From Nitrososphaerota archaeon (GTDB taxonomy: Archaea > Thermoproteota > Nitrososphaeria_A > Caldarchaeales > Calditenuaceae), in contig JAVQSZ010000002.1 of assembly GCA_033581555.1 (NCBI GenBank), positions 32,001-96,000 of the forward strand: a stretch of 64,000 nt of DNA, in the 5' to 3' direction. Within the stretch, counting starts at the first letter, position 1; each line of letters opens with the position of its first letter. This document shows positions 1-64,000 of this stretch, one piece after another. The position numbers were made by a program, and so were the translations under genes. Under the pieces are notes generated by a model. It worked only from the letters and a program-made list of their open reading frames with translations. It did not search any database and was not told where the DNA came from.

Positions 1-47
1 AACGACCTGCTGAGCGCCATGCTCGCTTCCCGGAGGGGCTTGAGGAG

Positions 48-647
48 ATGAGGGTCACGCTGCTGGCCGGGCTCGCGCTCGCCTCCCTCGCCCTGATCGG
101 AGGGGGGATCGCTCTCTCCTCGCCCGAGTCGGAGCTTGTAAAGAGGACGGTCGTGAGGGAGTTCCACGTCCCGCTCCCCGGCGACTTCCCGGTCCACTTC
201 GATGAGTACGAGATTAGGGTGAGGTGGAGGACCGCCGAGTCGCTGGCCCTCTTGGCAGCTGGTTCGGTCGCCCTCGCGGCTGCTGCGGGACTTGCGTACT
301 CCGAGAGGTCCACCGTCTTCAGAAGGGTGGTCGCGGCGCTCGGCACCGCCTACGGCATCGGGGTCGCGATGCTGGTGGCCTCGAGGAGAGACTTCAGGAC
401 CGCGGCACCGATCCTCCTGCCTCTGGGAGTCGCGGTGATGGCGCTCTCGCTGACGCTGATGAGGCTGCTTGGGAGTAGGCCCGAGGAGGATCTCAACCGA
501 CGCGAGCCCTCACGCGGACAGAGACGACCGTCGATTTCCTCCCCGACTCGAGGACGTCGAGGACCCTCAGCTCGTAGGGGAAGAGCTCCAGAGGCCGGCC
601 GCCGACTTCCCTCGGGCCCTCGGAGAGGACCAGCTCTGCGAACCTGA
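48..647 (+). CDS. Hypothetical membrane protein (about 4 hydrophobic segments)
   Basis: ATG after GAGGAG; hydrophobic stretches in the first ~140 aa; the last ~50 codons overlap the convergent 493..915 gene and read like antisense sequence. Confidence 0.55.
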   Translation: MRVTLLAGLALASLALIGGGIALSSPESELVKRTVVREFHVPLPGDFPVHFDEYEIRVRWRTAESLALLAAGSVALAAAAGLAYSERSTVFRRVVAALGTAYGIGVAMLVASRRDFRTAAPILLPLGVAVMALSLTLMRLLGSRPEEDLNRREPSRGQRRPSISSPTRGRRGPSARRGRAPEAGRRLPSGPRRGPALRT

Positions 648-915
648 CTGCAGCGCTGACCGCCTCCGATGCCTGAAGCACTGCGTCCGGCCTCGAGCTC
701 TCCACGACGACCTCGTACTCCTGGTCGGCGCCGATCCCGCTCCCGCCGACGGTTGTCCTCTCGAGGCGCACCTCCCTCAGCAAGACGAAGGCCCTCGGGT
801 AGATGGGCAGCGTGACCTCCCTCACAACGGCCGCGATCAATCCCTCCTCCCTCAGCCTCTCAACGAGCCCGAGCAGCGCGCCCTCGACCTCCTTGACCAT
901 CAGGCCTCGGCTCAT
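493..915 (-). CDS. Hypothetical protein (140 aa, alpha/beta pattern)
   Basis: Host-like codon usage; start overlaps the stop of the upstream RHH gene (ATGA coupling). Confidence 0.6.
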   Translation of the reverse strand: MSRGLMVKEVEGALLGLVERLREEGLIAAVVREVTLPIYPRAFVLLREVRLERTTVGGSGIGADQEYEVVVESSRPDAVLQASEAVSAAVRFAELVLSEGPREVGGRPLELFPYELRVLDVLESGRKSTVVSVRVRARVG

Positions 916-1100
916 CTCCGCTCCGCCCTGATCAGGAACCCTTCCCTCGAGATCAGGTCCCTGATCGCCATCCGGACTGCCTCGGCGACGCTAGCGTAGA
1001 CCCCCGAGTCGACCAGCTCCTCCAGCGCGTCGAGGTACGCCTCAGGCAGCCTCACTGTCAGGGGCCTCAGGCCGCTCTTGGTCCTGAGCTGGACCGCCAA
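912..1100 (-). CDS. Ribbon-helix-helix (CopG/Arc/MetJ-like) DNA-binding protein
   Basis: LTVRLPEAYLDALEELVDSGVYASVAEAVRMAIRDLI is a typical RHH pattern. Confidence 0.85.
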   Translation of the reverse strand: MAVQLRTKSGLRPLTVRLPEAYLDALEELVDSGVYASVAEAVRMAIRDLISREGFLIRAERR

Positions 1101-1223
1101 CCCGGTGAGTCCGCGGGCCCATCCGATTTAAGCGGAGAGAGCAGGACCGGTGCGAAGGTGGAAGTGCGCGCGGAGCTTGAACCGGAATACGCTATTATCC
1201 CACAATCGGAATCCAGTGCCGAG

Positions 1224-2147
1224 ATGAGGGGGCACTTCCTCGAGGTCCTGGACCTCTCGAGGGACGAGTTCGTCGAGGCCGTCAGGACCGCTGTGCGATT
1301 CAAGACGGAAGGTTACCCGAGCTCGGGGCTGAAGGGGAAGACGATCGCGCTGATCTTCGAGAAGCCCTCGACAAGGACGCGGGTCTCTTTCACCTCCGCG
1401 ATCAGCAGGCTCGGTGGGAGGTTCGACTACATCTCGTCCGCGGAGCTGCAGCTCGCTAGGGGCGAACCGGTCAGCGACGTGGGGAGGGTCCTCTCGAGGT
1501 ACGTCGACGGACTCGTCTGCAGGGTCTACAGCCACTCGACGCTGGAGGAGCTGGCCGCGAACTCAAGGGTCCCGGTGATCAACGCCCTTTCGGACAAGCA
1601 CCACCCCTGCCAGGCCCTAGCCGACTTGATGACGGTCTTCGAGCTGAAGAAGACCTTCAAGGGGGTCAAGGTGGCCTTCGTCGGGGACGGGAACAACGTC
1701 GCCACCTCCCTGATGCAGGCCTGCGCCCTGACCGGCGTCGACTTCGCGATCGCCTCACCTGAGGGCTACTGGGTCCCTGAAGAGGAGAGGAGGAAGGCCC
1801 TCGAGTCCGCAAGGGCCTCTGGCGCGGAGCTCACATTCACCGAGGACCCGGTCGAGGCCGTGAGGGACGCGGACTTCGTCTACACCGACGTCTTCGTCTC
1901 GATGGGTTTCGAGGCAGAGAGGGAGCGGAGGCTGAAGGCCTTCCTGCCTCGCTACAGGGTCACGAGGGAGCTGATGTCCAAGGCCAAACCCGGAGCCAAG
2001 TTCATGCACTGCATGCCTGTGAAGAGGGGCGAGGAGGTTGAGGCCGAGGTGGCCGACGGTCCGAGCTCCGTGATGATCGACCAAGCCGAGAACAGGATGC
2101 ACACGGAGGCTGCGCTCCTGTACCTAATCTACGGCAGGTGGAAATGA
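1224..2147 (+). CDS. argF: Ornithine carbamoyltransferase
   Basis: FEKPSTRTR, HPCQALAD, GDGNNV, SMG and HCMP motifs; ATG at 1224 chosen as start. Confidence 0.93.
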   Translation: MRGHFLEVLDLSRDEFVEAVRTAVRFKTEGYPSSGLKGKTIALIFEKPSTRTRVSFTSAISRLGGRFDYISSAELQLARGEPVSDVGRVLSRYVDGLVCRVYSHSTLEELAANSRVPVINALSDKHHPCQALADLMTVFELKKTFKGVKVAFVGDGNNVATSLMQACALTGVDFAIASPEGYWVPEEERRKALESARASGAELTFTEDPVEAVRDADFVYTDVFVSMGFEAERERRLKAFLPRYRVTRELMSKAKPGAKFMHCMPVKRGEEVEAEVADGPSSVMIDQAENRMHTEAALLYLIYGRWK

Positions 2148-2208
2148 GTTTCAGAGGTGACGGAGAAAGCTTATAACCGTTAGTTGATGTTGTAACATAA
2201 GGGCTGCG

Positions 2209-2502
2209 TTGCTGGACCCCTCGACGCAGCAGTACGTCGTCCACGGCATCACTTTGATGGTCGGGATGTTGATTGGGTACGGGTTGGCACAGGCCCTGAG
2301 GGGACTTGTGTTAGTGACCTTGGTCATCGCCGTCACGGTGCTGCTCGGCCTCGCCCTCGCTGACGTGCTGCCCCTCCAGTCTCTCCTCGAGTCCTTGAGG
2401 CCGATAATGGATTCGGTGAGGAGCCTGCTCGGACCCCTTCTGAGCTACCCAATGTTCTTCGTCGGGCTCCTGATCGGAATGGCCTTCGGGCTGGCTAAGT
2501 GA
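2209..2502 (+). CDS. Small integral membrane protein (3 TM, FUN14-like pattern)
   Basis: Almost entirely hydrophobic 97 aa; AT-rich promoter-like tract at about 2168-2200. Confidence 0.65.
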   Translation: MLDPSTQQYVVHGITLMVGMLIGYGLAQALRGLVLVTLVIAVTVLLGLALADVLPLQSLLESLRPIMDSVRSLLGPLLSYPMFFVGLLIGMAFGLAK

Positions 2503-2551
2503 TCGCAGCTTTGGGGTTAGATTATTAGGTGAGTCATCGCGGTAACCGGGG

Positions 2552-4684
2552 ATGCGGAGCGGAGCGGGTAGGCTGCTGGAGAGGCTCTCCGATCCCCTGA
2601 GGTGGCTCGACAGGAGGCTTGGCGGGAGGCTGACCCCGCTCGAGGCCGCTATACTGCTGCTCGCCGTCTCGGCGGCCTTCATGGTGAGGTCCCTCCCCGC
2701 GAGGTGGGGCCCGGTCCTCAGCGAGTTCGACCCCTGGTGGCACTACACGGTCGCGAGGATGATCATCGAGAGGGGCTGGGCCGGGTTCTGGGAGTTCAGG
2801 GGGATGGTCGACACGCTCTCGTGGCACCCGACTGGCCTCAACGTGGGGACCACCTTCTACCCCGGAGTGGCCTTCACCATGGCCTTCGTCTACCTGACCC
2901 TCTCGTCGATGGGCGTATCGGTCGACCCCGTCGCGCTCGCAGCAGCGCTCCCAGTCTTCTACGGCATGGTCACCGTCGTAGCCGTTTACTTCTTCGCGAG
3001 GTACGTCGTCGGGAGGGGCGCTGCCCTCGCCTCCGCGCTCCTCCTAGCGCTCAGCGCGGCCCACATCTCGAGGACCCACTACGGCTGGTTCGACGACGAG
3101 GCCCTCTCGATACCGCTGATGCACGCGGCCTTCATCTTCTACCTGATAGCCATCAACGAGAAGAGGACACTGAGGGGCTCCTTGTTCTTCGGCCTCATCG
3201 CGGGGCTACTGATCGGGTACGTCACGGCCACCTGGGGAGCTCACAGGCTAGTGATCGCGCTGATACCGCTCTACACGGCTGTGCTTGCACTGTTGGGCAG
3301 GATGGACAGGAGGATCCTAGTGGCCTATCTCGCGACCTTCGCGACCTACGCCTCGATAGCCGTCAACGTCCCCAAGCTCGGCGTAGGCTACCTCACCGAG
3401 ATCAGCATGGCTGCGGGCTGGCTGGTCATACCATATCTGGTGGCCGCGTGGCTGGCGAAGGAGCGCCTCGACGAAGTGAGGTCCCTCCTCGTGACGAGGG
3501 GCATCGTGCTGGCCATCGGGGTAGTGGGATTGGCATCCCTCGCGCTCGGAGCCCTCGACATACCCGGCCTGAAGTTCTTCTCAGTGTTGCTCCCGCAGCT
3601 GAGGGGCACCCTCCCGATCGTGCAGTCGGTGGCCGAGAACCAGCTCGCTACTTGGGGCTCGCTCTTCCTCGACTTCGGCCCGACGCTCCTCCTCGCGCCC
3701 TTCGCGCTCTACCTCCTGGTGAAGAGGGGGACCAACGAGTCGGTCTTCCTGACGGTCTACGCGGTCCTGGCCTTTTACTTCGCCTCCTCGATGGTGAGGC
3801 TCGCCCTCCCGACCTCGCCGGTCGTGGCCGTTCTCGCCGGGACGACGACCTCCCACGTCCTCGAGTCGACCTTCAAGGCCCTAGCGGCTCCCGCCCCGAG
3901 GGCCAGGAGAAGGGCGCCGTTCGATAGCAGGGTTGCGATCGCTGTCCCGCTGGCCGTCCTGCTAGCGCTGACGCTGTACTACGTCCCCGCCAAAGCCGGG
4001 GGACTCTCCCAGTACTCCAGCATCGACTACGCCGACGTCCCGCCGACCGTGCTGGCCAGCAGCCTGCCCGTCAAGCAACCCCTCCACGATTGGCCGAGGG
4101 CCCTCGAGTGGATGAGGAACAACCTACCTCAGGACGCGGTCGTGGCGTCCTGGTGGGACTATGGCAACTGGATCTCGAGGCTCGGCAACAGGACCAGCAT
4201 CATCGACAACACGACCATCGACAGCATCAGGATCGCGAAGACAGCCTACGCCTTCCTCTCGCCTCCGAACGCGAGCAAGAGGATCTTCAAGGAGCTTGGT
4301 GCGACACACGTACTGATCTTCGTGACCTTCGCACCCTTTGTCGGAGGCCAGCAGGGAGGCCAGCTCTTATTTTACGGAGACGAAAGCAAATGGTATTGGA
4401 TGCTGAAGATAGCGAATCAAGAGGCGGAGAACATCGGTTATCAGAGGATAGATGAGGCGAGCCTTTTAGGCCCTGAGGGATCCCCGACCACAGCTACCGA
4501 GAAGTTCTGGAGGGAGACGACGCTAGGGCTGATGATACCCTATAAGCCAGTGAGGCTCGGGGCGCAGACCTACTACACGTACAGTCCGCCCCAGATAGAA
4601 GGGTTCAGACTGGTCTACTCATCAAGTCCGCCGTATAGCCCCAACACCTACGCCTACGTTTACATCTACGAGATCGTGGACTGA
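2552..4684 (+). CDS. aglB: Oligosaccharyltransferase AglB (STT3 family)
   Basis: EFDPWWH, DDE, SVAEN, WWDYG, DNTT and DESKWYWM (DK) motifs; many TM segments. Confidence 0.95.
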   Translation: MRSGAGRLLERLSDPLRWLDRRLGGRLTPLEAAILLLAVSAAFMVRSLPARWGPVLSEFDPWWHYTVARMIIERGWAGFWEFRGMVDTLSWHPTGLNVGTTFYPGVAFTMAFVYLTLSSMGVSVDPVALAAALPVFYGMVTVVAVYFFARYVVGRGAALASALLLALSAAHISRTHYGWFDDEALSIPLMHAAFIFYLIAINEKRTLRGSLFFGLIAGLLIGYVTATWGAHRLVIALIPLYTAVLALLGRMDRRILVAYLATFATYASIAVNVPKLGVGYLTEISMAAGWLVIPYLVAAWLAKERLDEVRSLLVTRGIVLAIGVVGLASLALGALDIPGLKFFSVLLPQLRGTLPIVQSVAENQLATWGSLFLDFGPTLLLAPFALYLLVKRGTNESVFLTVYAVLAFYFASSMVRLALPTSPVVAVLAGTTTSHVLESTFKALAAPAPRARRRAPFDSRVAIAVPLAVLLALTLYYVPAKAGGLSQYSSIDYADVPPTVLASSLPVKQPLHDWPRALEWMRNNLPQDAVVASWWDYGNWISRLGNRTSIIDNTTIDSIRIAKTAYAFLSPPNASKRIFKELGATHVLIFVTFAPFVGGQQGGQLLFYGDESKWYWMLKIANQEAENIGYQRIDEASLLGPEGSPTTATEKFWRETTLGLMIPYKPVRLGAQTYYTYSPPQIEGFRLVYSSSPPYSPNTYAYVYIYEIVD

Positions 4685-4685
4685 G

Positions 4686-5462
4686 TCATCCGATGTAGGA
4701 CGGCCTCCTCTCCTCTTCCTCCCCGTGCTCCAGCATCCCCCTCACGGCCCTCTCCATCTGCTGGATGAACCTCTGCTGCTTTGCGACCTCCTCGTCAAGC
4801 CTCGTGGTGTCGATCTGGATCCCGAGAAGAGTCGAGATCAGCTGAGCAAGCCTCTTAGTGGCCCTGAAGTCGGGCATGAACGCCTCGGTGTCGGCGACGA
4901 CGAACATCGCCCTCGCGCCGGAGATCACGCACCTCCTGAGGAGCGCCGAAGAGAGTCTGTCCATTGGGAGCGCGTCCATGGATGGGGCCATCTTCGCGCC
5001 CAGGGCCACTGCCCTCCTGAGGAGTTCCTGGTCGGTGGAGGCGACGTAGAGGTCGCCGGTGCCCGTGAACCTGCTGCTCGAGACGACGATGAGCAGGTCC
5101 TCCGGAATGATCCCCAGATCCCTGACGAGCCTCTCCGAGACCGACTCGCCGGCCTCCGTCGAGTCGACGACGAAGTTCCTCACGAGGACGACCGCGTTTA
5201 CCGAGTCGACGTACTGGTAGACCTCGACCTTGGGGAGGCTCGAGACCCCCTCGCTGTCGATCAGACAGACCTGCGGGAAGTGCGGGGAGAAGAGGGACTT
5301 CACCCTCCTGACGCCCTTCTGCTCCAGGAGGACGTTCGCGAGGATCATGCCCACGGCCCCAGGCCCGGGAGAGAGGTCCAACAGGACCTTCTTCCCCCTC
5401 ACGAACTCCGCGTGTTCCTCGACCAGATCCAAAACCGAAGCACCTCCGTTCTTCTCGCTCAA
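4686..5462 (-). CDS. PAC2-family proteasome assembly chaperone
   Basis: PGPGAVG, SPHFPQV, PDFRA motifs and C-terminal SYIG; close to the proteasome beta gene. Confidence 0.75.
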   Translation of the reverse strand: MSEKNGGASVLDLVEEHAEFVRGKKVLLDLSPGPGAVGMILANVLLEQKGVRRVKSLFSPHFPQVCLIDSEGVSSLPKVEVYQYVDSVNAVVLVRNFVVDSTEAGESVSERLVRDLGIIPEDLLIVVSSSRFTGTGDLYVASTDQELLRRAVALGAKMAPSMDALPMDRLSSALLRRCVISGARAMFVVADTEAFMPDFRATKRLAQLISTLLGIQIDTTRLDEEVAKQQRFIQQMERAVRGMLEHGEEEERRPSYIG

Positions 5463-5495
5463 CGCCCTCGATTTAAGCCGCTCGGGAGAAGCCGC

Positions 5496-6224
5496 TCAGG
5501 GTCCGACGCTCACGAGCTCACCGCCGACCTGCTCGCGCTCGACCTTCTCCTTAGGTATCGTGACCCTTACCCTGACCTTGTCGCCGTCCTTCAGCCCGAA
5601 CCTCCCCCTGAGGTAGACCGGCGAGATGACCTCTACGACGTCGTCGCCGTAGTGCGTCCGCTCGATGAACAGCACAGCGCAGAGCTCGGAGTCGTTGAAG
5701 GTCCCGCCGATCGCCTTGAGGCCGCCGTAGGTCCTGTTCCCGTTTCTAAAGCCCTCGATCCTGACGTCGGCGATCTTGCTGAGCAGCCTCCTGTTGTGTA
5801 TCGAGTCGACCGAGAGCAGTCTGACGTTCAGCGTTCCCGGGTAAGGGTCGAACCCAAGCTTCTCCCTGAACTGCCGCCTGTACTCGGGCAACGAGACGTA
5901 GTAGGCGCCCTCGCCGAAGCCCGTGAAGACCCTGCCCTCGAGCACGAAGTCCATCGGCCTCTCGATGACCGCCCTGAGGTCCGTATATAGATCCAATAGC
6001 TTGTTGAGTCCGAGTTCCGTCACCCTCACGTACGTCACCCTGCCCACGGACCGCCTCTCGATCAGCCCCTCCTTCTCGAGCCTTATCAGGATCCTAGAGG
6101 CCGACTGCTGCGAGGTCCCCAGGGCCTTAGCGAGAGCGGGGGTGGAGACCCTGACGCTATTGGAGAACCCGTTCTGTGCGTAGAGGTTCAGGAGGGCCTT
6201 GATGGCCACGAGGTTCAGGGCCAT
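5496..6224 (-). CDS. ribK: CTP-dependent riboflavin kinase with N-terminal winged HTH (RbkR-type)
   Basis: SQQSASR wHTH; GRVFTGFGEGAYYV, PYPGTLN, ERTHY and LKDGD motifs. Confidence 0.93.
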   Translation of the reverse strand: MALNLVAIKALLNLYAQNGFSNSVRVSTPALAKALGTSQQSASRILIRLEKEGLIERRSVGRVTYVRVTELGLNKLLDLYTDLRAVIERPMDFVLEGRVFTGFGEGAYYVSLPEYRRQFREKLGFDPYPGTLNVRLLSVDSIHNRRLLSKIADVRIEGFRNGNRTYGGLKAIGGTFNDSELCAVLFIERTHYGDDVVEVISPVYLRGRFGLKDGDKVRVRVTIPKEKVEREQVGGELVSVGP

Positions 6225-6229
6225 CGCGC

Positions 6230-6242
6230 ATAACAGCGTTAT
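6230..6242. promoter_or_regulatory. Palindrome ATAAC-AGC-GTTAT immediately upstream of ribK/rbkR (candidate operator)
   Basis: Perfect 5-bp inverted repeat just upstream of the start codon, next to an AT-rich tract. Confidence 0.4.
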
Positions 6243-6298
6243 ACCACCTGATATAGTTTGAACTGAGCCATGTGGGTCCGACCAGGACTGAAAGGTGC

Positions 6299-6907
6299 CT
6301 AGCTGACGGGGACGGTCTCGTCCTTCAGAATCCCGCTGCTCCCTATGAGGAGGATGTCGATGCCGTTACCGCTGCCGCTGTCCCTGGCCATGGACGCCCT
6401 GAGGGCCTTGATCGCGAGCGAGTAGATCTCCTGGGAGCCCATCTCGGGTTTGTACTCGCCCTCGAGCACGCCGACCGCGATCTCCGCGCCCGACCCGACG
6501 ACCGCGTAGTCGTCCTCGATCATCGAGCCCATCGCGTCGAGGACCAACACGTGAGGCCCCTTGTCGTCGAAGCCGCCGACGATCGCCTCGGTCAGGTAGG
6601 GGAAGTACCTGCTCCCGAAGAGGAGGTTCGACATCACCTTCGCGATCGCGGTGACGGAGGGCTGCCTCCTCTCCTCGATGACGTACAGATTCACGAGGAA
6701 CTTTACGTCCCTAATGAGGTTCTGCATGTCCGAGACTAACCCCGCGCAAGCCGCTCCTACCCTTGGGGTGACCTGGAAGACCTTCCTGACGTTCTTCGAG
6801 ACGACGAAGTAGCCGTAGGTCAGCCTCTTCTCCGAGGCCAGCACCACCGCGTCCTTACCTCTGATTCCGAGCGTCGTCGCTCCGGGGAACGGGTACTGAA
6901 ACGCCAT
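6299..6907 (-). CDS. psmB: Proteasome beta subunit (Thr1 position is Ala)
   Basis: GATTLGIRGKDAVVLASEKR, GSG and RDSGSG motifs. Confidence 0.92.
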   Translation of the reverse strand: MAFQYPFPGATTLGIRGKDAVVLASEKRLTYGYFVVSKNVRKVFQVTPRVGAACAGLVSDMQNLIRDVKFLVNLYVIEERRQPSVTAIAKVMSNLLFGSRYFPYLTEAIVGGFDDKGPHVLVLDAMGSMIEDDYAVVGSGAEIAVGVLEGEYKPEMGSQEIYSLAIKALRASMARDSGSGNGIDILLIGSSGILKDETVPVS

Positions 6908-7034
6908 GCCCTGAGCGACAGAGCTTCGCTCGTTATATTAAGGTACGTTCCCTATACAGGAGCCAGAGGCCGAGTCCGATCCCATCTCTGAGCTCCCAAG
7001 CTTAAATCACGGTGAGATCTGGTAGGGCCGAGGG

Positions 7035-8189
7035 ATGCTGATCCCGAGGAGCTCCATCGGTTACATGAACCAGGTCTTCGAGAACGTCTCACAGGTCAAC
7101 TGGGAGGAGGCCGCGGCGCTATACGCGTCGCTAAGGGGGGCAGGCGTCATCGTGCTCAACGGCGAGGGGAGGAGCAAGGGCGCCCTGAACATCGTCTGCT
7201 CCGAGATCGCGAAGATGAGGGGAGGGAAGGTCGTGATGGACAGGGCTGACGTCGGCTTCCCCGACCGGGACATGGACGGCGCAGCGCCGATCCTCTGGGA
7301 GCGCTACGGCAAGCTCTCGCTTCTGGTCCTCTCGGGGAGCGGGAGGTCGCTGGTGCCTCTGGTGGACGCCCAGAAGCTCGCGCTCTACATCACCAGGACC
7401 GGAAGGAGGAGGGAGTTCAGCGTCGACGTCGTCACGAGCGACCCGAACTCTCCGCTCGGGAGGCTCGGGAGGGACTTCGGGACCTGCCTGACCGTGAAGG
7501 GCCGCGAGATCGACGAGGACGCTGTCGACACGTCAGCCTTCAAGTCCGTCGGGATCCTCGAGGACGTCTTCATCTTAGGCGCCAGCCTCGTCCTACAGGC
7601 GATAGCCGAGTCCCTCTACACCGGCAGGCCCTACGAGATCAGGGAGAGGGTCCAGAGGCTGATGAACGAGACCAACGGCGTCATCGAGGCATTCGTGGGC
7701 AGCGACTTCACCAAGACGCTAGTGGAGCTCCTGGAGAGGAGGAACCTCGCGTTCTTCGCGGGACTCGGGAGCGGAAGGGAGGTGGGCAGGATGATAGCCG
7801 TGAGGCTGGGACACGTAAAGAGGGCGATCGGCGACCAGGTCTACGTCGCGGGGGAGTCGAGCACGCCGCCGCCAAGGGCAGGGGACGTCCTCCTCGTGAT
7901 CTCCTACAGCGGCGAAACCGAAGTCGTGATCTCCTGGTGCAGGAACTTCAAGAAGCTCGGGGGGACCGTGCTCTCGATAGTCGGGAGGAGCAACACGACG
8001 CTCGAGTCGCTCTCGGACCACACCTTCAGGATCGAGACGAACGCCGAGCCAGGCGCGCCGAACGACTTCTACATCAAGGCCGCGTTCGCGACCAGCCCCG
8101 TCCCGATCCTATTGGTCGAGAGGCTGCAGGAGAGGGGGCTTAAGCTACCGGAGTACATACTCAGGTGGTACCACAGCATCACGGGCTAA
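7035..8189 (+). CDS. Tandem SIS-domain sugar-phosphate isomerase (6-phospho-3-hexuloisomerase-like duplication)
   Basis: Two SIS halves: GEGRS...SGSGRS...SPLG and GLGSG...GESSTPP...DVLLVISYSGET. Confidence 0.7.
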   Translation: MLIPRSSIGYMNQVFENVSQVNWEEAAALYASLRGAGVIVLNGEGRSKGALNIVCSEIAKMRGGKVVMDRADVGFPDRDMDGAAPILWERYGKLSLLVLSGSGRSLVPLVDAQKLALYITRTGRRREFSVDVVTSDPNSPLGRLGRDFGTCLTVKGREIDEDAVDTSAFKSVGILEDVFILGASLVLQAIAESLYTGRPYEIRERVQRLMNETNGVIEAFVGSDFTKTLVELLERRNLAFFAGLGSGREVGRMIAVRLGHVKRAIGDQVYVAGESSTPPPRAGDVLLVISYSGETEVVISWCRNFKKLGGTVLSIVGRSNTTLESLSDHTFRIETNAEPGAPNDFYIKAAFATSPVPILLVERLQERGLKLPEYILRWYHSITG

Positions 8190-8204
8190 CGCAGGTCAAG
8201 TGCC

Positions 8205-8645
8205 TCAGCCCCTTTCGACGATCTTCCTGAGGTTGTCTATTATCTCGGTCACCTTCTCCTTCGTCACGCTCTCGATCAACCTCCCGCCTACGCTCGCCGC
8301 CAGTCCGCCGACCGTGAGGTCCGCTGCCCACTTGACCCTCGACCCCCTCTCGGACGGCTCCACTTGGGCGTCGATCCTCACGTTGACCGTCGACTGAAGC
8401 CCGCTCCCCTTCCCCACGACCGCAACCCTGCTGTAGGGCGTGACGTCCTCGTACCTGAAGTCGACCTTCATGTTCCCCTTTATCGGACCGAGGGAGATCA
8501 CGAACTCGACGGCGAACTGCCTCTCGTCGATCACGGTGACCTTTCTGACGTCGGGGATCGCCTTGCTGAACTGCCTCGGGTCGCTGGCCACCTTGAAGAA
8601 CTTCTCGGGCGGTGCGTTAAGCTCGAAGGAACCCTCGAACTTCAC
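8205..8645 (-). CDS. CoxG/SRPBCC family protein
   Basis: FEGSFEL...DP...IP and GGLAASVGGRLI pattern; GTG start at 8645. Confidence 0.85.
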   Translation of the reverse strand: MKFEGSFELNAPPEKFFKVASDPRQFSKAIPDVRKVTVIDERQFAVEFVISLGPIKGNMKVDFRYEDVTPYSRVAVVGKGSGLQSTVNVRIDAQVEPSERGSRVKWAADLTVGGLAASVGGRLIESVTKEKVTEIIDNLRKIVERG

Positions 8646-8759
8646 GCCGCAGCCCCGATCGAACCCGATTAAAACCTGAGCGCCGACCCGCGAACCTCTC
8701 AAGACCGGACCCACGTTCACCAGTTCAATTTATTATCGACGAGTAGGAGAGGATCCCGA

Positions 8760-9668
8760 ATGGTCACGCTGAAGGAGGTGCTGGGCCCCCTCTGGACGGC
8801 GGCCAAGCACGTCTTCGCGAAGCCTTACACGTTCAAGTACCCATACGAGAGGGTTCCGAGCGCGCTCCAGGAGAACTACAGGTACGACCCCAAGGCCGGG
8901 ATCGCGTATCCGGGGTCGAAGGGAAGGCACCTTCTGAGGCTCGACAAGTGCACCGGATGCAGCCTCTGCGACATCGCCTGTCAGAACATCGCCGAGGCGA
9001 TCACGATGGTCTACGCCTACGACGTCTTCCTCGAGATGGCCGAGTCGGCCTACGCGGAGCTGGGGAAGAGGGGCTCTCCCGTCACGAGGGCCGTCGACCT
9101 GATCGCGGAGGGGTTCACGAGGTACCTCTCGGACGAGTACAGGGGAGGCTTCTCGCACCCGATCCTCCCTGTGATGGTGGACCTCAAGGCCGCGACGAAG
9201 ACCCAGTCCGGGTACTCGGTGAGGCTCAACGCAGACGCGGTCTGGGCGCACGGCCTCGATCGGTTGGTCGTCAACTACCTCGAGGACCCCTTCAGGGCCC
9301 TGATCTCCGAGGGCTACGAGGTGAGGCTGGTGAAGGACGAGTCACCGGACAGGGCCGTCTACGAGCTCTCCAAGGACGGCTCCTCCGTCACCCTGCGTGT
9401 CGAGAAGAGGAACTTGAACATCCCGGTCAACAAGAAGTCCTACTTCCCCTCGGTGGACTACGGGAGGTGCGTCTTTTGTGGGTTCTGCGTCGACGCTTGC
9501 CCGTTCTACGCCCTCGAGATGACTCCGGACTTCGAGCTCTCGTCGACCTCAAGGGTCGGGCTGGTCTACAATCCAGTGGCGCTAGCGGGGCCGAAGATCT
9601 CCACGAACCCGCCCTCGATCAACCCGATCGACGCGATAATGGGTTGGCTAAGGAGGAAGCTCGGCTGA
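8760..9668 (+). CDS. nuoI: NADH-quinone oxidoreductase subunit I-like 2x[4Fe-4S] protein with large insertion
   Basis: TFKYPYE, GRH, CTGCSLCDIAC and DYGRCVFCGFCVDACP...DFELS motifs. Confidence 0.85.
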   Translation: MVTLKEVLGPLWTAAKHVFAKPYTFKYPYERVPSALQENYRYDPKAGIAYPGSKGRHLLRLDKCTGCSLCDIACQNIAEAITMVYAYDVFLEMAESAYAELGKRGSPVTRAVDLIAEGFTRYLSDEYRGGFSHPILPVMVDLKAATKTQSGYSVRLNADAVWAHGLDRLVVNYLEDPFRALISEGYEVRLVKDESPDRAVYELSKDGSSVTLRVEKRNLNIPVNKKSYFPSVDYGRCVFCGFCVDACPFYALEMTPDFELSSTSRVGLVYNPVALAGPKISTNPPSINPIDAIMGWLRRKLG

Positions 9669-9672
9669 TGGG

Positions 9673-9966
9673 TCAGAGGGCCTTTCTCCAAGCTGAAGCG
9701 AAGTCCAATAGCCCCTCGAGGCTCCTCACCGTCAGCGAGATCACCCCGCTCCTCCTCTTCACCTCTTCGACGAACTCCACAAGCAAGTCCTCGTCGCACT
9801 CCAACTCCACGTAGACCTCCCTAGATTCCTCAGCGTCCCAGCCCAGGTAAAGGCCGGTCACCGAGCGCCCGAACCTCTCCAAGACATCAGAGACGACGCT
9901 CGCCGCGGCTCCACCCTCGACCTCGAGCCTCGCCACGTACCGCTTCGAGCTCCGCTCCGCAACCAC
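9673..9966 (-). CDS. Hypothetical protein, ACT-like domain
   Basis: 97 aa with a beta-alpha-beta-beta-alpha-beta hydrophobic pattern. Confidence 0.55.
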   Translation of the reverse strand: MVAERSSKRYVARLEVEGGAAASVVSDVLERFGRSVTGLYLGWDAEESREVYVELECDEDLLVEFVEEVKRRSGVISLTVRSLEGLLDFASAWRKAL

Positions 9967-10022
9967 GGCACCGCGTCGGCGGCGCAGGCTTTAGCGTTGT
10001 CACAGCCCGACGGCTCAAGGGC

Positions 10023-11588
10023 CTACCCTAAGGAGCGGCGCAGCGAGGCGGCCCTGACGAGCTCCTGCCTCGGGTCGAGTCCGGTGAGGACGGAGATCGC
10101 GACGATCTCGACGGCTTTGAGGTAGACCCTGTCGGAGAGGGACCTCGGGCCGGTCTTCACCCCGAGGTTCTCCTCGACAGCGCTGAGGTCCTCGACGTAA
10201 CTCGGGACGAACCGCTCAACGAACTCGGACCCGAACGCGCTCCTCGCCTCATCCCTGTTCTCGCTGAAGAGTGAGATGCACTCCCAGCTGACCCTCCTCG
10301 CGGCGGCCTCGAGGTCCCTCCTGATGTTGACGTGCGTCTCCTTCAGGAAGTCGAACTCTTCCTCGGTCAGGGAGCTCAGCGCCCTGAGTCCGATGAACTC
10401 GGGAGGCATCCCGATCGAGTAGAGCGCGGCTGTGAACGGGATCGCCCTGGGCAGCGTTATCGACCCGACCCTCCTGCTGTAGCCGAAGAGGCCGACGTGC
10501 TGCCTCCTCGCCCTCCTGGGCGGGACGTAGGACGCGACAAGGTTGATCGCCCTCGCGGCCGCTTCCACGCTGCCCTGGAACGCCGGGACCAGCTTCGAGG
10601 CGACCCTCAGCATCAGCTCCCTGTCGACCTCCCTTGCCTCGCCGCCGGGGAGGGCAGACTTCAACCTCGAGACCGCTGTCCTCGCCTGCTCGACAGGGTA
10701 GTCGTACCTGAACGCCGATTGGACCGTGACCGTGTGGACGCCCCTGTACTCCTCCGCGAAGCCCTCGACGTTCTCGGGGGAGTTGTGGCCCCTGAACGGG
10801 AGCGACCCGGCGCCGATGATAGGGAAGATCTGTATCCCGAGTTGCTCCGATGCCCTCCTGCAGGCCCAGAGTCCGTACTTAGCGAGGAGGACCGCGACGA
10901 CGAAGCCGTAGTTCATCGCAGGGTCCGACCTGGCGAGGAAGACCCTGAGGTACTTCGGGCCCACGAGCTCCGCGTACTTCACCAGCAGCTGCTCGAGCCT
11001 CGATATCGTCCCGAGGTCCTCGACCAAGGGTATGACCCCGACCGACTCCGGCTCAATCTCGCCGACCCAGTCCGCGAGCCTAGTGCCCTGGAAGTCGATT
11101 CGTTCCTTCAGGGGAGCGGCCACGGCCTTTCTGTAGCTCTCCCCGACCCTGAGGAGCTCGACGTGGCTGGTGGTGAAGGGCAGGATCACCTCGAAGACCG
11201 CGGGAGGGCCCTCGTCGCCGTAGAAGGCCCTCGCGACGTCGTTGTGCCTAGGGATCGACTGGAGCGTCTCGAGGAAGACCTTCCGCTCGACGACCTCGAT
11301 GGAGGGGTTCGGGAGCCTGAAGGTGAGGAAGACCTCCTTCCCGAGCCTCTTGGACCTGAAGTAGTCCGGGTACGACGTGATCAGCTTCCTCAGTACGTGC
11401 GGGTCAATGTCCTTCCCCTCAGCGTCCCACATCACCTCGTCCGCGCCGTACTCCGCGTAGGCCCAGTAGACCTCGACGACCTCGTCCTCCCCCGCGATCA
11501 TCGGGTCGCTCGACCACGGAGGCGCCGAGACGTGGTCCGGGTGCTGCGAGGCCATTGCCCTAGGTATTGGCCTCTCGACCTCCCGCAT
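10023..11588 (-). CDS. ppcA: Archaeal-type phosphoenolpyruvate carboxylase
   Basis: IPRAMASQHPD, MWDAEGK, RVFLARSDPAMNYG, GSLPFRG and LPRAIPFTAALYSIG motifs. Confidence 0.96.
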   Translation of the reverse strand: MREVERPIPRAMASQHPDHVSAPPWSSDPMIAGEDEVVEVYWAYAEYGADEVMWDAEGKDIDPHVLRKLITSYPDYFRSKRLGKEVFLTFRLPNPSIEVVERKVFLETLQSIPRHNDVARAFYGDEGPPAVFEVILPFTTSHVELLRVGESYRKAVAAPLKERIDFQGTRLADWVGEIEPESVGVIPLVEDLGTISRLEQLLVKYAELVGPKYLRVFLARSDPAMNYGFVVAVLLAKYGLWACRRASEQLGIQIFPIIGAGSLPFRGHNSPENVEGFAEEYRGVHTVTVQSAFRYDYPVEQARTAVSRLKSALPGGEAREVDRELMLRVASKLVPAFQGSVEAAARAINLVASYVPPRRARRQHVGLFGYSRRVGSITLPRAIPFTAALYSIGMPPEFIGLRALSSLTEEEFDFLKETHVNIRRDLEAAARRVSWECISLFSENRDEARSAFGSEFVERFVPSYVEDLSAVEENLGVKTGPRSLSDRVYLKAVEIVAISVLTGLDPRQELVRAASLRRSLG

Positions 11589-11636
11589 CCCCTTGAAGCG
11601 ACGCGCCTCGGGTTAGATTTTTAGGATGGGCCCGAG

Positions 11637-12512
11637 GTGGGCGGGCGGGATTTGCGGGAGATCCCGATAAGGGAGCTCGAGATCGACGCAGAGCTCATCG
11701 CAGAGTACCTCTCGAGGCGGCTGAGGCAGTACGTCTTCGAACACGCAGGGAAGTCGGGGGGCGTGGTCGGGCTGAGCGGGGGACTGGACTCGACCGTGAC
11801 CGCGTACATCGCGGCTAGGGCCTTGGGGCCGGAGAGGGTCAGGTGCCTGATACTCCCGACCTCGGTGACGCCTGAGGAGGACCTGATGGACGCCCTGACG
11901 GTCGTCAAGGAGCTCTCGATCCCCGAGTCCAACTACAGAATCATCGACGTGGACCACGTGGTCGAGGAGATATCCGCGAGGGCTGACGTTGCGGACAGGG
12001 TGGTCAGGGGCAACATCGCCGCGAGGGTGAGGATGGTCTTCCTCCACGCGGTCGCCGCGAGCACGGACAGCCTCGTCATCGGGACCAGCGACAAGTCCGA
12101 GCTGACGATCGGTTACTTCACCAAGTACGGCGACGCCGGGGTCGACGTGATGCCCATCGCGGACCTCTACAAGACGCAGGTGAGGCAGCTGGGGATGTAC
12201 CTCGGGATACCGGAAAGGGTCCTGACGAAGCCGCCTTCTCCTAGGCTCTGGAGGGACCACCTGGCGGTCGACGAAATCGGGATGAGCTACGAGCTGCTCG
12301 ACAGCATCCTCTACCTGAGGTTCGACATGTGGATGGATTCCGAGAGGGTGGCGGAGGAGCTGGGCGTGGACGCCTCGCTAGTGGAGAGGGTCGAGAGGAT
12401 GGTCAGGTCGAGCCAGCACAAGAGGATGATGCCCGAAGTCTTCAGGATTGGGTTCAGGTCGCACGGCTCCGACTGGCGCTACCCGAGGGAGTGGCAACCG
12501 GTCAGTAGATAG
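11637..12512 (+). CDS. nadE: NH3-dependent NAD+ synthetase
   Basis: SGGLDS, GNIAARVR, GYFTKYGD, DLYKTQV and SQHKR motifs. Confidence 0.95.
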   Translation: MGGRDLREIPIRELEIDAELIAEYLSRRLRQYVFEHAGKSGGVVGLSGGLDSTVTAYIAARALGPERVRCLILPTSVTPEEDLMDALTVVKELSIPESNYRIIDVDHVVEEISARADVADRVVRGNIAARVRMVFLHAVAASTDSLVIGTSDKSELTIGYFTKYGDAGVDVMPIADLYKTQVRQLGMYLGIPERVLTKPPSPRLWRDHLAVDEIGMSYELLDSILYLRFDMWMDSERVAEELGVDASLVERVERMVRSSQHKRMMPEVFRIGFRSHGSDWRYPREWQPVSR

Positions 12513-13716
12513 GACCCGCGACCCGGAGCTTCCTGGTCCTGGACCTCACGAAGAGGGCGATCCCGAGGACGACCGCTACCACCGAGCCGACCGAACCGGC
12601 CGCGAGGCCGACGAGCTGCTCGAAGGTGAGCGGGATGCCCCCGATCTCGAGGTAGACCGGGAGCCTCAGCTCAACCGACCCGCGCCTCACGGCCTCCGGC
12701 GAGAGCTCCCTGACCTCAGAGAGGCCCTTGTACTCGACCCTTAGGAAGTGCTTGACCGGTATGACCCTGCTGAGCCTCGCGACGCCTCCCTGGTCCGCGA
12801 AGGCGGTACCGACCTCGTGCCCTTCCCTCACGAGCGAGGCCTTTGCCCCCTGAAGCGGCTGGCCGTTCGCGCCGAGCACGGAGACCGTCAGCTCGTAGAC
12901 CGACGCGGTCACGGTGAAGGACCTGACCTCCCTACTGAGCAGGAGGACCTCGCTGGCGACCTCATAGCCCTCGTAAGTCACGGTCACCGGGAGGCTGTTC
13001 GGCCCCTCGGGCCCCTCCAGCGGCACCCTCCTCAGGACGACCGCTCCTCCCTCGTCGGTCGCGGAGCTCACGCCCATCGCCCTCAAGACCGCACCGCCCA
13101 GCCCCTTGCCCCTCCTGTCGATCACGGAGACCCTCACGTCGCCGACCGGGAGCACGACGGCGCCCCTCCTGCTCAGGTCATCGCCGGACCCCGCTCCCAC
13201 GCCGAAGGCTTTCCTGTTGTAGACCCTGCTCTCCCACTCGACCGATATCGTGTAGTGAAGCGTCCTCAGCGCGTTCCTTAAGACGATCGAGCTCCCTACG
13301 ACCCTAACTTCGCCGAGCGCGTCCGGAGGCTCGACCCTGACCGCGAAGGGCCCCGGCAGCTCTGCGCCGCTCAGGTCGACGACCCTCAGCGCGAAGTCGA
13401 AGAACGGCAGCTCGATCGTCTCGACGACGTTCTCGACGTTGACAGCGACGGCCCTTGAGGCGATCAGGTGGGACCTCCAGTACACGGAGACCCTGTAGAC
13501 GCCCCTGACGACCCCGGAGAGCGTGACCGAGGCCCTCCCCTCGTAGGTGAGCGTCCCCATCGGCCCCTCGATCACGACCCTCAGCTCGTTGACGACGTGC
13601 TCGGCGTTCAGGACGCTGACGACCAGTGACGGGGACGAGGACGCGGGCTGGAGGTGCGACGAGAGGAGGAGGGCGGCCGCGAGCGCGAGGGCTGTTACGA
13701 TCGATCCGCGAGCCAA
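12502..13716 (-). CDS. Secreted, C-terminally anchored surface protein with repeated beta-sandwich (carboxypeptidase-regulatory-like) domains
   Basis: Signal peptide; repeated V.D..G..L.GA motifs; C-terminal TM helix followed by a basic tail. Confidence 0.7.
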   Translation of the reverse strand: MARGSIVTALALAAALLLSSHLQPASSSPSLVVSVLNAEHVVNELRVVIEGPMGTLTYEGRASVTLSGVVRGVYRVSVYWRSHLIASRAVAVNVENVVETIELPFFDFALRVVDLSGAELPGPFAVRVEPPDALGEVRVVGSSIVLRNALRTLHYTISVEWESRVYNRKAFGVGAGSGDDLSRRGAVVLPVGDVRVSVIDRRGKGLGGAVLRAMGVSSATDEGGAVVLRRVPLEGPEGPNSLPVTVTYEGYEVASEVLLLSREVRSFTVTASVYELTVSVLGANGQPLQGAKASLVREGHEVGTAFADQGGVARLSRVIPVKHFLRVEYKGLSEVRELSPEAVRRGSVELRLPVYLEIGGIPLTFEQLVGLAAGSVGSVVAVVLGIALFVRSRTRKLRVAGPIY

Positions 13717-13717
13717 C

Positions 13718-14527
13718 TCAGACCCTCACCCCGGCCCTCGAGAGCGAGGAGCTCGTGACCAAAGCCGCGAGTGCTACGAGGACGGTCATTGCGCCGGGCG
13801 GGAATCCGACGTGATAGGAGAGCGTGACCCCGGCGAAGACCGACGCTTGTGCGATCGCGATCGAGAGCGCCAGGCACCGCTTCATCGACGTGGCGAGGCT
13901 CGAGGCGGCGGCCACCGGTATTATGGTCAGCGCGGTTACCATCAGGACCCCGAGAAGCCTTATCGAGCTCACCACGGCCATCGACGCGAGGACCGCCAGC
14001 AGAACCTCGACGTATTCGGGCCTGTGACCCCTGAGCCTGACGAGCTCGCTGCTGAGGACGTAGAGCTGGAGGGCCCTGTACCGGAGCGCGAGGGTCCCCA
14101 GGACAACCCCTAGTACGACGGTCGCGGACGCGATCTCCTCCCACCCGACCAGCAGGATCGAGCCGAAGAGTATCCCCTGGACGCTGAGCCTCGACCCGAG
14201 GCTGTAGGCGATCGAGGCGGTGGCTGCCCCGAGGGCGAGGAAGATCGCCGCGGCCGTATCGCCCGAGAAGCCCAGGGACCTGACCATCCAGAGTACCCCG
14301 AGCACGGCGAGCGCGGTCACACCGTACAGCAGGAGGTCCTGGGACGCGACGTCAAGGAGGGCCGCGGCTGCCAGAGCCCCGAAGGTCACGTGGGCCGCGG
14401 TGTCCCCGATCATCGAGAGCCTCTTCGGGACCACGAAGTTACCGACCACCGGGAGGATCACCGCGACCAGGACGCCGGCGACGTAGGCCCTCAGCATGAA
14501 GCCCTCGAGCGGCGGTAGCAAGCCCAC
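13718..14527 (-). CDS. znuB: Metal (Zn/Mn) ABC transporter permease, ZnuB family
   Basis: GDTAAH, LFGSIL, LGVLMVTALTIIP motifs; ATPase and binding protein genes are not adjacent. Confidence 0.88.
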   Translation of the reverse strand: MGLLPPLEGFMLRAYVAGVLVAVILPVVGNFVVPKRLSMIGDTAAHVTFGALAAAALLDVASQDLLLYGVTALAVLGVLWMVRSLGFSGDTAAAIFLALGAATASIAYSLGSRLSVQGILFGSILLVGWEEIASATVVLGVVLGTLALRYRALQLYVLSSELVRLRGHRPEYVEVLLAVLASMAVVSSIRLLGVLMVTALTIIPVAAASSLATSMKRCLALSIAIAQASVFAGVTLSYHVGFPPGAMTVLVALAALVTSSSLSRAGVRV

Positions 14528-14634
14528 ACTGACCCCAGTGTTCAGTCCGGGCTGGGCGTAATTTCCCTTTCCGGCCCAAGATAGCGATCGGGTCTAATGC
14601 TTGAATAGCGAGGCGCGGGAGACCCGGTGGAGCC

Positions 14635-15207
14635 ATGGCGGGACACGAGCAGGTCTTCTACGTCACGGTGCCCCCGGAGAGGCTCGCGGTCCTGATAGGG
14701 CCGGGGGGATCGACGAAGAAGGCCATCGAGGACCGGCTGGGGGTGCTGCTGAACGTCGACAGCTCCGACGGCAGGGTCGAGATAAGGCTCGCTAGGCCTC
14801 CGTCCGAAGGAGGGGACCCGGTCGCGCTCTTCAAGGCGAGGGATATGGTGACCGCGATAGCCAGCGGCTTCAAGCCCGAGGTCGCTATGAAGCTCGCCAG
14901 CGACAACGTCACGCTCTCGGTGATGGACGTCTCCGAGCACGTCGGTAAGGACCCTGAGGACGTCAGGAGGGTCATGGGCAGGGTGATCGGCGCGCAGGGG
15001 AAGACTAAGAGGATCATCGAGGAGACGGCCCACGTCGACGTCGCGATTCAGGGCGATAGGGTCGCGATAATGGGGCACCCGGAGGACGTGGAGGCAGCGA
15101 TGAGAGCGGTGACTATGCTGGTCCAAGGGTCCCCTCACAGCGCGGTCTACAGGTACCTCGACCAGTACGCCCAGAGGAGAAAGTTCAGCAGGCGCGGCCT
15201 ACTTTGA
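14635..15207 (+). CDS. KH-domain rRNA processing protein Dim2/Pno1
   Basis: LIGPGG and GRVIGAQGKTKRIIEE KH motifs; GSPHSAVYRYL. Confidence 0.92.
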   Translation: MAGHEQVFYVTVPPERLAVLIGPGGSTKKAIEDRLGVLLNVDSSDGRVEIRLARPPSEGGDPVALFKARDMVTAIASGFKPEVAMKLASDNVTLSVMDVSEHVGKDPEDVRRVMGRVIGAQGKTKRIIEETAHVDVAIQGDRVAIMGHPEDVEAAMRAVTMLVQGSPHSAVYRYLDQYAQRRKFSRRGLL

Positions 15208-15525
15208 CCTCGGAATCGGGACGTTGTGGGACTTGACCCTGAGGACCTCGACGTTCACGACGTTCGGCTCGAGCGAGGCCTCGTCCCCGAAGCTCACCGT
15301 GCCCTTAAGCCTGTTGACGTGGGCGAACCTCGACCTCAGCTCGCTGCCGACCCTCGCGAAGTAAACCGTCCCGGCCCTTCCCAGGCCTCCTAGTGGGAGG
15401 AAGATGACTCCGTCCTCGGCCGAGTAGTTGACGAACGGCGCCGGCAGGAGGGAGGCCAGCCTGAAGAGGTCCTCGGGCGACTGTAGCTCCACGGCCACGA
15501 CCCTCGGGACCCTCTCTCCAGCCAC
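15199..15525 (-). CDS. Hypothetical protein
   Basis: 108-aa ORF with host codon usage (SPEDLFRLA). Confidence 0.65.
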   Translation of the reverse strand: MAGERVPRVVAVELQSPEDLFRLASLLPAPFVNYSAEDGVIFLPLGGLGRAGTVYFARVGSELRSRFAHVNRLKGTVSFGDEASLEPNVVNVEVLRVKSHNVPIPRSK

Positions 15526-15627
15526 GGCGCCCCGATCAGGCCACAGGATTTGAACGTTTTCGGCGCTGGGGAGGGAAGCCCCTCAGTCCGACAGGCGGTA
15601 AATCCTAAATCTGGAGCGGCGGAACTT

Positions 15628-16731
15628 GTGCCGGTGAGGAGGGTAGGGGAGGCGAGGCTCTGGCTGGTCTCGGGTCCGGTTCCCCACTTCAAGGAGATGG
15701 TCGAGCTGGGGAGGGAGATAGTCAGGGCCCTCGTCGAGGTTCACGGGCCCGAGGAGACCGTAAGGAGGTTCTCTGACCCCGCGTGGCTGACGGCCCTCGC
15801 GTGCGTCCTAGGGTTCGAGTGGGACACCAGCGGCCAGACGACGGTCACGCTCAAGGCCCTCAAGGAGGGGCTCAGGGGCGCGGACGTCCCGGTGAAGGTG
15901 GTGGGAGGGAAGGGCGAGGAGATGAGGTGGGTGCCCTACGAGCTCGAGAAGCTTGACCGCGAGGTGGGCCTCAGGGAGAAGGACGAACTGATCGCCGTCT
16001 CGAGGCTGACGTGCAGCGTCGATGACGCGGCCCTCCAGGACTCCTACGCTGTTTACTTCCACGCGATGGTCGTCTCGGAGGAGGGGAGCTGGGCGGCGAT
16101 CAACCAGGGGATGAACGTAGAGGCCGGGTTAGCGAGGCGATACCACTGGTCGTCCGAGAAGGGAGCGTCGGCCGAGAGGCCCCACACGTCGATCGTCGCC
16201 GAGAGGAGCGAGGCCGCAGTACTGGACATGACCAGCCCGGAGTCGAGGGAGACGAGGGAGGCGGTGGTCGAGATGCTGAAGGACACGCCCATGACGAGGC
16301 TCAACGAGGACCTGACTCAGGCCAGGGCCCTCCTTAAGGGCCAGAGGCTCCTCGATAGGGACGCAGGGCCCTTCGCAGGTGCCGAGGTCCCAAGGCACCT
16401 CCTCCCGCCGAGGTCGTTCGACGAGGAGACTGTCAGGAGGGCGAAGGGCGTCGAGAGCTTCGAGGAGCTCCTCTCTGTTAAGGGGATGGGGCCAGCGACG
16501 GTCAGGGGGCTGGCGTACGTCTCAGCGCTCGTCTACGGCACTAGGCTCTCTTGGCGGGACCCGGTCAAGTTCGCCTACGCCCACGGGACGAAGAGCGGAA
16601 GGCCCTACATGGTCGACAGGAGGGCGATGCTCAGGAACGCCGAGGTCCTTCGGGAGGCGGTCAAGTCCGCGAAGCTCGGCGACCGTGCGAAGCTCGAGGC
16701 CCTGAGGAGGCTCCAGTCGCTGATCGAGTGA
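15628..16731 (+). CDS. DUF763 family protein
   Basis: DPAWL..LACVLGFEWDTSGQTT, ARRYHW, GMGPATVRGL and DPVKFAYAHGTK motifs; start uncertain. Confidence 0.88.
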   Translation: MPVRRVGEARLWLVSGPVPHFKEMVELGREIVRALVEVHGPEETVRRFSDPAWLTALACVLGFEWDTSGQTTVTLKALKEGLRGADVPVKVVGGKGEEMRWVPYELEKLDREVGLREKDELIAVSRLTCSVDDAALQDSYAVYFHAMVVSEEGSWAAINQGMNVEAGLARRYHWSSEKGASAERPHTSIVAERSEAAVLDMTSPESRETREAVVEMLKDTPMTRLNEDLTQARALLKGQRLLDRDAGPFAGAEVPRHLLPPRSFDEETVRRAKGVESFEELLSVKGMGPATVRGLAYVSALVYGTRLSWRDPVKFAYAHGTKSGRPYMVDRRAMLRNAEVLREAVKSAKLGDRAKLEALRRLQSLIE

Positions 16732-16823
16732 CGGGGTCTGCCCCCGACTCCAGCATACCGACGATCCGATTTCTCTCGGAGGGTATAAATTAAGAGCATA
16801 GGGTAGAGAGTTCTTGAGAGATC

Positions 16824-18026
16824 GTGATCGTGATACTGTTGACTAAGGCTGTGCCGGCCAGGACGACCAGGGTCATCACGGTCGGCGGCGTCCTGAAGAG
16901 GGAGGAGATGGACCTCGTGATCAACCCGCTCGACTTCAAGGCGCTCCAGGCCGCCGACTACGCGAAGAGGTACAACGGCGGCAAGCTCGTCGCGGTCAGC
17001 ATGGGCCCCGACTTCAAGGTGAAGCCGCTGATCTCGGAGCTTTACGCCCACCCCATCGAGGGCGTCGACGAGGGAATCATCCTGAGCGACAGGAGGATGG
17101 CCGGTGCCGACACGTGGGCTACCGCATACACGCTGGCCCTGGGGATCAAGAAGGTGCTCGACCTGAACAGGGGCGCGGTCGAAGAGCTGAGGTCGATGGT
17201 CGAGTCCGGCGAAGGCCCCGAGAGGGTCCTCGAGAGGGCGAAGGAGCTCTACGAGAGGAACCTGATCCCGAACCTCCTCTACACCGACAAGCCCGGCGCG
17301 CCGCTCGGGGTCCTCCAGCGCTACGCCAGGGGCCAGGCGACGAGGGACGAGGTGATCGAGGCGCTAGATAGGGTGAGGGTCGAGTTGGAGAGGTTCCTGA
17401 TCGTCGCGGGGCTAAAGACATCCGACGGCGAGACCGGGAGCACCGGGCCCCAGACCGCGGAAGCGCTCTCGGACCTGATGGGCAGACAGATACCGGACAT
17501 CACGCACGTCACCTGGTTCGAGGTCGACGCGGAGAGCGGGACGCTGATTGCGGAGCGGAAGCTCGGGTCCTACGTCCAGAGGGTCAGGTCTCCGCTGCCC
17601 TGCCTGATCACCATCTCGCCCGAGTACAGGCCCGACGTACCTCGGGTCTCGAGGAGGAAGAGGTCGAGGTCCTTCTCTTACAGGAACAAGTCTCCGGAGG
17701 TCGTCGTCTGGAGCGCCGACGCGATCGGCGCCGACCCCTCTCAGATAGGGCTGGCAGGCTCCCCGACGATCGTCGGTCCGGGGATAGACATAGGCGGCAT
17801 ACCGGTCCAGAAGTTCCTCGGCGTGACGAAGGTCTTCTCCGAGAGGGTCGAGAGGCTCGAGTTCAACGGCAAGACCTACGGGCCCTTCGAGAGGTTCCAG
17901 AAGGTCGAGGGCCTGCCGGAGGAGCTGGTGAGGGAGCTCGAGGCGAGGGGGCTCGTCAAGGTGTACGACCTGAAGGACCTGATAGCGGAGGTGTTCGGCG
18001 GTGTCCTCGCAGCTGCAAAGCATTGA
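16824..18026 (+). CDS. fixA: Electron transfer flavoprotein beta subunit (FixA), extended
   Basis: INPLD, SMGP, DRRMAGADTWAT, SDGETG and GLAGSPT motifs. Confidence 0.9.
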   Translation: MIVILLTKAVPARTTRVITVGGVLKREEMDLVINPLDFKALQAADYAKRYNGGKLVAVSMGPDFKVKPLISELYAHPIEGVDEGIILSDRRMAGADTWATAYTLALGIKKVLDLNRGAVEELRSMVESGEGPERVLERAKELYERNLIPNLLYTDKPGAPLGVLQRYARGQATRDEVIEALDRVRVELERFLIVAGLKTSDGETGSTGPQTAEALSDLMGRQIPDITHVTWFEVDAESGTLIAERKLGSYVQRVRSPLPCLITISPEYRPDVPRVSRRKRSRSFSYRNKSPEVVVWSADAIGADPSQIGLAGSPTIVGPGIDIGGIPVQKFLGVTKVFSERVERLEFNGKTYGPFERFQKVEGLPEELVRELEARGLVKVYDLKDLIAEVFGGVLAAAKH

Positions 18027-19119
18027 GGTCAGGATAGAGGGGTACACCGACGTCTGGGTCTACTGCGAGCACGAGGACGGCCGTCTCACCAGGGCGACGA
18101 CCGAGGTCATAGCCGGTGCCAAGAAGATCGCCGAGAGGGTCGGGATGAAGGTCGTCGGCGTCCTGATGGGCTACAACCTCGGCGACCTCGTGAACGAGCC
18201 GATCTACTACGGGGCCGATAAGGTGATCTACTGCGACGACCCCCGCCTCAAGGACTACCAGGTCCTGCCGTACACGACCGTCCTCTCCGACATGGTCCTG
18301 AAGCTGAAGCCGTGGGCGCTGCTCTTCGTGACCAGCGAGATCGGGAAGGACCTCGGACCGAGGGTCGCCTATAGGACGAGGACGGGTCTCGCCGCGGACG
18401 TGATCGACCTGATAGTGGAGGACTTCATCATGAACCTGCCCACGGGCCGGTACGTCTACAAGAACTGCATAGCTCAGGTGAGGCCCGACTTCGCGACGAG
18501 GATCGCGAAGATCTTCACGCCGAAGCACAGGCCCCAGATCAGCAGCGTGAGGCCCGGGAACTTCACGCCGTTGCCGAGGGACGAGAGCAGGACCGGTGAG
18601 GTGATCAAGTGGGAGCCACGGTTCAACGAAGACGACTTCCAAGTGGAGGTCCTCGAGACGAGGCGCCTCCCGAAGAGCGAGGTGAAGCTCGAGGAGGCGA
18701 ACGTCGTCGTCAGCCTGGGGCTCGGGATATTGAGGGACGCCACGGGGAACCCAAGGGACCCGAGGGAAGCCTACAAGATGGCGGAGGAGCTGAAGAGGCT
18801 GATACAGGAGAAGTTGAGGCTGAAGGCGGAGATCGGCTCGAGCAGGGCCCTGATCTACGCCCAGCTCAAGGAGCTCGAGGGCCTGATCACGAAGGAGAGG
18901 CAGGTCGGCCAGACGGGGAAGACCGTTGCTCCTGACGTATACATCGCCCTAGGGATAAGCGGAGCCCTCCAGCACAGGGTCGGGATGCAGAGGGCGAAGA
19001 AGATCATCGCGGTTAACACGGACCCGAACGCTCCCATCTTCCAGATCGCGCACTACTGCGTCGTCGGGGACCTCTACGAGTTCCTCCCGAGGCTGATCGA
19101 GGAGCTGAGGTCGATCTGA
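18001..19119 (+). CDS. fixB: Electron transfer flavoprotein alpha subunit (FixB)
   Basis: RQVGQTGKTV, GISGALQH and AVNTDPNAPIF motifs. Confidence 0.92.
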   Translation: MSSQLQSIEVRIEGYTDVWVYCEHEDGRLTRATTEVIAGAKKIAERVGMKVVGVLMGYNLGDLVNEPIYYGADKVIYCDDPRLKDYQVLPYTTVLSDMVLKLKPWALLFVTSEIGKDLGPRVAYRTRTGLAADVIDLIVEDFIMNLPTGRYVYKNCIAQVRPDFATRIAKIFTPKHRPQISSVRPGNFTPLPRDESRTGEVIKWEPRFNEDDFQVEVLETRRLPKSEVKLEEANVVVSLGLGILRDATGNPRDPREAYKMAEELKRLIQEKLRLKAEIGSSRALIYAQLKELEGLITKERQVGQTGKTVAPDVYIALGISGALQHRVGMQRAKKIIAVNTDPNAPIFQIAHYCVVGDLYEFLPRLIEELRSI

Positions 19120-19120
19120 G

Positions 19121-20821
19121 TTGGGCTACGACTTCGACGTCATAGTTGTCGGAGCGGGGCCCGCCGGATGCGCGGCCGCGATGAAGCTGGTCCAGAACGG
19201 CGTCGACGTCGCCCTTCTGGAGCGCGGCCCCCTCGCGGGGAGCAAGAACGTCTCGGGCGGGGTCCTGTACCTGGACTACATCCCGGGCTACACGGTGATC
19301 GACGTCTTCCCCGACTTCGTCGAGAGGGGGCCGGTCGAGAGGCGGATCGTCTCGCACGAGGTCCTCTTCGTCACCGAGGCCACTCGCTCCAACGGCACCG
19401 CGTCGTACAAGGTCAGGAGGGTCGACGAGCGCTCTTTCCTGACAAGGCTCGGGGTCACGGGATTCAACTACACCGGCGAGAGGGCCTACTCGGTCCTCAG
19501 GGCGAGAATGGACCGGTGGATGGCGAACAGAGTCCAAGAGGCTGGGGGAGTGTTGAACACCTGCACCACCGTGGAGCACCTCCTCTTCGAGGACGGAAGG
19601 GTGGTCGGGGTTCGGACCAGCGACGAGGAGCTGAGGTCGAAGCTGGTGATCGATGCGAGCGGCGTCACGTCGAACCTCGTGGTCGAGGCGGGACTGAGGC
19701 CGAAGCTCGAGCCGTACCAGGTCTATCACGGCGTCAAACACGTCTTCAAGCTGAAGCCCGAGCTCATCGAGGAGAGGTTCGGGGTCGGGCAGGGCGAGGG
19801 CAAGGCGATCTACTTCGTCGGGCCCTTCATGAGGGGCGTGAGCGGAGGCGCCTTCCTCTACACGAACAAGGACACCCTCAGCGTCGGGATCGTCGTCTCA
19901 CTGGACTCGTACCTGAGGCGCGCGGCCGAGGACCCGGTCAACGTCGGGAAGCCGATGGACATGCTGGAGGAGTTCGAGGCACACCCTGCGGTCTCCAGGT
20001 ACCTCGAGGGCGCAGAGCTCGTCGAGTATTCGGCACACAACATACCGAAGGGCCACAAGACGTTCCTCGAGAAGCCCTACAGGGCTGGGTTCCTGGTGAC
20101 CGGCGACGCGCTTGGAGCCTTCGTCAAGATCGGTGGCCTCATCGACGGCATGAGGAGGGCCATCGCTACCGGGATAATGGCGGCCGAGGTCGCGCTGAGG
20201 TGCATCGCGGCCGACAAGTTCGACGAGGACGCGCTCTCTCACTACAGGGAGCTCCTAAGACCGATCCACAGGGACATCAGGAGGTCCGCCACCAACTCCG
20301 CGATAAGCGAGGGCCGGATCGGGTACGGTTTGGGCCCGAGGCTGCTGCTCGCGACCGGAGGGGAGCGGGTGATCTCGGCGTCGAGCAACGCTCCGCATTC
20401 GGGGTCGAGGGACGTCATCAAGAGGGTCCAAGAGCTCACGGGCATGCTCCAGTACGACGAGGACCACCACTACAGCCACATCAAGGTCGACATCGACGCC
20501 GCGTCCGCCTTCGCCCTGAAGCAGTGGGTGCCGGCGTGCCCGGTCAACTGCTACACGCTCCTGCTCGACAAGGGCGTCTTCGCGTCCTACAGAGACCTCT
20601 ACCTCTTCAACCTCAACAGGGCGATGTCCGAGGGGCTCTCCGAGGAGGCCGCGAGGGCCAGGGCGCTCAAGGAGACCCTCGAGGACGTGGCGAGGGCGAG
20701 GCTTAGGTTCGACTATGTGGCGTGCGTCGCGTGCGGGACTTGCGGCGTGATAGGCCCGAAGGGCGTCGTGGACTTCGGACACGAGAGGCGTGGCCACGGG
20801 GTCATCTTCAGGTACGGCTGA
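19121..20821 (+). CDS. fixC: FixC-like FAD oxidoreductase fused to a FixX-like ferredoxin
   Basis: GAGPAG, GSKNVSGG and GGAFLYTNKD motifs; C-terminal ACPVNCY and CVACGTC...GVIFRYG. Confidence 0.88.
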   Translation: MGYDFDVIVVGAGPAGCAAAMKLVQNGVDVALLERGPLAGSKNVSGGVLYLDYIPGYTVIDVFPDFVERGPVERRIVSHEVLFVTEATRSNGTASYKVRRVDERSFLTRLGVTGFNYTGERAYSVLRARMDRWMANRVQEAGGVLNTCTTVEHLLFEDGRVVGVRTSDEELRSKLVIDASGVTSNLVVEAGLRPKLEPYQVYHGVKHVFKLKPELIEERFGVGQGEGKAIYFVGPFMRGVSGGAFLYTNKDTLSVGIVVSLDSYLRRAAEDPVNVGKPMDMLEEFEAHPAVSRYLEGAELVEYSAHNIPKGHKTFLEKPYRAGFLVTGDALGAFVKIGGLIDGMRRAIATGIMAAEVALRCIAADKFDEDALSHYRELLRPIHRDIRRSATNSAISEGRIGYGLGPRLLLATGGERVISASSNAPHSGSRDVIKRVQELTGMLQYDEDHHYSHIKVDIDAASAFALKQWVPACPVNCYTLLLDKGVFASYRDLYLFNLNRAMSEGLSEEAARARALKETLEDVARARLRFDYVACVACGTCGVIGPKGVVDFGHERRGHGVIFRYG

Positions 20822-20834
20822 ACCTCTTTCCTCC

Positions 20835-21518
20835 TCAAGAGCCCAGCAAGTGCCTCTCTAGCAGGCAGAGGGCCCTCGAGACCGCAACCCACGCGTCGAG
20901 CCTGTGGTTCGAGACCCTGAGCCCGACGTCGACCACCTCGAGCACCTCCGGGCCGAAGTCACCGTGCGGGAAGCCGCCGACGATGAGCTTCATGCCGTCC
21001 GCCTCGACCGAACCCGCCCCGATCGCGGCCTCCATGTCCTCCCCTGACTCGTGGAGGAGGACCCTTTGACCCGGACCGAGCTCCTCCAGCACACTCCTCA
21101 GGTCCGACTCCTCCATCTCGAGGAGGACGGTACCGTCGTCGGCGGTGAGCCTCCCCTCCCTGTAGAGCTGCTCGATGAGGCCCTTGAACCGGTCGTAAAC
21201 CCTCGGGAGCCTTGTTGAGGGGTTCACCCTGATCCACCTGTTGTCCCGGGTGTGGACGTGGACCCCCAACATCCCCGAGAGGTTCAGCGGCGAGCCGAGG
21301 GCCTCGAGGAGGGTGAAGTGGACGATGTCAGGTCTGCCGCGCCTGTGGCCGTCGCTGAGCCTCCTCATCGCCCTGTGGTGGTAGGAGGAGTCGAGGAGCG
21401 TCCACCTGACGTCCTTCTTCCTCCTCCTGCAGAAGGAGACGACGTCGGGCTCTCCCCAGAGCTCCCTAGGGATCAGCTCGATCGCGGCCTCGGCTATCAC
21501 TAAGTCGACCCTCGGCAA
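20835..21518 (-). CDS. nep1: 16S rRNA pseudouridine N1-methyltransferase Nep1/Emg1
   Basis: LLDSSYHH, RGRPDIVH, RLPRVYDRFKGL and VGGFPHGDF motifs. Confidence 0.93.
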   Translation of the reverse strand: MPRVDLVIAEAAIELIPRELWGEPDVVSFCRRRKKDVRWTLLDSSYHHRAMRRLSDGHRRGRPDIVHFTLLEALGSPLNLSGMLGVHVHTRDNRWIRVNPSTRLPRVYDRFKGLIEQLYREGRLTADDGTVLLEMEESDLRSVLEELGPGQRVLLHESGEDMEAAIGAGSVEADGMKLIVGGFPHGDFGPEVLEVVDVGLRVSNHRLDAWVAVSRALCLLERHLLGS

Positions 21519-21560
21519 GAGGCCGTCAGCTCCAGGCCTGTCGCTCTAAGCCTCGGTGGG

Positions 21561-21983
21561 TCACCTGTAGGACTTCTGCTTGAACCTCCTCGCGGACCTC
21601 CTGTTCGGCTTCTTGGGCTCGGTCCTCCTCGGATCACCGGAGATCAGGTGGTAGTCGTAGGCCTCGAAGGACTTCCTCAGCTCCGGGTTGAGCGCCGCCA
21701 AGGCCCTCGAGATCGCGATCGCGATCGCGTCGGCCTGGCCCAGGATCCCTCCTCCCTGTACGTTCAGGTAGAAGTTGTAGGAACCGGCGGCCTCGCCGAC
21801 GATCCTGATCGGCACCAGCGCCTTCTCCCTCGCGACCCAGTTCCCCCAGAGCTCGATCGGAGTGCCGTTCACCACCACCTTCCCCGAGCCCCGCTCGACC
21901 TTCAGCCTCGCAACCGCCTCCTTCCTCTTCCCCACGAAGACCGTTCTGAGCGCCTCCGCCCTCGCCGCCTGCACCATCCTCAA
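21561..21983 (-). CDS. rps9: 30S ribosomal protein S9 (uS9)
   Basis: GKRKEAVAR, GGGILGQADA, DPRRTEPKK and C-terminal QKSYR. Confidence 0.96.
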   Translation of the reverse strand: MRMVQAARAEALRTVFVGKRKEAVARLKVERGSGKVVVNGTPIELWGNWVAREKALVPIRIVGEAAGSYNFYLNVQGGGILGQADAIAIAISRALAALNPELRKSFEAYDYHLISGDPRRTEPKKPNRRSARRFKQKSYR

Positions 21984-21995
21984 GTCTTCGGGCTC

Positions 21996-22016
21996 GTTCT
22001 GTATTTAAATGAGAAC
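21996..22016. promoter_or_regulatory. Symmetric TATA-like element (GTTCT-GTATTTAAATG-AGAAC) between divergent genes
   Basis: Palindromic ATTTAAAT about 20-27 bp from the rps9 TTG, consistent with a leaderless promoter. Confidence 0.45.
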
Positions 22017-22060
22017 CGGGTCAGGGTTTTTATGAGGACGCCGGGATTCGTCCGAAGGGG

Positions 22061-22567
22061 TTGTCGGAAGAGGAGCAACAGAGCTGCCCCATCGACGTGA
22101 CGCCCTCGATGATCGCGGGGCTGGTCGAGGTCCTGGTGCTCTGGGGAGGCCGGATTGACCTGCACAGACTCGCGAGGGAGACCGGGATGGAGACCGGGCA
22201 CCTCCTGAGGGTCGCGGAGGTCGCGAGGGCGCTGAGGTTCGTCGAGGTGGCGAACGGTGACCTGATCCTCACGAGGGAGGGTCAGGCCTTCAGCAGGAAG
22301 GGGACCTCCGGGAAGCTGGGGATGTTGAAGGAGCTAGTGCAGGGCCTCGAGCCCTTCAGGTCGATCATCGCGCTCCTCTCCTCGGTCCAGTCGCCGCTCT
22401 CGGTCGAGGAGATCAACGAGAGGCTTGGGCTCTGCGCGGTAGAGGAGGAGCAGCTCAGGAGGCTCAACTCATTCATCATCGACTGGCTGGTCGCGACCGG
22501 GATACTGGAGTACGACGGCGAGTCCTCTTCCTTCAGGATCAAGAGGACCAGGAGGTCTAAGCCTTAG
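22061..22567 (+). CDS. Stand-alone AAA-associated (NitT/TauT ATPase C-terminal) wHTH-like domain protein
   Basis: IAGLVE...GRIDL..LA...L.FVEV.NGD..LT..G and IDW...GILEYD pattern. Confidence 0.7.
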   Translation: MSEEEQQSCPIDVTPSMIAGLVEVLVLWGGRIDLHRLARETGMETGHLLRVAEVARALRFVEVANGDLILTREGQAFSRKGTSGKLGMLKELVQGLEPFRSIIALLSSVQSPLSVEEINERLGLCAVEEEQLRRLNSFIIDWLVATGILEYDGESSSFRIKRTRRSKP

Positions 22568-23316
22568 TTCCCCATCAGCACGATCACTTCATCGACGATG
22601 TTCAGGAACTCCGGGCTCCGCCTGACCCTAGGCCTCTCGAGCTCGACCTTAACCTCCGCGACCACGGTCGCGGGCCTTCCCTTCAGGACGAGGATCCTGT
22701 CTGAGAGCTGGACTATCTCGTCGACGTTATGCGAGACCAGCACGACGGAGGCCGGGGGGAGGCTGGAGTCGTACCACATGTGCTCTATCTCCCTGATCAG
22801 GGCCAGCGCGGTCAGCGGGTCCAGGTTGCTGAACGGCTCGTCGAGGAGAAGGAGGTCTGGGAGGCTGACGAGGGCCCTCGCGAGGGCGACGCGTTGCTGC
22901 ATCCCGCCGCTGAGCTCCCTAGGGTAGGCCCTCTCGTACCCCGAGAGCCCCGTGAGGTCGAGGAACCTCATCCCTAGCTCCTTCTTCTCCTCCTCGGTGA
23001 GGTCCCTCCTCGCCTTGAGGGGGAGCGTGACGTTCTCGATCACGGTCAGCCATGGCAAGAGCGTCGGGGACTGGAACATCATCGAGATCCTGGGGTTAGG
23101 ACCGTTGAGGGGCTCGCCCCTGAAGAGGACCCTGCCCTTCGTGGGCTTGAGGAGTCCAGACATGAGCCTGAGGAGCGTCGACTTGCCGGTCCCGCTCGGC
23201 CCGACGATCCCCACGAACTCGGCGTAGTTCACGTGGATGTTGATCCCCTGGAGGACTGGGCTCCGGGAGTTGGCGTAAGCGAAGGAGACGTCCTCCATCC
23301 TCACGAGCTCGCTCAT
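22564..23316 (-). CDS. NitT/TauT-family ABC transporter ATP-binding protein
   Basis: GPSGTGKST, FQSPTLLPW, YPRELSGGMQQR and LLLLDEPFSNLD motifs. Confidence 0.92.
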   Translation of the reverse strand: MSELVRMEDVSFAYANSRSPVLQGINIHVNYAEFVGIVGPSGTGKSTLLRLMSGLLKPTKGRVLFRGEPLNGPNPRISMMFQSPTLLPWLTVIENVTLPLKARRDLTEEEKKELGMRFLDLTGLSGYERAYPRELSGGMQQRVALARALVSLPDLLLLDEPFSNLDPLTALALIREIEHMWYDSSLPPASVVLVSHNVDEIVQLSDRILVLKGRPATVVAEVKVELERPRVRRSPEFLNIVDEVIVLMGN

Positions 23317-23385
23317 CCCGACCCGCCCCGGAGCCGGGCAATATTTACGTGAGAGCTGGAGCCCCGGGCCTCGAGCTCGCCGGAA

Positions 23386-23967
23386 TCAGGCCTCGACGTG
23401 CGGCGGCCTCACGAAGAGCCAATACCTGTTGTCGGGGTCAGAGAGCTCCTGGAGTATCCTCTTCACGACGCTTCCTTTCACGTCCTGCAGTCCGGTCCTC
23501 TTCTCGATCTCTTCGAAGGACTCGAAGGGCTTCTTCTCTCTCTCCTCGAGGACCTTCAGCATCGTCTTCTTCCCGATCCCCTGGATCACTTCGAGCGCGT
23601 GGAGCCTCGGTGTGAGGGGGCCGCAGGTGTTGAAGAACTTCACGAACTTCGGCTCCTTCTCGTTGACGATCCTCTCCACCGCCCTCTCGAGCTCGAGTCT
23701 CGCCATTTCGGGGAGGTCCTGGTACCCTATCCTCCTGATGATCCTGACCATGTCCCTCGGCGCGTCCTTCCCGATGTAGAGGAGGTTCCCTGGGACCAGC
23801 TTCAGCTCAGGGGAGACCGCGGCCTCAAGGAGCGTGAAGTGCTCTGTCCCCAGGAGGTAGATGACGTTCGCGTGCCCGTGCCTCCCGCCCCTCCTCGACT
23901 GCTCCATCCCTAGGACTATCGCCTCGTCCTCGTAGACCTTCGGCCTCCAGCGCTCGAACTCCCGCAT
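23386..23967 (-). CDS. DUF655 nucleic-acid-binding protein
   Basis: FTLLE, FFN..PLTPRLHALE..GIGKK and PFESFEEI motifs; conserved rpl21-rpoF-DUF655 synteny. Confidence 0.9.
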   Translation of the reverse strand: MREFERWRPKVYEDEAIVLGMEQSRRGGRHGHANVIYLLGTEHFTLLEAAVSPELKLVPGNLLYIGKDAPRDMVRIIRRIGYQDLPEMARLELERAVERIVNEKEPKFVKFFNTCGPLTPRLHALEVIQGIGKKTMLKVLEEREKKPFESFEEIEKRTGLQDVKGSVVKRILQELSDPDNRYWLFVRPPHVEA

Positions 23968-23968
23968 A

Positions 23969-24334
23969 TCAGTCCTCGGACCTTCGGTCTGAGCCCGCGT
24001 GCTTCCTGATCGTCTCGACAATCCTCCTGAGCCTCTCCTCGTCCGCGAGGACCGTCAGCAGCAGCCTCTTGTACCCGGAGAGGACCGACCTGAGCTCCTC
24101 CACGGTCATCGGGCAGACGTTCACGACCTGCGTCGCCTCAAGCTCGTCGAGGCCATGGTCCCGCATCAGCTCCTCCTTGAGGGCCCTTGCGGCATCCGGG
24201 CTGACCTTCGAGTATGCCGAGACGTAGCTGTAGACCCTCTGGACCATCGGCGACCTGCCCCTCTGTACCCCCTCGAGTAGCTCCTTCACCTCCGGTATCG
24301 AGAGCGGCCTTGAAGAGATCACGCGCCTCGGCAA
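23969..24334 (-). CDS. rpoF: RNA polymerase subunit F (Rpo4)
   Basis: IPEVKELL, YVSAYSK and VNVCPMTVEELRSVL motifs; synteny. Confidence 0.9.
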   Translation of the reverse strand: MPRRVISSRPLSIPEVKELLEGVQRGRSPMVQRVYSYVSAYSKVSPDAARALKEELMRDHGLDELEATQVVNVCPMTVEELRSVLSGYKRLLLTVLADEERLRRIVETIRKHAGSDRRSED

Positions 24335-24344
24335 GGGAGGTCAC

Positions 24345-24638
24345 CTAGCCCGCGTGGGGCCTGAGGTGGTCAGGGAGGACGTAGAGCACCTTCCTTTTGG
24401 ACCCTAAGTAGACCTCTACCTCGTAGGCCCTACCTCTCTTTCTTACGACGGTCCCGACCTTGCCGTGGAACCTCTTGTGCGGCAGCGACCTGTGGACCAT
24501 GGGGTCGGAGGCGATCACGACTCTGCTGCCCACGGGGTAGTCTACCAAATGGACCTCGGGCCTAGGCCCCATCCTCGACCCCACCGGCTTCGTGAGCAGC
24601 GTCCTCGTCCGGTACCTGTAGCCGTGATGCCGCGCCAG
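24345..24638 (-). CDS. rpl21e: 50S ribosomal protein L21e (eL21), probable CTG start
   Basis: In-frame extension ARHHGYRYRTRTLL upstream of the tracked ORF; PHKRFHGKVGTV and PDHLRP motifs. Confidence 0.92.
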   Translation of the reverse strand: MARHHGYRYRTRTLLTKPVGSRMGPRPEVHLVDYPVGSRVVIASDPMVHRSLPHKRFHGKVGTVVRKRGRAYEVEVYLGSKRKVLYVLPDHLRPHAG

Positions 24639-24750
24639 GCCTTTCCACCCGGTTTAGAACCAGTCCCTTCAGTGTATTTAAGTGTTGAAAAGCGGGATCC
24701 GTCCGGCTTCGGCGGTTGAGCTTATCACTTCCCGGAGCGCCTCGGGACGC

Positions 24751-25848
24751 GTGAGGCCGCGGGAGGACCTATCGGGGTTCGAGCCGTACGCTTGGGAGCC
24801 CTCGACCGAGGAGATCGCGAGGACCTTCGGTCTCAGGCCGGAGGACGTGGTGAGGATGGACACGAACGTATCTCCCTACAGACCGTCGGCGGTGATGAGG
24901 GCGTTGAGGTCGGAGCTGGATCGGATCGAGGTCAACCAGTACCCTGACACGAGCTACAGGGAGCTGAGGGAGGCGATGGCGGAGTACGTGGGGTGGGACC
25001 CGGAGCTGATCGTCCCGACGAACGGCGCCGACGAGGCGATCGACATCGTCTCGAGGGCCTTCCTCGCGAAGGGGAGGAGCGCGGCCTCTCCAGTCCCGAC
25101 CTACTCATACTTCAGGGTCGCGACCGAGCTCCAAGGCGCCGAGTTCAGGGGCGTCGCGAGGCTCGAGGGCTTCATCGAGGACGTCGACTCCCTCCTGAGG
25201 GCCTGTGACCGGAGCACATCCGTCGTCTGGCTCTGCGACCCCAACAACCCGACCGGGAACGGGCTCGAGGAGGGCACGATCGAGAGGGTCTGCCGCGAGA
25301 CGGAGGCGCTGGTCGTCGTCGACGAGGCCTATCACGAGTTCTCCGGGAGGACCGTGGTGAGGCTCCTCTCGAGGCACGAGAACCTCTGCGTGATCAGGAC
25401 ACTCTCGAAGGCCTTCGGGTTGGCGGGGATCAGGATAGGCTACCTGGTCGCGAACGGGTCTGTCGTGAGGGAGCTGAACAAGGCCAGGCCCCCCAACAGC
25501 ATAGGGTCGGTCAACGCGAGGTGCGGGGCGATCGCGCTCAAGAGCCACGGCTACGTGAGGAGGGACGTGGAGAGGATCGTGAGGGAGAGGGAGAGGCTGA
25601 GGTCGGAACTCTCGAGGCTCGACGGAGTCCTCGTCTACCCGTCATCCGCGAACTTCCTCCTGATCAGGCTCCTCGACCGCGACGCTTCCGAGGTGAAGAG
25701 GTCGCTCCTCAGGAAGGGGATCGTCGTGAGGAGCTTCGAGGGGAACCCTTACCTGAGCGGCTGCGTCAGGGTCACGGTCTGCTCGAGGCGGGAGAACGAC
25801 CGGTTCATCCGCGCGTTCAAGGAGGCCCTATCGGCGCCCACCGGGTGA
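24751..25848 (+). CDS. hisC: Histidinol-phosphate aminotransferase
   Basis: NQYPD, NGADEAI, PNNPTG, DEAY and RTLSKAFGLAGIRIGY motifs. Confidence 0.88.
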   Translation: MRPREDLSGFEPYAWEPSTEEIARTFGLRPEDVVRMDTNVSPYRPSAVMRALRSELDRIEVNQYPDTSYRELREAMAEYVGWDPELIVPTNGADEAIDIVSRAFLAKGRSAASPVPTYSYFRVATELQGAEFRGVARLEGFIEDVDSLLRACDRSTSVVWLCDPNNPTGNGLEEGTIERVCRETEALVVVDEAYHEFSGRTVVRLLSRHENLCVIRTLSKAFGLAGIRIGYLVANGSVVRELNKARPPNSIGSVNARCGAIALKSHGYVRRDVERIVRERERLRSELSRLDGVLVYPSSANFLLIRLLDRDASEVKRSLLRKGIVVRSFEGNPYLSGCVRVTVCSRRENDRFIRAFKEALSAPTG

Positions 25849-26469
25849 CGGATCGCCCCGCCCAGCGAGGGCCCTCGACGCGACGACGAACCTCTGAACC
25901 GCCGTAGCGTAGGCCGCTACCCCGACGGCCGCGAGGGCGAGGTTCAGCACGTGTTCCCAGAGTGGGTATGTCAGCGTCCCCACGACGAGGCCGACCGTTC
26001 GCTCCGCCCTCTCCGCGACCCCGATGCCTGCCAGCTCCACTCCTAGTGACTCGGCGCGGGCCCTAGCGTAGCTGACGAGCAGCGACCCGGTCGCGAAGAG
26101 CAGGACCTCGAGCCCGCCTGCAGGCCCCATCAGCAGCCCGACCGAGACCGCGGCCTCCCCGAACTTGTCGAGCACCGAGTCCTCGAAGGCACCCCTCGCG
26201 GTGACCCTCCCTTCCCTCCTCGCGACCTCGCCGTCTAACGCGTCCAATAGCCCCGACGCTAGGTACACTAGCCCTCCGAGCGGCACGAACCAGGCCCACG
26301 CCCTGTGGAGCGCGAACATCGAGGCCGCGAGGGCCGCGAGCCCTAACGCCGAGTAGGTCAGGGCGAACGGCGAGACCCTCCTCCTGACCATCGCCTCGAC
26401 GAGCCACCCCGAGGCCCTCCTCAGGACCTCCCTCTCGAGCTCGCGCTTTCCCCGCAACTCCTCGATCAA
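25828..26469 (-). CDS. CDP-alcohol phosphatidyltransferase (archaetidylinositol-phosphate synthase-like)
   Basis: DALDGEVAR...GAFEDSVLDK, SYARARAE and ERAER motifs. Confidence 0.9.
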   Translation of the reverse strand: MIEELRGKRELEREVLRRASGWLVEAMVRRRVSPFALTYSALGLAALAASMFALHRAWAWFVPLGGLVYLASGLLDALDGEVARREGRVTARGAFEDSVLDKFGEAAVSVGLLMGPAGGLEVLLFATGSLLVSYARARAESLGVELAGIGVAERAERTVGLVVGTLTYPLWEHVLNLALAAVGVAAYATAVQRFVVASRALAGRGDPSPGGRR

Positions 26470-26782
26470 CCGCGGAGGCGAGTGTAAAAACTCGACGGAG
26501 CACCGAGCCGGAGGCTCGCGGCATCGCGACCGCACCGACATGTGCACGTCCATGGGTCAACACGCGAAGCCCTAAGACGTCGCACGGCCCCTCATGCCGG
26601 TAACCAGCCGGATGCCGTCCCCCTGATCCCCCTTCACTCGATCGAATCATGAGCCTCGGAGACCTCGCCCTCGCCAGCAACATCTACTAAGCCGTCGCTG
26701 ATTTGACGGGATCAAATGACGTGGAAGCGGTCAGAGAACCGCTCTCGCGGAGTCGACGAGAAACGTCATACGTCGGGTTCGG

Positions 26783-28360
26783 TCACTCGACGACGACCGT
26801 CCTCGACTGCTCCCTGAGGAACGTCAGCAGGTAGTGGGGCCCTCCGACGCCCTTCCCGGTCGCCCCGCTCGCCTTCCACCCGACGAAGGTCTGGGCTCCA
26901 GGCCAAGCGCCAGTCGTCGACCCGCCCCGCCTGTTTGCGTAGCAGACGCCGAACTGTATCTTCGAGAAGAACCTCTCGACCTCGGACTTGTCCTCTGAGA
27001 AGATGCCCGCGGTGAGGCCATATTCGGTGTCGTTTGCGGCGCTTATCGCCTCGTCGAGGGCCTTGAACTTCGCCACCAGCAGGATCGGGAGGAAGAGCTC
27101 TTCCTTCCAGAGCCTGTGGCCGCGCGGGAGGTCAGCGATGATCGTCGGCTGGACGTAGAAGCCCCTGTCGTAAGGCTCCCCTCCAAGCGCCTCGCCCCCG
27201 TAGAGGACCTGGCCCCCCGCCCTTTTCGCCTCCTCGACGTAGGCCCTGAAGTTCTCGACGGCCCTCCTGTTGATCACCGGGCCCATGAAGGTCTCCTTTT
27301 CCCTCGGGTCCCCGACCCTCAGCTTCGACGTCTCCCTCACGAGCTCCTCTAGGAACCGCTCGTAGATCCGCTCGTGGACGTAGAGCCTCGAGGTCGCGGA
27401 GCACTTCTGGCCTCCGTACCCGAACGCGGCCCTAATCACGCCTGTCACGGCCTTCCCGATGTCCGCCTTCTCGGTCACGATCGTCGGGTTCTTGCTCCCC
27501 ATCTCGAGGATGATCGGCTTGGGGTAGGGCTGGCTGGTGAGGAACCTCCTGTAGAGCCTCATCCCGACCTCCTTCGACCCGGTGAAGGCTATCCCCGCGA
27601 CCTTCGGGTTCGTCGTCACTTCCTCCTCGAAGACGTCTCCGGGCCCTGTCAGGAAGTTGATCGCTCCGGGCGGAACTCCTGCGTCCCTGAAGACCCTGTA
27701 GAGGAGGAGTCCTGCGAGCGGGGCCTCACTGGTCGGCTTGAAGACGACCGTGTTACCCGTGATGAGGGCGCCGAGGATCATTCCGTTCGCGAGCATGAAC
27801 GGGAAGTTGAACGGAGATATCACGACCCAGGCGCCATAGGGTCTCGCGACCATCTTACAGACCTCACCCGGAGCTCCGGGCCCCAAGTCCCTCTGGTATC
27901 CGTTGTTCTCCTCCATCACCCTGCAGTAGTACCTGATCGCGTCGATCGCCTCCCAGCACTCCGCCAGCGCCTCGAGCCTGTTCTTCCCGACCTCGTAGGT
28001 GATCACCGCGGCTATCTCGAACTTCCTCTCGTCGATCAGCTGCGCCGCCCTCTCCATCACTTTGACCCTCTCCCTCCAGTCAAGCTCGGACCAGCCCTCG
28101 AAGGACCTGTCTGCGACGTCGATCGCCTTCGCGATGTGCTCCCTCTTCGCCCTCTGGAACCTCGCAACCAGTAAGCTCGTGTCTATTGGGCTCCGGTCCT
28201 CGAACTCCTCGCCGGTCCAGACCTCCTCCTCGCCGATGTACAGCGGGTAGCTCCTCCCCAGGTACTTCCTCTCCACCTCCTTCAGCGCGTTCTCGAAGTT
28301 CGGGTGGATCGTCGGGTCCGCGAAGAGGGTCACGTAGGTGATCTTCTGCTGACCGGACAT
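26783..28360 (-). CDS. Aldehyde dehydrogenase, 1-pyrroline-5-carboxylate dehydrogenase-like
   Basis: ISPFNFP, FTGS, EMGSKN, GQKCSA and EELFLP motifs; ATG at 28360 because the longer ORF runs through the tRNA. Confidence 0.88.
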   Translation of the reverse strand: MSGQQKITYVTLFADPTIHPNFENALKEVERKYLGRSYPLYIGEEEVWTGEEFEDRSPIDTSLLVARFQRAKREHIAKAIDVADRSFEGWSELDWRERVKVMERAAQLIDERKFEIAAVITYEVGKNRLEALAECWEAIDAIRYYCRVMEENNGYQRDLGPGAPGEVCKMVARPYGAWVVISPFNFPFMLANGMILGALITGNTVVFKPTSEAPLAGLLLYRVFRDAGVPPGAINFLTGPGDVFEEEVTTNPKVAGIAFTGSKEVGMRLYRRFLTSQPYPKPIILEMGSKNPTIVTEKADIGKAVTGVIRAAFGYGGQKCSATSRLYVHERIYERFLEELVRETSKLRVGDPREKETFMGPVINRRAVENFRAYVEEAKRAGGQVLYGGEALGGEPYDRGFYVQPTIIADLPRGHRLWKEELFLPILLVAKFKALDEAISAANDTEYGLTAGIFSEDKSEVERFFSKIQFGVCYANRRGGSTTGAWPGAQTFVGWKASGATGKGVGGPHYLLTFLREQSRTVVVE

Positions 28361-28422
28361 CGGGCATAATTCTCCGGCGCGGTTAAAATCCTTTTTAGAA
28401 CGCGCAGTGGTTAGCTGCAGAG

Positions 28423-28500
28423 GCCCCGGTCGTATAGCCAGGTCAAGTATACCGGCCTTTCGAGCCGGGGACCCGGGTTCAAATCCCGGCCGGGGCACCA
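28423..28500 (+). tRNA. tRNA-Glu (TTC), CCA encoded, no intron
   Basis: Acceptor GCCCCGG/CCGGGGC-A-CCA; anticodon arm CCGGC-CTTTCGA-GCCGG; T loop GGTTCAAATCC. Confidence 0.96.
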
Positions 28501-28838
28501 CGACCTTCACGACGCTCGTCTCGATCTAGGGGCGATGAGGCCTGGCCGGGTCCGGAGACGAGAGGGTGACCTGGGTCATCGACCGCTGAAGACGGACGCT
28601 CTCCCTGACTTCGGAGCTCGGGACGGTCTAGTGCAAATGGATGAGGGGCGCGGCGTGCCGATCGAGTTCACGCCGAGGCGCGAAGGGGCGAGGAGGCGGT
28701 ACGCCGTGGCCGCCCCCAGCGAGAAGAGGGCTTTGGAGCTCAAGTGGGCCGCGAGGTCTGTCTTCAACGTCCGGTGACCTGGTCCGCGTCGTGAGGAATC
28801 GCCCAAATCTAGGCCTGAGGAGCTTGGAGCGGAGGGAG

Positions 28839-29987
28839 GTGAGCGGAGCGCTCAGTAGGTTGAGCAGGAGGAGTTTCCTGGTCGGTGCAGGTGCCGCCCT
28901 GTTAGCAGGAGCTACTTACTTCGGGCTCAGGGCCTTGACGACGCCCGTCGCGGCCCCCGAGGGGCGAGGACGCGCGGACTTCGACGTCGAGACGGTCGCT
29001 GAAGGCCTCGAGATACCATGGTCGATCGCGTTCCTCAGCGGAGACGAGGCGGTCGTGACCGAGAGGCCTGGAAGGGTTAGGCTGCTGGACCTTAGCTCCG
29101 GCAGGGCAGAGCTCCTCGGGACAGTTGACGTCGCCCACGTCGGAGAAGGAGGGCTCCTCGGGTGCAGCCTGCTCGGAAGGGGTCCGAGGCTTTTGGTATA
29201 CAGGACCTCGTACGCCGGCCAGCGCCTGACGAACTCGGTCCTGCTCTTCGACGACCTCTCGCTCGGGGACCACGTCGTCCTAGTCTCAGGGATCGAGGCC
29301 GCATCGATCCACAACGGCGGCAGGGTGAAGGTCGGGCTAGACGGGAACGTCTACGCGACGACGGGGGACGCCGCGAGGCCCGAGCTCTCCCAGAGGTTGG
29401 ACTCGCTGGCTGGGAAAGTCCTGAGGTTCAGGCCCGACGGCTCCGCACCGTCCGACAACCCGTTCCGAGGGTCGATCGTCTACAGCTACGGCCACAGGAA
29501 TCCCCAGGGGATCGCTTGGAGCCCAAAGCGCGGGAGGCTCTTCGCGACCGAACACGGACCCACCGGCGAGTTCGGGAGGTTCGCGCACGACGAGCTCAAC
29601 CTGATCGTCCCTGGAGGCAACTACGGGTGGCCCCACGTGATCGGCGTTGGACGCGACCCGAGGTTCGTGGACCCGGTCCTGGAGAGCGGCGACGCGACTT
29701 GGGCGCCCTCCGGCTGCGCGTTCTGCTCAGGGTCGGAGCTCGAGGCACTCGAGGGCAGGCTGCTCTTCGCTGCGCTTAGGGGAGAAGCGCTGCACGCCGT
29801 CGCGTTGGACGCCGAGGAGCAGTCGGCCGCATCCCATGAGGTCCTCCTTCGGGGAGCTCTGGGCAGGCTCAGGGATGTGGTACAAGGACCCGACGGCTCC
29901 GTCTACCTCCTCACCAGCAACCGGGACGGCCGCGGCAGACCGAGGCCCGGCGACGACCGAGTGGTCAGGATTGTGCCGAGACGATGA
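28839..29987 (+). CDS. Tat-exported PQQ-dependent aldose sugar dehydrogenase (GSDH family)
   Basis: SRRSFL Tat signal; GLEIPW, GEGGLLG, HNGGR, SYGHRNPQG and GRLRDV motifs. Confidence 0.92.
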   Translation: MSGALSRLSRRSFLVGAGAALLAGATYFGLRALTTPVAAPEGRGRADFDVETVAEGLEIPWSIAFLSGDEAVVTERPGRVRLLDLSSGRAELLGTVDVAHVGEGGLLGCSLLGRGPRLLVYRTSYAGQRLTNSVLLFDDLSLGDHVVLVSGIEAASIHNGGRVKVGLDGNVYATTGDAARPELSQRLDSLAGKVLRFRPDGSAPSDNPFRGSIVYSYGHRNPQGIAWSPKRGRLFATEHGPTGEFGRFAHDELNLIVPGGNYGWPHVIGVGRDPRFVDPVLESGDATWAPSGCAFCSGSELEALEGRLLFAALRGEALHAVALDAEEQSAASHEVLLRGALGRLRDVVQGPDGSVYLLTSNRDGRGRPRPGDDRVVRIVPRR

Positions 29988-30120
29988 CCACGAGAGCATA
30001 AGGGCATTACGCCCGGATTCCCGTCGCCCTTCCCGCGGGCACCGTGAAATATCGCCCTGGAGGCGTCGACGACCCGTGCTCGGGGCGAAAGTGGCCGGCG
30101 CCGCCGAGGACCACGCGATC

Positions 30121-30333
30121 ATGTACAGGTGCTACTACCACCCGGACAACTTCGCGGTCAGGAAGTGCGCCATCTGCTCCCGGATGGTCTGCAATAGATG
30201 CGCGGTCTTCACCGGATCGAGGACCGTCTGCAAGGTCTGTTACATGAGGCGCGTCCTCCCGGAGAGGGCGGTCGTCCTGATCTCCACGGGGGTCCGGGGT
30301 TCCGCGTCAATCCGGAGTATGGCCGGGGTCTGA
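30121..30333 (+). CDS. Small B-box-like zinc finger protein
   Basis: MYRCYYHP...CAIC...CNRC...CKVC pattern. Confidence 0.7.
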   Translation: MYRCYYHPDNFAVRKCAICSRMVCNRCAVFTGSRTVCKVCYMRRVLPERAVVLISTGVRGSASIRSMAGV

Positions 30334-30422
30334 CCTGCGGAGCGCGCCGCACGGTCTCCCGCTCTCCGTATAAGAACGTTTTTTGAGGGGGAATTACGGG
30401 GAGTCTCGGTGGAGTCCGAGCG

Positions 30423-31070
30423 TTGCAGGAAGTCGCTGAGATGATGGGACTGGTCTGGTCGGCCGTAATCGCGGTAGCCGTGATAGTCGTTCTGCTCACG
30501 GTGATCTCGGGCCTGAGGAGGATCACCACGGAGTTGAAGCTCATGAGGGAGGCGCTCCAGATCACGATCAAACCCGTCCAACCGGAGGAGGAGAAGGCGA
30601 CCGCGCGGCCGCAGTCCGAAGTTCCCGCGGAGCCCGAGACGCCGCAGCAAACGGTCCAGACCGCCCCCGTCCCGCCCCCACCGCCTCCACCAGAGCAACC
30701 TCCGCAGCCTGAGGTTATAGTGGTCGGGGAGATCTCGGACCTGAAGGACCTCCTCAGGACCTTCAACCTCAAGTCGGTCCTCCTCTTCGACTCAGCCGGT
30801 CACGTGATCGACCACGAGGGCGAAGATGACCCGGAGAGGCTCGCTGCTCTGCTCGCGGAGGCGTTCTCGGTCATAATGATGGCCAACGACCGCGCCAAGT
30901 CCTTCGCGGTCTTCGACGGAGGCGTTGAGGGGGTGGTGAAGGTCGCGACCGTCGACGAGAGGGAGGTCTACGCCCACTTCAGGACGGGCCGCCCGGTCGG
31001 TGCGGAAGAACTGCGGAGGATAACGGAGCAGATCAGGGTCGTGCTCGCGCGGATGCTGGAGGTCAGGTGA
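30423..31070 (+). CDS. Membrane-anchored protein with Pro/Gln-rich linker and C-terminal roadblock-like domain
   Basis: N-terminal TM helix; PVPPPPPPPEQPPQP linker; SVLLFDSAGHVI...PERLAALLAE roadblock-like pattern. Confidence 0.7.
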   Translation: MQEVAEMMGLVWSAVIAVAVIVVLLTVISGLRRITTELKLMREALQITIKPVQPEEEKATARPQSEVPAEPETPQQTVQTAPVPPPPPPPEQPPQPEVIVVGEISDLKDLLRTFNLKSVLLFDSAGHVIDHEGEDDPERLAALLAEAFSVIMMANDRAKSFAVFDGGVEGVVKVATVDEREVYAHFRTGRPVGAEELRRITEQIRVVLARMLEVR

Positions 31071-31073
31071 GCG

Positions 31074-31439
31074 TTGTGCGGGTTCCACTACGACCCAGAC
31101 TCCCTCAAGGTCTACCTGGAGGAGGTCCTTAGGGTCAGCAGGGGAGCGATAGAAGTACTCTTGGTAGCTAAGCCTGATGGCACGCCGGTCGCCCACGCCA
31201 ACTCGATCTCGCTAAGCCCCGACTACCTCGCCGCCGCGATCTCGGCTGTCTCGGGAGTGATCAGGTCGGTGCTGGAGATGCTCGAGCTCGGGGACTACAA
31301 GAGGATCTACGTCGAGCTGACGGACCGGAGGTACGTCTTCGCGATGCCCTATAGGGGCGACGTAGTCGTCGCGATAACGAAGTCCAACCCGAACCTCGGC
31401 TTCATCAACATGCTGCTCTCGGTTTACTTCAAGGAATGA
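31074..31439 (+). CDS. Roadblock/LC7 (MglB-like) protein
   Basis: LLVAKPDGTPVA...LAAAISAV...NLGFI pattern. Confidence 0.85.
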   Translation: MCGFHYDPDSLKVYLEEVLRVSRGAIEVLLVAKPDGTPVAHANSISLSPDYLAAAISAVSGVIRSVLEMLELGDYKRIYVELTDRRYVFAMPYRGDVVVAITKSNPNLGFINMLLSVYFKE

Positions 31440-31443
31440 GGTC

Positions 31444-31977
31444 ATGAGGAGCATCAAGGTCCTCATCGTGGGACCCTTCAACGCAGGGAAGACCACATTC
31501 ATCAAGACCTTGGCCGGACTGAGCATGACGACGGACGTTGAGGTAACTTCCCCCGAGGAGAGGAGGAAGAAGGAGAAGACGACTGTGGGGATGGACTTCG
31601 GGATGGTCAACATAGGGGACGGGTACGTGGTGAGGCTGTTCGGAAGCCCCGGACAGCCAAGGTTCTCCTTCATGTGGAGGGTGCTCTCGGTCGGAGCCCA
31701 CGGCGTTATCTTCATGGTCGACTCGAGCGACTCCGAGTCCATTTCAGCCTCGGTCGAGGAGTTCAAGAGGGCCCGTGCCCAGTTCGGGAAGCTGCCGATT
31801 GTCGTCGCGGCTAACAAGCAGGACCTGCCCCAGGCCCTGAAGCCCGAGGACGTGAGGTTCGTGCTCAGCGTGCCGCCCACAATTCCGGTGCTGCCATGCA
31901 TCGCGATCGACAAGAACGCTGCCTGGCTCGTACTCGGCACGCTCCTCGAGATGGTGATCGGCAGAAAGAGCGGCTAG
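31444..31977 (+). CDS. MglA/CvnD-like small GTPase
   Basis: G1 GPFNAGKT, G2 TTVGMDFG, G3 GSPGQPRF, G4 NKQD. Confidence 0.9.
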   Translation: MRSIKVLIVGPFNAGKTTFIKTLAGLSMTTDVEVTSPEERRKKEKTTVGMDFGMVNIGDGYVVRLFGSPGQPRFSFMWRVLSVGAHGVIFMVDSSDSESISASVEEFKRARAQFGKLPIVVAANKQDLPQALKPEDVRFVLSVPPTIPVLPCIAIDKNAAWLVLGTLLEMVIGRKSG

Positions 31978-31979
31978 AC

Positions 31980-32543
31980 TCACATCCTGGCCCAGGAGAT
32001 CGAGAGGTACCTCACGCGTCCCCGTTCCTTGTCAACGGTCGCGATCAAGAAGTTCTTCTTCACCGTGGTAGAGAGCCTCCCGGCCCTGACGATGTCCGTC
32101 GCCCAGAGCTGTTCGTCCTCCGACCTGACCAGTACGATGAAGGGCGCGTGGTCTATGCCTGGTCCGTACACGTAGACCGCGAAGTCGCTCCCGAACTTGA
32201 TGCCCGTGCTGACGTAGTAACCCCTCTTCCTCAGGTCCCTGTAGACCGAGTAGAGGTCGTCGTACTTCGTGTAGTTCGCCCTCCCGACCTCCGCGACCTC
32301 CTCGGCGGTCATCCTCCTCCCGTCCTTGTAGACCTCAAGGTACCCCTCCTCGACCAGATACCTGGCCTCGATCAGGTCTAGCACGAGCGGCTCGTCGAAG
32401 TCCGTGCCCTTGGGCTTGGGGACGCCGAGCGGCTTCCCGAAGTACCCGAGGGAGTAGACCGCCCTCGCCTGGGCCCTGTCGAAGACCACTACGCTTCCCT
32501 CGACGTAATCGCCCCTGAAGGGAGGCCTTGCCTCCGCGTCCAT
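31980..32543 (-). CDS. endA: tRNA-intron endonuclease, catalytic subunit
   Basis: VYRDLRKRGY, GIKFGSDFAVY..GPGIDHAPF and VKK supply the Tyr/His/Lys triad. Confidence 0.94.
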   Translation of the reverse strand: MDAEARPPFRGDYVEGSVVVFDRAQARAVYSLGYFGKPLGVPKPKGTDFDEPLVLDLIEARYLVEEGYLEVYKDGRRMTAEEVAEVGRANYTKYDDLYSVYRDLRKRGYYVSTGIKFGSDFAVYVYGPGIDHAPFIVLVRSEDEQLWATDIVRAGRLSTTVKKNFLIATVDKERGRVRYLSISWARM

Positions 32544-32549
32544 CCCCTG

Positions 32550-33224
32550 CTACCGGTAAAGGATGCTCAGGACGTCCGCGGCCTCCTCGGAGATGTCCGA
32601 GACCGACTCGAGGAGGTCCACGATCTCCCTCAGGAGCAGCGTGTGGGCGGTGAGCTGGCCCCTCCTCAGAATATCGATCCCCGTCCTCCGGTAGATGTCG
32701 TCGACCCTCTTCTCGTGCGCCTTGACCTCCCTCAGCTTCTGGTAACCCTGAGCCGAGTCCATCTCGAGCGCAGTGATCGCCCTGTTGAGCGTCTCGAGGC
32801 AGACCCCCACCTCCTCGAGTAGGTCCACGACCGGCCTCAGGGCCTCGCCCTCGGGCCTCCCGAGCTCGACGAGGCTGAGGGTCCTATAGGCAACCCCCTC
32901 GAGCCTGTCGGGGACCTTGTCGAGGCAGCCCAGTAGCCTGATGAAGTCGCCCCGCTCGACCAGAAGCGCCCCCGCCTCGAGGATCCTCTCCTCCGCCTCG
33001 GACTTCAAGGCTTTGCACTCGTCGTCGAGCTTGAGGATCTCGTTGAACTTCTGCTGGAGGAAGGACTTGTCAGCGCCGCCCTCGACGAGCACTTCCATCA
33101 TCGCCCCTAGGGCCCTCAGCATCTGGATCGACTTCCTGGTGTGGTCCTTGGAGGTCATTAGGACGACCCTTCTGACGTCCTCGAGCTTCTGGCGTCCGAT
33201 GAAAGCCACGGTCATACTCCCCAA
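32550..33224 (-). CDS. DUF47/PhoU-like phosphate transport regulator family protein
   Basis: All-helical; RGDFIRL..LD, EKRVDDIYR and LESVSD.SEEAAD patterns. Confidence 0.8.
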   Translation of the reverse strand: MGSMTVAFIGRQKLEDVRRVVLMTSKDHTRKSIQMLRALGAMMEVLVEGGADKSFLQQKFNEILKLDDECKALKSEAEERILEAGALLVERGDFIRLLGCLDKVPDRLEGVAYRTLSLVELGRPEGEALRPVVDLLEEVGVCLETLNRAITALEMDSAQGYQKLREVKAHEKRVDDIYRRTGIDILRRGQLTAHTLLLREIVDLLESVSDISEEAADVLSILYR

Positions 33225-33315
33225 TGAGCGCTATTAACCCTTCACCCCGACCCTGCGAGACGCGCTGCCGGTCCTCGGTAACCTCTATCAGAGGGCGGCC
33301 ACCACTCGGGTCGCC

Positions 33316-34368
33316 ATGAGCCTTCCGAGCTACGTGGGCTCCATGAAGGGCAGGTCGTTCCTGAACACGAACGACTTCACGAGGGAGGAGATCGAGGAGG
33401 TCCTGAAGGCCGCGAGGGACCTGAGGGAGAAGTTCAGGTCACGGGTCCCTACGCCCTACCTCCCGGGGAGGACGCTCTTCATGCTCTTCTACAACAGGAG
33501 CCTAAGGACCAGGAACTCCTTCGAGGCCGGCATATTCCAGCTCGGGGGCCACGCGCACTTCCTCAGCCCTCAGGACGTCTACACCCCGACCCTCCCTGAG
33601 GATATGGTCCCGTATCAGACCGAGTCGATCGCGGACGTCGCGAGGGTCCTGAGCAGGTACGGCGACGCGATCGCGATCAGGATCTACGGGGACGCCGCGA
33701 AGTGGCACATAGGTAGGGGCCACAGGGTCGTGAGGGAGTTCGCAAAGTGGAGCTCGATCCCGGTGTTGAACATGGAGGACGACCTCTACCACCCGTTTCA
33801 GGCGCTCGCGGACATCATGGCCATCACCGACGTCGCCCCTAACCCGAGCGGGAAGAAGTTCGTCGTCTCCTACGCCTATTCAGGTGGGCTGAAGCCGCTC
33901 GCCGTCCCGCAGAGCTGCGTCCTGATAGGGACGATGTTCGGGATGGACGTGGTCCTGGCTCACCCGAAGGGCTTCGAGCTGGAGGAGGGAGTGATCAAGG
34001 CTTGCGAGGAGAACGTTGACAGGTACGGCGGGAGCTTCGAGGTCGTCCACGACATGAAGGAGGCCTTCGAGGGCGCGGACTTCGTCTACCCGAAGGCCTG
34101 GTCGCCAAGAGGCTTCTTCCCGCCGTACAACGGCAAGGTCGACAAGGAGGGCGCGGTGGAGTACCAGAACAGGTTCAAGGACTGGATCTGCACCCAGGAG
34201 CTGATGGACCTGACGAGGAGGGGGAAGTACATGCACTGCGGCCCGGCGGACAGGGGGCAGGAGGTGACGGACGACGTGATCGACAACCCCGAGTACTCGC
34301 TTTACTTCGAGCAGGCCGAGAACAGGCTGCACGTGCAGAAGGCAGTGATGTGCATGGTGATGGGCTAG
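33316..34368 (+). CDS. YgeW-like carbamoyltransferase (second OTC-superfamily enzyme)
   Basis: [36 protein letters not shown] and HCGP motifs; lacks the OTC SMG loop. Confidence 0.8.
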
Positions 34369-35906
34369 CCCGCGCCCCTGGCCCCCAGCATCATCACTCC
34401 CACCTGCTCCAAGCTCGCCGAACCCCTCTCCAGTATTCCCACCATCTCGCCCTTGTACATCACGCCTATCCTGTCGCTCATCGCGAGGAGCTCCTCGAGG
34501 TCGTCGGAGAGGAGGACGATCGCGACGCCCTTCGACTTCAGGTCTAGGAGGAGCCTCCTGACGAAGTCGGTCGCCCCCACGTCGAGTCCTTTCGTCGGGT
34601 ACGCCGCGAGGACGAGCCGCGGCAGCTCTCCGGTCGGGCACGCGAAGAGCTCCCTCGCGATCACCAGCCTCTGGAGGTTGCCGCCGGAGAGGGTCTGGGC
34701 CTTCGCGGTCGCGGACCTAGTCACGATCGAGAGCTTCCCGATCAGCTCCTCGGACCTCCTCCTCATCAGCTTCCTGTTCAGTATCCCGGCCCTCGAGTAG
34801 GGAGGCCTCCTGTAGCACTTCAGCAAAAGGTTCTCGGCGACCTCCAAGCCCAGCCCTACGCCCTTCTGTGGCTCCGGGACGATCATCGAGACACCCTCGA
34901 GGACCAGGTCGTAGGTGTGCGCGTTAGTGACGTCCATCCCCATGAGGATTACCCTCCCCCTCGATACCTTCCTGAGCCCGTAGATCGCCTCGAGGAGCTC
35001 GTCCTGACCGTTCCCCGCCACCCCAGCTATCCCGAAGATCTCGCCCCTCCTGACGCTGAACGAGACCCCCTTCACTGCCAAGTGTCCCCTCTCGTCCCTC
35101 ACGTGGAGGTCCTCGACCACCAGGACCGGCTCTTGCGAGGGCGGAGGAGCGTGCGGGTAGGAGAGCCCCACCTCCCTCCCTATCATCAGGGAGACCAGCT
35201 CCTTCATGGAGACCTCGCTAGTCCTCCTGACCGCGACGACCCTCCCCTTCCTCATCACAGTCACCCTGTCGCTCACCCTCATCACCTCCTCCAGCTTGTG
35301 CGTCACCAACACGACCCCCATCCCGGAGTTGGCCATCGCCCTCACGCTCTCAAAGAACTGGGCGGTCTCCTGGGGCGTGAGGATCGACGTAGGCTCGTCG
35401 AGGATGAGGACCTTCGCCCTCCTCACGAGCATCTTGAGGATCTCGACCTGCTGCTTCTGGGAGGCGGTCAGCTGCCAGACGTAGTCGTCGGGGCTCACGT
35501 TCCAGCCGTACCTCGCGACCAGCTCCGAGAGCATCGACCTCAACTTGCCGTAGTCGAGCACGATCCCGGCCTCCTTCAGGCCCAGGACGACGTTCTCGAG
35601 GACCGAGTGCTTGGGGATCAGCTTGAACTGCTGGTGGACCATCCCGAGTCCGTGCCTTATCGCGTCCTTCGGCGACCTAATGTTGACCCTCCTGCCCTCT
35701 ATGAGGATCTCGCCCTCGTCCTTGCTGTAGAGCCCGTAGAGTATGTTCATCAGCGTCGTCTTCCCCGCTCCGTTCTCGCCCAGCAGCGCGTGGACCTCTC
35801 CCGCGTAGAGGGTGAAGTCGACCCCGTCGTTGGCCACGACCCCTCCCGGGAACCTCTTCGTTATCCCCCTCATCTCGACCAGGGGGATCAGCTGGGGATC
35901 CGTCAA
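34365..35906 (-). CDS. Nucleoside/sugar (CUT2, NupA/YufO-like) ABC transporter ATP-binding protein with two ABC domains
   Basis: [38 protein letters not shown] and PTKGLDVGA motifs. Confidence 0.9.
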
Positions 35907-35977
35907 CTCGTTATAGTGAATGCCGTTCAGCAATAAAAGAGTGATGGACGGTGCGCTGCGGTTTTGACGGCATGAGG

Positions 35978-36208
35978 TCAAACGACGACCGCGGTCTCCG
36001 TCCTCTCGACCCCCTCGACGGCGTGGACGCGCTCGACGATCAAGGACCCGAGGGCCTGCAGGTCGGACGCCTCGACGAAGGCGATAACGTCGTACCTCCC
36101 CGTGACGTTGCAGACAGCGAGGCATCCCTGGACCTTCGTGAGCTCCTGGGCGACCCTCTTCGCGTAGCCAGGCTTGGTCCTGATCAGTACGTACGCTTGA
36201 ACGGGCAT
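35978..36208 (-). CDS. Stand-alone Lrp/AsnC ligand-binding (RAM) domain protein
   Basis: AYVLI..KPG...[12 protein letters not shown]...GVERTET pattern. Confidence 0.88.
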
Positions 36209-36249
36209 CTCACCGCACCAACACCCCCGTCAGTATAAGTCTTCCGCGG

Positions 36250-37446
36250 TCAGTATGTCAGCCTCCCGAGAAGGGTCAGCTTGACGGCCTCACCGAACGT
36301 CGCGTGGGCGCCGGGCGGGACGACTAGGAACGCGTTCGCCCTGGACGCGGTGTAGAGGTTGTTGACGCCCTTAGGGAGCACCTTCGCCCTGACCCCCTCT
36401 CCGGATGGCTCAAGCGATGCGAAGTAGACGCTGCTGACGCCCGGTCTTCCGGGAGCGTCGCCGTCCAGACCGGCAGCGAGCTCGGGTGGAGGCGACCTGA
36501 GGCGGTAGAGGGACCTCAGGTAGGGCGCCCCGATCAGATGGAGGCCAGCGATCGCGGCTGTCAGGGAGCCGGGAAGGATTAGCCAGCTCCGCTCCCTCAC
36601 CATCACCAAGCCGACCGGCTTGCCGGGGTGGAGCCGCACGCCGTGGAAGAGGACCTCTGCGCCCTCCATCTCCGCGTAGGCTTTCCGGACGACGTCGTTG
36701 CTCCCGCTCGAGGCCCTCCCGACGGTGACGACCAGGTCGTTGGTCTCAGCGGCCCCCTTCACCCTGCCCACCAACCCGTCGACCTCGTCCCCGACCGCTT
36801 CGATCGAGGTAACATCGCAGCCCATCTGGCGGAGGTACGATGCGACGACGTGGGCGTAGTCGTTCGGGATGGCCCTCCCCGACTCGCTCAGGAGCTCACC
36901 GCCGACCGAGATCACGGCACACCTCGGCCTCCTGTACACGGAGACCCTCCTTACGCCCAGCTCCGAGAGGACGGCGACCTGCGGAGGCCTGAGGAGCTCG
37001 CCGCGCTCGACGACCCGATCGCCGGCCCTGAAGAATGAACCCCTCCTCTCGACGTTCTCCCACCTCTCGGCCATCCCCCTGAAAACCAGCTTCTGGCCCT
37101 CGAGCTTGACGTGCTCCGTCCTGATCACGACGTCCGATCCCGGCGGGATCGGCTGTCCGGTGAGGACGCTCACCGCCCACGGCCCATCCCCCGGAGACTC
37201 CGAGAGCTTGAGCCTCACCGCGCCCCCGCCGTCCCTCCGCTCGAGGAACTCGAACTTGGTCGCGAAGCCGTCGAGGGCCGCCCTGTCGACTCCGGGGACG
37301 TCGGAGCCCGAGAAGACCGGCTCTGCGACGACGCGACCTACCGCCTCCTCGATCGGCAGCTCGATCAGCTCCAGCGTCCTCCGGGACCCCGCGGAGACTG
37401 CAGCCCTCTGGGCCTCCTCGAGGGTCACCAGCTTCAGCGCACTCAC
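36250..37446 (-). CDS. moeA: Molybdopterin molybdotransferase
   Basis: AALDGFA, TGQPIPPG.D.VI..E, GGEL, HPGKP and LPG motifs. Confidence 0.88.
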   Translation of the reverse strand: MSALKLVTLEEAQRAAVSAGSRRTLELIELPIEEAVGRVVAEPVFSGSDVPGVDRAALDGFATKFEFLERRDGGGAVRLKLSESPGDGPWAVSVLTGQPIPPGSDVVIRTEHVKLEGQKLVFRGMAERWENVERRGSFFRAGDRVVERGELLRPPQVAVLSELGVRRVSVYRRPRCAVISVGGELLSESGRAIPNDYAHVVASYLRQMGCDVTSIEAVGDEVDGLVGRVKGAAETNDLVVTVGRASSGSNDVVRKAYAEMEGAEVLFHGVRLHPGKPVGLVMVRERSWLILPGSLTAAIAGLHLIGAPYLRSLYRLRSPPPELAAGLDGDAPGRPGVSSVYFASLEPSGEGVRAKVLPKGVNNLYTASRANAFLVVPPGAHATFGEAVKLTLLGRLTY

Positions 37447-37453
37447 CGAGACC

Positions 37454-37948
37454 TCACCCGGTGGGCCCGCGGACCACCCGCAGGACCTCCGAGAGGAGCT
37501 CGTCGAACTGATCCGGCAGGAGGTACCTCGCCGATGGGTTGGGCGCAAAGGAGACCGGGATGTCGTTCGGTCCCACGTCCTCCCCCTCCTCTCTGAGCAC
37601 CCTGATCCTGACGACGCCCTCGGAATCCTGAGGCATCATCGACTGGAAGCCCTCGACGACGAGGAAGTCCACGTCGCCCGCGAGCGCCCTCAAGTCCCCG
37701 ACCCCCCTAATCGCGACGGACCTGTGGATCACCGCGGTCTCCCTCGGGGAGGAGACGATCACCGGGTCGGCACCGGACTGGTAAAGCCTCCAGCTGTCGG
37801 ACCCCTCCCTTTCGATCGTGAAGTCGGCGTGGTGGACGTGCTTCGCCGCCGCGACCCTGTACCCCATCGACCTGAGCGCCGAGACGATCATCGAGGCGAG
37901 CCTCGTCTTACCTGCCTTCTTGAACCCGAAGACCGCTATGACCCACAC
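37454..37948 (-). CDS. mobB: Molybdopterin-guanine dinucleotide biosynthesis protein B
   Basis: GFKKAGKT, KHVHH, GSDSWR and DFLVVEGF motifs; start uncertain. Confidence 0.88.
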   Translation of the reverse strand: MWVIAVFGFKKAGKTRLASMIVSALRSMGYRVAAAKHVHHADFTIEREGSDSWRLYQSGADPVIVSSPRETAVIHRSVAIRGVGDLRALAGDVDFLVVEGFQSMMPQDSEGVVRIRVLREEGEDVGPNDIPVSFAPNPSARYLLPDQFDELLSEVLRVVRGPTG

Positions 37949-38034
37949 CGGCTCCTCAACGCCCCGGACCGTGAAAAGCTTAACCCGATCCCTCCCGGTT
38001 TTCATCTTATTACTCACGGCGAGGTATTCGAAGT

Positions 38035-39042
38035 GTGGGCTCGATACCCCGTCTCGGGCTCTATCTTCAGGACATGCACGTCAGGGAAATGATGAGGTAC
38101 GCGCAGATCGCTGAGGAGCAAGGTTTCGAGTCGGTTTGGATCGCCGAGTCCAGGCTCTCGAGAGACGCGATAGTCCCGATGACCGCCATCGCCGCCGTGA
38201 CAGAGAGGATCAAAGTTGGAGCGGGCGTGATCAACACCTGGACAAGGAACGCCGCGTTGATCGCTCAGACATTCGCGACCCTCGACGAGCTCGCCGACGA
38301 CAGGATCCTGCTGGGCCTCGGGGCTTGGTGGGACCCGCTCGCGTGGAAGGTCGGGATCGAGAGGAGGGAGCCCCTTAAGTGCATGAGGGAGTACGTCGAG
38401 ACGATCAGGAGGCTCCTCAGGATGGAGGAGGTGACCCATGAGGGCGAGTTCGTCAAGCTGAGGGGCGTGAGGCTGGACGTCCTGCACGGCAAGGGTCCGG
38501 TCCCGAGGAACGTCCCGATCTACATCGGCGCCACCGGGTTCAAGATGATGGAGCTATCGGGCGAGATAGCGGACGGCGTCCTCCTCAACTACTTGGTCTC
38601 GCCTCTTTACAACGACAAGGCCATCGAGCACATCAAGGTCGGGGCCGCGAGGGCCAAGAGGAGGCTGGAGGACATCGACAGGCCCCAGCTGATAGCCTGC
38701 TCGGTCCACGAGGACGGCGACTACGCCGTCAAGCTCGCGAAGAAGCACGTAACGATGACCCTCGGCCAGCAGCCCCACATCATGAAGGCGAGCGGCGTGA
38801 GAGAGGACCTAATCGAGGAGGTTCAGAGGGCGATGGGCGGATGGCCCGCGAAGCCTGGCGGGATCGAGAGGGCGATGGAGATCGTCCCGGACGACGTCGT
38901 GAGGCTCATTACGGCATCGGGCACGCCGTCCGAGGTGAAGAGGAAGATCGAAGAGTACATGGCCCACGGCTGCACCGCGCCCCTCATCCTCCCGCTGAGC
39001 GGCGACGTCGAGTACGCGATTAGGGCCCTCGCAGCCCTCTGA
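38035..39042 (+). CDS. LLM-class (Mer-like, probably F420-dependent) oxidoreductase
   Basis: [18 protein letters not shown]...R, RILLGLG and [20 protein letters not shown] motifs. Confidence 0.88.
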
Positions 39043-39051
39043 GGTGGGACG

Positions 39052-40422
39052 ATGAAGTCCGAGAGGAAGCTGGTCAGGGGCGGAGTGTTAGTCACGATGG
39101 ACGACGAGCTCGGCGTGATCAGGGACGGAGCCGTCCTGGTCGAGGGCGAGAGGATAGCCGCGGTCGGGAAGGCCGACGAGTTGACGAGGACGGAGAAGGT
39201 CGACGAGGTCGTCGACGCGAGGGGGAGCTTCGTGCTTCCGGGGCTGATCTGCGGCCACACCCATCTGTACGGGATCGCGCTGAGGGGATCCGGCCTGAAG
39301 GTCGAGCCGCCGACTGACTTCCTCCAGATCCTCCAGAGGGTCTGGTGGCCGCTGGACGAGAGGCTGGACAACGAGGCGGCTTACGCGACGGCCCTGGCCG
39401 CGTCCATGGAGATGGCCCTCACCGGGACCACCTGCTTCGCCGACACGTACTCCGCGCCCAACGGAATCGAGGGGTCCCTCGACGCGATCGCAAGGGCGGT
39501 CGACGAGGTCGGGATCAGGGGCCTGATCTCCTTCGAGGCGACGGAGAGGCGGAGCGGCGATGAGGGCCTTAGGGGGCTGAAGGAGAACGAGCGGTTCCTC
39601 TCGAGCTCATCCTCGCGGAGGGCGATGGGGATGGTGAGCGTCCACGCGTCCTTCACGGTCACCGACGAGCTGATCGAGAGGGCCGTAGAACTCTCGAGGC
39701 GGTTCGACTGCCCGATCACGGTCCACGTCTCCGAGGGGCCGAACGACGTCTACCACAACATCGAGAGGTACGGCATCAGGACCGTCGAGAGGCTCGAGGG
39801 GCTGGGGTTGCTCTCGCCGAGGGCTGTCCTGGCCCACTGCGTCCACCTCTCACCGAAGGAGATATCGATCCTCGCGAGGACGGGGGCGAACGTCGCCCAC
39901 AACCCGATGAGCAACATGCTGAACGCCGTGGGCGTCTCCCCGGTCCCGGAGATGCTCAGGGAGGGCGTGAACGTCTGCCTCGGGAACGACGGCTACGTCT
40001 TCGACGCCTTCGAGAACGCGAGGGCCGCGTTCCTGGTCCACAGGGTCCACAGGAGGGACCCGACCGCGCTCTCCGCGAAGGTGGTGCTAGAGATGGCGAC
40101 CGTCAGGGCTGCTGGGGCTTACGGCCTGAAGGACCTAGGGTCCCTGAGGCCCGGGAAGCTCGCGGACCTGATCGTCGTGAGGCCGACCGTAATGGCTACG
40201 CCCCTCACCGGAGACCCGTACTCCTACGTCGTCAACGGGCTGAGGGGATCGGACGTAAGGCTCGTGATGGTCGGCGGCGAGGTCGTCGCTAGAGACGGGA
40301 GGCTCACGAGGCTCGACCAGAGGGAGGCGGAGGAGAGGGTCCTCAGGTCGATCGAGAGGCTCTGGGAGAAGTTGGGCGAGGGGCCGCTCAGGGCCGTCGA
40401 GCCTCTGCGCGGAGGTGCGTGA
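39052..40422 (+). CDS. SsnA-like metal-dependent amidohydrolase
   Basis: PGLICGHTHLY, DFLQILQRVWWPLDERL (SsnA-like), HASFT, HVSEG, HNPMSNM.N and LGNDG motifs. Confidence 0.85.
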   Translation: MKSERKLVRGGVLVTMDDELGVIRDGAVLVEGERIAAVGKADELTRTEKVDEVVDARGSFVLPGLICGHTHLYGIALRGSGLKVEPPTDFLQILQRVWWPLDERLDNEAAYATALAASMEMALTGTTCFADTYSAPNGIEGSLDAIARAVDEVGIRGLISFEATERRSGDEGLRGLKENERFLSSSSSRRAMGMVSVHASFTVTDELIERAVELSRRFDCPITVHVSEGPNDVYHNIERYGIRTVERLEGLGLLSPRAVLAHCVHLSPKEISILARTGANVAHNPMSNMLNAVGVSPVPEMLREGVNVCLGNDGYVFDAFENARAAFLVHRVHRRDPTALSAKVVLEMATVRAAGAYGLKDLGSLRPGKLADLIVVRPTVMATPLTGDPYSYVVNGLRGSDVRLVMVGGEVVARDGRLTRLDQREAEERVLRSIERLWEKLGEGPLRAVEPLRGGA

Positions 40423-41684
40423 GCGTGTCCTTCGTCAGGGAGCTGGTCTGCTCGAGGTGCGGAAGGAGCTACCTGCCGACCGAGAGGCCGGTCCTCTGCG
40501 CCTCCAGGGACCTCGGGAGGCTCGACGTGGTCTACGACTACGAGGAGCTGAAGGAGTTCCTGACCAGGGAGGCGGTCTCGAGGAGGCCTTGGGCCGGAGG
40601 GGTCTGGAGGTACTGGGAACTGCTCCCTGCCGCGATGGAGTTCGGCGCGCCCTTCGACGAGGGCCTGACACCGCTGTTCTGCGCCAGGAGGCTCAACGAC
40701 CACCTCGGCCTGAGGAGGATGAGGCTGAAGGACGAGACCCGGAACCCCACGAGCTCCTTCAAGGACAGGGCGATGGCCGTGGGAGCCGCGAAGGCCGCCG
40801 AGTGGGGTGCGGAGACGGTTGTGACCGCATCGAGCGGGAACGCTGCCTCAGCGCTAGCCGCATACGCAGCGAGCCTGGGCCTGAAGTGCGTCGCGTTCGT
40901 CCCCGAGAACGTCTCGCTCGGGAAGGCGGCGCAGCTGATCTCCTACGGCGCGAGGCTCTTCAGGGTCAAGTCGGTCGAGGAGGGGAGGGACCCGACGGTC
41001 CAGGCGATGCTGAGAGCGGTCGAGGAGTTCGGGTGGTACCCCTGTCCGAGCTTCGGCCCCTTCAACCCGTACCAGGTCGAGGGCCCCAAGACCATCGTCT
41101 ACGAGGTCGCGGAGCAGTTGGGCTGGAGGTTCCCGGACGCGTTCATCGTCCCGACTGGCTCGGGGTGCCTTCTCGCGGGGATCTGGAAGGGCGTGAGGGA
41201 TCTGGTCGAGCTGGGGCTCGTTGAGGGCGAGATGCCGAGGTTGATAGCGGTCCAGCCGGAGGGGAACCAGCCCCTGGTGAGGGCTGTCAGGAAGGGACTC
41301 TCCTTCAGCGATGTCGTGCCCGAGAGGTCGCCCAAGTCGATCGCCTCCGGGTTGCTGGACCCGTACCCCTGGGACGGCGACGCGGCGATGGAGGGGATAA
41401 GGAGGACCGGTGGGACAGGGGTCGCGGTCACCGACGAGGAGATCCTCGAGGCGGTCAAGCTCCTAGCCAGCAAAGCAGGCGTCTTCGCGGAGCCCTCGGG
41501 CGCGGTCGGAGTCGCGGCCGCGGTGAGGCTGCAGGACGAGGGCCACCTCGACGGGTCGGACGAGGTAGTAGTGCTGGTCACGGGTTCGGGGCTGAAGGAG
41601 GTCGAGAAGCTGGTCCCGACGGTCGGTGAGATACCGCTGATAACGCCTGACGTCGAGCAGTTGAGGCGCTACCTGGGGACCTGA
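40419..41684 (+). CDS. Threonine synthase-family PLP enzyme
   Basis: N-terminal CxxC; EGLTPL, NPTSSFKDR, ASSGNA, EPSGA and TGSGLK motifs; coupled to the SsnA-like gene. Confidence 0.85.
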   Translation: MSVSFVRELVCSRCGRSYLPTERPVLCASRDLGRLDVVYDYEELKEFLTREAVSRRPWAGGVWRYWELLPAAMEFGAPFDEGLTPLFCARRLNDHLGLRRMRLKDETRNPTSSFKDRAMAVGAAKAAEWGAETVVTASSGNAASALAAYAASLGLKCVAFVPENVSLGKAAQLISYGARLFRVKSVEEGRDPTVQAMLRAVEEFGWYPCPSFGPFNPYQVEGPKTIVYEVAEQLGWRFPDAFIVPTGSGCLLAGIWKGVRDLVELGLVEGEMPRLIAVQPEGNQPLVRAVRKGLSFSDVVPERSPKSIASGLLDPYPWDGDAAMEGIRRTGGTGVAVTDEEILEAVKLLASKAGVFAEPSGAVGVAAAVRLQDEGHLDGSDEVVVLVTGSGLKEVEKLVPTVGEIPLITPDVEQLRRYLGT

Positions 41685-43069
41685 GCCCTCGTCGCCCTAT
41701 GGACGTACCGCCCCCTCCCGGGCCTCGAGGTGACCTCTCCGTCCTCAGCGACCACTTCGCCCCTCGAGATCGTCAGCACGGGGTACCCCGTGACCTCAAC
41801 CCCCTCGTAGATCGAGAAGTCGAGCCTGCTGTGGAGGACGTCCTTCCCGAGCCTCACCCTCCTCTCCGGATCGATCAGAACGATGTCCGCGTCCGCTCCC
41901 ACCGCGATCCTCCCCTTTCTCGGGTAGAGGCCGTAGACCCTCGCGGGGACGTAGGAGGTCAGGCGGACGAAGCGTTCGAGGCTGATCCTGCCCTTCCTCA
42001 CTCCCTCCGAGAAGAGCGTCGGAACGATCGTCTCAGTCCCCTGGACGCCGCCCGGGATCTCCCTGAAGTCCCTCGACTTGAGCTTGTGGGCAGAGGCATA
42101 GGGCGCGTGGTCGCTCCCCACCACGTCGATCTGCCCCGAGGCGAGCCCGGACCAGAGGGCCTGGGCGTCCTCCCGCGTCCTCAGGGGCGGCGCCATGACG
42201 AAGAGCCCACCGTCGGGCCTCGAGTAGACCTCCTTCGTGAGGAGGAGGTAGTGGGGACAGGTCTCAACCCACATCCTCGCCCCGATCCCCCTCGCGGCCT
42301 CCGCGGCCCTCAACCCCGCTCCCGAGGAGAGGTGGACGACCAGGACCTCTGCCCCGGTCACCGACGAGAGGTAGCCGAGCCTCAGGACCGCCTCCGCCTC
42401 CGAGACCGCCGGCCTGCTCTCCTCGTACCTCGAGACGTCCGCACCCGCCTCCTCCACGACCCTCTCGGTCTCCTTCAGGACAATCCACTCGTTCTCGCAG
42501 TGGCAGAGGACCAGCACCCCGGCCCTCGAGGCCCAGCTCAGCGCCCTGAGGAGGGACCCGTCGTCGATCATCAGCCCCCTCCTGCTGTAGGCCGTGAAGA
42601 CCTTGACCGAGGAGACGCCCCTCCCGCCCACGAGCTCGTTCAGCTCAGCCTCTACCCTCGGACCCCACTCGAGGACGCAGACGTGGAGCCCGAAGTCGAT
42701 CCTCGACTTCGCTGACGCGGCCGCCAGCCTCTCCTCGAAGGCCCCGACGATCGATCCTCCCCTCTCGGGCGTGACGAAGTCGATGAAGGTCGTGACGCCA
42801 CCACACGAGGCCGCTGAGCTGCCCGAGTCGAAGTCATCAGCGGTCGCCATCCCACCGCCGTACTGCATCTCGAAGTGGACGTGCCCGTCTATCGCACCAG
42901 GGACGACCACTTTCCCGGAGGCGTCGATCACCCTTTCGGCCCGTGCCTCGATCGACTTCGCGATGACCGCTATCTTCCCGCCCTCGACCCCAATCTCGCA
43001 CTCGAAGGTCCCGAACGGGTCAGCCACCCTGCAGTTCCTCAGGACCAGGTCAAACCCCAACTCCCGCAC
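41669..43069 (-). CDS. hydA: Dihydropyrimidinase/D-hydantoinase
   Basis: PGAIDGHVH, GGVTTFIDF, SVKVF.AY, HCEN, ETCPHYL and SDHAPY motifs. Confidence 0.9.
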   Translation of the reverse strand: MRELGFDLVLRNCRVADPFGTFECEIGVEGGKIAVIAKSIEARAERVIDASGKVVVPGAIDGHVHFEMQYGGGMATADDFDSGSSAASCGGVTTFIDFVTPERGGSIVGAFEERLAAASAKSRIDFGLHVCVLEWGPRVEAELNELVGGRGVSSVKVFTAYSRRGLMIDDGSLLRALSWASRAGVLVLCHCENEWIVLKETERVVEEAGADVSRYEESRPAVSEAEAVLRLGYLSSVTGAEVLVVHLSSGAGLRAAEAARGIGARMWVETCPHYLLLTKEVYSRPDGGLFVMAPPLRTREDAQALWSGLASGQIDVVGSDHAPYASAHKLKSRDFREIPGGVQGTETIVPTLFSEGVRKGRISLERFVRLTSYVPARVYGLYPRKGRIAVGADADIVLIDPERRVRLGKDVLHSRLDFSIYEGVEVTGYPVLTISRGEVVAEDGEVTSRPGRGRYVHRATRAQVPR

Positions 43070-43079
43070 CGCCTTGAGC

Positions 43080-44864
43080 TCAGGCCGGGACGACGGCCGC
43101 GACCGGGTCGACGAACCTCTGCGCGTTGACGTCGAAGAGACCCTTGTCGGTAACGCGGGCCTCGGGGATGACCGAGAGCGTGAGGAGTGAGACGATCGGC
43201 ATGTACGGGTGGTCGATCGCACCGAGCCTCTCCAGCGCCCTTCTGAATCCCCTCATCTTCTCCGCCATGACCCGCACGGGCTCCTCGGACATCAGCCCCG
43301 CGATCGGGAGCTCTATCCTCGAGAGGACCTCGCCGTTCAGGGTCGCGACCAGTCCTCCCTCCGACTTGACGACCTCTGTCGCCGCGAGGTGCATGTCCCT
43401 CGGGTCGGTCCCTATCACTGCGAGGTTGTGGGAGTCGTGGGCGACCGTGGTCGCGATCGCGCCCCTCTCCATGAAGCCCTTCACGAACCCGTAGCCCCTC
43501 TTCCCAGTGCCCCTGTGCCTCTCCATTACCACCATCAGCGCGACGTCGCCCAGCAGGGCCCTACCTCCCCTGACTTCGACCTCGGCGGTAGACCTCTTCG
43601 TCACGATCATCTCCAGGAACGCCCTCGAGACGTCTTCCACGGACGGGTCGGGCCTCCTGAACTCGATCACGTTCAGGACCAGCTTGCCGTCGCTGATCGG
43701 CGGCCTGAACTCGAAGTCTTCAGGCCTCAGGTCCTTGACCCTGACGGTGCCCAGGGCTCTCTTGTCGAACCTCCTCTCCGGGAGCTCCGCGACGAGCCTT
43801 CCGTCCCTCGCGACGACCTTGCCCCCGAAGAGCACCATCCTCACGTCGATCCTCTTCAGGCTACCGAGGACTACTAGGTCGGCGAGCTTACCAGGCGAGA
43901 CCGCTCCCAGCTCGAACATCCTCATGTGGGTCGCGGGCCTCAGTGTCACGCTCCGGATCGCCTCGACCTCGTCCATGCCGGCCTCGATCATCGACCTGAC
44001 CACGAAGTCCAGGTGTCCCCTCTCCGCGAGCGTGTCGGGCATCACGTCGTCCGTCACAAGGATCACCCGGTTCCAGGGGCTCGGGAGAGAGCCGATCGAC
44101 CTCACGAACCTCCTTGGGTCCAGGATGTAGGGCCCCCTCAGCTTGACGTACATCCCCCTCCTGAGCTTCTCGACCGCCGACTCGACAGTGAAGTTCTCGT
44201 GGTCTGCCTCAGGGCCCGTCGCGACGTACGCGTTCAGCCTCGCGCCTGAGAGGAGTACGCAGTGCCCGTCGATCACGCACCTCCTCCTCCAGCCTATCTC
44301 GAGGATCCGCATGAACTTCTCACGGCCCGCGAGGACCGACTCGAAGTCCATCACCTCGCCCAGCCCCACAATCCCTTCCCAGTCGAGGGCCCTCTCGACG
44401 TCCTCCGGGGTGATCTCGGCCCCAGCCGTCACCGCATCGGACTCCGGGACGCAGGTCGGGACGAAGTAGGTGATCCTCATCGGTAATTCCCTAGAGTTCT
44501 CGAGCATCATCCTGACGCCCTCGATCCCGAGGACGTTCGCGATCTCGTGGGGGTCAGCGCAGACCGTCGTGGTGCCGTGCGGGAGGACGGCCTCCGCGAA
44601 CCTAACCGGGGTGACCATGCTGCTCTCGATGTGGAGGTGGGTGTCGATGAAGCCCGGCACCACCACGCCCTCTACGTCCAACACGCCCTCGGCGCTCGGA
44701 GCGTCCTTGCCCACGTAGACTACCCTGTCCCTGTATATCCCGACGTCGGCCCATTCTACCTCACCCGAGTAGACGTTGAGGACCTGGGCGCCCCTCAAAA
44801 GGAGCGTGAGTTTCCTTTTGCCCTGCGCAGCCTCGACGAGCTCCCTGATGTACTGCGCGTCCAT
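43080..44864 (-). CDS. ade: Adenine deaminase (Ade/AdeC family)
   Basis: DTHLHIESS, GTTT..DPHEIANV, GLGEVMD, TDD and VAHDSHN motifs. Confidence 0.92.
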   Translation of the reverse strand: MDAQYIRELVEAAQGKRKLTLLLRGAQVLNVYSGEVEWADVGIYRDRVVYVGKDAPSAEGVLDVEGVVVPGFIDTHLHIESSMVTPVRFAEAVLPHGTTTVCADPHEIANVLGIEGVRMMLENSRELPMRITYFVPTCVPESDAVTAGAEITPEDVERALDWEGIVGLGEVMDFESVLAGREKFMRILEIGWRRRCVIDGHCVLLSGARLNAYVATGPEADHENFTVESAVEKLRRGMYVKLRGPYILDPRRFVRSIGSLPSPWNRVILVTDDVMPDTLAERGHLDFVVRSMIEAGMDEVEAIRSVTLRPATHMRMFELGAVSPGKLADLVVLGSLKRIDVRMVLFGGKVVARDGRLVAELPERRFDKRALGTVRVKDLRPEDFEFRPPISDGKLVLNVIEFRRPDPSVEDVSRAFLEMIVTKRSTAEVEVRGGRALLGDVALMVVMERHRGTGKRGYGFVKGFMERGAIATTVAHDSHNLAVIGTDPRDMHLAATEVVKSEGGLVATLNGEVLSRIELPIAGLMSEEPVRVMAEKMRGFRRALERLGAIDHPYMPIVSLLTLSVIPEARVTDKGLFDVNAQRFVDPVAAVVPA

Positions 44865-44966
44865 ACCGATTGGGCGTCGCCGGTGTTAATTTAGGTGAGG
44901 GGCCATGACCCCGGGACCGCGGCCTGGACAAACCGATATCTCTCGGGGCTTGTGGGAAAGGGGAGC

Positions 44967-45593
44967 ATGGAGCAGGTCCAGGGGAGGCTGCCTCCAGGTC
45001 AGAGGTACGTCCGGGACTTCATCGTCTACGCGGCGCTGGGGATACCGAGGGTCGACCTGAACAGCTACAGGCTCTCGGTGACTGGTCTCGTCGAGAGGCC
45101 GCTCTCGTTCACCTACGAGGAGCTGCTCAGGATGCCGATGAAGAAGTACGTCAGGGACGCCCACTGCGTTACCAAGTGGTCGGTGAAGGACGTCGAGTGG
45201 GAGGGAGTTCAGATCAGGTACCTCGCCGAGCTCGCCGGCGTCAAGCCCGAGGCCAGGTGGGTGATGTTCAGGTGCCTAGACGGCTACTCGGCCCCCGTGC
45301 CGGTAGAGGACGCGCTGGACGAGTACTCTATCGTCGCTTTAAGGATCAACGGGAGGCCCATACCCCTCGAGAACGGGTTCCCCGCGAGGCCCTTCATCCC
45401 CCACCTCTACCTCTGGAAGAGCGCGAAGTGGTTGAACGAGATCGAGTTCATCGAGGAGTATGAGGACGGGTTCTGGGAGAGGCCAGAGAACGGCGGCTAC
45501 CATGAGCGGGGGAACGTCTGGCAGGAGGAGAGGTTCAAGGACGCGGGCGGGTTCCACTCGAGGAGGAGGCCGATCAGGCCGAAGGGTTTCTGA
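44967..45593 (+). CDS. Sulfite oxidase-like molybdopterin-binding oxidoreductase (cytoplasmic)
   Basis: [27 protein letters not shown] and GFWE..GYH motifs. Confidence 0.9.
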
Positions 45594-45614
45594 GCTCCTG
45601 ATGCCAGGCCCACA

Positions 45615-46382
45615 TCAAGATGGCAAGAACTTGGACCTGAGCCTGCTGCTCGCGACGTCTATCGCAACGACGAACGCTAGGACCACGAGCAGGGCCGTCG
45701 TGAGGGACCTGTAGTCGAGGACCTGGACGTAGGAGAGGATGTAGAACCCGATGCCTCCCGCGCCGACCAGCCCGAGGATCGTCGAGGCCCTCACGTTGTA
45801 CTCGAACATGAAGATCGCCTGGCTGATGATGTAGTTCGCAGACTCAGGGATCACGACGTACCTCATCAGAGCCAGCTTCCCCGCGCCAGAGATCCTGACC
45901 GAGTCTAGGACGTCCCTGTCGACCGCATCGAAGGCCTCGTAGAGTAGCTTGCCGAGGTATCCGATCGAGTACACCGCGGTCCCCAGGACGCCGGCTAGGG
46001 GCCCGAACCCGACTGTGATGACGAAGAGGAGCGCCCAGAGGATGGCCGGGATGGTCCTAATCACAGACAGGAGGAACCTGAAGAAGCTGGTGACCGGCGC
46101 AGTGAACAACGACCTGCTGCTCAGCGATGCCAGCGGCACCGAGACTAGGACCGCGAGCGTCGTCCCGGCGAGCGCTATCAACACCGTCTCGAGCATGCTC
46201 CCGAGGAGAACCGGTATCGGCTCCGGGTCTGGAGGGAAGGCGTTCGCGAGGAAGACGCAGAGGTTCGGGAGCTTGGAGATCGTCCTTGGGCTGAAGGCTC
46301 CGAAGTGCCAAAGCAGGACCAGCGCGACCCCCAGGAGGATCAGGAGGTTCGCGTTGGGGCCGGCCCACCGTAAGGCCCTCAA
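45615..46382 (-). CDS. phnE: Phosphate/phosphonate ABC permease
   Basis: RTIP...WALLF, GKL.YEA and EYNVRASTILGLVGAGGIG motifs. Confidence 0.9.
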   Translation of the reverse strand: MRALRWAGPNANLLILLGVALVLLWHFGAFSPRTISKLPNLCVFLANAFPPDPEPIPVLLGSMLETVLIALAGTTLAVLVSVPLASLSSRSLFTAPVTSFFRFLLSVIRTIPAILWALLFVITVGFGPLAGVLGTAVYSIGYLGKLLYEAFDAVDRDVLDSVRISGAGKLALMRYVVIPESANYIISQAIFMFEYNVRASTILGLVGAGGIGFYILSYVQVLDYRSLTTALLVVLAFVVAIDVASSRLRSKFLPS

Positions 46383-47086
46383 AACACGCTCAGGACCTCC
46401 TCGACGGACGCGTTAGAAGCGTCCTTGTGGAGCGCGATCCGGCCGTCCCTGATCACAGCGACCTTGTCGCCGAACTTCGGGACGAGGTGGACGTCGTGTG
46501 TGGTGATCGCGAACCCTATCCCTTGCGTCCTCAGGTCCCTAGTCAGCTCCAACACCTCCAGCGAAGTTAAGGGGTCGAGCTGGGAGACGAACTCGTCGGC
46601 GAGGACAATCTTCGCGCCTTGGACCAGTGCCCTCGCGATCGCGACCCTCTGCTTCTGCCCGCCGCTAAGCTCTTTCGCCTTGACGTTGACGTAATCCCCG
46701 AGTCCCAGGAGCTCGCAGGCGTCCTTCGCCCTCGAGACCGCCTCTCTGGGGAAGGACCCGACGACCTGCGAGAAGAGCGAGAGCCCGCCGAGGGCCCCGA
46801 GGAGCGCGTTCTCCAGGACCGTGAGGTTCTCGACGATGCCGATCGCCTGCGGGACGTAAGCTATGGCCCGACTTCGCCTCCCGTCGACTTGAAGGCCCTC
46901 GTATACCACGGAGCCCGACTGTGGTTTCAGGAGGCCCGCCGCGAGCTTGAGGAGCGTCGTCTTCCCCGCGCCGCTCCTCCCCAGGACCATCAGGACCTCG
47001 CCGGACTCGATGTCCAGGCTCACGGAGCTGAGGACCGGCCTCCCGGGCCTGTAGGCGAAGCTCACGTCCCGCAGCGATATCCTCAA
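46379..47086 (-). CDS. phnC: Phosphonate-type ABC ATP-binding protein
   Basis: GRSGAGKTT, LSGGQKQRVAIARAL and LADEFVSQLDP motifs. Confidence 0.85.
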   Translation of the reverse strand: MRISLRDVSFAYRPGRPVLSSVSLDIESGEVLMVLGRSGAGKTTLLKLAAGLLKPQSGSVVYEGLQVDGRRSRAIAYVPQAIGIVENLTVLENALLGALGGLSLFSQVVGSFPREAVSRAKDACELLGLGDYVNVKAKELSGGQKQRVAIARALVQGAKIVLADEFVSQLDPLTSLEVLELTRDLRTQGIGFAITTHDVHLVPKFGDKVAVIRDGRIALHKDASNASVEEVLSVF

Positions 47087-47096
47087 CGGAGGTCCC

Positions 47097-48026
47097 TCAA
47101 GCGTCGTACCCGAGCCCCGTCAGCTCGATGAACCTTTGCAGGGAGGCGAGGTGCTCCTTCGAGTCCTTCCTCTCCCACCCGACGAAGAGCCCGGAGACGA
47201 GCCTCCTCATGAGCTCCCTGTACTCCTCCCTCCCGAGGTCCTCAAAGGCCGAGATCAGGAGCTCCCTCGTCCGCGGGTCCAGCCTCTTCGAGACGACCAG
47301 CGTGTGGGACGGGAGCGGCCCCTGCTGCTCGATCACCCTGGTCGTGGCCATCACCTTCTGGAAGAGGTCGTAAGCGACGTCGCCCGCGGTCACGGTCACG
47401 TCCACGTTCCCGGCCATCAAAGCCTCGTAGCACTGCTGGTATCCGCCGCCGAAGTAAACCTCGGAGAAGAACTCCTTCGGGTCGACGGGCTTATCGCCCT
47501 TCCTGGTCAGGAGACCGAGCTCAACCATCCTCGCGAGCGGCGCCAGGTAACCCGAGGACGAGATGGGGCTCGGGAAGCAGACCCTCTTCCCCCTCAGGTC
47601 CTCGAGCTTGGTGTACGGCGAGTCCGGCCTCACGATCCAGTACGAGAAGTAGAACGTGCCCTCGACCCTCCTGCCGTCGATCGCCACGGTCCTCACCTCC
47701 GCGAGGTAGACCTCCGAGTCCGCGACCCTCACCGCGATCGCGGACGGCCACGAGCCCATCATCGCCGCGTGGACGTTGACGTACCTCAGCGCCTCGATCA
47801 CCGCCGAGTAGCTCGTCGGGACGTAGACCTCGACCGGTCTGCCGAGCTTGGCCGTCAGGTACTCCTTCAGCTGCTGGGCCCTCTCGAGGATCGCTGCGGG
47901 GTTCTGAGTCGGTTGGATCGCGACAACGATCGGCTCGTCTCTGGTCTGCACGCCCCAGAGGGACCAAACCGCGATGGACGCCAACGCGACGATCGCAAGG
48001 ATCCCGAGGAGGTGCGAGCGTCTCAC
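47097..48026 (-). CDS. phnD: Phosphate/phosphite/phosphonate ABC substrate-binding protein
   Basis: N-terminal anchor; YSAVIEALR, LEDLRGK and SSSGYLAP motifs. Confidence 0.88.
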   Translation of the reverse strand: MRRSHLLGILAIVALASIAVWSLWGVQTRDEPIVVAIQPTQNPAAILERAQQLKEYLTAKLGRPVEVYVPTSYSAVIEALRYVNVHAAMMGSWPSAIAVRVADSEVYLAEVRTVAIDGRRVEGTFYFSYWIVRPDSPYTKLEDLRGKRVCFPSPISSSGYLAPLARMVELGLLTRKGDKPVDPKEFFSEVYFGGGYQQCYEALMAGNVDVTVTAGDVAYDLFQKVMATTRVIEQQGPLPSHTLVVSKRLDPRTRELLISAFEDLGREEYRELMRRLVSGLFVGWERKDSKEHLASLQRFIELTGLGYDA

Positions 48027-48037
48027 GCCCGCTAGAG

Positions 48038-48052
48038 TATAACGTCGTTATA
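48038..48052. promoter_or_regulatory. Palindrome TATAACG-T-CGTTATA upstream of phnD (candidate operator)
   Basis: Perfect 7-bp inverted repeat about 12 bp upstream of the start codon. Confidence 0.5.
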
Positions 48053-48165
48053 ATAACCTTTCACGACGACAACGCCCGACACGGGAGGACGACCGTCAGT
48101 AAGGCTCACTGAACCCTGAAATTCCCGCACGGGCGAGCGGATTTCACGGCGTTAAACCACGACCA

Positions 48166-48912
48166 TTAGGCTACGCTGCGCCTCGATCCGAGGAGGACCT
48201 CGAGCATCGCTACGTGCTTCTGCTCGTCGTGGTCGATCGAGACCAGCAGCGCCGCGAGCGCCGGATTTCCCACCATCTCAGCGAGCTCGGTGAGGCCCTT
48301 CTCCTCGGCCTCCGACTCGTACTCCATCAGCTCCTCCAGTAGGGCCAGGTCTGACCTCAGGGACCCGTGGTCGGTCCCGATGCCCCTCGAGACGAGCGTG
48401 AGTATCTCGGCGTGCCTGAGGCTGTCGACCGCGATCTGCCTGAGGACCTGTTGGACCGCGGCGTCCCTCACCCTGTTCATCACCTCGAGCACCCTCCTCG
48501 CGACGGCCTCCTCGAGCCTGATCCTCTCGGCGATGGAGCTGAGAGTCTCCTCGCTCAGGACCCCTGCGCCTCCGGCTGCGCGCTCGCCTGCGATGACCGA
48601 GTAGAGCCTGTTCGCGAGCTCGGAGACCTCCCTCGAGGCCTCTACCGCCACGCCCAGCCTGTGCCTCCTCGCCATAGACTCCGCAGCCTCGGATATCATC
48701 CTCCGGGCCGTCGCGTCTGACTCGATCGCCTCGAGCCATTGCGCGCCCCTCTTCTTGCTGAGGTAATGGGTGACCGTCGCGGGCCTGACGCCAAGTATTG
48801 AGGCGACCTGGACCTTCCGGAGCCCGTGCTTCTCGAGCAGCTCCCTACAGAGGGCCGCCCTCACCGAAGGCAAGAGCTCCTCTGGCCGCTCGGGGAGCCT
48901 GACGCTCTGCAC
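48166..48912 (-). CDS. HTH transcriptional regulator fused to a ferritin/rubrerythrin-like domain
   Basis: LPSVRAAL..EL...GL....VA..LGV....V.HYL..KRG HTH; C-terminal DSLRH and DEQKH helices; start uncertain. Confidence 0.75.
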   Translation of the reverse strand: MQSVRLPERPEELLPSVRAALCRELLEKHGLRKVQVASILGVRPATVTHYLSKKRGAQWLEAIESDATARRMISEAAESMARRHRLGVAVEASREVSELANRLYSVIAGERAAGGAGVLSEETLSSIAERIRLEEAVARRVLEVMNRVRDAAVQQVLRQIAVDSLRHAEILTLVSRGIGTDHGSLRSDLALLEELMEYESEAEEKGLTELAEMVGNPALAALLVSIDHDEQKHVAMLEVLLGSRRSVA

Positions 48913-49034
48913 GACCCGAACCTCTGATCCCAAGATAAAACTGAATCCGGGAAGGGGTTGGGGGCTCACCGTCCACCTTCAGATAACATGTTGGGTAGAG
49001 ACCTGGAAAGGACTTCCGACGGAAGGGGCTGGGG

Positions 49035-49256
49035 TCAGCCGTCGACGCCCAAGTTCTCCCTCAGGGCCCTGAGCCTAGAGAACTGGAGCCTTACCTCTTC
49101 CTCGAACGGGACGTCTCCCTCGCCGAAGCCGTGCTCGGACCTCAGCTCCCGCTTCAACACGACCATCTCCTCCGCGACCCTCCAGAGCTCCTCCTCCGAG
49201 ATGCCGGGCTCAAGGGCACGCCTCGCCAGCCTCCCGAACCTCTCGGCGTGGCTCAA
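49035..49256 (-). CDS. Hypothetical small protein
   Basis: ATGA-coupled to the aspS stop; host codon usage. Confidence 0.55.
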   Translation of the reverse strand: MSHAERFGRLARRALEPGISEEELWRVAEEMVVLKRELRSEHGFGEGDVPFEEEVRLQFSRLRALRENLGVDG

Positions 49257-50572
49257 GGCATGAACCTCTCAGGCGCCCTCGGGAAGAGCACGACCTCCCT
49301 GATGTTCGAGGCTCCGACTACCGCCATCGTCAGCCTCTCGATCCCGATGTTGAAGCCACCGTGGGGTGGTGCGCCGTACCTGAAGAACTCGGTGAACCAC
49401 TTCACGCTCTCGGGGTTCATCCCCTTGAGCCTGACCTGCTCCACGATCTTCTCGTACCTATGCTCCCTCTGTCCCCCCGAGCTCATCTCAAGCCCCCTGT
49501 ATACCAGATCGATGCTCCTCGCCCACGTCGGGTCCTCGTCGACCCTCATGACGTAGAAGGGCTTCACGGCGAACGGGAACCTGTTGATGAAGAAGGCCTC
49601 CGACTTGTACTTCTCCAAGACGTACTGGCTGAGGAGCCTCTCGGACTCCCTGTCAAGGTCGTCGCCGTACCTGATATCCTTGCCCATCGAGCTGAGGATC
49701 TCGTAGATCTCCGGGAACCTGAGCTCAGGGAGCGGCGTCCTCGGCACCTCCAGCTCCACGCCGAGAGCTTCGAGCTCCCTCGTCCTCTCCTCGAGGACCC
49801 TCTTCAGCCCCGCGATGAAGAGCTCCTCCTCGACCCTCATGACGTCAGTCTCGTCGGAGATGTAGGAGAGCTCAACGGCGCAGCCCCTGTGCTCGCAGAG
49901 GTGCCTCGGCGTGTGGCTGGGCTCGGCCCTCCAACTCGGACCGACCTCGTAGATCCTATCGAAGCCCGCGACCATCAGGAGCTGTCTGTGTAGCTGCGGG
50001 TCCTGCCTGAGGTAGGCCCTCTTCCCGAAGTAGTCGATCTCGAACATCTCCGCGCCGCTCTCTGAGGGAGCGCCGATGATGCAGGGCGTGAAGACTTGAA
50101 CGAACCCGCGGGACTCGAGCCACTCGGTCATCCCCCTGACGAGGGACTGCTGGATCCTGAACACGGCCAGGTTCCTGGGGTTCCTGAGGTCGATGGGCCT
50201 CCAGTCGAGCCTCGTGTCGAGCTGGGTCGCGGCGGCCCCCGTCACGTCTATCGGAAGCCTCTCCGCCCTCGAGAGGACCTCGACCTCCTTCGGGATCAGC
50301 TCGATTCCGACCTTCGCCTCCCTCCGCTCCGGAACCACGCCGACGACCGAGACGACGTCGTGGGTGTTCAGGGACTTCGCGACCCTAACGAGGTCCTCGG
50401 GCGCCTCCGCCTTCCTCAAGGTGAGCTGCGCGATCCCGCTCCTGTCCCTGACCCAGACGAAGACCAGCCTCCCGACCTCCTTCACGTTCTCTACGAACCC
50501 CGCGATCCTCACCGTCGTCCCGGGCTCCTCGGGGATCTCGGCGATCTCGTGCGTCCTCTTCACGTCCCTCAC
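49253..50572 (-). CDS. aspS: Aspartyl-tRNA synthetase (archaeal type)
   Basis: OB-fold RDRSG..Q; TRLDWR.IDLR, QDPQL, RAE, SSGGQREH and PPHGG motifs. Confidence 0.95.
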   Translation of the reverse strand: MRDVKRTHEIAEIPEEPGTTVRIAGFVENVKEVGRLVFVWVRDRSGIAQLTLRKAEAPEDLVRVAKSLNTHDVVSVVGVVPERREAKVGIELIPKEVEVLSRAERLPIDVTGAAATQLDTRLDWRPIDLRNPRNLAVFRIQQSLVRGMTEWLESRGFVQVFTPCIIGAPSESGAEMFEIDYFGKRAYLRQDPQLHRQLLMVAGFDRIYEVGPSWRAEPSHTPRHLCEHRGCAVELSYISDETDVMRVEEELFIAGLKRVLEERTRELEALGVELEVPRTPLPELRFPEIYEILSSMGKDIRYGDDLDRESERLLSQYVLEKYKSEAFFINRFPFAVKPFYVMRVDEDPTWARSIDLVYRGLEMSSGGQREHRYEKIVEQVRLKGMNPESVKWFTEFFRYGAPPHGGFNIGIERLTMAVVGASNIREVVLFPRAPERFMP

Positions 50573-50648
50573 CAGCCCTCGGGGAGTTAAAAGCCTGGTC
50601 ACGAGGTCCGACGACTTTTATTAGATCGAGGAAGGGCAGCTGCGCGGG

Positions 50649-51143
50649 ATGCCCATCAAGACGTTCAGGTTCGACGTTGAGGGAGGGAAGGCGACCGCCG
50701 GTCCGCCGATAGGCCCTTCGCTGACGCCTTTGGGGCTGAACGTCCTCGCGGTCGTCGAGAGGATCAACGAGCTGACCTCGGAGTTCAGGGGGATGAGGGT
50801 CCCCGTGAAAGTCAGGGTCAACACCGACACGAAAGAGTTCGACGTCGAGGTCGGGATACCCACGGTCTCAGCGCTGATAGCGAAGGAGGCCCAGATCGAG
50901 AAGGGCTCGGGGGAGCCCGGGAGGAAGGCGGTCGCGAACCTCACGATGGAGCAGGTCGTGAAGATCGCGAGGATGAAGATGCCCCACATGAGGGTCAACT
51001 CGCTCAGGGCCGCGGTCAAGACCGTCCTCGGGGTCTGCGTGAGCATGGGCGTGAACGTCGACGGCAAGAACCCCAAGGAGGTCCTCAGGGAACTCGAAGA
51101 GGGGGTACACGAGGGGCTCCTCGGAGAGGCGGCTACCGCCTGA
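50649..51143 (+). CDS. rpl11: 50S ribosomal protein L11 (uL11)
   Basis: VEGGKATAGPPIGPSL, G..VPVKV and G.C.SMGV motifs. Confidence 0.97.
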   Translation: MPIKTFRFDVEGGKATAGPPIGPSLTPLGLNVLAVVERINELTSEFRGMRVPVKVRVNTDTKEFDVEVGIPTVSALIAKEAQIEKGSGEPGRKAVANLTMEQVVKIARMKMPHMRVNSLRAAVKTVLGVCVSMGVNVDGKNPKEVLRELEEGVHEGLLGEAATA

Positions 51144-51792
51144 CCGAGAGCCTCACCGGCTCGCCCATCGAGAGCTTCAGGTAGACCGACTGAACGTTCG
51201 CCCACCTCTTCGGGAGCCTCTCGACGACCCTGTTCAGGACCGCCTGCGCGTTCTCGAGGAGGTGATCTATCGGCATCTCCTCGGTCCCGATCACGCAGTT
51301 CGCCTGCGGGTTCTTCCTCACCCTGACCGTCACGCTCCGCTTGTACCTCGCGGCCATCGCGTCGATGTCGGTCCCCGCTGGAACGGGCACCGGCGCCTTC
51401 CCCACATAGCCCAGTGCTGACCCCAGGGCCCTCGCGGCGAGGGAGATGAGGGAAGTGTCGACGAGGAAGTAGTCGTACTCCCTCGCGAGCTTCTTCGCGG
51501 CCTTCTTGTTCCCCACGAGCAGCTCGACCTCCTCCCTCTCGAGGACCTTGTCGATGTTCGCGGACTTCCTCGCCTCAACAGCGAGCGCGCCGCCCGCGAT
51601 CACCGCGACCCTCCTCGGCCTCGACCCCAGGCCCCTCGGCAGCTCGACCGTCTCAGTGAACCTGTTCTCCGGTTTCTTCAGGTCTATGTCCCTGAGGTTC
51701 ACCTGTAGCTCCACCGACTGGACGAACTTCCTCTTCCCCCGGTCGCCCATCGCCCTTCTGAGGCCCTCCGAGATCTCCTGCGCTGCCAGCAT
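51133..51792 (-). CDS. rpl1: 50S ribosomal protein L1 (uL1)
   Basis: RKFVQSVEL.VNL..ID.KKPENR, IGTEEM and YLKLSMG motifs. Confidence 0.96.
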   Translation of the reverse strand: MLAAQEISEGLRRAMGDRGKRKFVQSVELQVNLRDIDLKKPENRFTETVELPRGLGSRPRRVAVIAGGALAVEARKSANIDKVLEREEVELLVGNKKAAKKLAREYDYFLVDTSLISLAARALGSALGYVGKAPVPVPAGTDIDAMAARYKRSVTVRVRKNPQANCVIGTEEMPIDHLLENAQAVLNRVVERLPKRWANVQSVYLKLSMGEPVRLSVRR

Positions 51793-51900
51793 GCTCCTAC
51801 CACGTGCGCAGACCTAAGGGAAATACGTACCGCGATCGGGCGCCAGGGCTCTGCCGATCTCCCGAAAATGTTAAGAGCTGAGCAGGATGGCAGGTCGGTG

Positions 51901-51974
<74 letters not shown>

Positions 51975-52061
51975 GAGGGCAGACATCTTCAAGGTCTCGG
52001 CCTCGCGCCCCTAACCGTTGAGGTCTCGACAGACCTCTCGATGGGCTAGGCCCTCAGCAAC

Positions 52062-52964
52062 TCACGAGCCGGCCAGCCTCACCAGCCCCTCCCAACGGGC
52101 CTCAACCTCCCTCTTCAGCTCCTCGAGGAGATGGGCGTTCTCGGGTCTGAGGAGGTAGCTGAACCTCTCTTGGAGACGGAGGAACTCCTCGAGCGGCCGT
52201 GGCCTCGAGACGAAGTAATTGATCCTGTACTTCCCTTCTTCGACCTCGTAGAGCGGGAAGTACCGAGTCTCGACCGCGAGCTTCGCGATCCGCATCGTCA
52301 GGGACGGATCGAACCTCCAGCCCCTGTTGCAGGGCGCCAGGACGTGGAGGAAAGTCGGCCCATCGAAGGTCAGGGCCTTCCTCACCTTGTTGGCGAGGTC
52401 CTTCCAGAAGTAGGGCGATGCGGTGGCGGCGTAGGGGACGCCATGGGAGACCGCGAACGCGATCAGGTCCTTCTTCGGGCCCGCCTTCCCGAACGGCGTA
52501 GTCGAGGTCCACGCGCCGTGGGGCGTGAGGGAGGAGCGCTGGATCCCGGTGTTCATGTAGGCCTCGTTGTCATAGCAGACGTAGAGGAACGAGTGTCTCC
52601 TCTCGAGGGCGCCCGAGAGCGCTTGGAGGCCTATGTCCGCGGTACCCCCGTCGCCTGCGATCACGACGACCCTATGGTCCCGCGCCAGCCCCTTCTCCTT
52701 CAGGACCCTCAGGGCCGCCTCGATCCCAGAGGCGACCGCTGCCGCGTTCTCGAAGGCCACGTGGACGTACGGGACCCTCCACGCCGTGTTCGGGTACTGG
52801 GTCGTCACGACCTCGACGCACCCGGTGGCGTTCACGACGATGTAGGGCTGCGGCACAGCGAGCAGGACCTGCCTGACCGCGATCATCGCGCCGCAGCCCG
52901 CGCAGGCCGAGTGGCCCGGGCTCAGGGGCTCGAACCCGACCAGCTCGTCGAGCCTTGACACCAT
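52062..52964 (-). CDS. porB: 2-oxoacid (pyruvate):ferredoxin oxidoreductase beta subunit
   Basis: GHSACAGCG, GDGGTADIG and DNEAYMNTGIQRS motifs. Confidence 0.93.
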   Translation of the reverse strand: MVSRLDELVGFEPLSPGHSACAGCGAMIAVRQVLLAVPQPYIVVNATGCVEVVTTQYPNTAWRVPYVHVAFENAAAVASGIEAALRVLKEKGLARDHRVVVIAGDGGTADIGLQALSGALERRHSFLYVCYDNEAYMNTGIQRSSLTPHGAWTSTTPFGKAGPKKDLIAFAVSHGVPYAATASPYFWKDLANKVRKALTFDGPTFLHVLAPCNRGWRFDPSLTMRIAKLAVETRYFPLYEVEEGKYRINYFVSRPRPLEEFLRLQERFSYLLRPENAHLLEELKREVEARWEGLVRLAGS

Positions 52965-52974
52965 GCCGGCCACC

Positions 52975-54135
52975 TCACCTGAGGAGGATCCGCCTCGACC
53001 TGGCTTCACGCTCCCTCACTCCCCTCTCCGCCTCCCCGAGGAGCCTGCCGATCTTCCTCAGCGTGACAGGCTTCCCGCCAAGCCCGTAAACGACGCTCCA
53101 CACCGGTACACGGAACCCTGCGTCGTAAAGCGCGGACTTGACCTCTGAGACCAGCGGAGGCGACACGGCCCCCGGCGAGAGGGACCTGTCCATCACGACC
53201 ACGAGCTCCGCGTCGTTCAGCAGCTCGATCAACCTCCGCCTCGGGAAGGGCCTGAATAGCCTGACCGAGAGGACATCGAAGATGTCCTGCAGCCTCTGCG
53301 TCTTCACGAAGTGCCTGAGCGACCCCGCGACGTCGCCCATGCAAATCAGCTTCACTCGCCCCCCGGTCCACTCGGCGTGGATCGCGCCCCTCTTCGACTC
53401 GGAGTTCGGGTAAAGCTCCTCAACCTCCGTGAAGACTCGGCCCGCGGCCCTGAGGGCCTTCTCCTGCTCGACCTTCGACTCGAAGTAGGCGTCCGGGAGC
53501 GCGAAGCCACCGATCGTCATCGGCTCGTCGTAGCTGAGCCTATGCCTCTCCCTCCTCGGGAGGAACCTCCTGACCTCCTCATCTGGGAGCACGGCGACTG
53601 GTTCGCACGAGTGCGAGGTGGTAAAGCCGTTGAAGTTAACCGCTACCGGGAGCAGCACCCTCGGGTCCTCGGCGAGCCTGAAGGCCTTGACGACGTTGTC
53701 GTAGACGTCCTGCGGGTCCTCGCAGAAGACCTGGACCCATCCCGAGTCCCTCGAACCCATGATGTCAGAGTGGTCGCAGTGGATGTTGATCGGAGCGGAG
53801 AGCGCCCTGTTCGCCACCGCCATTACGATCGGGAGCCTCAGCCCGGAGGCGACGTACATCACCTCGTGCATGTACGCGAGCCCCTGGCTGCTGGTGGCGG
53901 TGAAGACCCTGGCCCCCGCCGCGGAGGCGCCTATGCACGCGCTGAGCGCGGAGTGCTCCGACTCGATGAGGACCATCGCGGCCTTGACGTCCCCCCTCCC
54001 GACGTACTCGGCCAACTTCTCGACGATCGTCGTCTGGGGCGTGATCGGGTATGCGGTGATCAGGTCGACGTCGGACTGCTTGACCGCGTACGCCGCGGCC
54101 TCGTTCCCGGTCATGAGGAGCGAGTTGAGCAACAT
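52975..54135 (-). CDS. porA: 2-oxoacid:ferredoxin oxidoreductase alpha subunit
   Basis: AYPITPQT, ESEHSA, TATSSQGL and NRALSAP motifs. Confidence 0.93.
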   Translation of the reverse strand: MLLNSLLMTGNEAAAYAVKQSDVDLITAYPITPQTTIVEKLAEYVGRGDVKAAMVLIESEHSALSACIGASAAGARVFTATSSQGLAYMHEVMYVASGLRLPIVMAVANRALSAPINIHCDHSDIMGSRDSGWVQVFCEDPQDVYDNVVKAFRLAEDPRVLLPVAVNFNGFTTSHSCEPVAVLPDEEVRRFLPRRERHRLSYDEPMTIGGFALPDAYFESKVEQEKALRAAGRVFTEVEELYPNSESKRGAIHAEWTGGRVKLICMGDVAGSLRHFVKTQRLQDIFDVLSVRLFRPFPRRRLIELLNDAELVVVMDRSLSPGAVSPPLVSEVKSALYDAGFRVPVWSVVYGLGGKPVTLRKIGRLLGEAERGVREREARSRRILLR

Positions 54136-54401
54136 CACGACTCCCTCACCATCCTTATCGCTCTCCTGGGACACTCGACCGCACAGATCCCGCAGCCCTT
54201 GCAGTGGTCGTAGTCTATCGCGACCTTCCCGTCCTCGGTCACGATTATCGCGGGCTCTGGACAATAGATCCAGCAGATCAGGCACCCGACGCAGTTCGCG
54301 AGGTCCACAACGGGCCTAGAGCTCCTCCAGCCCGCGGTGACGTTCCGTGCTGAAGACCCCGGTTCGAAGATCAGCGCAGCTGTCCTGGGGCGGTGGGCCA
54401 A
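54135..54401 (-). CDS. porD: 2-oxoacid:ferredoxin oxidoreductase delta subunit
   Basis: WR..RPV, CVGCLICWIYCP and CKGCGICAVECP motifs. Confidence 0.93.
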   Translation of the reverse strand: MAHRPRTAALIFEPGSSARNVTAGWRSSRPVVDLANCVGCLICWIYCPEPAIIVTEDGKVAIDYDHCKGCGICAVECPRRAIRMVRES

Positions 54402-54402
54402 C

Positions 54403-54924
54403 TCAAGTCACCTCGTTGTAAGCCGCCCTGGCGACCGCAGCGTCCTGCGGGCTCAAGTGCTCCGAGACGGCCTGTTCGAGCGCCCCGATCTCCGGCACCC
54501 CAATCGCCCTTGACATCGCCCCGAGCAGAGCGATCCCTACCGACCTCGGCCTCCCTAGCCTCTCCGCGATCCATGACGCGTTGACCACCGTGACCCTGTA
54601 AGGCGCGCCCGACGGCTCCGGCCCCCTCGTCGCGGAGTTGACAACTACGTGCGACTCCCTCTTTACCAGCCTCTCGAGCGGGACAAAACCCAGCAGCCTC
54701 TCCTCGAGGACGACAGCGACGTCCGCGCGTTCTACCGGCGTCCTGAGCTCGATCGGCCTCCGGGAGAACCTCAGGTAGGCCCTGACCGGTGCGCCGGCCC
54801 TCTCCGGTCCGAACTCGGGAAACGTTTGGACGTGAAAGCCCGTGCGGAAGAGGGCGGTCGCGCAGATCCGCGCCGACGTGACCACCCCTTGGCCTCCCCT
54901 CCCGAGGAAGACCACCTCGGCCAA
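54403..54924 (-). CDS. porG: 2-oxoacid:ferredoxin oxidoreductase gamma subunit
   Basis: GRGGQGVVT and FGPERAGAPV motifs. Confidence 0.92.
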   Translation of the reverse strand: MAEVVFLGRGGQGVVTSARICATALFRTGFHVQTFPEFGPERAGAPVRAYLRFSRRPIELRTPVERADVAVVLEERLLGFVPLERLVKRESHVVVNSATRGPEPSGAPYRVTVVNASWIAERLGRPRSVGIALLGAMSRAIGVPEIGALEQAVSEHLSPQDAAVARAAYNEVT

Positions 54925-55207
54925 GGAGACTTCACCCCCATAATGACAGGGTAACGACGTAAAAAATATTGGACGAACGAGGGAAATTCATCATAGCCTG
55001 CGAACGTCTAAAGGGGGAAGGGCGCGGAAACACGACGGACGGTAGGGATCATGGGTTCCGCTCTGAACGCGTTCGGGACCGGTGATTCACGACGTCTCCC
55101 GCTGGGATCGATAGCGACTCTTGACGAAGACGATGGGATCGCTCTCGGCCGATCGTCGACATTTGGAGTCGTGGGACTCGCCCGCCGGTCGATGCGCTTC
55201 AGACGGC

Positions 55208-56449
55208 TCAGAAGTCCTTCCACTTGGTAGCCACGACCGCGAGGGAGAGGCCGAGCGCGGCCAGCCCGGCGACCACGAGCGCAGGGAGGAGGGCTCCGGC
55301 CGGAGACCCGACGATGAGCGCCTCCCTAAGGGCCACATGGAAATAATAGAGGGGCGTGAACCTCGCGACCGCCTGAAGGAACTCGGGCATCAGCTCGAGG
55401 GGCCAGAGGGCTCCAGAGAGGAACATCATCGGGAACGCGACGGAATTCGCGAGAGCGGTCACCGCCCCCGCCTCCCTGAGAGAGCCGCCTATCGCGACGC
55501 CGAAGCCCGTGAAGGCCAGCGTCCCGAGCAGAATGACCAGGAGGCTCAGGGCGTCTGGGAACGCGGAGATCCTGAAGACCGCCCAGCCGACCGCTAGCAT
55601 CACCCCCAGCAGGATCAGCGAGACGATGGTCTGGACGACGACGATCGACGCGATCCACGTCGACTTCGGGAGCGGCGTCGAGGCGAGGAGCTTGACTAGG
55701 CCGCGCCTGTACGCGTCGAAGACCAGGAGGGAGACCCCGATCAACCCGTTCGTCATGACGAAGGCCGCGACGTATCCGGGGAGGTAGTAGTCGACGAGGC
55801 GGAGCTGCTTGGTTTGCGTTAAGACTGAGCTCACCTCCATCGCCGAGGAGGCGTTGAGGAGCGCGAGCTCGAACTTCGACGCTATCACGTTGATGATGCC
55901 CTCGATCGGCTGGAGGAGCCTGTCGTCGGGGCTGCCCTCCAGGGTCAGCTTAGGCCTCTCGCCCCCAATGGTCTGCCTGAAGGACCTTATCGCCCTCACC
56001 GACGACTCGATCTCTGCTCTGGTTTGCGGGGGGATCGACTCCCCGGCCATCGCGACCATCCTCAGTATCGTGTCGGCCGTGATCTCGAGCCTGTTGGCGA
56101 CGGTGACGTTAAGGAGGTTCTCGGTGAAGCCCTTCGGGATCGTGAGGATCCGGACCGCCGCGAATCCGGTGCCGCGCGGCGCGGGGTCGTCGGGCCTGAG
56201 GAGGTGGACCTCGAAGACGCTCTCGTTGAGGGCCCTGATGAAGGCCTCCGAGAGGGCTCCAGGCTTCCCGCTCTGGTCGACGTCGAGGTTCCTGACGTAA
56301 AGCGTGTAGTTCGGCGGCGAAGGCCCTCCGAAGACGCTCCCGAAGATGAGCAGGAGCATCACGGGGAAGAGGAACCCGAAGAAGATGCTCTGCTTGCTCC
56401 TCATCCAGGCCTTGAAGAGTAGCTTGATCAGGGTCGGTGCCGCCCTCAC
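55208..56449 (-). CDS. ABC-2 type exporter permease
   Basis: FFGFLFP, extracytoplasmic loop, DYYLPG and FPMMFLSGALWP motifs. Confidence 0.88.
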   Translation of the reverse strand: MRAAPTLIKLLFKAWMRSKQSIFFGFLFPVMLLLIFGSVFGGPSPPNYTLYVRNLDVDQSGKPGALSEAFIRALNESVFEVHLLRPDDPAPRGTGFAAVRILTIPKGFTENLLNVTVANRLEITADTILRMVAMAGESIPPQTRAEIESSVRAIRSFRQTIGGERPKLTLEGSPDDRLLQPIEGIINVIASKFELALLNASSAMEVSSVLTQTKQLRLVDYYLPGYVAAFVMTNGLIGVSLLVFDAYRRGLVKLLASTPLPKSTWIASIVVVQTIVSLILLGVMLAVGWAVFRISAFPDALSLLVILLGTLAFTGFGVAIGGSLREAGAVTALANSVAFPMMFLSGALWPLELMPEFLQAVARFTPLYYFHVALREALIVGSPAGALLPALVVAGLAALGLSLAVVATKWKDF

Positions 56450-57378
56450 GCCAGCTCGCCCCTCTCGGTGAGCCTTGACCCGATGACCCTCAGGAAGACG
56501 TCCTCGAGCCCGGCCCTCCTGATCTCGGGGTAGGCCTCGACCGAGAGCTCCCTGAGGGTCGAGATCACCTCCGCGACCTCCGACTGCGTGCGGACCTTTA
56601 CGACGGCTCGGCCATCTGGGGCGACCTCGACCTCGTACCCTCTCTCCCGGAGAGACCTGACAGCCCTCTCCTCCAACCCCTCGAAGAAGAGCCTCGTCTT
56701 CCCCCCGTGCTCCTCGATCAGCCTCCTCACCTCGCCGATCGCAGCGATCCTCCCCTTGACGATGATCGCGACCCTGTCGCTCAGCCTCTCGGCCTCCTCC
56801 ATGTAGTGGGTGGTGAGGACCACCGTCACGCCCTCCCTCTTCAGCTGCTTGATGTAGAGCCAGGTCTCCCGCCTCGCCTCCGGGTCAAGTCCGGTCGTGG
56901 GCTCGTCGAGGAAGACGATCTCCGGGTCCCCCACGAGGGCCATCGCTATCCCGACCCTCCTCTTCAGCCCTCCCGAGAGCTTGGAGAACAGCCTGCCCCT
57001 GAGCTCCCAGAGGCCCAGCTTCTCGAGGACCTCCCTGACGTTCTCCGCGCCCTTCGACGCTGCCGCCAGCTCGACGTTCTCGTACACGGTGAGGTCGTCC
57101 TCGGCGTTGAACTCCTGGGGCAGGACGCCGATCAGCTTCTTGATCTCCCGTACGCCGGCGGGGTCTCGGATGCTGAAGCCCTTCAGGTACGCGTTCCCTG
57201 AGGTCGGCGTTCGCAAACATTCGAGCATCTCGACGGTCGTCGTCTTCCCGGCGCCGTTGGGACCGAGAAGCGCGAAGACTTCGCCCTCGTTAACCGTGAA
57301 AGAGATCCTGTCCACCGCGAGGACATCACCGTACCTCTTGGTGAGATCCTCTACGACGATGGCGGGAGAGACTCTCAC
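56446..57378 (-). CDS. ABC-2 type exporter ATP-binding protein
   Basis: [22 protein letters not shown] and TTHYMEEAE motifs. Confidence 0.92.
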   Translation of the reverse strand: MRVSPAIVVEDLTKRYGDVLAVDRISFTVNEGEVFALLGPNGAGKTTTVEMLECLRTPTSGNAYLKGFSIRDPAGVREIKKLIGVLPQEFNAEDDLTVYENVELAAASKGAENVREVLEKLGLWELRGRLFSKLSGGLKRRVGIAMALVGDPEIVFLDEPTTGLDPEARRETWLYIKQLKREGVTVVLTTHYMEEAERLSDRVAIIVKGRIAAIGEVRRLIEEHGGKTRLFFEGLEERAVRSLRERGYEVEVAPDGRAVVKVRTQSEVAEVISTLRELSVEAYPEIRRAGLEDVFLRVIGSRLTERGELA

Positions 57379-57538
57379 GCTGCCACTTCCGGCTGCCGCT
57401 ATAAAAGATCAAAGAGGTCGAAGACCAGCTCAGGCACTTTAGCGCCGCGAGGATTGCGACCTGACCGTCGTGCGGAGGCGAACGAGTAGCTCAAACTCAG
57501 TCCTAAACAATTATATCGGCTCAGCATAACAAATCCTC

Positions 57539-59044
57539 GTGAACTCCCAGTGGCCTTCACTTTCCAAGGAGCAAATCTTCGCGAGGCTGAGGGAATACGC
57601 CTCAGAGGACGCGGAGCCGTCGAGCGGGAGGCTCTTCACGATCGCCTTCGAGTCCGGCCTCGACGACCTGAAGGAAATCGCCCTCGAGGCCTTCAGGGCC
57701 TTCATGGACAAGAACATGCTCGACTTCACGGAGTTCCCCAGCGTGATCAGGATGGAGAGAGATGTGGTCGGGATCGCGACAAGGTTGATGAACGGCGACG
57801 AGCAGGTCGCGGGGACCTACACCTTCGGCGGTACCGAGAGCGTCTTCCTCGCGGTGAAGGCCGCGCGCGACTGGTTCATCCTCGGGAGAGGAACGATCAC
57901 GATCCCCGAGTTAGTGATCCCCGTCACCGCGCACCCGTGCTTCGACAAGGCCGCCGAGTACATGGGCCTAAAGGTCAAACGAGTGAAGGTGGACCCGGAG
58001 ACGCTTCAGGCTGATGTCGAGGCCGTGAAGGAGGCGATCACGGAGAACACCGCGATGGTCGCAGCTTCTGCTCCGAACTGGCTCTTTGGGACTGTCGACC
58101 CAGTTAAGGAGATGGCCGAGGTCGCGCAGGACGGTCGCATCTGGTTCCACGTCGACGCTTGTGTCGGCGGCTTCGCGCTCCCGTTCATGAGGAAGCTGGG
58201 CGAGGACGTCCCGGACTTCGACTTCAGCGTCGAGGGGGTCACCTCGATATCGCTGGACCCGCATAAGTACGCATACGCGCCCATAGGAGCATCGGTGGTC
58301 CTCTTCAGGAAGGAGTACTACAAGATGTATTCCCAGTTCGCCTGCCTGAGGTGGCCGGGTTACCCGATCGTGAACCCCGCCGTGCTCTCGTCGAGGTCCG
58401 CGGGACACCTGGCCTCCACGTGGGCAGTCCTCCACTACTTGGGCGAAGAGGGTTACCTGCGGCTCACCAGGTCGATAATCGAGGCGAGAGACCTGATCTC
58501 CCGCGGCGTGGAGAAGCTGGGTTACAGGGTTATGGGGAGGCCGACGGTCATACTCGCCTTCACCTCGGAAGACCTCAACCTCTTCAGGCTCTCCGACGAG
58601 ATGACGAAGAGGGGCTGGTACCTCTTGCCTCAGAGGGGCGTCCCTGAGATGGGGATACCCCCAAGCGTCCACCTCACGATCACTCCGCTCAACAGGAGAA
58701 CCTGCGATGAGATGGTGAGGGACCTGGAGGAGTGCACCGATCTCGTGAGGAGGCTCCCGCCCAGCGAAGCAGAGGGACTGATCGAGGGACTAGGTCTGAT
58801 CATGCGGCTGATCACGCCCCAGGAGTTCGACCTGGCCTCATTGGGGGCTCTGATGAGGGAGCTTGAAAGGAGCCTAGAGGTCTACGGCCCCGCGCTCCTC
58901 AAGGCCCTTGGCCTGAAGGAGGGCCTCCCCAAGGAGATGTCGACTATATATCAGCTCTTCAACAACCTGCCGCCGAGTGTCACGGAGCTCCTCGTGAACT
59001 ACGTTGTCATACAGCTCTTCCGGGGAGCCGGACGACCCGTGTGA
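57539..59044 (+). CDS. PLP-dependent group II decarboxylase / sphingosine-1-phosphate lyase-like protein
   Basis: GGTES, HPCFDKAA, HVDAC.GG and SLDPHKY motifs. Confidence 0.85.
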   Translation: MNSQWPSLSKEQIFARLREYASEDAEPSSGRLFTIAFESGLDDLKEIALEAFRAFMDKNMLDFTEFPSVIRMERDVVGIATRLMNGDEQVAGTYTFGGTESVFLAVKAARDWFILGRGTITIPELVIPVTAHPCFDKAAEYMGLKVKRVKVDPETLQADVEAVKEAITENTAMVAASAPNWLFGTVDPVKEMAEVAQDGRIWFHVDACVGGFALPFMRKLGEDVPDFDFSVEGVTSISLDPHKYAYAPIGASVVLFRKEYYKMYSQFACLRWPGYPIVNPAVLSSRSAGHLASTWAVLHYLGEEGYLRLTRSIIEARDLISRGVEKLGYRVMGRPTVILAFTSEDLNLFRLSDEMTKRGWYLLPQRGVPEMGIPPSVHLTITPLNRRTCDEMVRDLEECTDLVRRLPPSEAEGLIEGLGLIMRLITPQEFDLASLGALMRELERSLEVYGPALLKALGLKEGLPKEMSTIYQLFNNLPPSVTELLVNYVVIQLFRGAGRPV

Positions 59045-59073
59045 ACTCCGCACCTGTAGTGCGTATCTGACCG

Positions 59074-60693
59074 TTATGGTTGCTGACTTTTCGTTGACCT
59101 TTCAATGAAATAATTCTTGTACATCTCGCGAAGGGCCTTCTTGTCGAACTTCCCTGTCCCTGTTTTCGGTATCGATTCGACGAAGATTATTTCATCGGGT
59201 AACTGCCACTTAGCCACCCGTTCTCTCAGGTGATCGATTATCTCTGCCTTACCGATTTTGTTCACGTAATCGCCCTTGAGTACAACAAAAGCCAGAGGCC
59301 TCTCCTGCCATACCTCGTGTGGAACCCCCACGACGGCTGCTTCGAGTACAGCGGGGTGACTCATTATGAGATTCTCTAAGTCAACCGATGAGATCCATTC
59401 TCCCCCGCTCCTTATGAGGTCTTTGTATCTATCGACTATCTGAATGTAGCCCTTTTCATCAATAGTCGCCGCATCACCAGTTCTCAACCATCCTCCACAG
59501 AAGGATTGAGCTGTCCTCTCTGGGTCCTTGAAGTACGAGTCGATAACCCACGCTCCCCTGAACAGTAGTTCTCCGACCGACTTCCCATCCCGAGGAAGCT
59601 CGTTCCCCTCCTGATCCACGACCTTGACCTCGATGCCGGGGACCGGTATTCCCTGCTTGAGCTTGACCCTCCTCACCTCCTCCTCGTTGCCGTCGATGTC
59701 CCTCTTGAGCCAGTTGACCACCGCGGCTGGCCCCTCGGTCATCCCCCACGCGTGCACTACCTCCACACCTAATTCCTCGAACTCGTTCAATATCGCCGGC
59801 GTGAGAGAGGCTCCTCCGACGATGACCCTCTTCAGGCTGCTGATGTCGTAGTTCCGGGTTTTGTTGAGGTGATTGAGGAAGTTGATCCAGACGGTCGGTG
59901 CGCCTGCGGTCACGGTCACCCTTTCGCCCTCTATCAGCTCAGCGAGCCTCTGAGGGGTAGGATGTGGACCGGGTAGGACGATCTTCGCTCCCGCTATCAT
60001 CGAGGAGAAGGGGAGGAACCATCCGACCGCATGGAAAAGCGGGACCTGTAGGAGCACCACGTCACGGTCCGTCAGGTTGAAGAACTGAGGGAGACAGAGC
60101 GCCAGCCCAGCGATGAACACGCTTCTGTGGCTGTGAATCACTCCCTTGGGAGGCCCAGTCGTTCCGCTCGTGTAGAGGAGGAACGCCGGCGCGTTCTCGT
60201 CTAGGCTGTCGGGGAACTCGAAGCCCTGCTGGCCGTTCTCCAGTAATTTCTCATACGACGCGACCCCTGACCGGTGTTCCGTCTGATCCTCCCCCATGAT
60301 TACGCATCTGAGGTCGTGCCTGCCCAATTCCGCGAAGGCGGCGTACTGGTCTTCGTCGACGAAGACGATCTTGTCGTCCGCGTGGTTGAGAATGTAACCT
60401 ATTTCACGCTTCGAAAGTCTGAGGTTCAACGTGTGCAGGACGGCGCCCATGCAGGGGACGGCGTAGTACAGCTCGAGGTGACGGTGAGTGTTCCACGCGA
60501 GCGTTCCCACGACGTCGGCCTCGCCTACACCTAAGCCCCGGAGAGCTGAGCCGAGCCGCTTTACCCTTTCGTAAAACTCAGTGTAGCTGTATCTTAAAAT
60601 TTCACCGTCCGATTTATAAGAAGCTATCTCCTGACTTCCGAATAATAAGGCCGCACGCCTGAGGACGCAGATTAAACTCAACTGAAAGACCAC
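59074..60693 (-). CDS. Acyl-CoA synthetase (medium/long-chain, DmdB/AlkK-like)
   Basis: WNTHRHLELYYAVP, YTSGTTGPPKG, WGMTE and DRYKDLIRSGGEWISS motifs. Confidence 0.92.
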   Translation of the reverse strand: MVFQLSLICVLRRAALLFGSQEIASYKSDGEILRYSYTEFYERVKRLGSALRGLGVGEADVVGTLAWNTHRHLELYYAVPCMGAVLHTLNLRLSKREIGYILNHADDKIVFVDEDQYAAFAELGRHDLRCVIMGEDQTEHRSGVASYEKLLENGQQGFEFPDSLDENAPAFLLYTSGTTGPPKGVIHSHRSVFIAGLALCLPQFFNLTDRDVVLLQVPLFHAVGWFLPFSSMIAGAKIVLPGPHPTPQRLAELIEGERVTVTAGAPTVWINFLNHLNKTRNYDISSLKRVIVGGASLTPAILNEFEELGVEVVHAWGMTEGPAAVVNWLKRDIDGNEEEVRRVKLKQGIPVPGIEVKVVDQEGNELPRDGKSVGELLFRGAWVIDSYFKDPERTAQSFCGGWLRTGDAATIDEKGYIQIVDRYKDLIRSGGEWISSVDLENLIMSHPAVLEAAVVGVPHEVWQERPLAFVVLKGDYVNKIGKAEIIDHLRERVAKWQLPDEIIFVESIPKTGTGKFDKKALREMYKNYFIERSTKSQQP

Positions 60694-60778
60694 GCCTTTG
60701 CGACGGTGAACCTAAATTTTAAGCCTTTCCTTTATTGCTCATTAGGTCGGTCATAGATTTATTAACCACGAGGGGGTA

Positions 60779-62245
60779 GTGAAAGAGATGATCAGAAACC
60801 CAGAAGATTATATAGCGAGCATACAGGACGGCAGGGAAGTCTATTACATGGGTAAGAGGGTTAGCGACATCGCCGGCCACCCGTCCCTCAGGATCCCGCT
60901 CCATCACGCAAAAAGGATGTACGAACTGAGGAGCGACCCAGCCTACAGGGCTACACTCGTCTACGAGGACGAGAGGTTCGGTCCCGTCAGCTCCTTCTTC
61001 AAGGTACCTAGGAGTGAGCAGGACCTAGTGGAACGCGCAGAGACGATCGGTGCCCTCACGAGGGCCTGCAACGGGATATTCAACATCACGCAGGCGATAG
61101 GAAGCGACGCCCTGTTCGCGCTGATGATAATCACGAAGAGGCTGGAGAAGGAGCAGGGCAAGGGCGAATACCACGAGAGGCTGATGAGGTATTACGAGCA
61201 CGTCGTGACCCGGGACTTGGCGCTAGCGACGGCCCAGATGGACGTCAAGGGGGATCGGTCCAAGAGGCCCCACGAGCAGCCCGACCCCGACCTCTACCTA
61301 CGGGTCGTGGAGGTGAGCGAGGGCGGAATCGTGGTCTGCGGTGCCAAGGCCCACACGACCCAGAGCGTAGTCGCCGACGAGCTGTTCTTCATCCCCAGCA
61401 GGGCAATGACCGAGAAGGACCAAGACTACTCCGTTGCCTTCGCGATCCCCGCAAACGCGAAGGGCCTCAAGTTCATCGTGAGGCCCCTGTTGGAGTTCGA
61501 CGGTTACGCGGAGAAGGAGGACGCCCCGCTCAGCTCGTCGAACCTCGAGGCCGAGACGCTCACGGTCCTTGACCACGTCTTCGTCCCATGGGACCGGGTC
61601 TTCCTCTTCAAGGAGTGGAGGTTAGCCGGCGAGCTCGCGAACCTATTCGCAACCTACCACAGGTATACGGCGGTCAGTTACCGGTCCGTCCTGGTCGACC
61701 TCTTCTTAGGCGCGGCGAGGCTGGCGGCCGCTTGCAACGGCATCGAGAACGCGCCGCACGTCAGGGACGACATCTTGGACATAGTCCTCTACAAGGAGAT
61801 CATGCGCATGGCCACGAGGATGGCCGCGTTGAAGGCGATCCGCGACCCCGAAACGGGGATCCTCGTGCCGAACCCCGTCTACACAAACATCGGCAAGCTG
61901 TACTCGAACGCCTTCTTCCCAGTCGTGATCAAGAACCTGATCGACATAGCTGGAGGACTCGTCTCCACCCTTCCCTCGACCGCAGAGCTCAAGAACCCGG
62001 CCACTGGGCACTACATAGAGAAGTTCATGCAGGGCAGTCCGAAGTTCAGCGGGCTGGATCGATTCAAAGTCATGAGACTCGTGCGGGAGCTGGCTGGAGG
62101 GCCCCTGACCGGATACCTGTTAGGCGCCATGATACACGCGGAGGGATCCGTCGCCGCCAGCAAGATCGCGCTCTACAGGGACTACGACTTCGCCGAGGCC
62201 GAGAGGCTCGCCATGAAGGTAGCGGGGCTGAGCGAGGGAGAGTGA
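60779..62245 (+). CDS. 4-hydroxybutyryl-CoA dehydratase / HpaB-family flavoprotein lacking Fe-S cysteines
   Basis: DVKGDRS, GAKAH.T, VFVPWDRVF, YHR and HAEGS motifs. Confidence 0.85.
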   Translation: MKEMIRNPEDYIASIQDGREVYYMGKRVSDIAGHPSLRIPLHHAKRMYELRSDPAYRATLVYEDERFGPVSSFFKVPRSEQDLVERAETIGALTRACNGIFNITQAIGSDALFALMIITKRLEKEQGKGEYHERLMRYYEHVVTRDLALATAQMDVKGDRSKRPHEQPDPDLYLRVVEVSEGGIVVCGAKAHTTQSVVADELFFIPSRAMTEKDQDYSVAFAIPANAKGLKFIVRPLLEFDGYAEKEDAPLSSSNLEAETLTVLDHVFVPWDRVFLFKEWRLAGELANLFATYHRYTAVSYRSVLVDLFLGAARLAAACNGIENAPHVRDDILDIVLYKEIMRMATRMAALKAIRDPETGILVPNPVYTNIGKLYSNAFFPVVIKNLIDIAGGLVSTLPSTAELKNPATGHYIEKFMQGSPKFSGLDRFKVMRLVRELAGGPLTGYLLGAMIHAEGSVAASKIALYRDYDFAEAERLAMKVAGLSEGE

Positions 62246-62302
62246 GTCACCCGATAGTCCGAAGGCGAACTCGAGCTCCGAACTTCGGCGATCACAAGCC
62301 CC

Positions 62303-62324
62303 CTTTTCGCTTAACCGGAGCGAA
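62303..62324. terminator. Short hairpin TTTCGCT-TAACCGG-AGCGAAA between convergent genes
   Basis: Inverted repeat in the 100-bp gap between the 4HBD-like gene and cas6. Confidence 0.25.
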
Positions 62325-62348
62325 ATCGACCTCTGACCGACAGCTCGG

Positions 62349-63245
62349 TCAACGTGTGAAAGTCTGATGAGATACCTCGTAACGCGAGTACTTGATCATC
62401 CCGAGTCCCGCTGTCCTCTCGTCGCCGACGTTGAAGAGTTCCCCCAGCTTGAGAAGCGCATCGGTGAACCTCATGAAGGTCTCGGACATCAGCGAGTCTG
62501 AGGGTATTACGTAGTGGACCCTCCCCAAGAATCCGATGCTCGCCCCACCCCGTTTCAATGAGACAGTCTTTATGCCCTTCGGATAGCCAGAGCACGCAAC
62601 CCCCCCGGCCTTCAGCCACCTCCTGTACGCCTCATTAGGAACTGGCGTCTCGCCGAGGTTGGCAACCCAGAAGTTAAGGAGGCTCACCAACAGCCTCTCA
62701 GGATCGGGGAACATCACGTTGCGCGGAGGAGCCAGCCACACTCGATCACCGCTTAGGCCCAGCAGATCGGACACGTCCCTCGGCGGCGCGGTAAACCTTG
62801 TGGGTGTGATGAAGCGTACCGCGAATCTGTTCACCGGGACTGACCTCTTCCAGAGCTCTCGAAGTTCTATCAATCTGAAGTCGATGGCCTCAACTTTGCA
62901 CTCAGTTCCGTTGAATGAGACCTTGTTGAGCGCCATTATTCCTTTGCTGAGCGCTCCACTGAGTCGTTCACCGAGAGCAGTTACGTTGAAGTAGAAAATC
63001 TTCTCAGGAAGTAAATACCTGTACACGGGCTCCGCAGTTGCTGCATCGATCACCGGCGTGACAGAGTAGGGCGCCGGCTTATTTGTTGAGTGAATCTCGT
63101 CAGCCAAGCTACCGTCAACCGAGGACAATATATTGTAAAATAATCCCTGTACCGCGTATCCACTGTAATCTGAGAAAGTGATCGGCGCTCTGGTTTTGAA
63201 CGAGATAGTGAACCTCGCGCACAATTCTTGGGAGTCGTATTTCAT
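62349..63245 (-). CDS. cas6: CRISPR-associated endoribonuclease Cas6
   Basis: H...KP.PYSV, F.TPT.F, P.PE.L..SL, GF.G and C-terminal G-rich loop NVGDERTAGLG. Confidence 0.88.
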   Translation of the reverse strand: MKYDSQELCARFTISFKTRAPITFSDYSGYAVQGLFYNILSSVDGSLADEIHSTNKPAPYSVTPVIDAATAEPVYRYLLPEKIFYFNVTALGERLSGALSKGIMALNKVSFNGTECKVEAIDFRLIELRELWKRSVPVNRFAVRFITPTRFTAPPRDVSDLLGLSGDRVWLAPPRNVMFPDPERLLVSLLNFWVANLGETPVPNEAYRRWLKAGGVACSGYPKGIKTVSLKRGGASIGFLGRVHYVIPSDSLMSETFMRFTDALLKLGELFNVGDERTAGLGMIKYSRYEVSHQTFTR

Positions 63246-64000
63246 ATCGCTCTGCTGAGTTTCCTTGCGATTCTCAGACTTCTCCTCTGAAGCATGTACA
63301 AATTGAAATCCTTGTCGCCTCTGTTAGGAAGTTTGTTCGTGTCCATCAACACCCAACGCATGAACTCCCTGTCAACCGTGTATACGAACTCCTCATAAGG
63401 CTTGAGACCGTGTATGACCTCATAGAGGAGAACAGAATATCTGATCGCTGCGGCCCTCTCGGAGCCGCTGTTAGTCGCGTCCAGCGCCACCTCGAGGAGC
63501 CCATGGAAGTCGTCCGCCACCCCGTTACCGTCTATGATACCGCATCTTCTCAGCTCTGCGTAGGTCCGATCGAGTCTCATGGTCATCGAAGTGAAGATCG
63601 ATGCTGGTGCGCTCCCCCCGGGCTCTCTAATCGCGTATACGGATACGCTCGTCGAGCGCATGAGGCTCGCCATCAGTAGGTGGAGTGCCGACTCGGGGAA
63701 GAGTCCCGCCAAACGTCCCTTTCTCTTACCTACATAAGTGCTTAGGTCCTTGTAGCCGGTTTGATGCGAAATAATGCGCTCCGCGTTGATGGTGAAGCCC
63801 CTCTCCGTCGAGGACGTCAGCGGGGTCACCACGACCGTAACGTAGTCGTTCACTCCTACCAACGTCCTGCCTACCGCGCATCCGAGGTAACCGCATAACG
63901 CGAGCGCTATCGAAGATAATGGGTATTTTTTGCTTTTAATGAGGCCAGCCGTAGAATAGCCTGGAACCCTGTTGTGTTCATAGAACTCAGGCTTGAGTAT
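63242..64000 (-). CDS. Probable type I-A large subunit (Cas8a2/Csa4-like), 5' end beyond window
   Basis: Frame open to the window edge (ILKPEFYEHNRVPG...LALCGY); coupled to cas6; lower GC than the core. Confidence 0.55.
   Translation of the reverse strand: MLKPEFYEHNRVPGYSTAGLIKSKKYPLSSIALALCGYLGCAVGRTLVGVNDYVTVVVTPLTSSTERGFTINAERIISHQTGYKDLSTYVGKRKGRLAGLFPESALHLLMASLMRSTSVSVYAIREPGGSAPASIFTSMTMRLDRTYAELRRCGIIDGNGVADDFHGLLEVALDATNSGSERAAAIRYSVLLYEVIHGLKPYEEFVYTVDREFMRWVLMDTNKLPNRGDKDFNLYMLQRRSLRIARKLSRAI

Follow-up and report, generated by a model that had tools for sequence, protein, structure and literature searches.

Probable core genes for an archaeal form of the reductive uric acid and 2,8-dioxopurine pathway in a Caldarchaeales genome

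A reductive route by which uric acid and purines are degraded without oxygen has recently been reported from gut bacteria. In E. coli, the ygeW-ygeX-ygeY-hyuA-yqeA ... ygfK-ssnA-ygfM-xdhD cluster is described as the reductive uric acid/2,8-dioxopurine pathway (Li et al. 2025, Life Metab, PMC12507026; Liu et al. 2025, bioRxiv 10.1101/2025.04.24.650524), in which, according to Li et al., YgfK depends on SsnA to pull its reaction. The same authors note a Chloroflexota variant with a putative F420 luciferase-like (LLM) oxidoreductase (PF00296) substituting for YgfK beside SsnA, and a Clostridioides difficile variant with a PydA-type reductase (UacX) and a hydrolase (UacY). Their survey, as described, covers only bacterial members of IPR017700, and we found no archaeal version of this reductive route in the literature. 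Here we describe a region of an archaeal genome that probably represents the core of such a variant, each step of the pathway being proposed from homology and gene context.

Like the E. coli cluster, the archaeal genome has a reductase gene directly 5′ of an SsnA-type amidohydrolase gene, an enzyme of the xanthine dehydrogenase (XDH) family, a HyuA-type hydantoinase (36% identity), a carbamoyltransferase with a carbamate kinase (46.6% identical to YqeA), and a fold-type II PLP enzyme that would end the route. It differs in that searches with the E. coli proteins found no orthologue of YgfK, YgeX or YgeY in the genome, the reductase being a Mer-like LLM and the PLP enzyme ThrC-like. The amidohydrolase belongs to a sister clade of SsnA, the two carbamoyltransferases are AOTCase/OTC-like rather than YgeW, the XDH consists of three separate subunits, and the genes lie on several contigs. 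In the C. difficile variant, too, the reductase and the ureido-cleaving enzyme appear swappable, although the region described here has an LLM and putatively phosphorolytic carbamoyltransferases instead of UacX and UacY.

Gene content and conservation of the region

The window analysed is a stretch of 64,000 nucleotides from a 1.43 Mb hot-spring assembly of Caldarchaeales (‘Aigarchaeota’, Calditenuis-like; genome G000). The original prediction had named 11 genes within 12 kb, all of which were recovered in place by Pfam and NCBIfam profile scans:

33316..34368, + strand: CTaseA carbamoyltransferase, 350 aa, AOTCase/OTC-like (Pfam OTCace_N and OTCace)
34365..~35906, - strand: tandem ABC ATPase of a Bmp/PnrA-type (CUT2) importer, two ABC_tran domains, start approximate
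35978..36208, - strand: stand-alone Lrp/AsnC ligand-binding domain, 76 aa (Pfam AsnC_trans_reg, 55 bits)
36250..37548, - strand: MoeA molybdopterin molybdotransferase (Pfam MoeA_N and MoCF_biosynth)
37454..38017, - strand: MobB (TIGR00176 mobB, 87 bits vs cut-off 76)
38035..39042, + strand: LLM oxidoreductase, Mer-like (Pfam Bac_luciferase, 229 bits)
39052..40422, + strand: SsnA-sister amidohydrolase, 456 aa (best NCBIfam model SsnA)
40419..41684, + strand: ThrC-family PLP enzyme, 421 aa (Pfam PALP, 261 bits)
41669..~43069, - strand: D-hydantoinase/dihydropyrimidinase, HyuA-type (TIGR02033), start approximate
43080..44864, - strand: adenine deaminase (Ade), 594 aa (Pfam Adenine_deam_C, 175 bits)
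44895..45593, + strand: small sulfite-oxidase-fold molybdoenzyme, 232 aa (Pfam Oxidored_molyb, 142 bits)

The longest open reading frame of the ATPase extends to 36125, overlapping the Lrp gene, and its HMM start fits a TTG at 35906 or an ATG at 35873. The LLM and SsnA-like genes are separated by 9 nt, the stop of the latter overlaps the ThrC-like gene by 4 nt, and the adenine deaminase gene lies upstream of the hydantoinase gene on the same strand. The Lrp/AsnC domain is possibly a regulator subunit; G001, G002, G003 and G005 likewise have it between the ATPase and LLM genes.

Conservation of the neighbourhood, proposed in the original prediction as a check, was borne out for a core of eight genes: those for the carbamoyltransferase, Bmp-type ABC ATPase, Lrp domain, LLM, SsnA-like amidohydrolase, ThrC-like enzyme, hydantoinase and adenine deaminase. 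This core is found together in all six other genomes of the genus and largely together in seven genomes of a different family and one of a third, with protein identities of 50–95% across core-bearing genomes. Since it is retained across families while flanking genes change, the arrangement exceeds what chance would produce. MoeA, MobB and the Oxidored_molyb enzyme, which had also been counted as parts of the system, are lineage-specific neighbours and not core. Among the five genomes with a visible junction, MoeA and MobB lie within the cluster only in G000 and G002 and are absent from it in G001, G003 and G005, and MoeA occurs at 1 of 30 Nitrososphaeria loci, with the same distribution for MobB. 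The Oxidored_molyb gene, for which every NCBIfam match was far under its cut-off, adjoins the adenine deaminase gene in only four of the seven genomes of the genus (G000, G002, G004 and G006) and occurs at 3 of the 30 loci.

At these 30 loci (at least 59% identity), the LLM gene lies immediately 5′ of the SsnA-like gene in 26, with the contig ending there in three more. Their recurrent neighbours are an XDH subunit (20), carbamoyltransferase (19), hydantoinase (17), an Ade-like protein (17), carbamate kinase (15), the ThrC-like enzyme (14) and a Bmp transporter (12), counts that overstate independence because the loci are related and partly drawn from the same genomes as our G-labelled set. 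In Caldarchaeum, of the sister family, the orthologous LLM–SsnA-like pair shares one contiguous cluster with XdhM/S/L, carbamate kinase, CTaseA, a second carbamoyltransferase (CTaseB), and the ThrC-like, Ade-like and Bmp-ABC genes; against the purine reading, the hydantoinase is unlinked from the cluster in all five Caldarchaeum genomes. LLM orthologues (at least 79% identity) occur in 16 of 41 Caldarchaeales genomes, each with an SsnA-like gene, and CTaseA orthologues (62–95% identical) in 19 of the 41.

Enzyme families and the case for housekeeping functions

The best NCBIfam matches of the SsnA-like protein are two SsnA models, both below cut-off (350 vs 444 and 325 vs 455.5). Its identity to E. 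coli SsnA is 30% over 427 aa, which, like the scores below cut-off, counts against the purine reading; it retains the HxH, HxxE, H and D motifs. The phylogeny called for in the original prediction placed it as expected: its clade is sister to true SsnA (support 100/98), and GuaD and an MtaD/DadD-like paralogue fall outside. Hadarchaeota have both clades: a true SsnA (556 vs 444) lies beside a YgfK-like gene, and a second protein, from the clade of the window's SsnA-like enzyme, is followed by a DHO_dh and 4Fe-4S gene, a PydA/UacX-type reductase as in the C. difficile variant. The coexistence of both clades with different reductases implies that they may differ in substrate.

The top 15 NCBIfam matches of the LLM are all F420-class LLMs and all below cut-off (best Mer, 199 vs 276), and its closest structure in the PDB is Mer (8qq8, 162 bits). 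We propose that it acts as an F420H2-dependent dearomatising oxopurine reductase in the role of YgfK; that it may use F420 we infer from family resemblance only. The F420 link that had been predicted is partly reflected in the genome, where CofD, CofE and Fno score above their cut-offs; weighing against it, no FO synthase was found: neither CofG nor CofH appeared among the profile matches in G000, and CofH exceeded its cut-off in none of the 41 genomes of the order, including one single-contig genome listed as 99% complete.

The carbamoyltransferase had been called YgeW-like, and this assignment did not hold. Among NCBIfam models it scores highest with N-acetylornithine carbamoyltransferase (277 bits, cut-off 288), and in the PDB it is closest to AOTCase (3kzc, 211 bits) and Pyrococcus OTC (201), ahead of YgeW (3q98, 135). 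Membership of the YgeW family is ruled out by these nearest relatives and by low scores against the YgeW models (146–149 bits; cut-offs 500 and 453). Grouping with MtaD or AOTCase had been named as evidence against the original prediction; the carbamoyltransferase is indeed AOTCase-like, the SsnA-like protein does not group with MtaD, and the former result does not overturn the purine reading because gene context outweighs it.

In all 18 cluster-linked copies, the ThrC-like protein carries the motif CPSFGPFNPYQ in place of the canonical NSVNPxR. It is unrelated to YgeX, and we propose it as a lyase for 2,3-diaminopropionate (or 3-ureidoalanine) in the YgeX role. The hydantoinase (TIGR02033, 445 bits vs curated cut-off 393) is the sole match to E. 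coli HyuA in the genome (279 bits). As in hydantoinase/carbamoylase and reductive pyrimidine (Pyd) pathways, such a cyclic amidohydrolase would open a reduced ring, yielding an N-carbamoyl acid. Unlike in the Pyd pathway, there is no evident PydA-type partner, with only one DHO_dh gene in the genome, and neither a carbamoylase nor a beta-ureidopropionase is linked, the ureido groups probably being removed by phosphorolysis. The adenine deaminase scores 438 against a cut-off of 472.5 (TIGR01178).

Some of these scores suit another explanation, namely that unrelated housekeeping genes happen to be adjacent, coding for a threonine synthase, a carbamoyltransferase of the arginine pathway, a dihydropyrimidinase for pyrimidines, a C1 enzyme resembling Mer and a deaminase resembling MtaD. 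The ThrC-like protein exceeds two threonine synthase cut-offs (NF006050, 311 vs 303; TIGR00260, 188 vs 167), AOTCase and OTC are nearest to the carbamoyltransferase, and in public databases the orthologues are labelled ‘amidohydrolase’, ‘MTA/SAH deaminase’ and ‘methylene-H4MPT reductase’. However, the genome already contains a separate canonical OTC (window 1158-2147, 383 vs cut-off 306) and two ThrC paralogues that score higher on TIGR00260 (285 and 299). The gene set is stable across families and merges with XDH and carbamate kinase genes in relatives, the distribution of CTaseA, patchy across 19 of the 41 genomes, is identical to that of the ThrC-like gene, and the LLM, SsnA-like and ThrC-like genes are tightly spaced. 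Chance adjacency is already disfavoured, and we consider it very improbable.

Pathway parts elsewhere in the genome and the proposed route

The original prediction had noted that YgeY, carbamate kinase and xdh genes were missing from the window. The latter two are present elsewhere: XdhM/S/L and carbamate kinase (413 vs curated cut-off 358) are contiguous at C7:86668-91292, and of the three only YgeY lacks an orthologue genome-wide. CTaseB (80%; 38% identical to CTaseA) lies at C7:59046-60059, a second XDH-family molybdoenzyme on contig C5, and an orthologous Bmp binding protein (74%) with two permeases (56% and 64%) but no adjacent ATPase at G000:C8:58006-61404; the window's ATPase is 51% identical to that of the Caldarchaeum-cluster Bmp transporter. 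Queries with E. coli SsnA, HyuA, YgeW and YqeA returned these pathway genes as their best matches in the genome. No uricase was found in the genome, and a CN-hydrolase near the XDH genes is not conserved, with no match among 80 loci searched (L033–L112). The spread of the pathway genes over at least four contigs counts against the purine reading.

Under the proposed route, a Bmp-type ABC importer, with its ATPase in the window and its binding protein and permeases on C8, would take up purines or nucleosides. Adenine deaminase would yield hypoxanthine, and the XDH-family molybdoenzymes on C7 and C5 would set the purine oxidation pattern. The Mer-like LLM would then reduce, and hence dearomatise, the oxopurine, probably with F420H2 regenerated by Fno, and the translationally adjacent SsnA-sister amidohydrolase would hydrolyse the six-membered ring of the reduced purine, pulling the LLM reaction forward. 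The HyuA-type hydantoinase would open the residual hydantoin ring to give 2,3-diureidopropionate, from which CTaseA and CTaseB may split the ureido groups with phosphate; the resulting carbamoyl phosphate would be used by carbamate kinase to form ATP. Finally, the ThrC-like PLP enzyme would release pyruvate and ammonia from the leftover diamino (or ureido-amino) acid.

The enzymes could conceivably serve synthesis, incorporating carbamoyl phosphate into a heterocycle or ureido compound, for example a cofactor or a secondary metabolite. The reactions of both carbamoyltransferases and cyclic amidohydrolases can in principle run in reverse, and the nearest relatives here, AOTCase and OTC, are biosynthetic. 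A catabolic, ATP-forming carbamate kinase directly after XDH, uptake transporters and adenine deaminase fit catabolism instead, and no biosynthetic scaffold genes were seen at the annotated loci, so that synthesis is a highly unlikely explanation.

A less remote, though still unlikely, alternative retains the enzyme logic (dearomatising reductase, ring-opening amidohydrolases, phosphorolytic ureido cleavage and PLP lyase) with a different substrate and end product. The substrate could be another oxopurine that undergoes direct reduction, such as xanthine, 6,8-dioxopurine or an 8-oxopurine, or else imported hydantoin or an N-heterocycle other than a purine. This alternative would accommodate the two SsnA clades of Hadarchaeota, PLP enzymes (ThrC-like and CysK-like) that are not YgeX relatives, and the cluster-linked archaeal XDH, which is without the XdhD-specific insertion bearing E606, so that this marker gives no indication of 6-dehydroxylation of uric acid. 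It would also suit the g4 genomes, which are without LLM, SsnA-like and XDH genes and retain CTaseA, the ThrC-like enzyme and carbamate kinase with hydantoin racemase, another cyclic amidohydrolase and an ECF transporter. One of these groups carbamate kinase, CTaseA, CysK-like, ThrC-like, hydantoin racemase, cyclic amidohydrolase and CTaseB genes, which fits a hydantoin-to-carbamoyl-phosphate module and is counted in favour of the proposed purine route as well; a racemase beside this downstream module is a further likeness to hydantoinase pathways. Against a non-purine substrate, the neighbours that recur at the 30 loci include XDH, Ade-like proteins and purine/nucleoside-type Bmp transporters, and at loci L039 and L043 a second XDH and a deaminase-like amidohydrolase join the cluster, all pointing to purines.

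Comparative genomics thus supports the reading of this region as an archaeal equivalent of the anaerobic ygeW/ssnA/hyuA purine route, in which, as originally predicted, an LLM is proposed to replace YgfK and a ThrC-like enzyme to replace YgeX; synteny, the parts found in the same genome and the SsnA phylogeny all favour it. By its published description, the Chloroflexota variant likewise pairs an LLM of PF00296 with an SsnA-type amidohydrolase, with F420 as the proposed reductant, although the archaeal proteins fall under the scanned SsnA cut-offs (TIGR03314 and NF005540) and may lie outside IPR017700. With a putative F420-LLM variant already noted for Chloroflexota by Li et al., the archaeal system would add a further variant.

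Layout and conservation of the cluster

The window (C2:32001-96000 of genome G000) comes from a 1.43 Mb assembly of 72 contigs (90.6% complete, ∼65% G+C) in which a reverse gyrase gene is present. The public runs that contain the stretch are eight DNA runs from five studies. Each carries the label hot springs metagenome, and four are possible sources of this DNA; no RNA run is listed. Real frames were chosen by third-position G+C and then annotated with Pfam and NCBIfam profiles, and all eleven genes named in the original prediction, which had read the region as a candidate reductive purine or ureide degradation cluster of the ygeW-ssnA-hyuA kind, were recovered in place. They are arranged in the following units:

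33316..34368 (+): carbamoyltransferase (CTaseA), convergent with the ABC ATPase
(-): unit of MobB, MoeA, Lrp domain and ABC ATPase genes
38035..39042 (+): Mer-like luciferase-like oxidoreductase (LLM), opening a unit with the next two genes
39052..40422 (+): SsnA-like amidohydrolase, after a 9-nt gap
40419..41684 (+): threonine synthase-like (ThrC-like) PLP enzyme, with a 4-nt overlap
43080..44864 (-): adenine deaminase (Ade), in one unit with the hydantoinase
41669..∼43069 (-): hydantoinase
(+): small Oxidored_molyb gene, alone

Outside the cluster, G+C falls to 0.55-0.58 at window positions 58000-64000, against ∼0.65 elsewhere; this stretch, with a PLP decarboxylase-like gene (57539-59044) and an HpaB-family hydroxylase gene (60779-62245), may be a foreign island. 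At 15550-20821 a DUF763 gene is followed on the same strand by two ETF subunits and an ETF:quinone oxidoreductase-like flavoprotein.

Mapping the window proteins onto regions at SsnA-like orthologues from 14 related genomes revealed that the neighbourhood is conserved, with Ade, hydantoinase, ThrC-like and SsnA-like genes together in 6/6 other genomes of the genus and the LLM, Lrp domain, ABC ATPase and CTaseA also present wherever the contig runs on. The molybdenum-related genes, previously counted among the cluster's parts, are patchy within the genus: MoeA and MobB lie within the cluster in the genome under study (G000) and G002 only and are absent from it in G001, G003 and G005, and the Oxidored_molyb gene with its adjoining phosphonate-type transporter occurs in only four genomes. 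We therefore regard these genes, the transporter included, as neighbours rather than parts.

Orthologues of the LLM (79% identity) and SsnA-like protein (63-66%) are still adjacent in Caldarchaeum and Pelearchaeum, which belong to a different family of the same order. At one locus, L017, the pair is contiguous with XDH-family FAD, 2Fe-2S and molybdopterin subunits (Pfam), CTaseA (82%) and its paralogue CTaseB, carbamate kinase (arcC model, 437 against a cut-off of 358), a ThrC-like gene, a V4R protein, a CysK-like gene (cysK model, 363 against 351), an Ade-like gene and a complete Bmp/PnrA-type ABC transporter.

For a wider view, an SsnA-like alignment was searched against one genome per species, giving 194 relatives among 217 matched stretches, of which the best 80 were kept. 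Thirty of these loci have at least 59% identity, and all are Nitrososphaeria, comprising Caldarchaeales and MAGs titled Nitrososphaerales; because the 30 are related to one another, and several come from genomes already in the synteny set, the counts in the table are not independent. Among the other 50 of the best 80 (49-56% identity; Bathyarchaeia, Hadarchaeota, Conexivisphaerales, Asgard and a few others), a divergent cyclic amidohydrolase lies beside the gene in 36/50 and an LLM in 1/50.

Table. Genes at the 30 closer SsnA-like loci, among the best 80 of 194 relatives
LLM directly upstream of SsnA-like gene: 26/30 (3 more contigs break there)
XDH subunit: 20/30
Carbamoyltransferase: 19/30
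Hydantoinase, at least 42% identity: 17/30
Ade-like gene: 17/30
Carbamate kinase: 15/30
ThrC-like gene: 14/30
Bmp: 12/30
YgfK-, YgeX- or YgeY-like gene: 0/30

Of 41 genomes of the order, 19 have the ThrC-like gene, and CTaseA is found in precisely these 19; the LLM occurs in 16, every one of which also has the SsnA-like gene. Two extra genomes, of the genus labelled g4, lack LLM and SsnA-like orthologues and hold carbamate kinase, CTaseA, CysK-like, ThrC-like, hydantoin racemase, a different cyclic amidohydrolase, an ECF transporter and CTaseB at a single locus. Since the downstream genes are kept there without the LLM and SsnA-like pair, the pathway looks modular, with an upstream reductase and ring-opening module and a downstream module leading from hydantoin to carbamoyl phosphate and the PLP enzyme. 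A nucleoside phosphorylase gene is also found in the g4 locus (L118:6424-18726, genome G009), which has no LLM, SsnA-like gene or XDH. In G028, a g8 genome with an SsnA-like gene but without an LLM orthologue, three tungsten-type aldehyde:ferredoxin oxidoreductase genes, a ferredoxin and a PydA-type DHO_dh plus 4Fe-4S gene sit between CTaseA and the CTaseB/ThrC-like genes (L119:4094-12339).

The LLM and SsnA-like pair

The elucidation of the reductive urate route dates only from 2025 and is confined to gut bacteria (Li et al. 2025, PMC12507026; Liu et al. 2025, bioRxiv 10.1101/2025.04.24.650524). E. coli and Clostridium reduce urate to 2,8-dioxopurine by means of XdhD or XdhAC; HyuA takes the hydantoin to 2,3-diureidopropionate, whose two ureido groups are removed by YgeW with phosphate (YqeA then yielding ATP) and by YgeY, the two papers disagreeing on which enzyme takes which group, and YgeX forms pyruvate in the last step (same sources). 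YgfK is described as active only with SsnA present, and the idea that a putative F420-LLM takes the place of YgfK has already been published for Chloroflexota (Li et al. 2025, PMC12507026). The archaeal cluster and G000 differ from the E. coli pathway in having no orthologues of YgfK, YgeX and YgeY. Using E. coli K-12 proteins from the annotated record as tblastn queries against G000 (90.6% complete), no match to YgfK was obtained at E <= 1e-5.

The top 15 NCBIfam models for the LLM are all F420-class, although every score is below its cut-off (best Mer, 199 against 276), and F420 enzymes make up 8/11 of its PDB matches, the nearest being Mer 8qq8 (162 bits). This resemblance, together with the presence in G000 of CofD (288 against 257), CofE (298 against 181) and Fno (161 against 150), makes use of F420 by the LLM plausible. 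CofG and CofH were sought in G000 and not found. CofE scores over cut-off in 38 of the 41 genomes of the order and CofH in none, even in one that consists of a single contig and is listed as 99% complete. Caldarchaeales seem to complete F420, deazaflavin head group included, with no FO synthase that can be recognised.

The SsnA-like protein falls below both of its two best NCBIfam models, NF005540 (350 against 444) and TIGR03314 (325 against 455.5), which are SsnA models, and it is the best tblastn match of E. coli SsnA in G000 (30%, 162 bits; a paralogue on contig C5 scores 88). Its HxH, HxxE, H and D motifs, which in the amidohydrolase fold serve metal binding and catalysis, line up with those of E. 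coli SsnA, and none of them varies in 19 homologues. A tree of 43 rows places the protein inside a 26-row archaeal clade whose sister (100/98) unites E. coli SsnA, on a long branch, with four proteins from Hadarchaeota; the DadD/MtaD-like paralogue and GuaD fall outside. A Hadarchaeota SsnA beside a 1098-aa YgfK-like gene passes the cut-offs (556 against 444, and 517), and on such scores the four Hadarchaeota proteins of the sister group are true SsnA.

Another Hadarchaeota gene, a member of the window clade at locus L074, has a PydA/UacX-type reductase gene directly downstream, so that here too the window clade has a dearomatising reductase as its partner, though a different one. The L074 region (8291-17116, from a MAG) comprises two adjoining reductase-amidohydrolase pairs: true SsnA goes with a YgfK-like protein, and the SsnA-sister protein with a DHO_dh plus 4Fe-4S gene of the PydA/UacX type. 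The region also encodes XdhC and a divergent cyclic amidohydrolase. As both clades occur in one locus, they may act on different substrates. For the window cluster itself, a reading in which the same enzyme logic serves another substrate is improbable, set beside the support that gene context, phyletic pattern and phylogeny lend to the proposed archaeal reductive purine route.

Candidate genes for purine supply, ureido removal and the PLP step

Two functions noted as outside the window, xdh and carbamate kinase, were found contiguous elsewhere in its own genome, where XdhM/S/L are followed directly by carbamate kinase (C7:86668-91292). The carbamate kinase, at C7:90345-91292 directly after XdhL, scores 413 against 358 on TIGR00746 and is the tblastn match of E. 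coli YqeA (47%). Its frame (L028:10316-11302, equivalent to C7:90315-91301) is open from before the XdhL stop. No ATG, GTG or TTG precedes its conserved N-terminal motif, and a canonical start first appears ∼60 codons in; a CTG lies 8 nt past the XdhL stop. Possible causes are an assembly error, coupling to XdhL and a start codon outside the canonical set.

A Bmp protein and both permeases are encoded at C8:58006-61404 with no ATPase beside them, which explains the orphan ABC ATPase of the window. A second complete Bmp-type ABC transporter, with an ATPase 44% identical to that of the Caldarchaeum cluster, lies at C8:2499-9743 and adjoins a third XDH-family large subunit. On contig C5 (L031, 94392-99348) a second XDH (pucD model, 625 against 784) accompanies a DadD/8-oxoguanine-deaminase-like amidohydrolase; in two other lineages (L039, from Benthortus, and L043) both have orthologues within the LLM-SsnA-like cluster. 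Ade scores below cut-off on TIGR01178 (438 against 472.5) and well over it on Pfam Adenine_deam_C (175 against 27). No uricase was found in G000.

Glu606, the XdhD-specific active-site residue highlighted by Li et al. 2025 (PMC12507026), was considered as a marker of regiochemistry and proved uninformative, since it lies within an insertion specific to XdhD, which neither E. coli XdhA nor any of the 22 aligned archaeal XdhL contains. C. sporogenes XdhAC also carries out urate 6-dehydroxylation, as Liu et al. 2025 (bioRxiv 10.1101/2025.04.24.650524) describe, and the missing residue thus does not exclude this activity in an archaeal XDH.

The hydantoinase passes TIGR02033, the family of HyuA (445 against 393), and is the sole match of E. 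coli HyuA in G000 (36%). A homologue (47-53%) is present in 5/5 Caldarchaeum genomes, unlinked to the cluster. G000 has only one DHO_dh-family gene, so there is no obvious PydA partner for the hydantoinase.

The description of CTaseA as YgeW-like did not hold up. E. coli YgeW matches CTaseA at 32% and CTaseB, a 38%-identical paralogue, at 31%, and both score far below the YgeW models TIGR03316 and NF005538 (CTaseA, 146 against 500 and 149 against 453; CTaseB, 142 and 147). On the AOTCase model NF003384 (cut-off 288) they come closer, at 277 and 224, and in the PDB CTaseA matches AOTCase 3kzc at 211 bits against 135 bits for YgeW 3q98; judged by these scores, CTaseA is nearest to AOTCase and archaeal OTC. 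CTaseB (80%) lies at C7:59046-60059. A canonical OTC (383 against 306), separate from CTaseA, is encoded at window positions 1158-2147.

No YgeY orthologue was detected in G000, where the best match was a LysK/ArgE-type deacetylase (301 against 288) with YgeY models at 78-96 against 321, and no YgeY-like gene occurs in the 30 closer SsnA-like loci among the best 80 of 194 relatives. A CN-hydrolase 2.3 kb upstream of the XDH operon was rejected as a substitute, having no match in any of the best 80 loci of 194. The search for YgeX was likewise negative, with a best tblastn match in G000 of 24.6% (57 bits), to an IlvA-like gene, and 0/80 among the best 80 of 194 SsnA-like loci.

The ThrC-like protein passes the threonine synthase cut-offs (TIGR00260, 188 against 167; NF006050, 311 against 303), although it is the weakest of three G000 paralogues on TIGR00260 (the others 285 and 299). 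Its PLP lysine motif is intact. The canonical N-S-x-N-P-x-R, presumably the substrate-phosphate site of threonine synthase, as in the T. thermophilus ThrC structures, is replaced by G-P-F-N-P-Y-Q in the window protein and in all 17 cluster-linked orthologues, and is kept in the paralogue on contig C12 and in the solved ThrC 2zsj. The CysK-like enzyme is a second candidate for the PLP step: its gene, flanked in Caldarchaeum and g4 by CTaseA on one side and the ThrC-like gene on the other, passes the cysK cut-off (363 against 351), and in G000 it lies elsewhere, adjoining Rieske/cytochrome b genes.

A candidate archaeal route for reductive purine catabolism

On this evidence, we consider it likely that the cluster encodes the reductive breakdown of purines, by a route of the 2,8-dioxopurine type in which the LLM acts as reductase. 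Archaea go unmentioned in the two pathway papers (PMC12507026; bioRxiv 10.1101/2025.04.24.650524; 0 occurrences of "archae"), and the published MAG screen applied BLAST identity cut-offs set against C. sporogenes proteins. Given identities to E. coli proteins of ∼30% for SsnA and 32% for YgeW, used here as a proxy for those to C. sporogenes, and no YgfK, YgeX or YgeY orthologue, the archaeal cluster would probably fail that screen; the cut-offs of the SsnA models are likewise too high for the archaeal SsnA-like proteins. Searches of the literature, covering main texts, found no archaeal occurrence of the pathway, no SsnA-sister clade, no pair of AOTCase-like carbamoyltransferases operating without YgeY and no ThrC-derived enzyme of the pathway.

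More tentatively, thermophilic and soil Nitrososphaeria might run a distinct, possibly oxygen-tolerant version of the reductive purine pathway, a joint reading of four features that we put forward as a possibility for all four together. An F420H2-dependent Mer-like LLM would be a new kind of oxopurine reductase, lacking the Fe-S cluster and FAD domain that YgfK carries. Two AOTCase-like phosphorolytic carbamoyltransferases would strip both ureido groups of 2,3-diureidopropionate, allowing, with carbamate kinase, up to two ATP per purine compared with one in E. coli. A threonine synthase paralogue that has lost its phosphate site would be a lyase of a new kind, acting on diaminopropionate (or ureidoalanine). 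The SsnA-sister clade would be an old archaeal family (Bathyarchaeia, Hadarchaeota, Asgard and Nitrososphaeria) whose partner reductase has been swapped repeatedly, between LLM, PydA-type and TrxR-like enzymes.

If the cluster does encode a reductive purine route, three new enzyme activities would be open to testing, namely an F420-type oxopurine reductase, AOTCase-type ureido-acid phosphorylases and a ThrC-derived lyase, and these would provide thermostable, Fe-S-free candidates for engineered urate-degrading systems. Hot-spring Caldarchaeales would then gain ATP at substrate level from purine catabolism, and the loci found indicate that the same catabolism would extend to soil Nitrososphaerales MAGs, with a bearing on nitrogen and carbon hand-offs in their communities.

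Follow-up and report, generated by a model that had tools for sequence, protein, structure and literature searches.

Gene arrangement

The window, by which we mean the whole stretch of 64,000 nucleotides of DNA that was analysed, contains a compact trio of co-directed genes and, on both sides of it, the other genes considered here:

33316..34368, plus strand: carbamoyltransferase (AOTCase/YgeW-like), with OTCace_N and OTCace domains
34365..36125, minus strand: ABC ATPase with a double ATP-binding domain (ABC_tran, two stretches), of the nucleoside/sugar (BMP-type) transporter kind
36250..37548, minus strand: MoeA molybdopterin molybdotransferase, with MoeA_N and MoCF_biosynth domains
38035..39042, plus strand: LLM, 335 aa, GTG start; F420-class luciferase-like oxidoreductase, Mer-like, not Mer
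39052..40422, plus strand: SsnA-like cyclic amidohydrolase, 456 aa, ATG start
40419..41684, plus strand: threonine-synthase-like PLP enzyme, 421 aa, GTG start; pathway-linked third paralogue
41669..43069, minus strand: D-hydantoinase/dihydropyrimidinase, the HyuA counterpart; likely start GTG at 43069
43080..44864, minus strand: adenine deaminase (Adenine_deam_C, 174.8 bits; TIGR01178, 438.5 against a cut-off of 472.5)

The host is a hot-spring archaeon of the Caldarchaeales type.

The list of ORFs bears out the layout given in an earlier note on this DNA, three co-oriented genes of which the first two are 9 bp apart and the last two overlap at GTGA. The stop codon of LLM ends at 39042 and the ATG of the SsnA-like gene is at 39052, leaving 9 bases that contain GGTGGG. 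The GTG of the PLP-enzyme gene at 40419 overlaps the TGA of the SsnA-like gene (40420-40422) and is immediately preceded by GGAGGTG; a GAGGT is situated 8 nt ahead of the LLM start. The Pfam matches are Bac_luciferase for LLM (229 bits), Amidohydro_1 for the SsnA-like protein (201 bits) and PALP for the PLP enzyme (261 bits).

The three genes stand in the same order in another four genomes of the genus (L090-L092, L002). Of 401 genomes sampled from the phylum, one identical set of 21 has both LLM, at 78% identity or more, and the SsnA-like gene, at 62% or more. LLM is directly upstream of the SsnA-like gene in 21 of the 21 loci with a close SsnA-like copy, one locus being cut by a contig end, and the spacing is 8–30 bp, that is, the coupling is tight. 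Since the order recurs in four more genomes and the adjacency holds in all 21 loci, the arrangement is not due to chance, nor is the LLM–ssnA adjacency unique to this genome, the circumstance that the earlier note had named as counting against its proposal. Its statement that ssnA adjoins ygfK in E. coli is correct as well: in L082, the last base of ygfK is 24159 and the first of ssnA 24162.

Protein families

The match of LLM to PF00296 scores 229.1 bits against a cut-off of 27.9. The best 15 NCBIfam matches are all F420-type LLM families, none of which reaches its own cut-off, and the first FMN-type family scores 53 bits versus 199 for the best F420-type one; the HMM assignment suggested in the earlier note thus places the protein in the F420 class. 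The AF2 model has a pLDDT of 92.2. The solved structures nearest to LLM are those of Mer (E 2e-46; TM 0.86-0.89 in Foldseek), and the Foldseek rows listed through rank 28 are F420 enzymes without exception. As described for jMer, it has at Gly61-Val62, after beta3 and under the deazaflavin, a non-prolyl cis-peptide; these positions align with G64-V65 of LLM, invariant in 18 sequences, the comparison being one of aligned residues, as the cis conformation is unreadable from sequence. LLM is an extremely conserved protein with an invariant GAWWDP motif, and it is 58-64% identical to Chloroflexota proteins, with about 100 invariant columns in common. By its sequence, it is classified as a Mer-like member of the F420 class, and not as Mer.

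The best NCBIfam matches of the amidohydrolase are the two models of SsnA (IPR017700), NF005540 and TIGR03314, both below the cut-offs (350.1 against 444 and 325.2 against 455.5) and leading the next family by 66 bits. With E. coli SsnA the protein shares 30% identity (E 3e-53) and a 39-row clade with SH-aLRT 99, outside of which fall 12 GuaD-like rows, in a quick tree with limited outgroup sampling. Across the aligned sequences (A2), there is no variation in the HxH histidines or in other residues of the metal site. The neighbourhood, as that of SsnA, comprises a dearomatising-type reductase and uricolytic genes. The SsnA of a Chloroflexota locus (L027), a partner of the same LLM family, exceeds both curated cut-offs (489 against 444 and 466 against 455.5). 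We propose that the SsnA-like protein may be the hydrolase opening the ring of the reduced purine.

The PLP enzyme scores above the threonine synthase cut-offs (NF006050, 311.4 against 303; TIGR00260, 188 against 167.1) and has the SFKDR lysine motif. Its interpretation as the housekeeping ThrC was rejected: two other ThrC paralogues, scoring 284.5 and 298.7 on TIGR00260, are present in all 13 genomes searched, and the enzyme from the window belongs to a separate 13-row clade (SH-aLRT 100). Among these 13 genomes, this type is confined to those with the LLM–SsnA pair. The earlier note had called the protein a PLP lyase; it is in fact a distinct threonine-synthase paralogue and not YgeX, to which it is 21% identical (E 3e-6), and no YgeX-type family occurs among its best 25 NCBIfam matches. 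As a proposal, it could nevertheless take the place of YgeX in function, as the lyase of a terminal beta-elimination.

Other genes of the window and the genome

The hydantoinase (TIGR02033, 445.2 against 393.25) is 36% identical to E. coli HyuA. It forms an operon with the adenine deaminase, convergent with the LLM trio; the 3' ends of the hydantoinase and PLP-enzyme genes overlap by 16 bp. The adenine deaminase is proposed to feed adenine into the oxopurine pool.

The best NCBIfam match of the carbamoyltransferase is N-acetylornithine carbamoyltransferase (277 against a cut-off of 288), and the protein is 32.5% identical to YgeW; a 75% identical copy (L016) resides beside carbamate kinase and a second carbamoyltransferase. 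We propose that it may cleave a ureido group by phosphorolysis, yielding carbamoyl phosphate. Copies of the ABC ATPase, 51-57% identical, occur in BMP-type transporter operons adjoining LLM (L003-L006). MoeA, judging by its position, may supply the molybdenum cofactor to the xanthine-dehydrogenase-type enzymes of the pathway.

Elsewhere in the host genome, candidate xanthine dehydrogenases (XDH) are found on contigs C5 and C7. The latter contains orthologues of the XDH of locus L005 (Mo subunit, 61% identity) and of its carbamate kinase (72%) and carbamoyltransferase (80%); the host carbamate kinase is 48% identical to YqeA. No orthologues of YgeY and YgeX were found in the host genome, the best matches being 24.6% and 24.5% identical, and hence the downstream chemistry must differ from that of E. 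coli.

F420 supply

In the host genome, CofE, CofD and Fno exceed the profile cut-offs (298 against 181, 288 against 257, and 163 against 150, respectively), but the genes for FO synthase, CofG and CofH, and that for CofC were not found in this assembly (90.6% complete). As to F420 biosynthesis, the absence of which, together with that of flavin-dependent activity on purines, the earlier note viewed as an argument against its proposal, the three former genes are present, and the three latter were not found. In the host and 25 relatives, 26 genomes in all, CofH is nowhere over the cut-off, whereas CofD is in 21. With neither FO-synthase gene found in the host, and CofH in none of the 26 genomes, F420 here would depend on imported FO or on an unrecognised route; the missing FO synthase suggests that the pathway relies on a cofactor precursor from the community.

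The F420 genes are also seen in the vicinity of LLM. In L027, Fno (203.9 against 149.8), CofC (163.8 against 105), CofE and CofD are situated between SsnA and LLM in one operon. Among the 80 LLM loci surveyed, CofC is present in 38, CofD in 36, CofE in 29 and Fno in 29.

Survey of LLM loci

The 80 LLM loci covered by the survey are archaeal and bacterial, and 50 of these are at least 18 kb long. XDH subunits are encoded in 50/80 loci and the SsnA-like protein in 47/80, followed by the ThrC-like PLP enzyme (25/80), carbamoyltransferase (15/80), adenine deaminase (13/80) and carbamate kinase (10/80). In the longer loci, an SsnA-like gene or XDH is present in 41 of 50 and neither in nine. The gene order in L005 is Bmp-ABC, Ade, LLM, SsnA, XDH (FAD, FeS, Mo), carbamoyltransferase, carbamate kinase, ThrC-like. 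The Bathyarchaeia loci combine LLM with XDH and adenine deaminase, and the amidohydrolase there is solely of the deaminase type.

YgfK/YgfT occurs in none of the 80 loci, and neither YgfK nor a UacX-like gene was found in the host genome. The mutual exclusivity of LLM and ygfK, proposed in the earlier note as a check, therefore holds for the surveyed loci and for the host. Nine SsnA-like loci (46-54% identity) have no LLM; in five of them a UacX-type gene (DHO_dh and 2x[4Fe-4S]) lies within the 1.5-kb flank, and in a sixth it belongs to the same cluster. On the other hand, a PydA-like gene is present in five of the 80 LLM loci, directly downstream of LLM in L024, L031, L051 and L075; in L064 the distance is about 7.5 kb. 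Hence the exclusivity of LLM and the PydA-like reductase is not strict.

Proposed pathway

The reductive uric-acid, or 2,8-dioxopurine, pathway is established for E. coli and Clostridium; for its YgfK–SsnA step in E. coli, see Li et al. 2025 and Liu et al. 2025. The full set of enzymes consists of XdhD/DOPDH, a reductase, SsnA, HyuA, YgeW with YqeA or UacY, YgeY and YgeX. The dearomatising step in bacteria is performed by YgfK, an NAD(P)H-dependent Fe-S flavoprotein, or by the PydA-like UacX. According to the published work, the conversion of 2,8-dioxopurine to ureidomethylhydantoin needs YgfK and SsnA jointly, neither being sufficient singly. The host has candidates for XDH (C5, C7), the reductase (LLM), the SsnA-like protein and HyuA, as well as carbamoyltransferases, in the window and on C7, and a carbamate kinase.

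What the genes are, that they adjoin and co-occur, that F420 genes accompany them and that YgfK and UacX are absent is shown by the comparisons above; from this we infer the substrate, the reaction direction, the cofactor in use, and what the PLP enzyme and the carbamoyltransferases do. LLM is rather probably an F420H2-dependent oxopurine (2,8-dioxopurine) reductase coupled to SsnA. The window would then be the core of an archaeal, F420-dependent version of the reductive uric-acid pathway. The adenine deaminase and the xanthine-dehydrogenase-type molybdenum enzymes from contigs C5 and C7 would yield an oxopurine; LLM, with F420H2 as the donor, would deliver a hydride to the ring of the purine, most likely 2,8-dioxopurine, and dearomatise it; and the translationally coupled SsnA-like amidohydrolase would at once open the reduced six-membered ring. 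The five-membered ring would be opened by the hydantoinase, and the ureido groups converted to carbamoyl phosphate and ATP via the carbamoyltransferase(s) and the carbamate kinase from C7. Finally, the threonine-synthase-like PLP enzyme would act on the C3 amino acid that is left, freeing pyruvate and ammonia, and Fno would regenerate F420H2 from NADPH. The central claim of the earlier note, that LLM does the ring reduction feeding SsnA, is supported by the comparative tests (F420 class, adjacency in 21/21 loci, no YgfK, and CofD, CofE and Fno in the genome), with the failure to find CofG and CofH and the identity of the PLP enzyme as caveats.

A broader reading is tentative and, taken as a whole, rather doubtful. 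According to it, the Caldarchaeales and several other archaeal and bacterial lineages would run a complete, ATP-yielding, F420-based degradation of purines. A dedicated LLM with the GAWWDP motif would dearomatise the purine with F420H2, two different carbamoyltransferases would phosphorolyse both ureido groups to two carbamoyl phosphates, giving two ATP, and a neofunctionalised threonine-synthase paralogue would replace YgeY and YgeX by beta-elimination. The hosts, unable to make the deazaflavin headgroup, would scavenge FO from their neighbours.

Alternative interpretations

LLM may also belong to nucleobase catabolism as an F420-dependent reductase or dehydrogenase with another substrate or at another step; candidates include xanthine, urate, a pyrimidine and an intermediate whose ring is already open. 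SsnA would in that case be a pathway neighbour and not the direct consumer of the product of LLM. We consider this unlikely but deserving attention. LLM co-occurs with XDH subunits at least as often as with the SsnA-like gene, and five loci pair it with a PydA-like reductase. Moreover, sister genomes have a paralogous set of LLM2 (50% identical), an amidohydrolase and a molybdenum hydroxylase, and thus the family evidently handles more than one heterocycle. However, the short LLM–SsnA-like spacing and the identical distribution over genomes point to direct pairing, the published need for coupling of the reduction to SsnA argues in the same direction, and the host genome has no other reductase candidate.

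Oxidative attack on the nucleobase ring by LLM as an FMN-dependent, RutA-like monooxygenase is very improbable. The luciferase-like family does include FMN monooxygenases, and RutA (6sgg), whose substrate is uracil, is among the Foldseek matches, but at rank 43 with TM 0.68, behind the uniform block of F420 enzymes described above. The F420-type families are ahead of the FMN-type ones by more than 100 bits, and in the Chloroflexota the genes for F420 biosynthesis and Fno are co-operonic with LLM.

That LLM is a genuine Mer (methylene-tetrahydromethanopterin reductase) of C1 metabolism, merely located beside purine genes, is hardly credible: although Mer provides both the best NCBIfam and the best structural matches, the scores are far below the cut-offs (NF002619, 198.8 against 276; TIGR03555, 192.9 against 348.7), the pterin-contact Asp96 of jMer aligns with Trp99 of the invariant GAWWDP, residues 1-17 of LLM contain no Glu, unlike jMer with its catalytic Glu6 (the alignment omits residues 1-13), PF02289 (methenyl-H4MPT cyclohydrolase, Mch) was not found in the 90.6%-complete genome, with the control positive in methanogens and Haloferax, and the neighbourhood is consistently that of purine catabolism.

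Comparison with known systems

The reductase assignment preferred here, with LLM acting on an oxopurine ahead of SsnA, has a precedent. Li et al. 2025, in Fig. 3c and the Discussion, mention what is presumed to be an F420-dependent 2,8-dioxopurine (yanthine) reductase of the 'luciferase family' in SsnA clusters of the Chloroflexota. It is of the same protein family as LLM, but the paper deals with bacteria only and offers a colouring of neighbourhoods, with no analysis or assay. Since the same swap was proposed there for the Chloroflexota, the claim of a new role for the family, made in the earlier note, is weakened; the archaeal occurrence is new. New are also the direct coupling of LLM to SsnA, the CofC/CofD/CofE/Fno genes embedded in such loci and the partner or replacement of ThrC-like type. 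The word 'purine' is absent from the 2021 F420 review, and purines, if the assignment is true, are a new physiological substrate class for F420 enzymes; the reductive uric-acid pathway would then extend from gut bacteria to thermophilic archaea. Strains engineered for uricolysis could be given LLM as an alternative reductase free of Fe-S. The chemistry of LLM is easy to test, because the enzyme is small, single-cofactor and probably thermostable.

With Mer (jMer 8QPL, 1Z69), LLM shares the fold, about 31% identity, the Gly-Val residues at the position of the jMer cis-peptide and, as predicted, the type of reaction, hydride transfer to a C=N-type centre. It differs in the substrate-contact residues (Asp96 replaced by Trp99, the N-terminal Glu absent) and in scoring under the Mer family cut-offs, and the H4MPT pathway marker was not found in the 90.6%-complete host genome.

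The clostridial PydA-type reductase, C. difficile UacX, would occupy the same position in the pathway as LLM, and other archaea of the phylum have UacX-type genes next to those for SsnA-like proteins. At that, UacX has another fold and another electron donor (FMN/Fe-S, ferredoxin), and was not found in the host genome. The PLP enzyme shares with YgeX (2,3-diaminopropionate ammonia-lyase) the fold-type II superfamily (PF00291) and the terminal location in a cluster of this kind, but it belongs to the threonine-synthase family and has a Cys-rich N-terminal extension of about 57 aa.

The E. coli YgfK–SsnA system differs from that of the host in several respects. YgfK is a 1032-aa Fe-S/FMN/FAD protein, whereas the host reductase is a 335-aa F420-class TIM-barrel LLM; the host SsnA-like protein is diverged, scoring below the SsnA cut-offs, and YgeY and YgeX were not found; the host is a thermophilic archaeon with the genes at three places in the genome. 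In both systems, however, the reductase gene is directly upstream of ssnA, and the host has a hydantoinase, a carbamoyltransferase with carbamate kinase, a PLP enzyme and XDH-type molybdenum enzymes. YgfK, UacX and LLM, each ahead of one conserved ring-opening enzyme, would thus constitute a clean case of non-orthologous displacement.

Organization of the locus

Three + strand open reading frames are arranged as the earlier note placed them, with a 9-base gap between the first two and an overlap at GTG/TGA between the last two. The genes for adenine deaminase and hydantoinase on the - strand run into this trio, the latter gene ending at 41669 so that its last 16 bp overlap the 3' end of the PLP gene; hence the locus consists of two convergent operons. 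A nucleoside-type ABC ATPase and MoeA, assigned by domain and family profiles, are further neighbours of the trio.

Features of the locus and tRNA genes of the window
33316-34368: carbamoyltransferase, AOTCase/YgeW-like (domain and family profiles)
38035-39042, + strand: luciferase-like oxidoreductase (LLM), 335 aa; GAGGT 8 nt 5' of the start
39052-40422, + strand: SsnA-like amidohydrolase, 456 aa; GGTGGG ahead of the ATG, in the 9-base gap after LLM
40419-41684, + strand: PLP enzyme, 421 aa; GTG start overlapping the TGA of the SsnA-like gene, GGAGGTG upstream
41669-43069, - strand: D-hydantoinase, GTG at 43069 being the most likely start; profile score 445, cut-off 393
43080-44864, - strand: adenine deaminase, 10 bases from the hydantoinase gene
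28423-28497 and 51901-51974: two tRNA genes (Rfam scan)

The window is archaeal, since it encodes STT3/AglB, a proteasome subunit, the tRNA-intron endonuclease, Nep1 and an archaeal-type PEP carboxylase; the nearest LLM homologues carry the names Candidatus Caldarchaeum or Nitrososphaerota. The host assembly, 90.6% complete, has a size of 1.43 Mb and consists of 72 contigs. In the Rfam scan, which covered the whole window, the two tRNAs were the sole RNA elements, and the upstream region of LLM gave no match. The promoter and terminator scan of positions 37400-45000, made with a bacterial-type model unsuited to archaea, gave zero promoter-like sites and one terminator-like site, not exceeding the shuffles.

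Elsewhere in the window, an ETF beta/alpha pair and an ETF-QO-like flavoprotein are encoded at 16824-20821, and a separate ornithine-carbamoyltransferase-type gene lies at 1158-2147. At 58000-64000, where the G+C content drops from about 0.65 to 0.55-0.58, there are genes for an AMP-binding enzyme, an HpaB-type hydroxylase and Cas6 (62349-63245).

The LLM and SsnA-like genes in other genomes

LLM homologues were collected by a pattern scan with one genome per species; it yielded at least 594 relatives, of which the best 80 loci were kept. Within these best 80, the Nitrososphaerota members are 72-93% identical to the window protein, those of the Bathyarchaeia about 62%, and those of the Chloroflexota, Actinomycetota, Acidobacteriota and one Haloarculaceae genome 58-64%. 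The alignment of 18 LLM sequences has about 100 invariant columns, the GAWWDP motif among them. In very GC-rich loci the choice of ORFs was GC3-weighted, and one locus (L040) was left out of the Pfam annotation. According to the tblastn maps of the best 80 loci out of at least 594, XDH subunits are encoded in 50, the SsnA-like protein in 47, the ThrC-like PLP enzyme in 25, carbamoyltransferase in 15, adenine deaminase in 13, carbamate kinase in 10, and YgfK/YgfT in none. Of the 50 loci in this set that are at least 18 kb long, 41 contain the SsnA-like gene or XDH subunits.

The SsnA-like protein was searched for in 401 sampled genomes of the phylum. In all 21 loci where its identity is at least 62%, one of them cut by a contig end, LLM is directly upstream, and the reverse search found LLM with at least 78% identity in exactly the same 21 of the 401 genomes. 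Thus the pairing, noted earlier in the host, is not confined to it. The complex prediction for the two proteins scored 0.01 (mark 0.32), and was counted neither for nor against a channelling complex.

When the loci L002-L081 are compared with the window across the archaea and bacteria, LLM is 58-64% identical, whereas for the SsnA-like and ThrC-like proteins encoded in those loci the identity is only 34-42%. As judged by these identities, the conservation of LLM points to either very strong constraint or a separate inter-domain transfer of its gene.

The LLM protein

LLM contains a full Bac_luciferase domain (229 bits). Its best 15 NCBIfam matches are all F420-class LLM families, Mer (methylene-H4MPT reductase) being first with 198.8 and 192.9 bits, and no cut-off is reached. 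The AF2 model (pLDDT 92.2) is most similar to Mer structures (TM 0.86-0.89), then to FGD and Adf, all F420 enzymes; FMN-dependent LLMs rank below these. Since families and structures of the F420 type match ahead of the FMN-dependent ones, the reading of LLM as a RutA-like oxygenase was rejected.

Mer itself heads both lists. In jMer, the available part of Gehl et al. (2024) describes Gly61-Val62 as the cis-peptide site, Asp96 as a pterin contact and Glu6 as catalytic. In the HMMER alignment, Gly61-Val62 corresponds to the invariant G64-V65 of LLM, whereas Trp99 takes the place of Asp96, and LLM has no Glu ahead of residue 18. The invariant Asn185 is aligned with the carboxamide at chain position 178 of jMer, which is Asn as aligned and Gln178 in that part of the text. 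Therefore the structure matches, together with these residues as far as that source describes them, indicate that the fold and the cofactor site are Mer-like, but not the substrate site. As LLM scores below the Mer cut-offs, does not keep the pterin-contact and catalytic residues, and the host genome gave no match to methenyl-H4MPT cyclohydrolase, its assignment as a genuine Mer was rejected as well. It is very probable that LLM is an F420 enzyme.

F420 genes

The strongest evidence on the LLM cofactor is the gene context. A Phototrophicaceae locus (L027) has an operon with the gene order carbamate kinase, ThrC-like, GT2, PALP, unknown, SsnA, Fno, CofE, unknown, CofD, CofC, LLM, XDH (FAD/FeS), XDH (Mo), YqeC/MobA; Fno (203.9, cut-off 149.8) and CofC (163.8, cut-off 105) score above the cut-offs. 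Homologues of CofC occur in 38, CofD in 36, CofE in 29 and Fno in 29 of the best 80 LLM loci (of at least 594).

Between the ThrC-like and SsnA genes, the Chloroflexota loci among L018-L081 (e.g. L027:1879-4901) encode a GT2 glycosyltransferase, a second, divergent PALP (465 aa) and a 186-aa protein, the latter having no Pfam match in L027. GT2 homologues are seen in 20 and those of the 186-aa protein in 19 of the same best 80 loci.

The host genome encodes CofD (C3:86296-87195, 288 bits), CofE (C7:75223-75960, 298 bits) and Fno (C4:19893-20540, 163, cut-off 149.8), all above the cut-offs. No match to CofG and CofH, which constitute FO synthase, or to CofC was found in this 90.6% complete genome. 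CofH was also scored in the host together with 25 relatives, several of which are 98-99% complete: none of these 26 genomes has it above the cut-off, whereas CofD exceeds its own in 21. Judging by gene content, the host probably uses F420 but apparently cannot synthesise the FO headgroup; this deazaflavin may be scavenged in the lineage. Just upstream of the host cofD is a gene for a CobY/MobA-like nucleotidyltransferase, which could stand in for CofC.

The amidohydrolase and the PLP enzyme

The best matches of the amidohydrolase are two SsnA models, both short of the cut-offs (350.1, cut-off 444; 325.2, cut-off 455.5), and its identity to E. coli SsnA is 30% (E 3e-53). The Chloroflexota SsnA sharing an operon with the LLM family exceeds both curated cut-offs (489 and 466). 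The archaeal SsnA-like proteins score 288-401, the SsnA model being the top match in every case; for the amidohydrolase paralogue in the same cluster of L120, deaminase models match best. In the quick maximum-likelihood tree, from which ORFs outside 380-520 aa or with stops were dropped (e.g. those of L040, L065 and L067), the window protein falls into a 10-row archaeal clade, sister to the 28-row clade with E. coli SsnA. The joint group of 39 rows (SH-aLRT 99) leaves out the GuaD-like paralogues, including the host copy on C5. Hence we describe the protein as SsnA-like: it is predicted to work like SsnA, and lies below the scores for curated membership.

The third gene, called a PLP lyase in the earlier note, is not YgeX, to which its product is only 21% identical. 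It exceeds two threonine-synthase cut-offs (311.4, cut-off 303; 188, cut-off 167.1). The search of the host and 12 relatives found two ThrC paralogues in each of these 13 genomes; in the host they score 284.5 and 298.7 with TIGR00260, versus 188 for the window enzyme. The third, window-type paralogue (62-100% identical) is restricted, among these 13 genomes, to the host's genus and one further genome (G018). Every genome with it that was also covered by the SsnA and LLM searches has the LLM-SsnA pair. In the tree, the window-type sequences group in a separate clade of 13 rows (SH-aLRT 100), and the cluster-linked bacterial and haloarchaeal ThrC-like proteins form another, of six rows. We infer that the PLP enzyme would be a pathway-dedicated beta-eliminating lyase with diaminopropionate or ureido-alanine as the substrate.

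Other pathway genes in the host

In Ca. Caldarchaeum (L005), whose LLM and SsnA-like genes are 79% identical to those of the window, the genes follow one another as Bmp-ABC, Ade, LLM, SsnA, XDH-FAD, XDH-FeS, XDH-Mo, carbamoyltransferase, carbamate kinase, ThrC-like. In the host, this gene set is split over several places of the genome. Orthologues of the XDH subunits (FeS 59%, Mo 61% identical) and carbamate kinase (72%) are at C7:86668-91292, that of the carbamoyltransferase (80%) is at C7:59046-60059, and a second XDH with a deaminase-type amidohydrolase is on C5. The window carbamoyltransferase (33316-34368) belongs to another type, with 38% identity to the L005 enzyme. A 75%-identical copy of it in a Bathyarchaeota locus (L016:16959-20100) adjoins carbamate kinase and a second carbamoyltransferase, which hints at two carbamoyltransferases working with one kinase. 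No convincing YgeY or YgeX was found in the host genome. The cysteine synthase beside the ThrC-like gene in L005 (CysK 362.9, cut-off 350.95) was left out of the pathway because its host homologue is in an unrelated neighbourhood on C4.

Alternative reductases

The host genome has neither YgfK nor a UacX-like gene. Nine archaeal SsnA-like loci (46-54% identity) are without LLM. Five of these nine have, within a short flank, a gene for a protein of about 400 aa combining DHO_dh with two [4Fe-4S] domains, which is the architecture given for UacX by Li et al.; a sixth has it in the same cluster, and the other three, one of them checked over ±8 kb, show no such gene. Both types occur in the host's own order, LLM in G392 and the UacX-like gene in G404; judging by these loci, this looks like non-orthologous displacement in place. 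The two reductases are not strictly exclusive: a PydA-like gene is also present in five of the Chloroflexota LLM loci, following LLM immediately in four of them; in L064 the distance is about 7.5 kb. In L024 the order is Bmp-ABC, CofE, LLM, PydA-like.

In G404 (C1; L120:444-12552) three genes of the aldehyde:ferredoxin-oxidoreductase (tungstopterin) family and genes for ferredoxins surround those for the UacX-like, SsnA-like and ThrC-like proteins; the annotated stretch of L120 showed no XDH-type enzyme. A second, paralogous module is found in sister genomes (L155:6530-12552, that is, G021:C1, about 361.5-367.6 kb; also G018:C3:815-4491). It contains genes for an XDH-type Mo subunit, an amidohydrolase with 35% identity to the window SsnA-like protein, LLM2 (with 50% identity to the LLM of the window), another, divergent amidohydrolase and a PNPOx-like protein, and may serve another N-heterocycle.

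Comparison with the known pathway

The E. coli/Clostridium ygeW-xdhD cluster was solved in two 2025 papers (Li et al.; Liu et al.). According to the parts of them available, urate is converted to 2,8-dioxopurine by XdhD or DOPDH, the latter compound is reduced by YgfK or the PydA-like UacX, the hydantoin is opened by HyuA, the ureido groups are taken off by YgeW and YqeA, or UacY, along with YgeY, and YgeX yields pyruvate. Coupling to SsnA is needed, because in that published work, as far as available, YgfK alone gave no product.

The network of Li et al. covers bacteria only; both versions, the supplement apart, contain neither archaea nor an assay of the enzyme of the F420 type, and threonine synthase does not come up in the preprint. 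In the available part of Liu et al. 2025 there is no mention of F420 or luciferase, and the word "purine" is absent from the 2021 F420 review. The full-text literature search for F420 together with isoxanthine, dioxopurine or yanthine returned only Li et al. and one commentary.

The proposal of the earlier note that LLM is a purine-ring reductase feeding SsnA agrees with every available comparative test. Its novelty is weakened, as the idea had already appeared in print for Chloroflexota bacteria. The specific mechanism, in which LLM would be an F420H2-dependent oxopurine reductase coupled to SsnA, we consider the somewhat favoured prediction. Relative to the published systems, the new elements are the archaeal LLM members, their tight coupling to SsnA, the F420 gene context, the proposed replacement of YgeX by a ThrC-like enzyme and the apparent reliance on FO from outside the cell.
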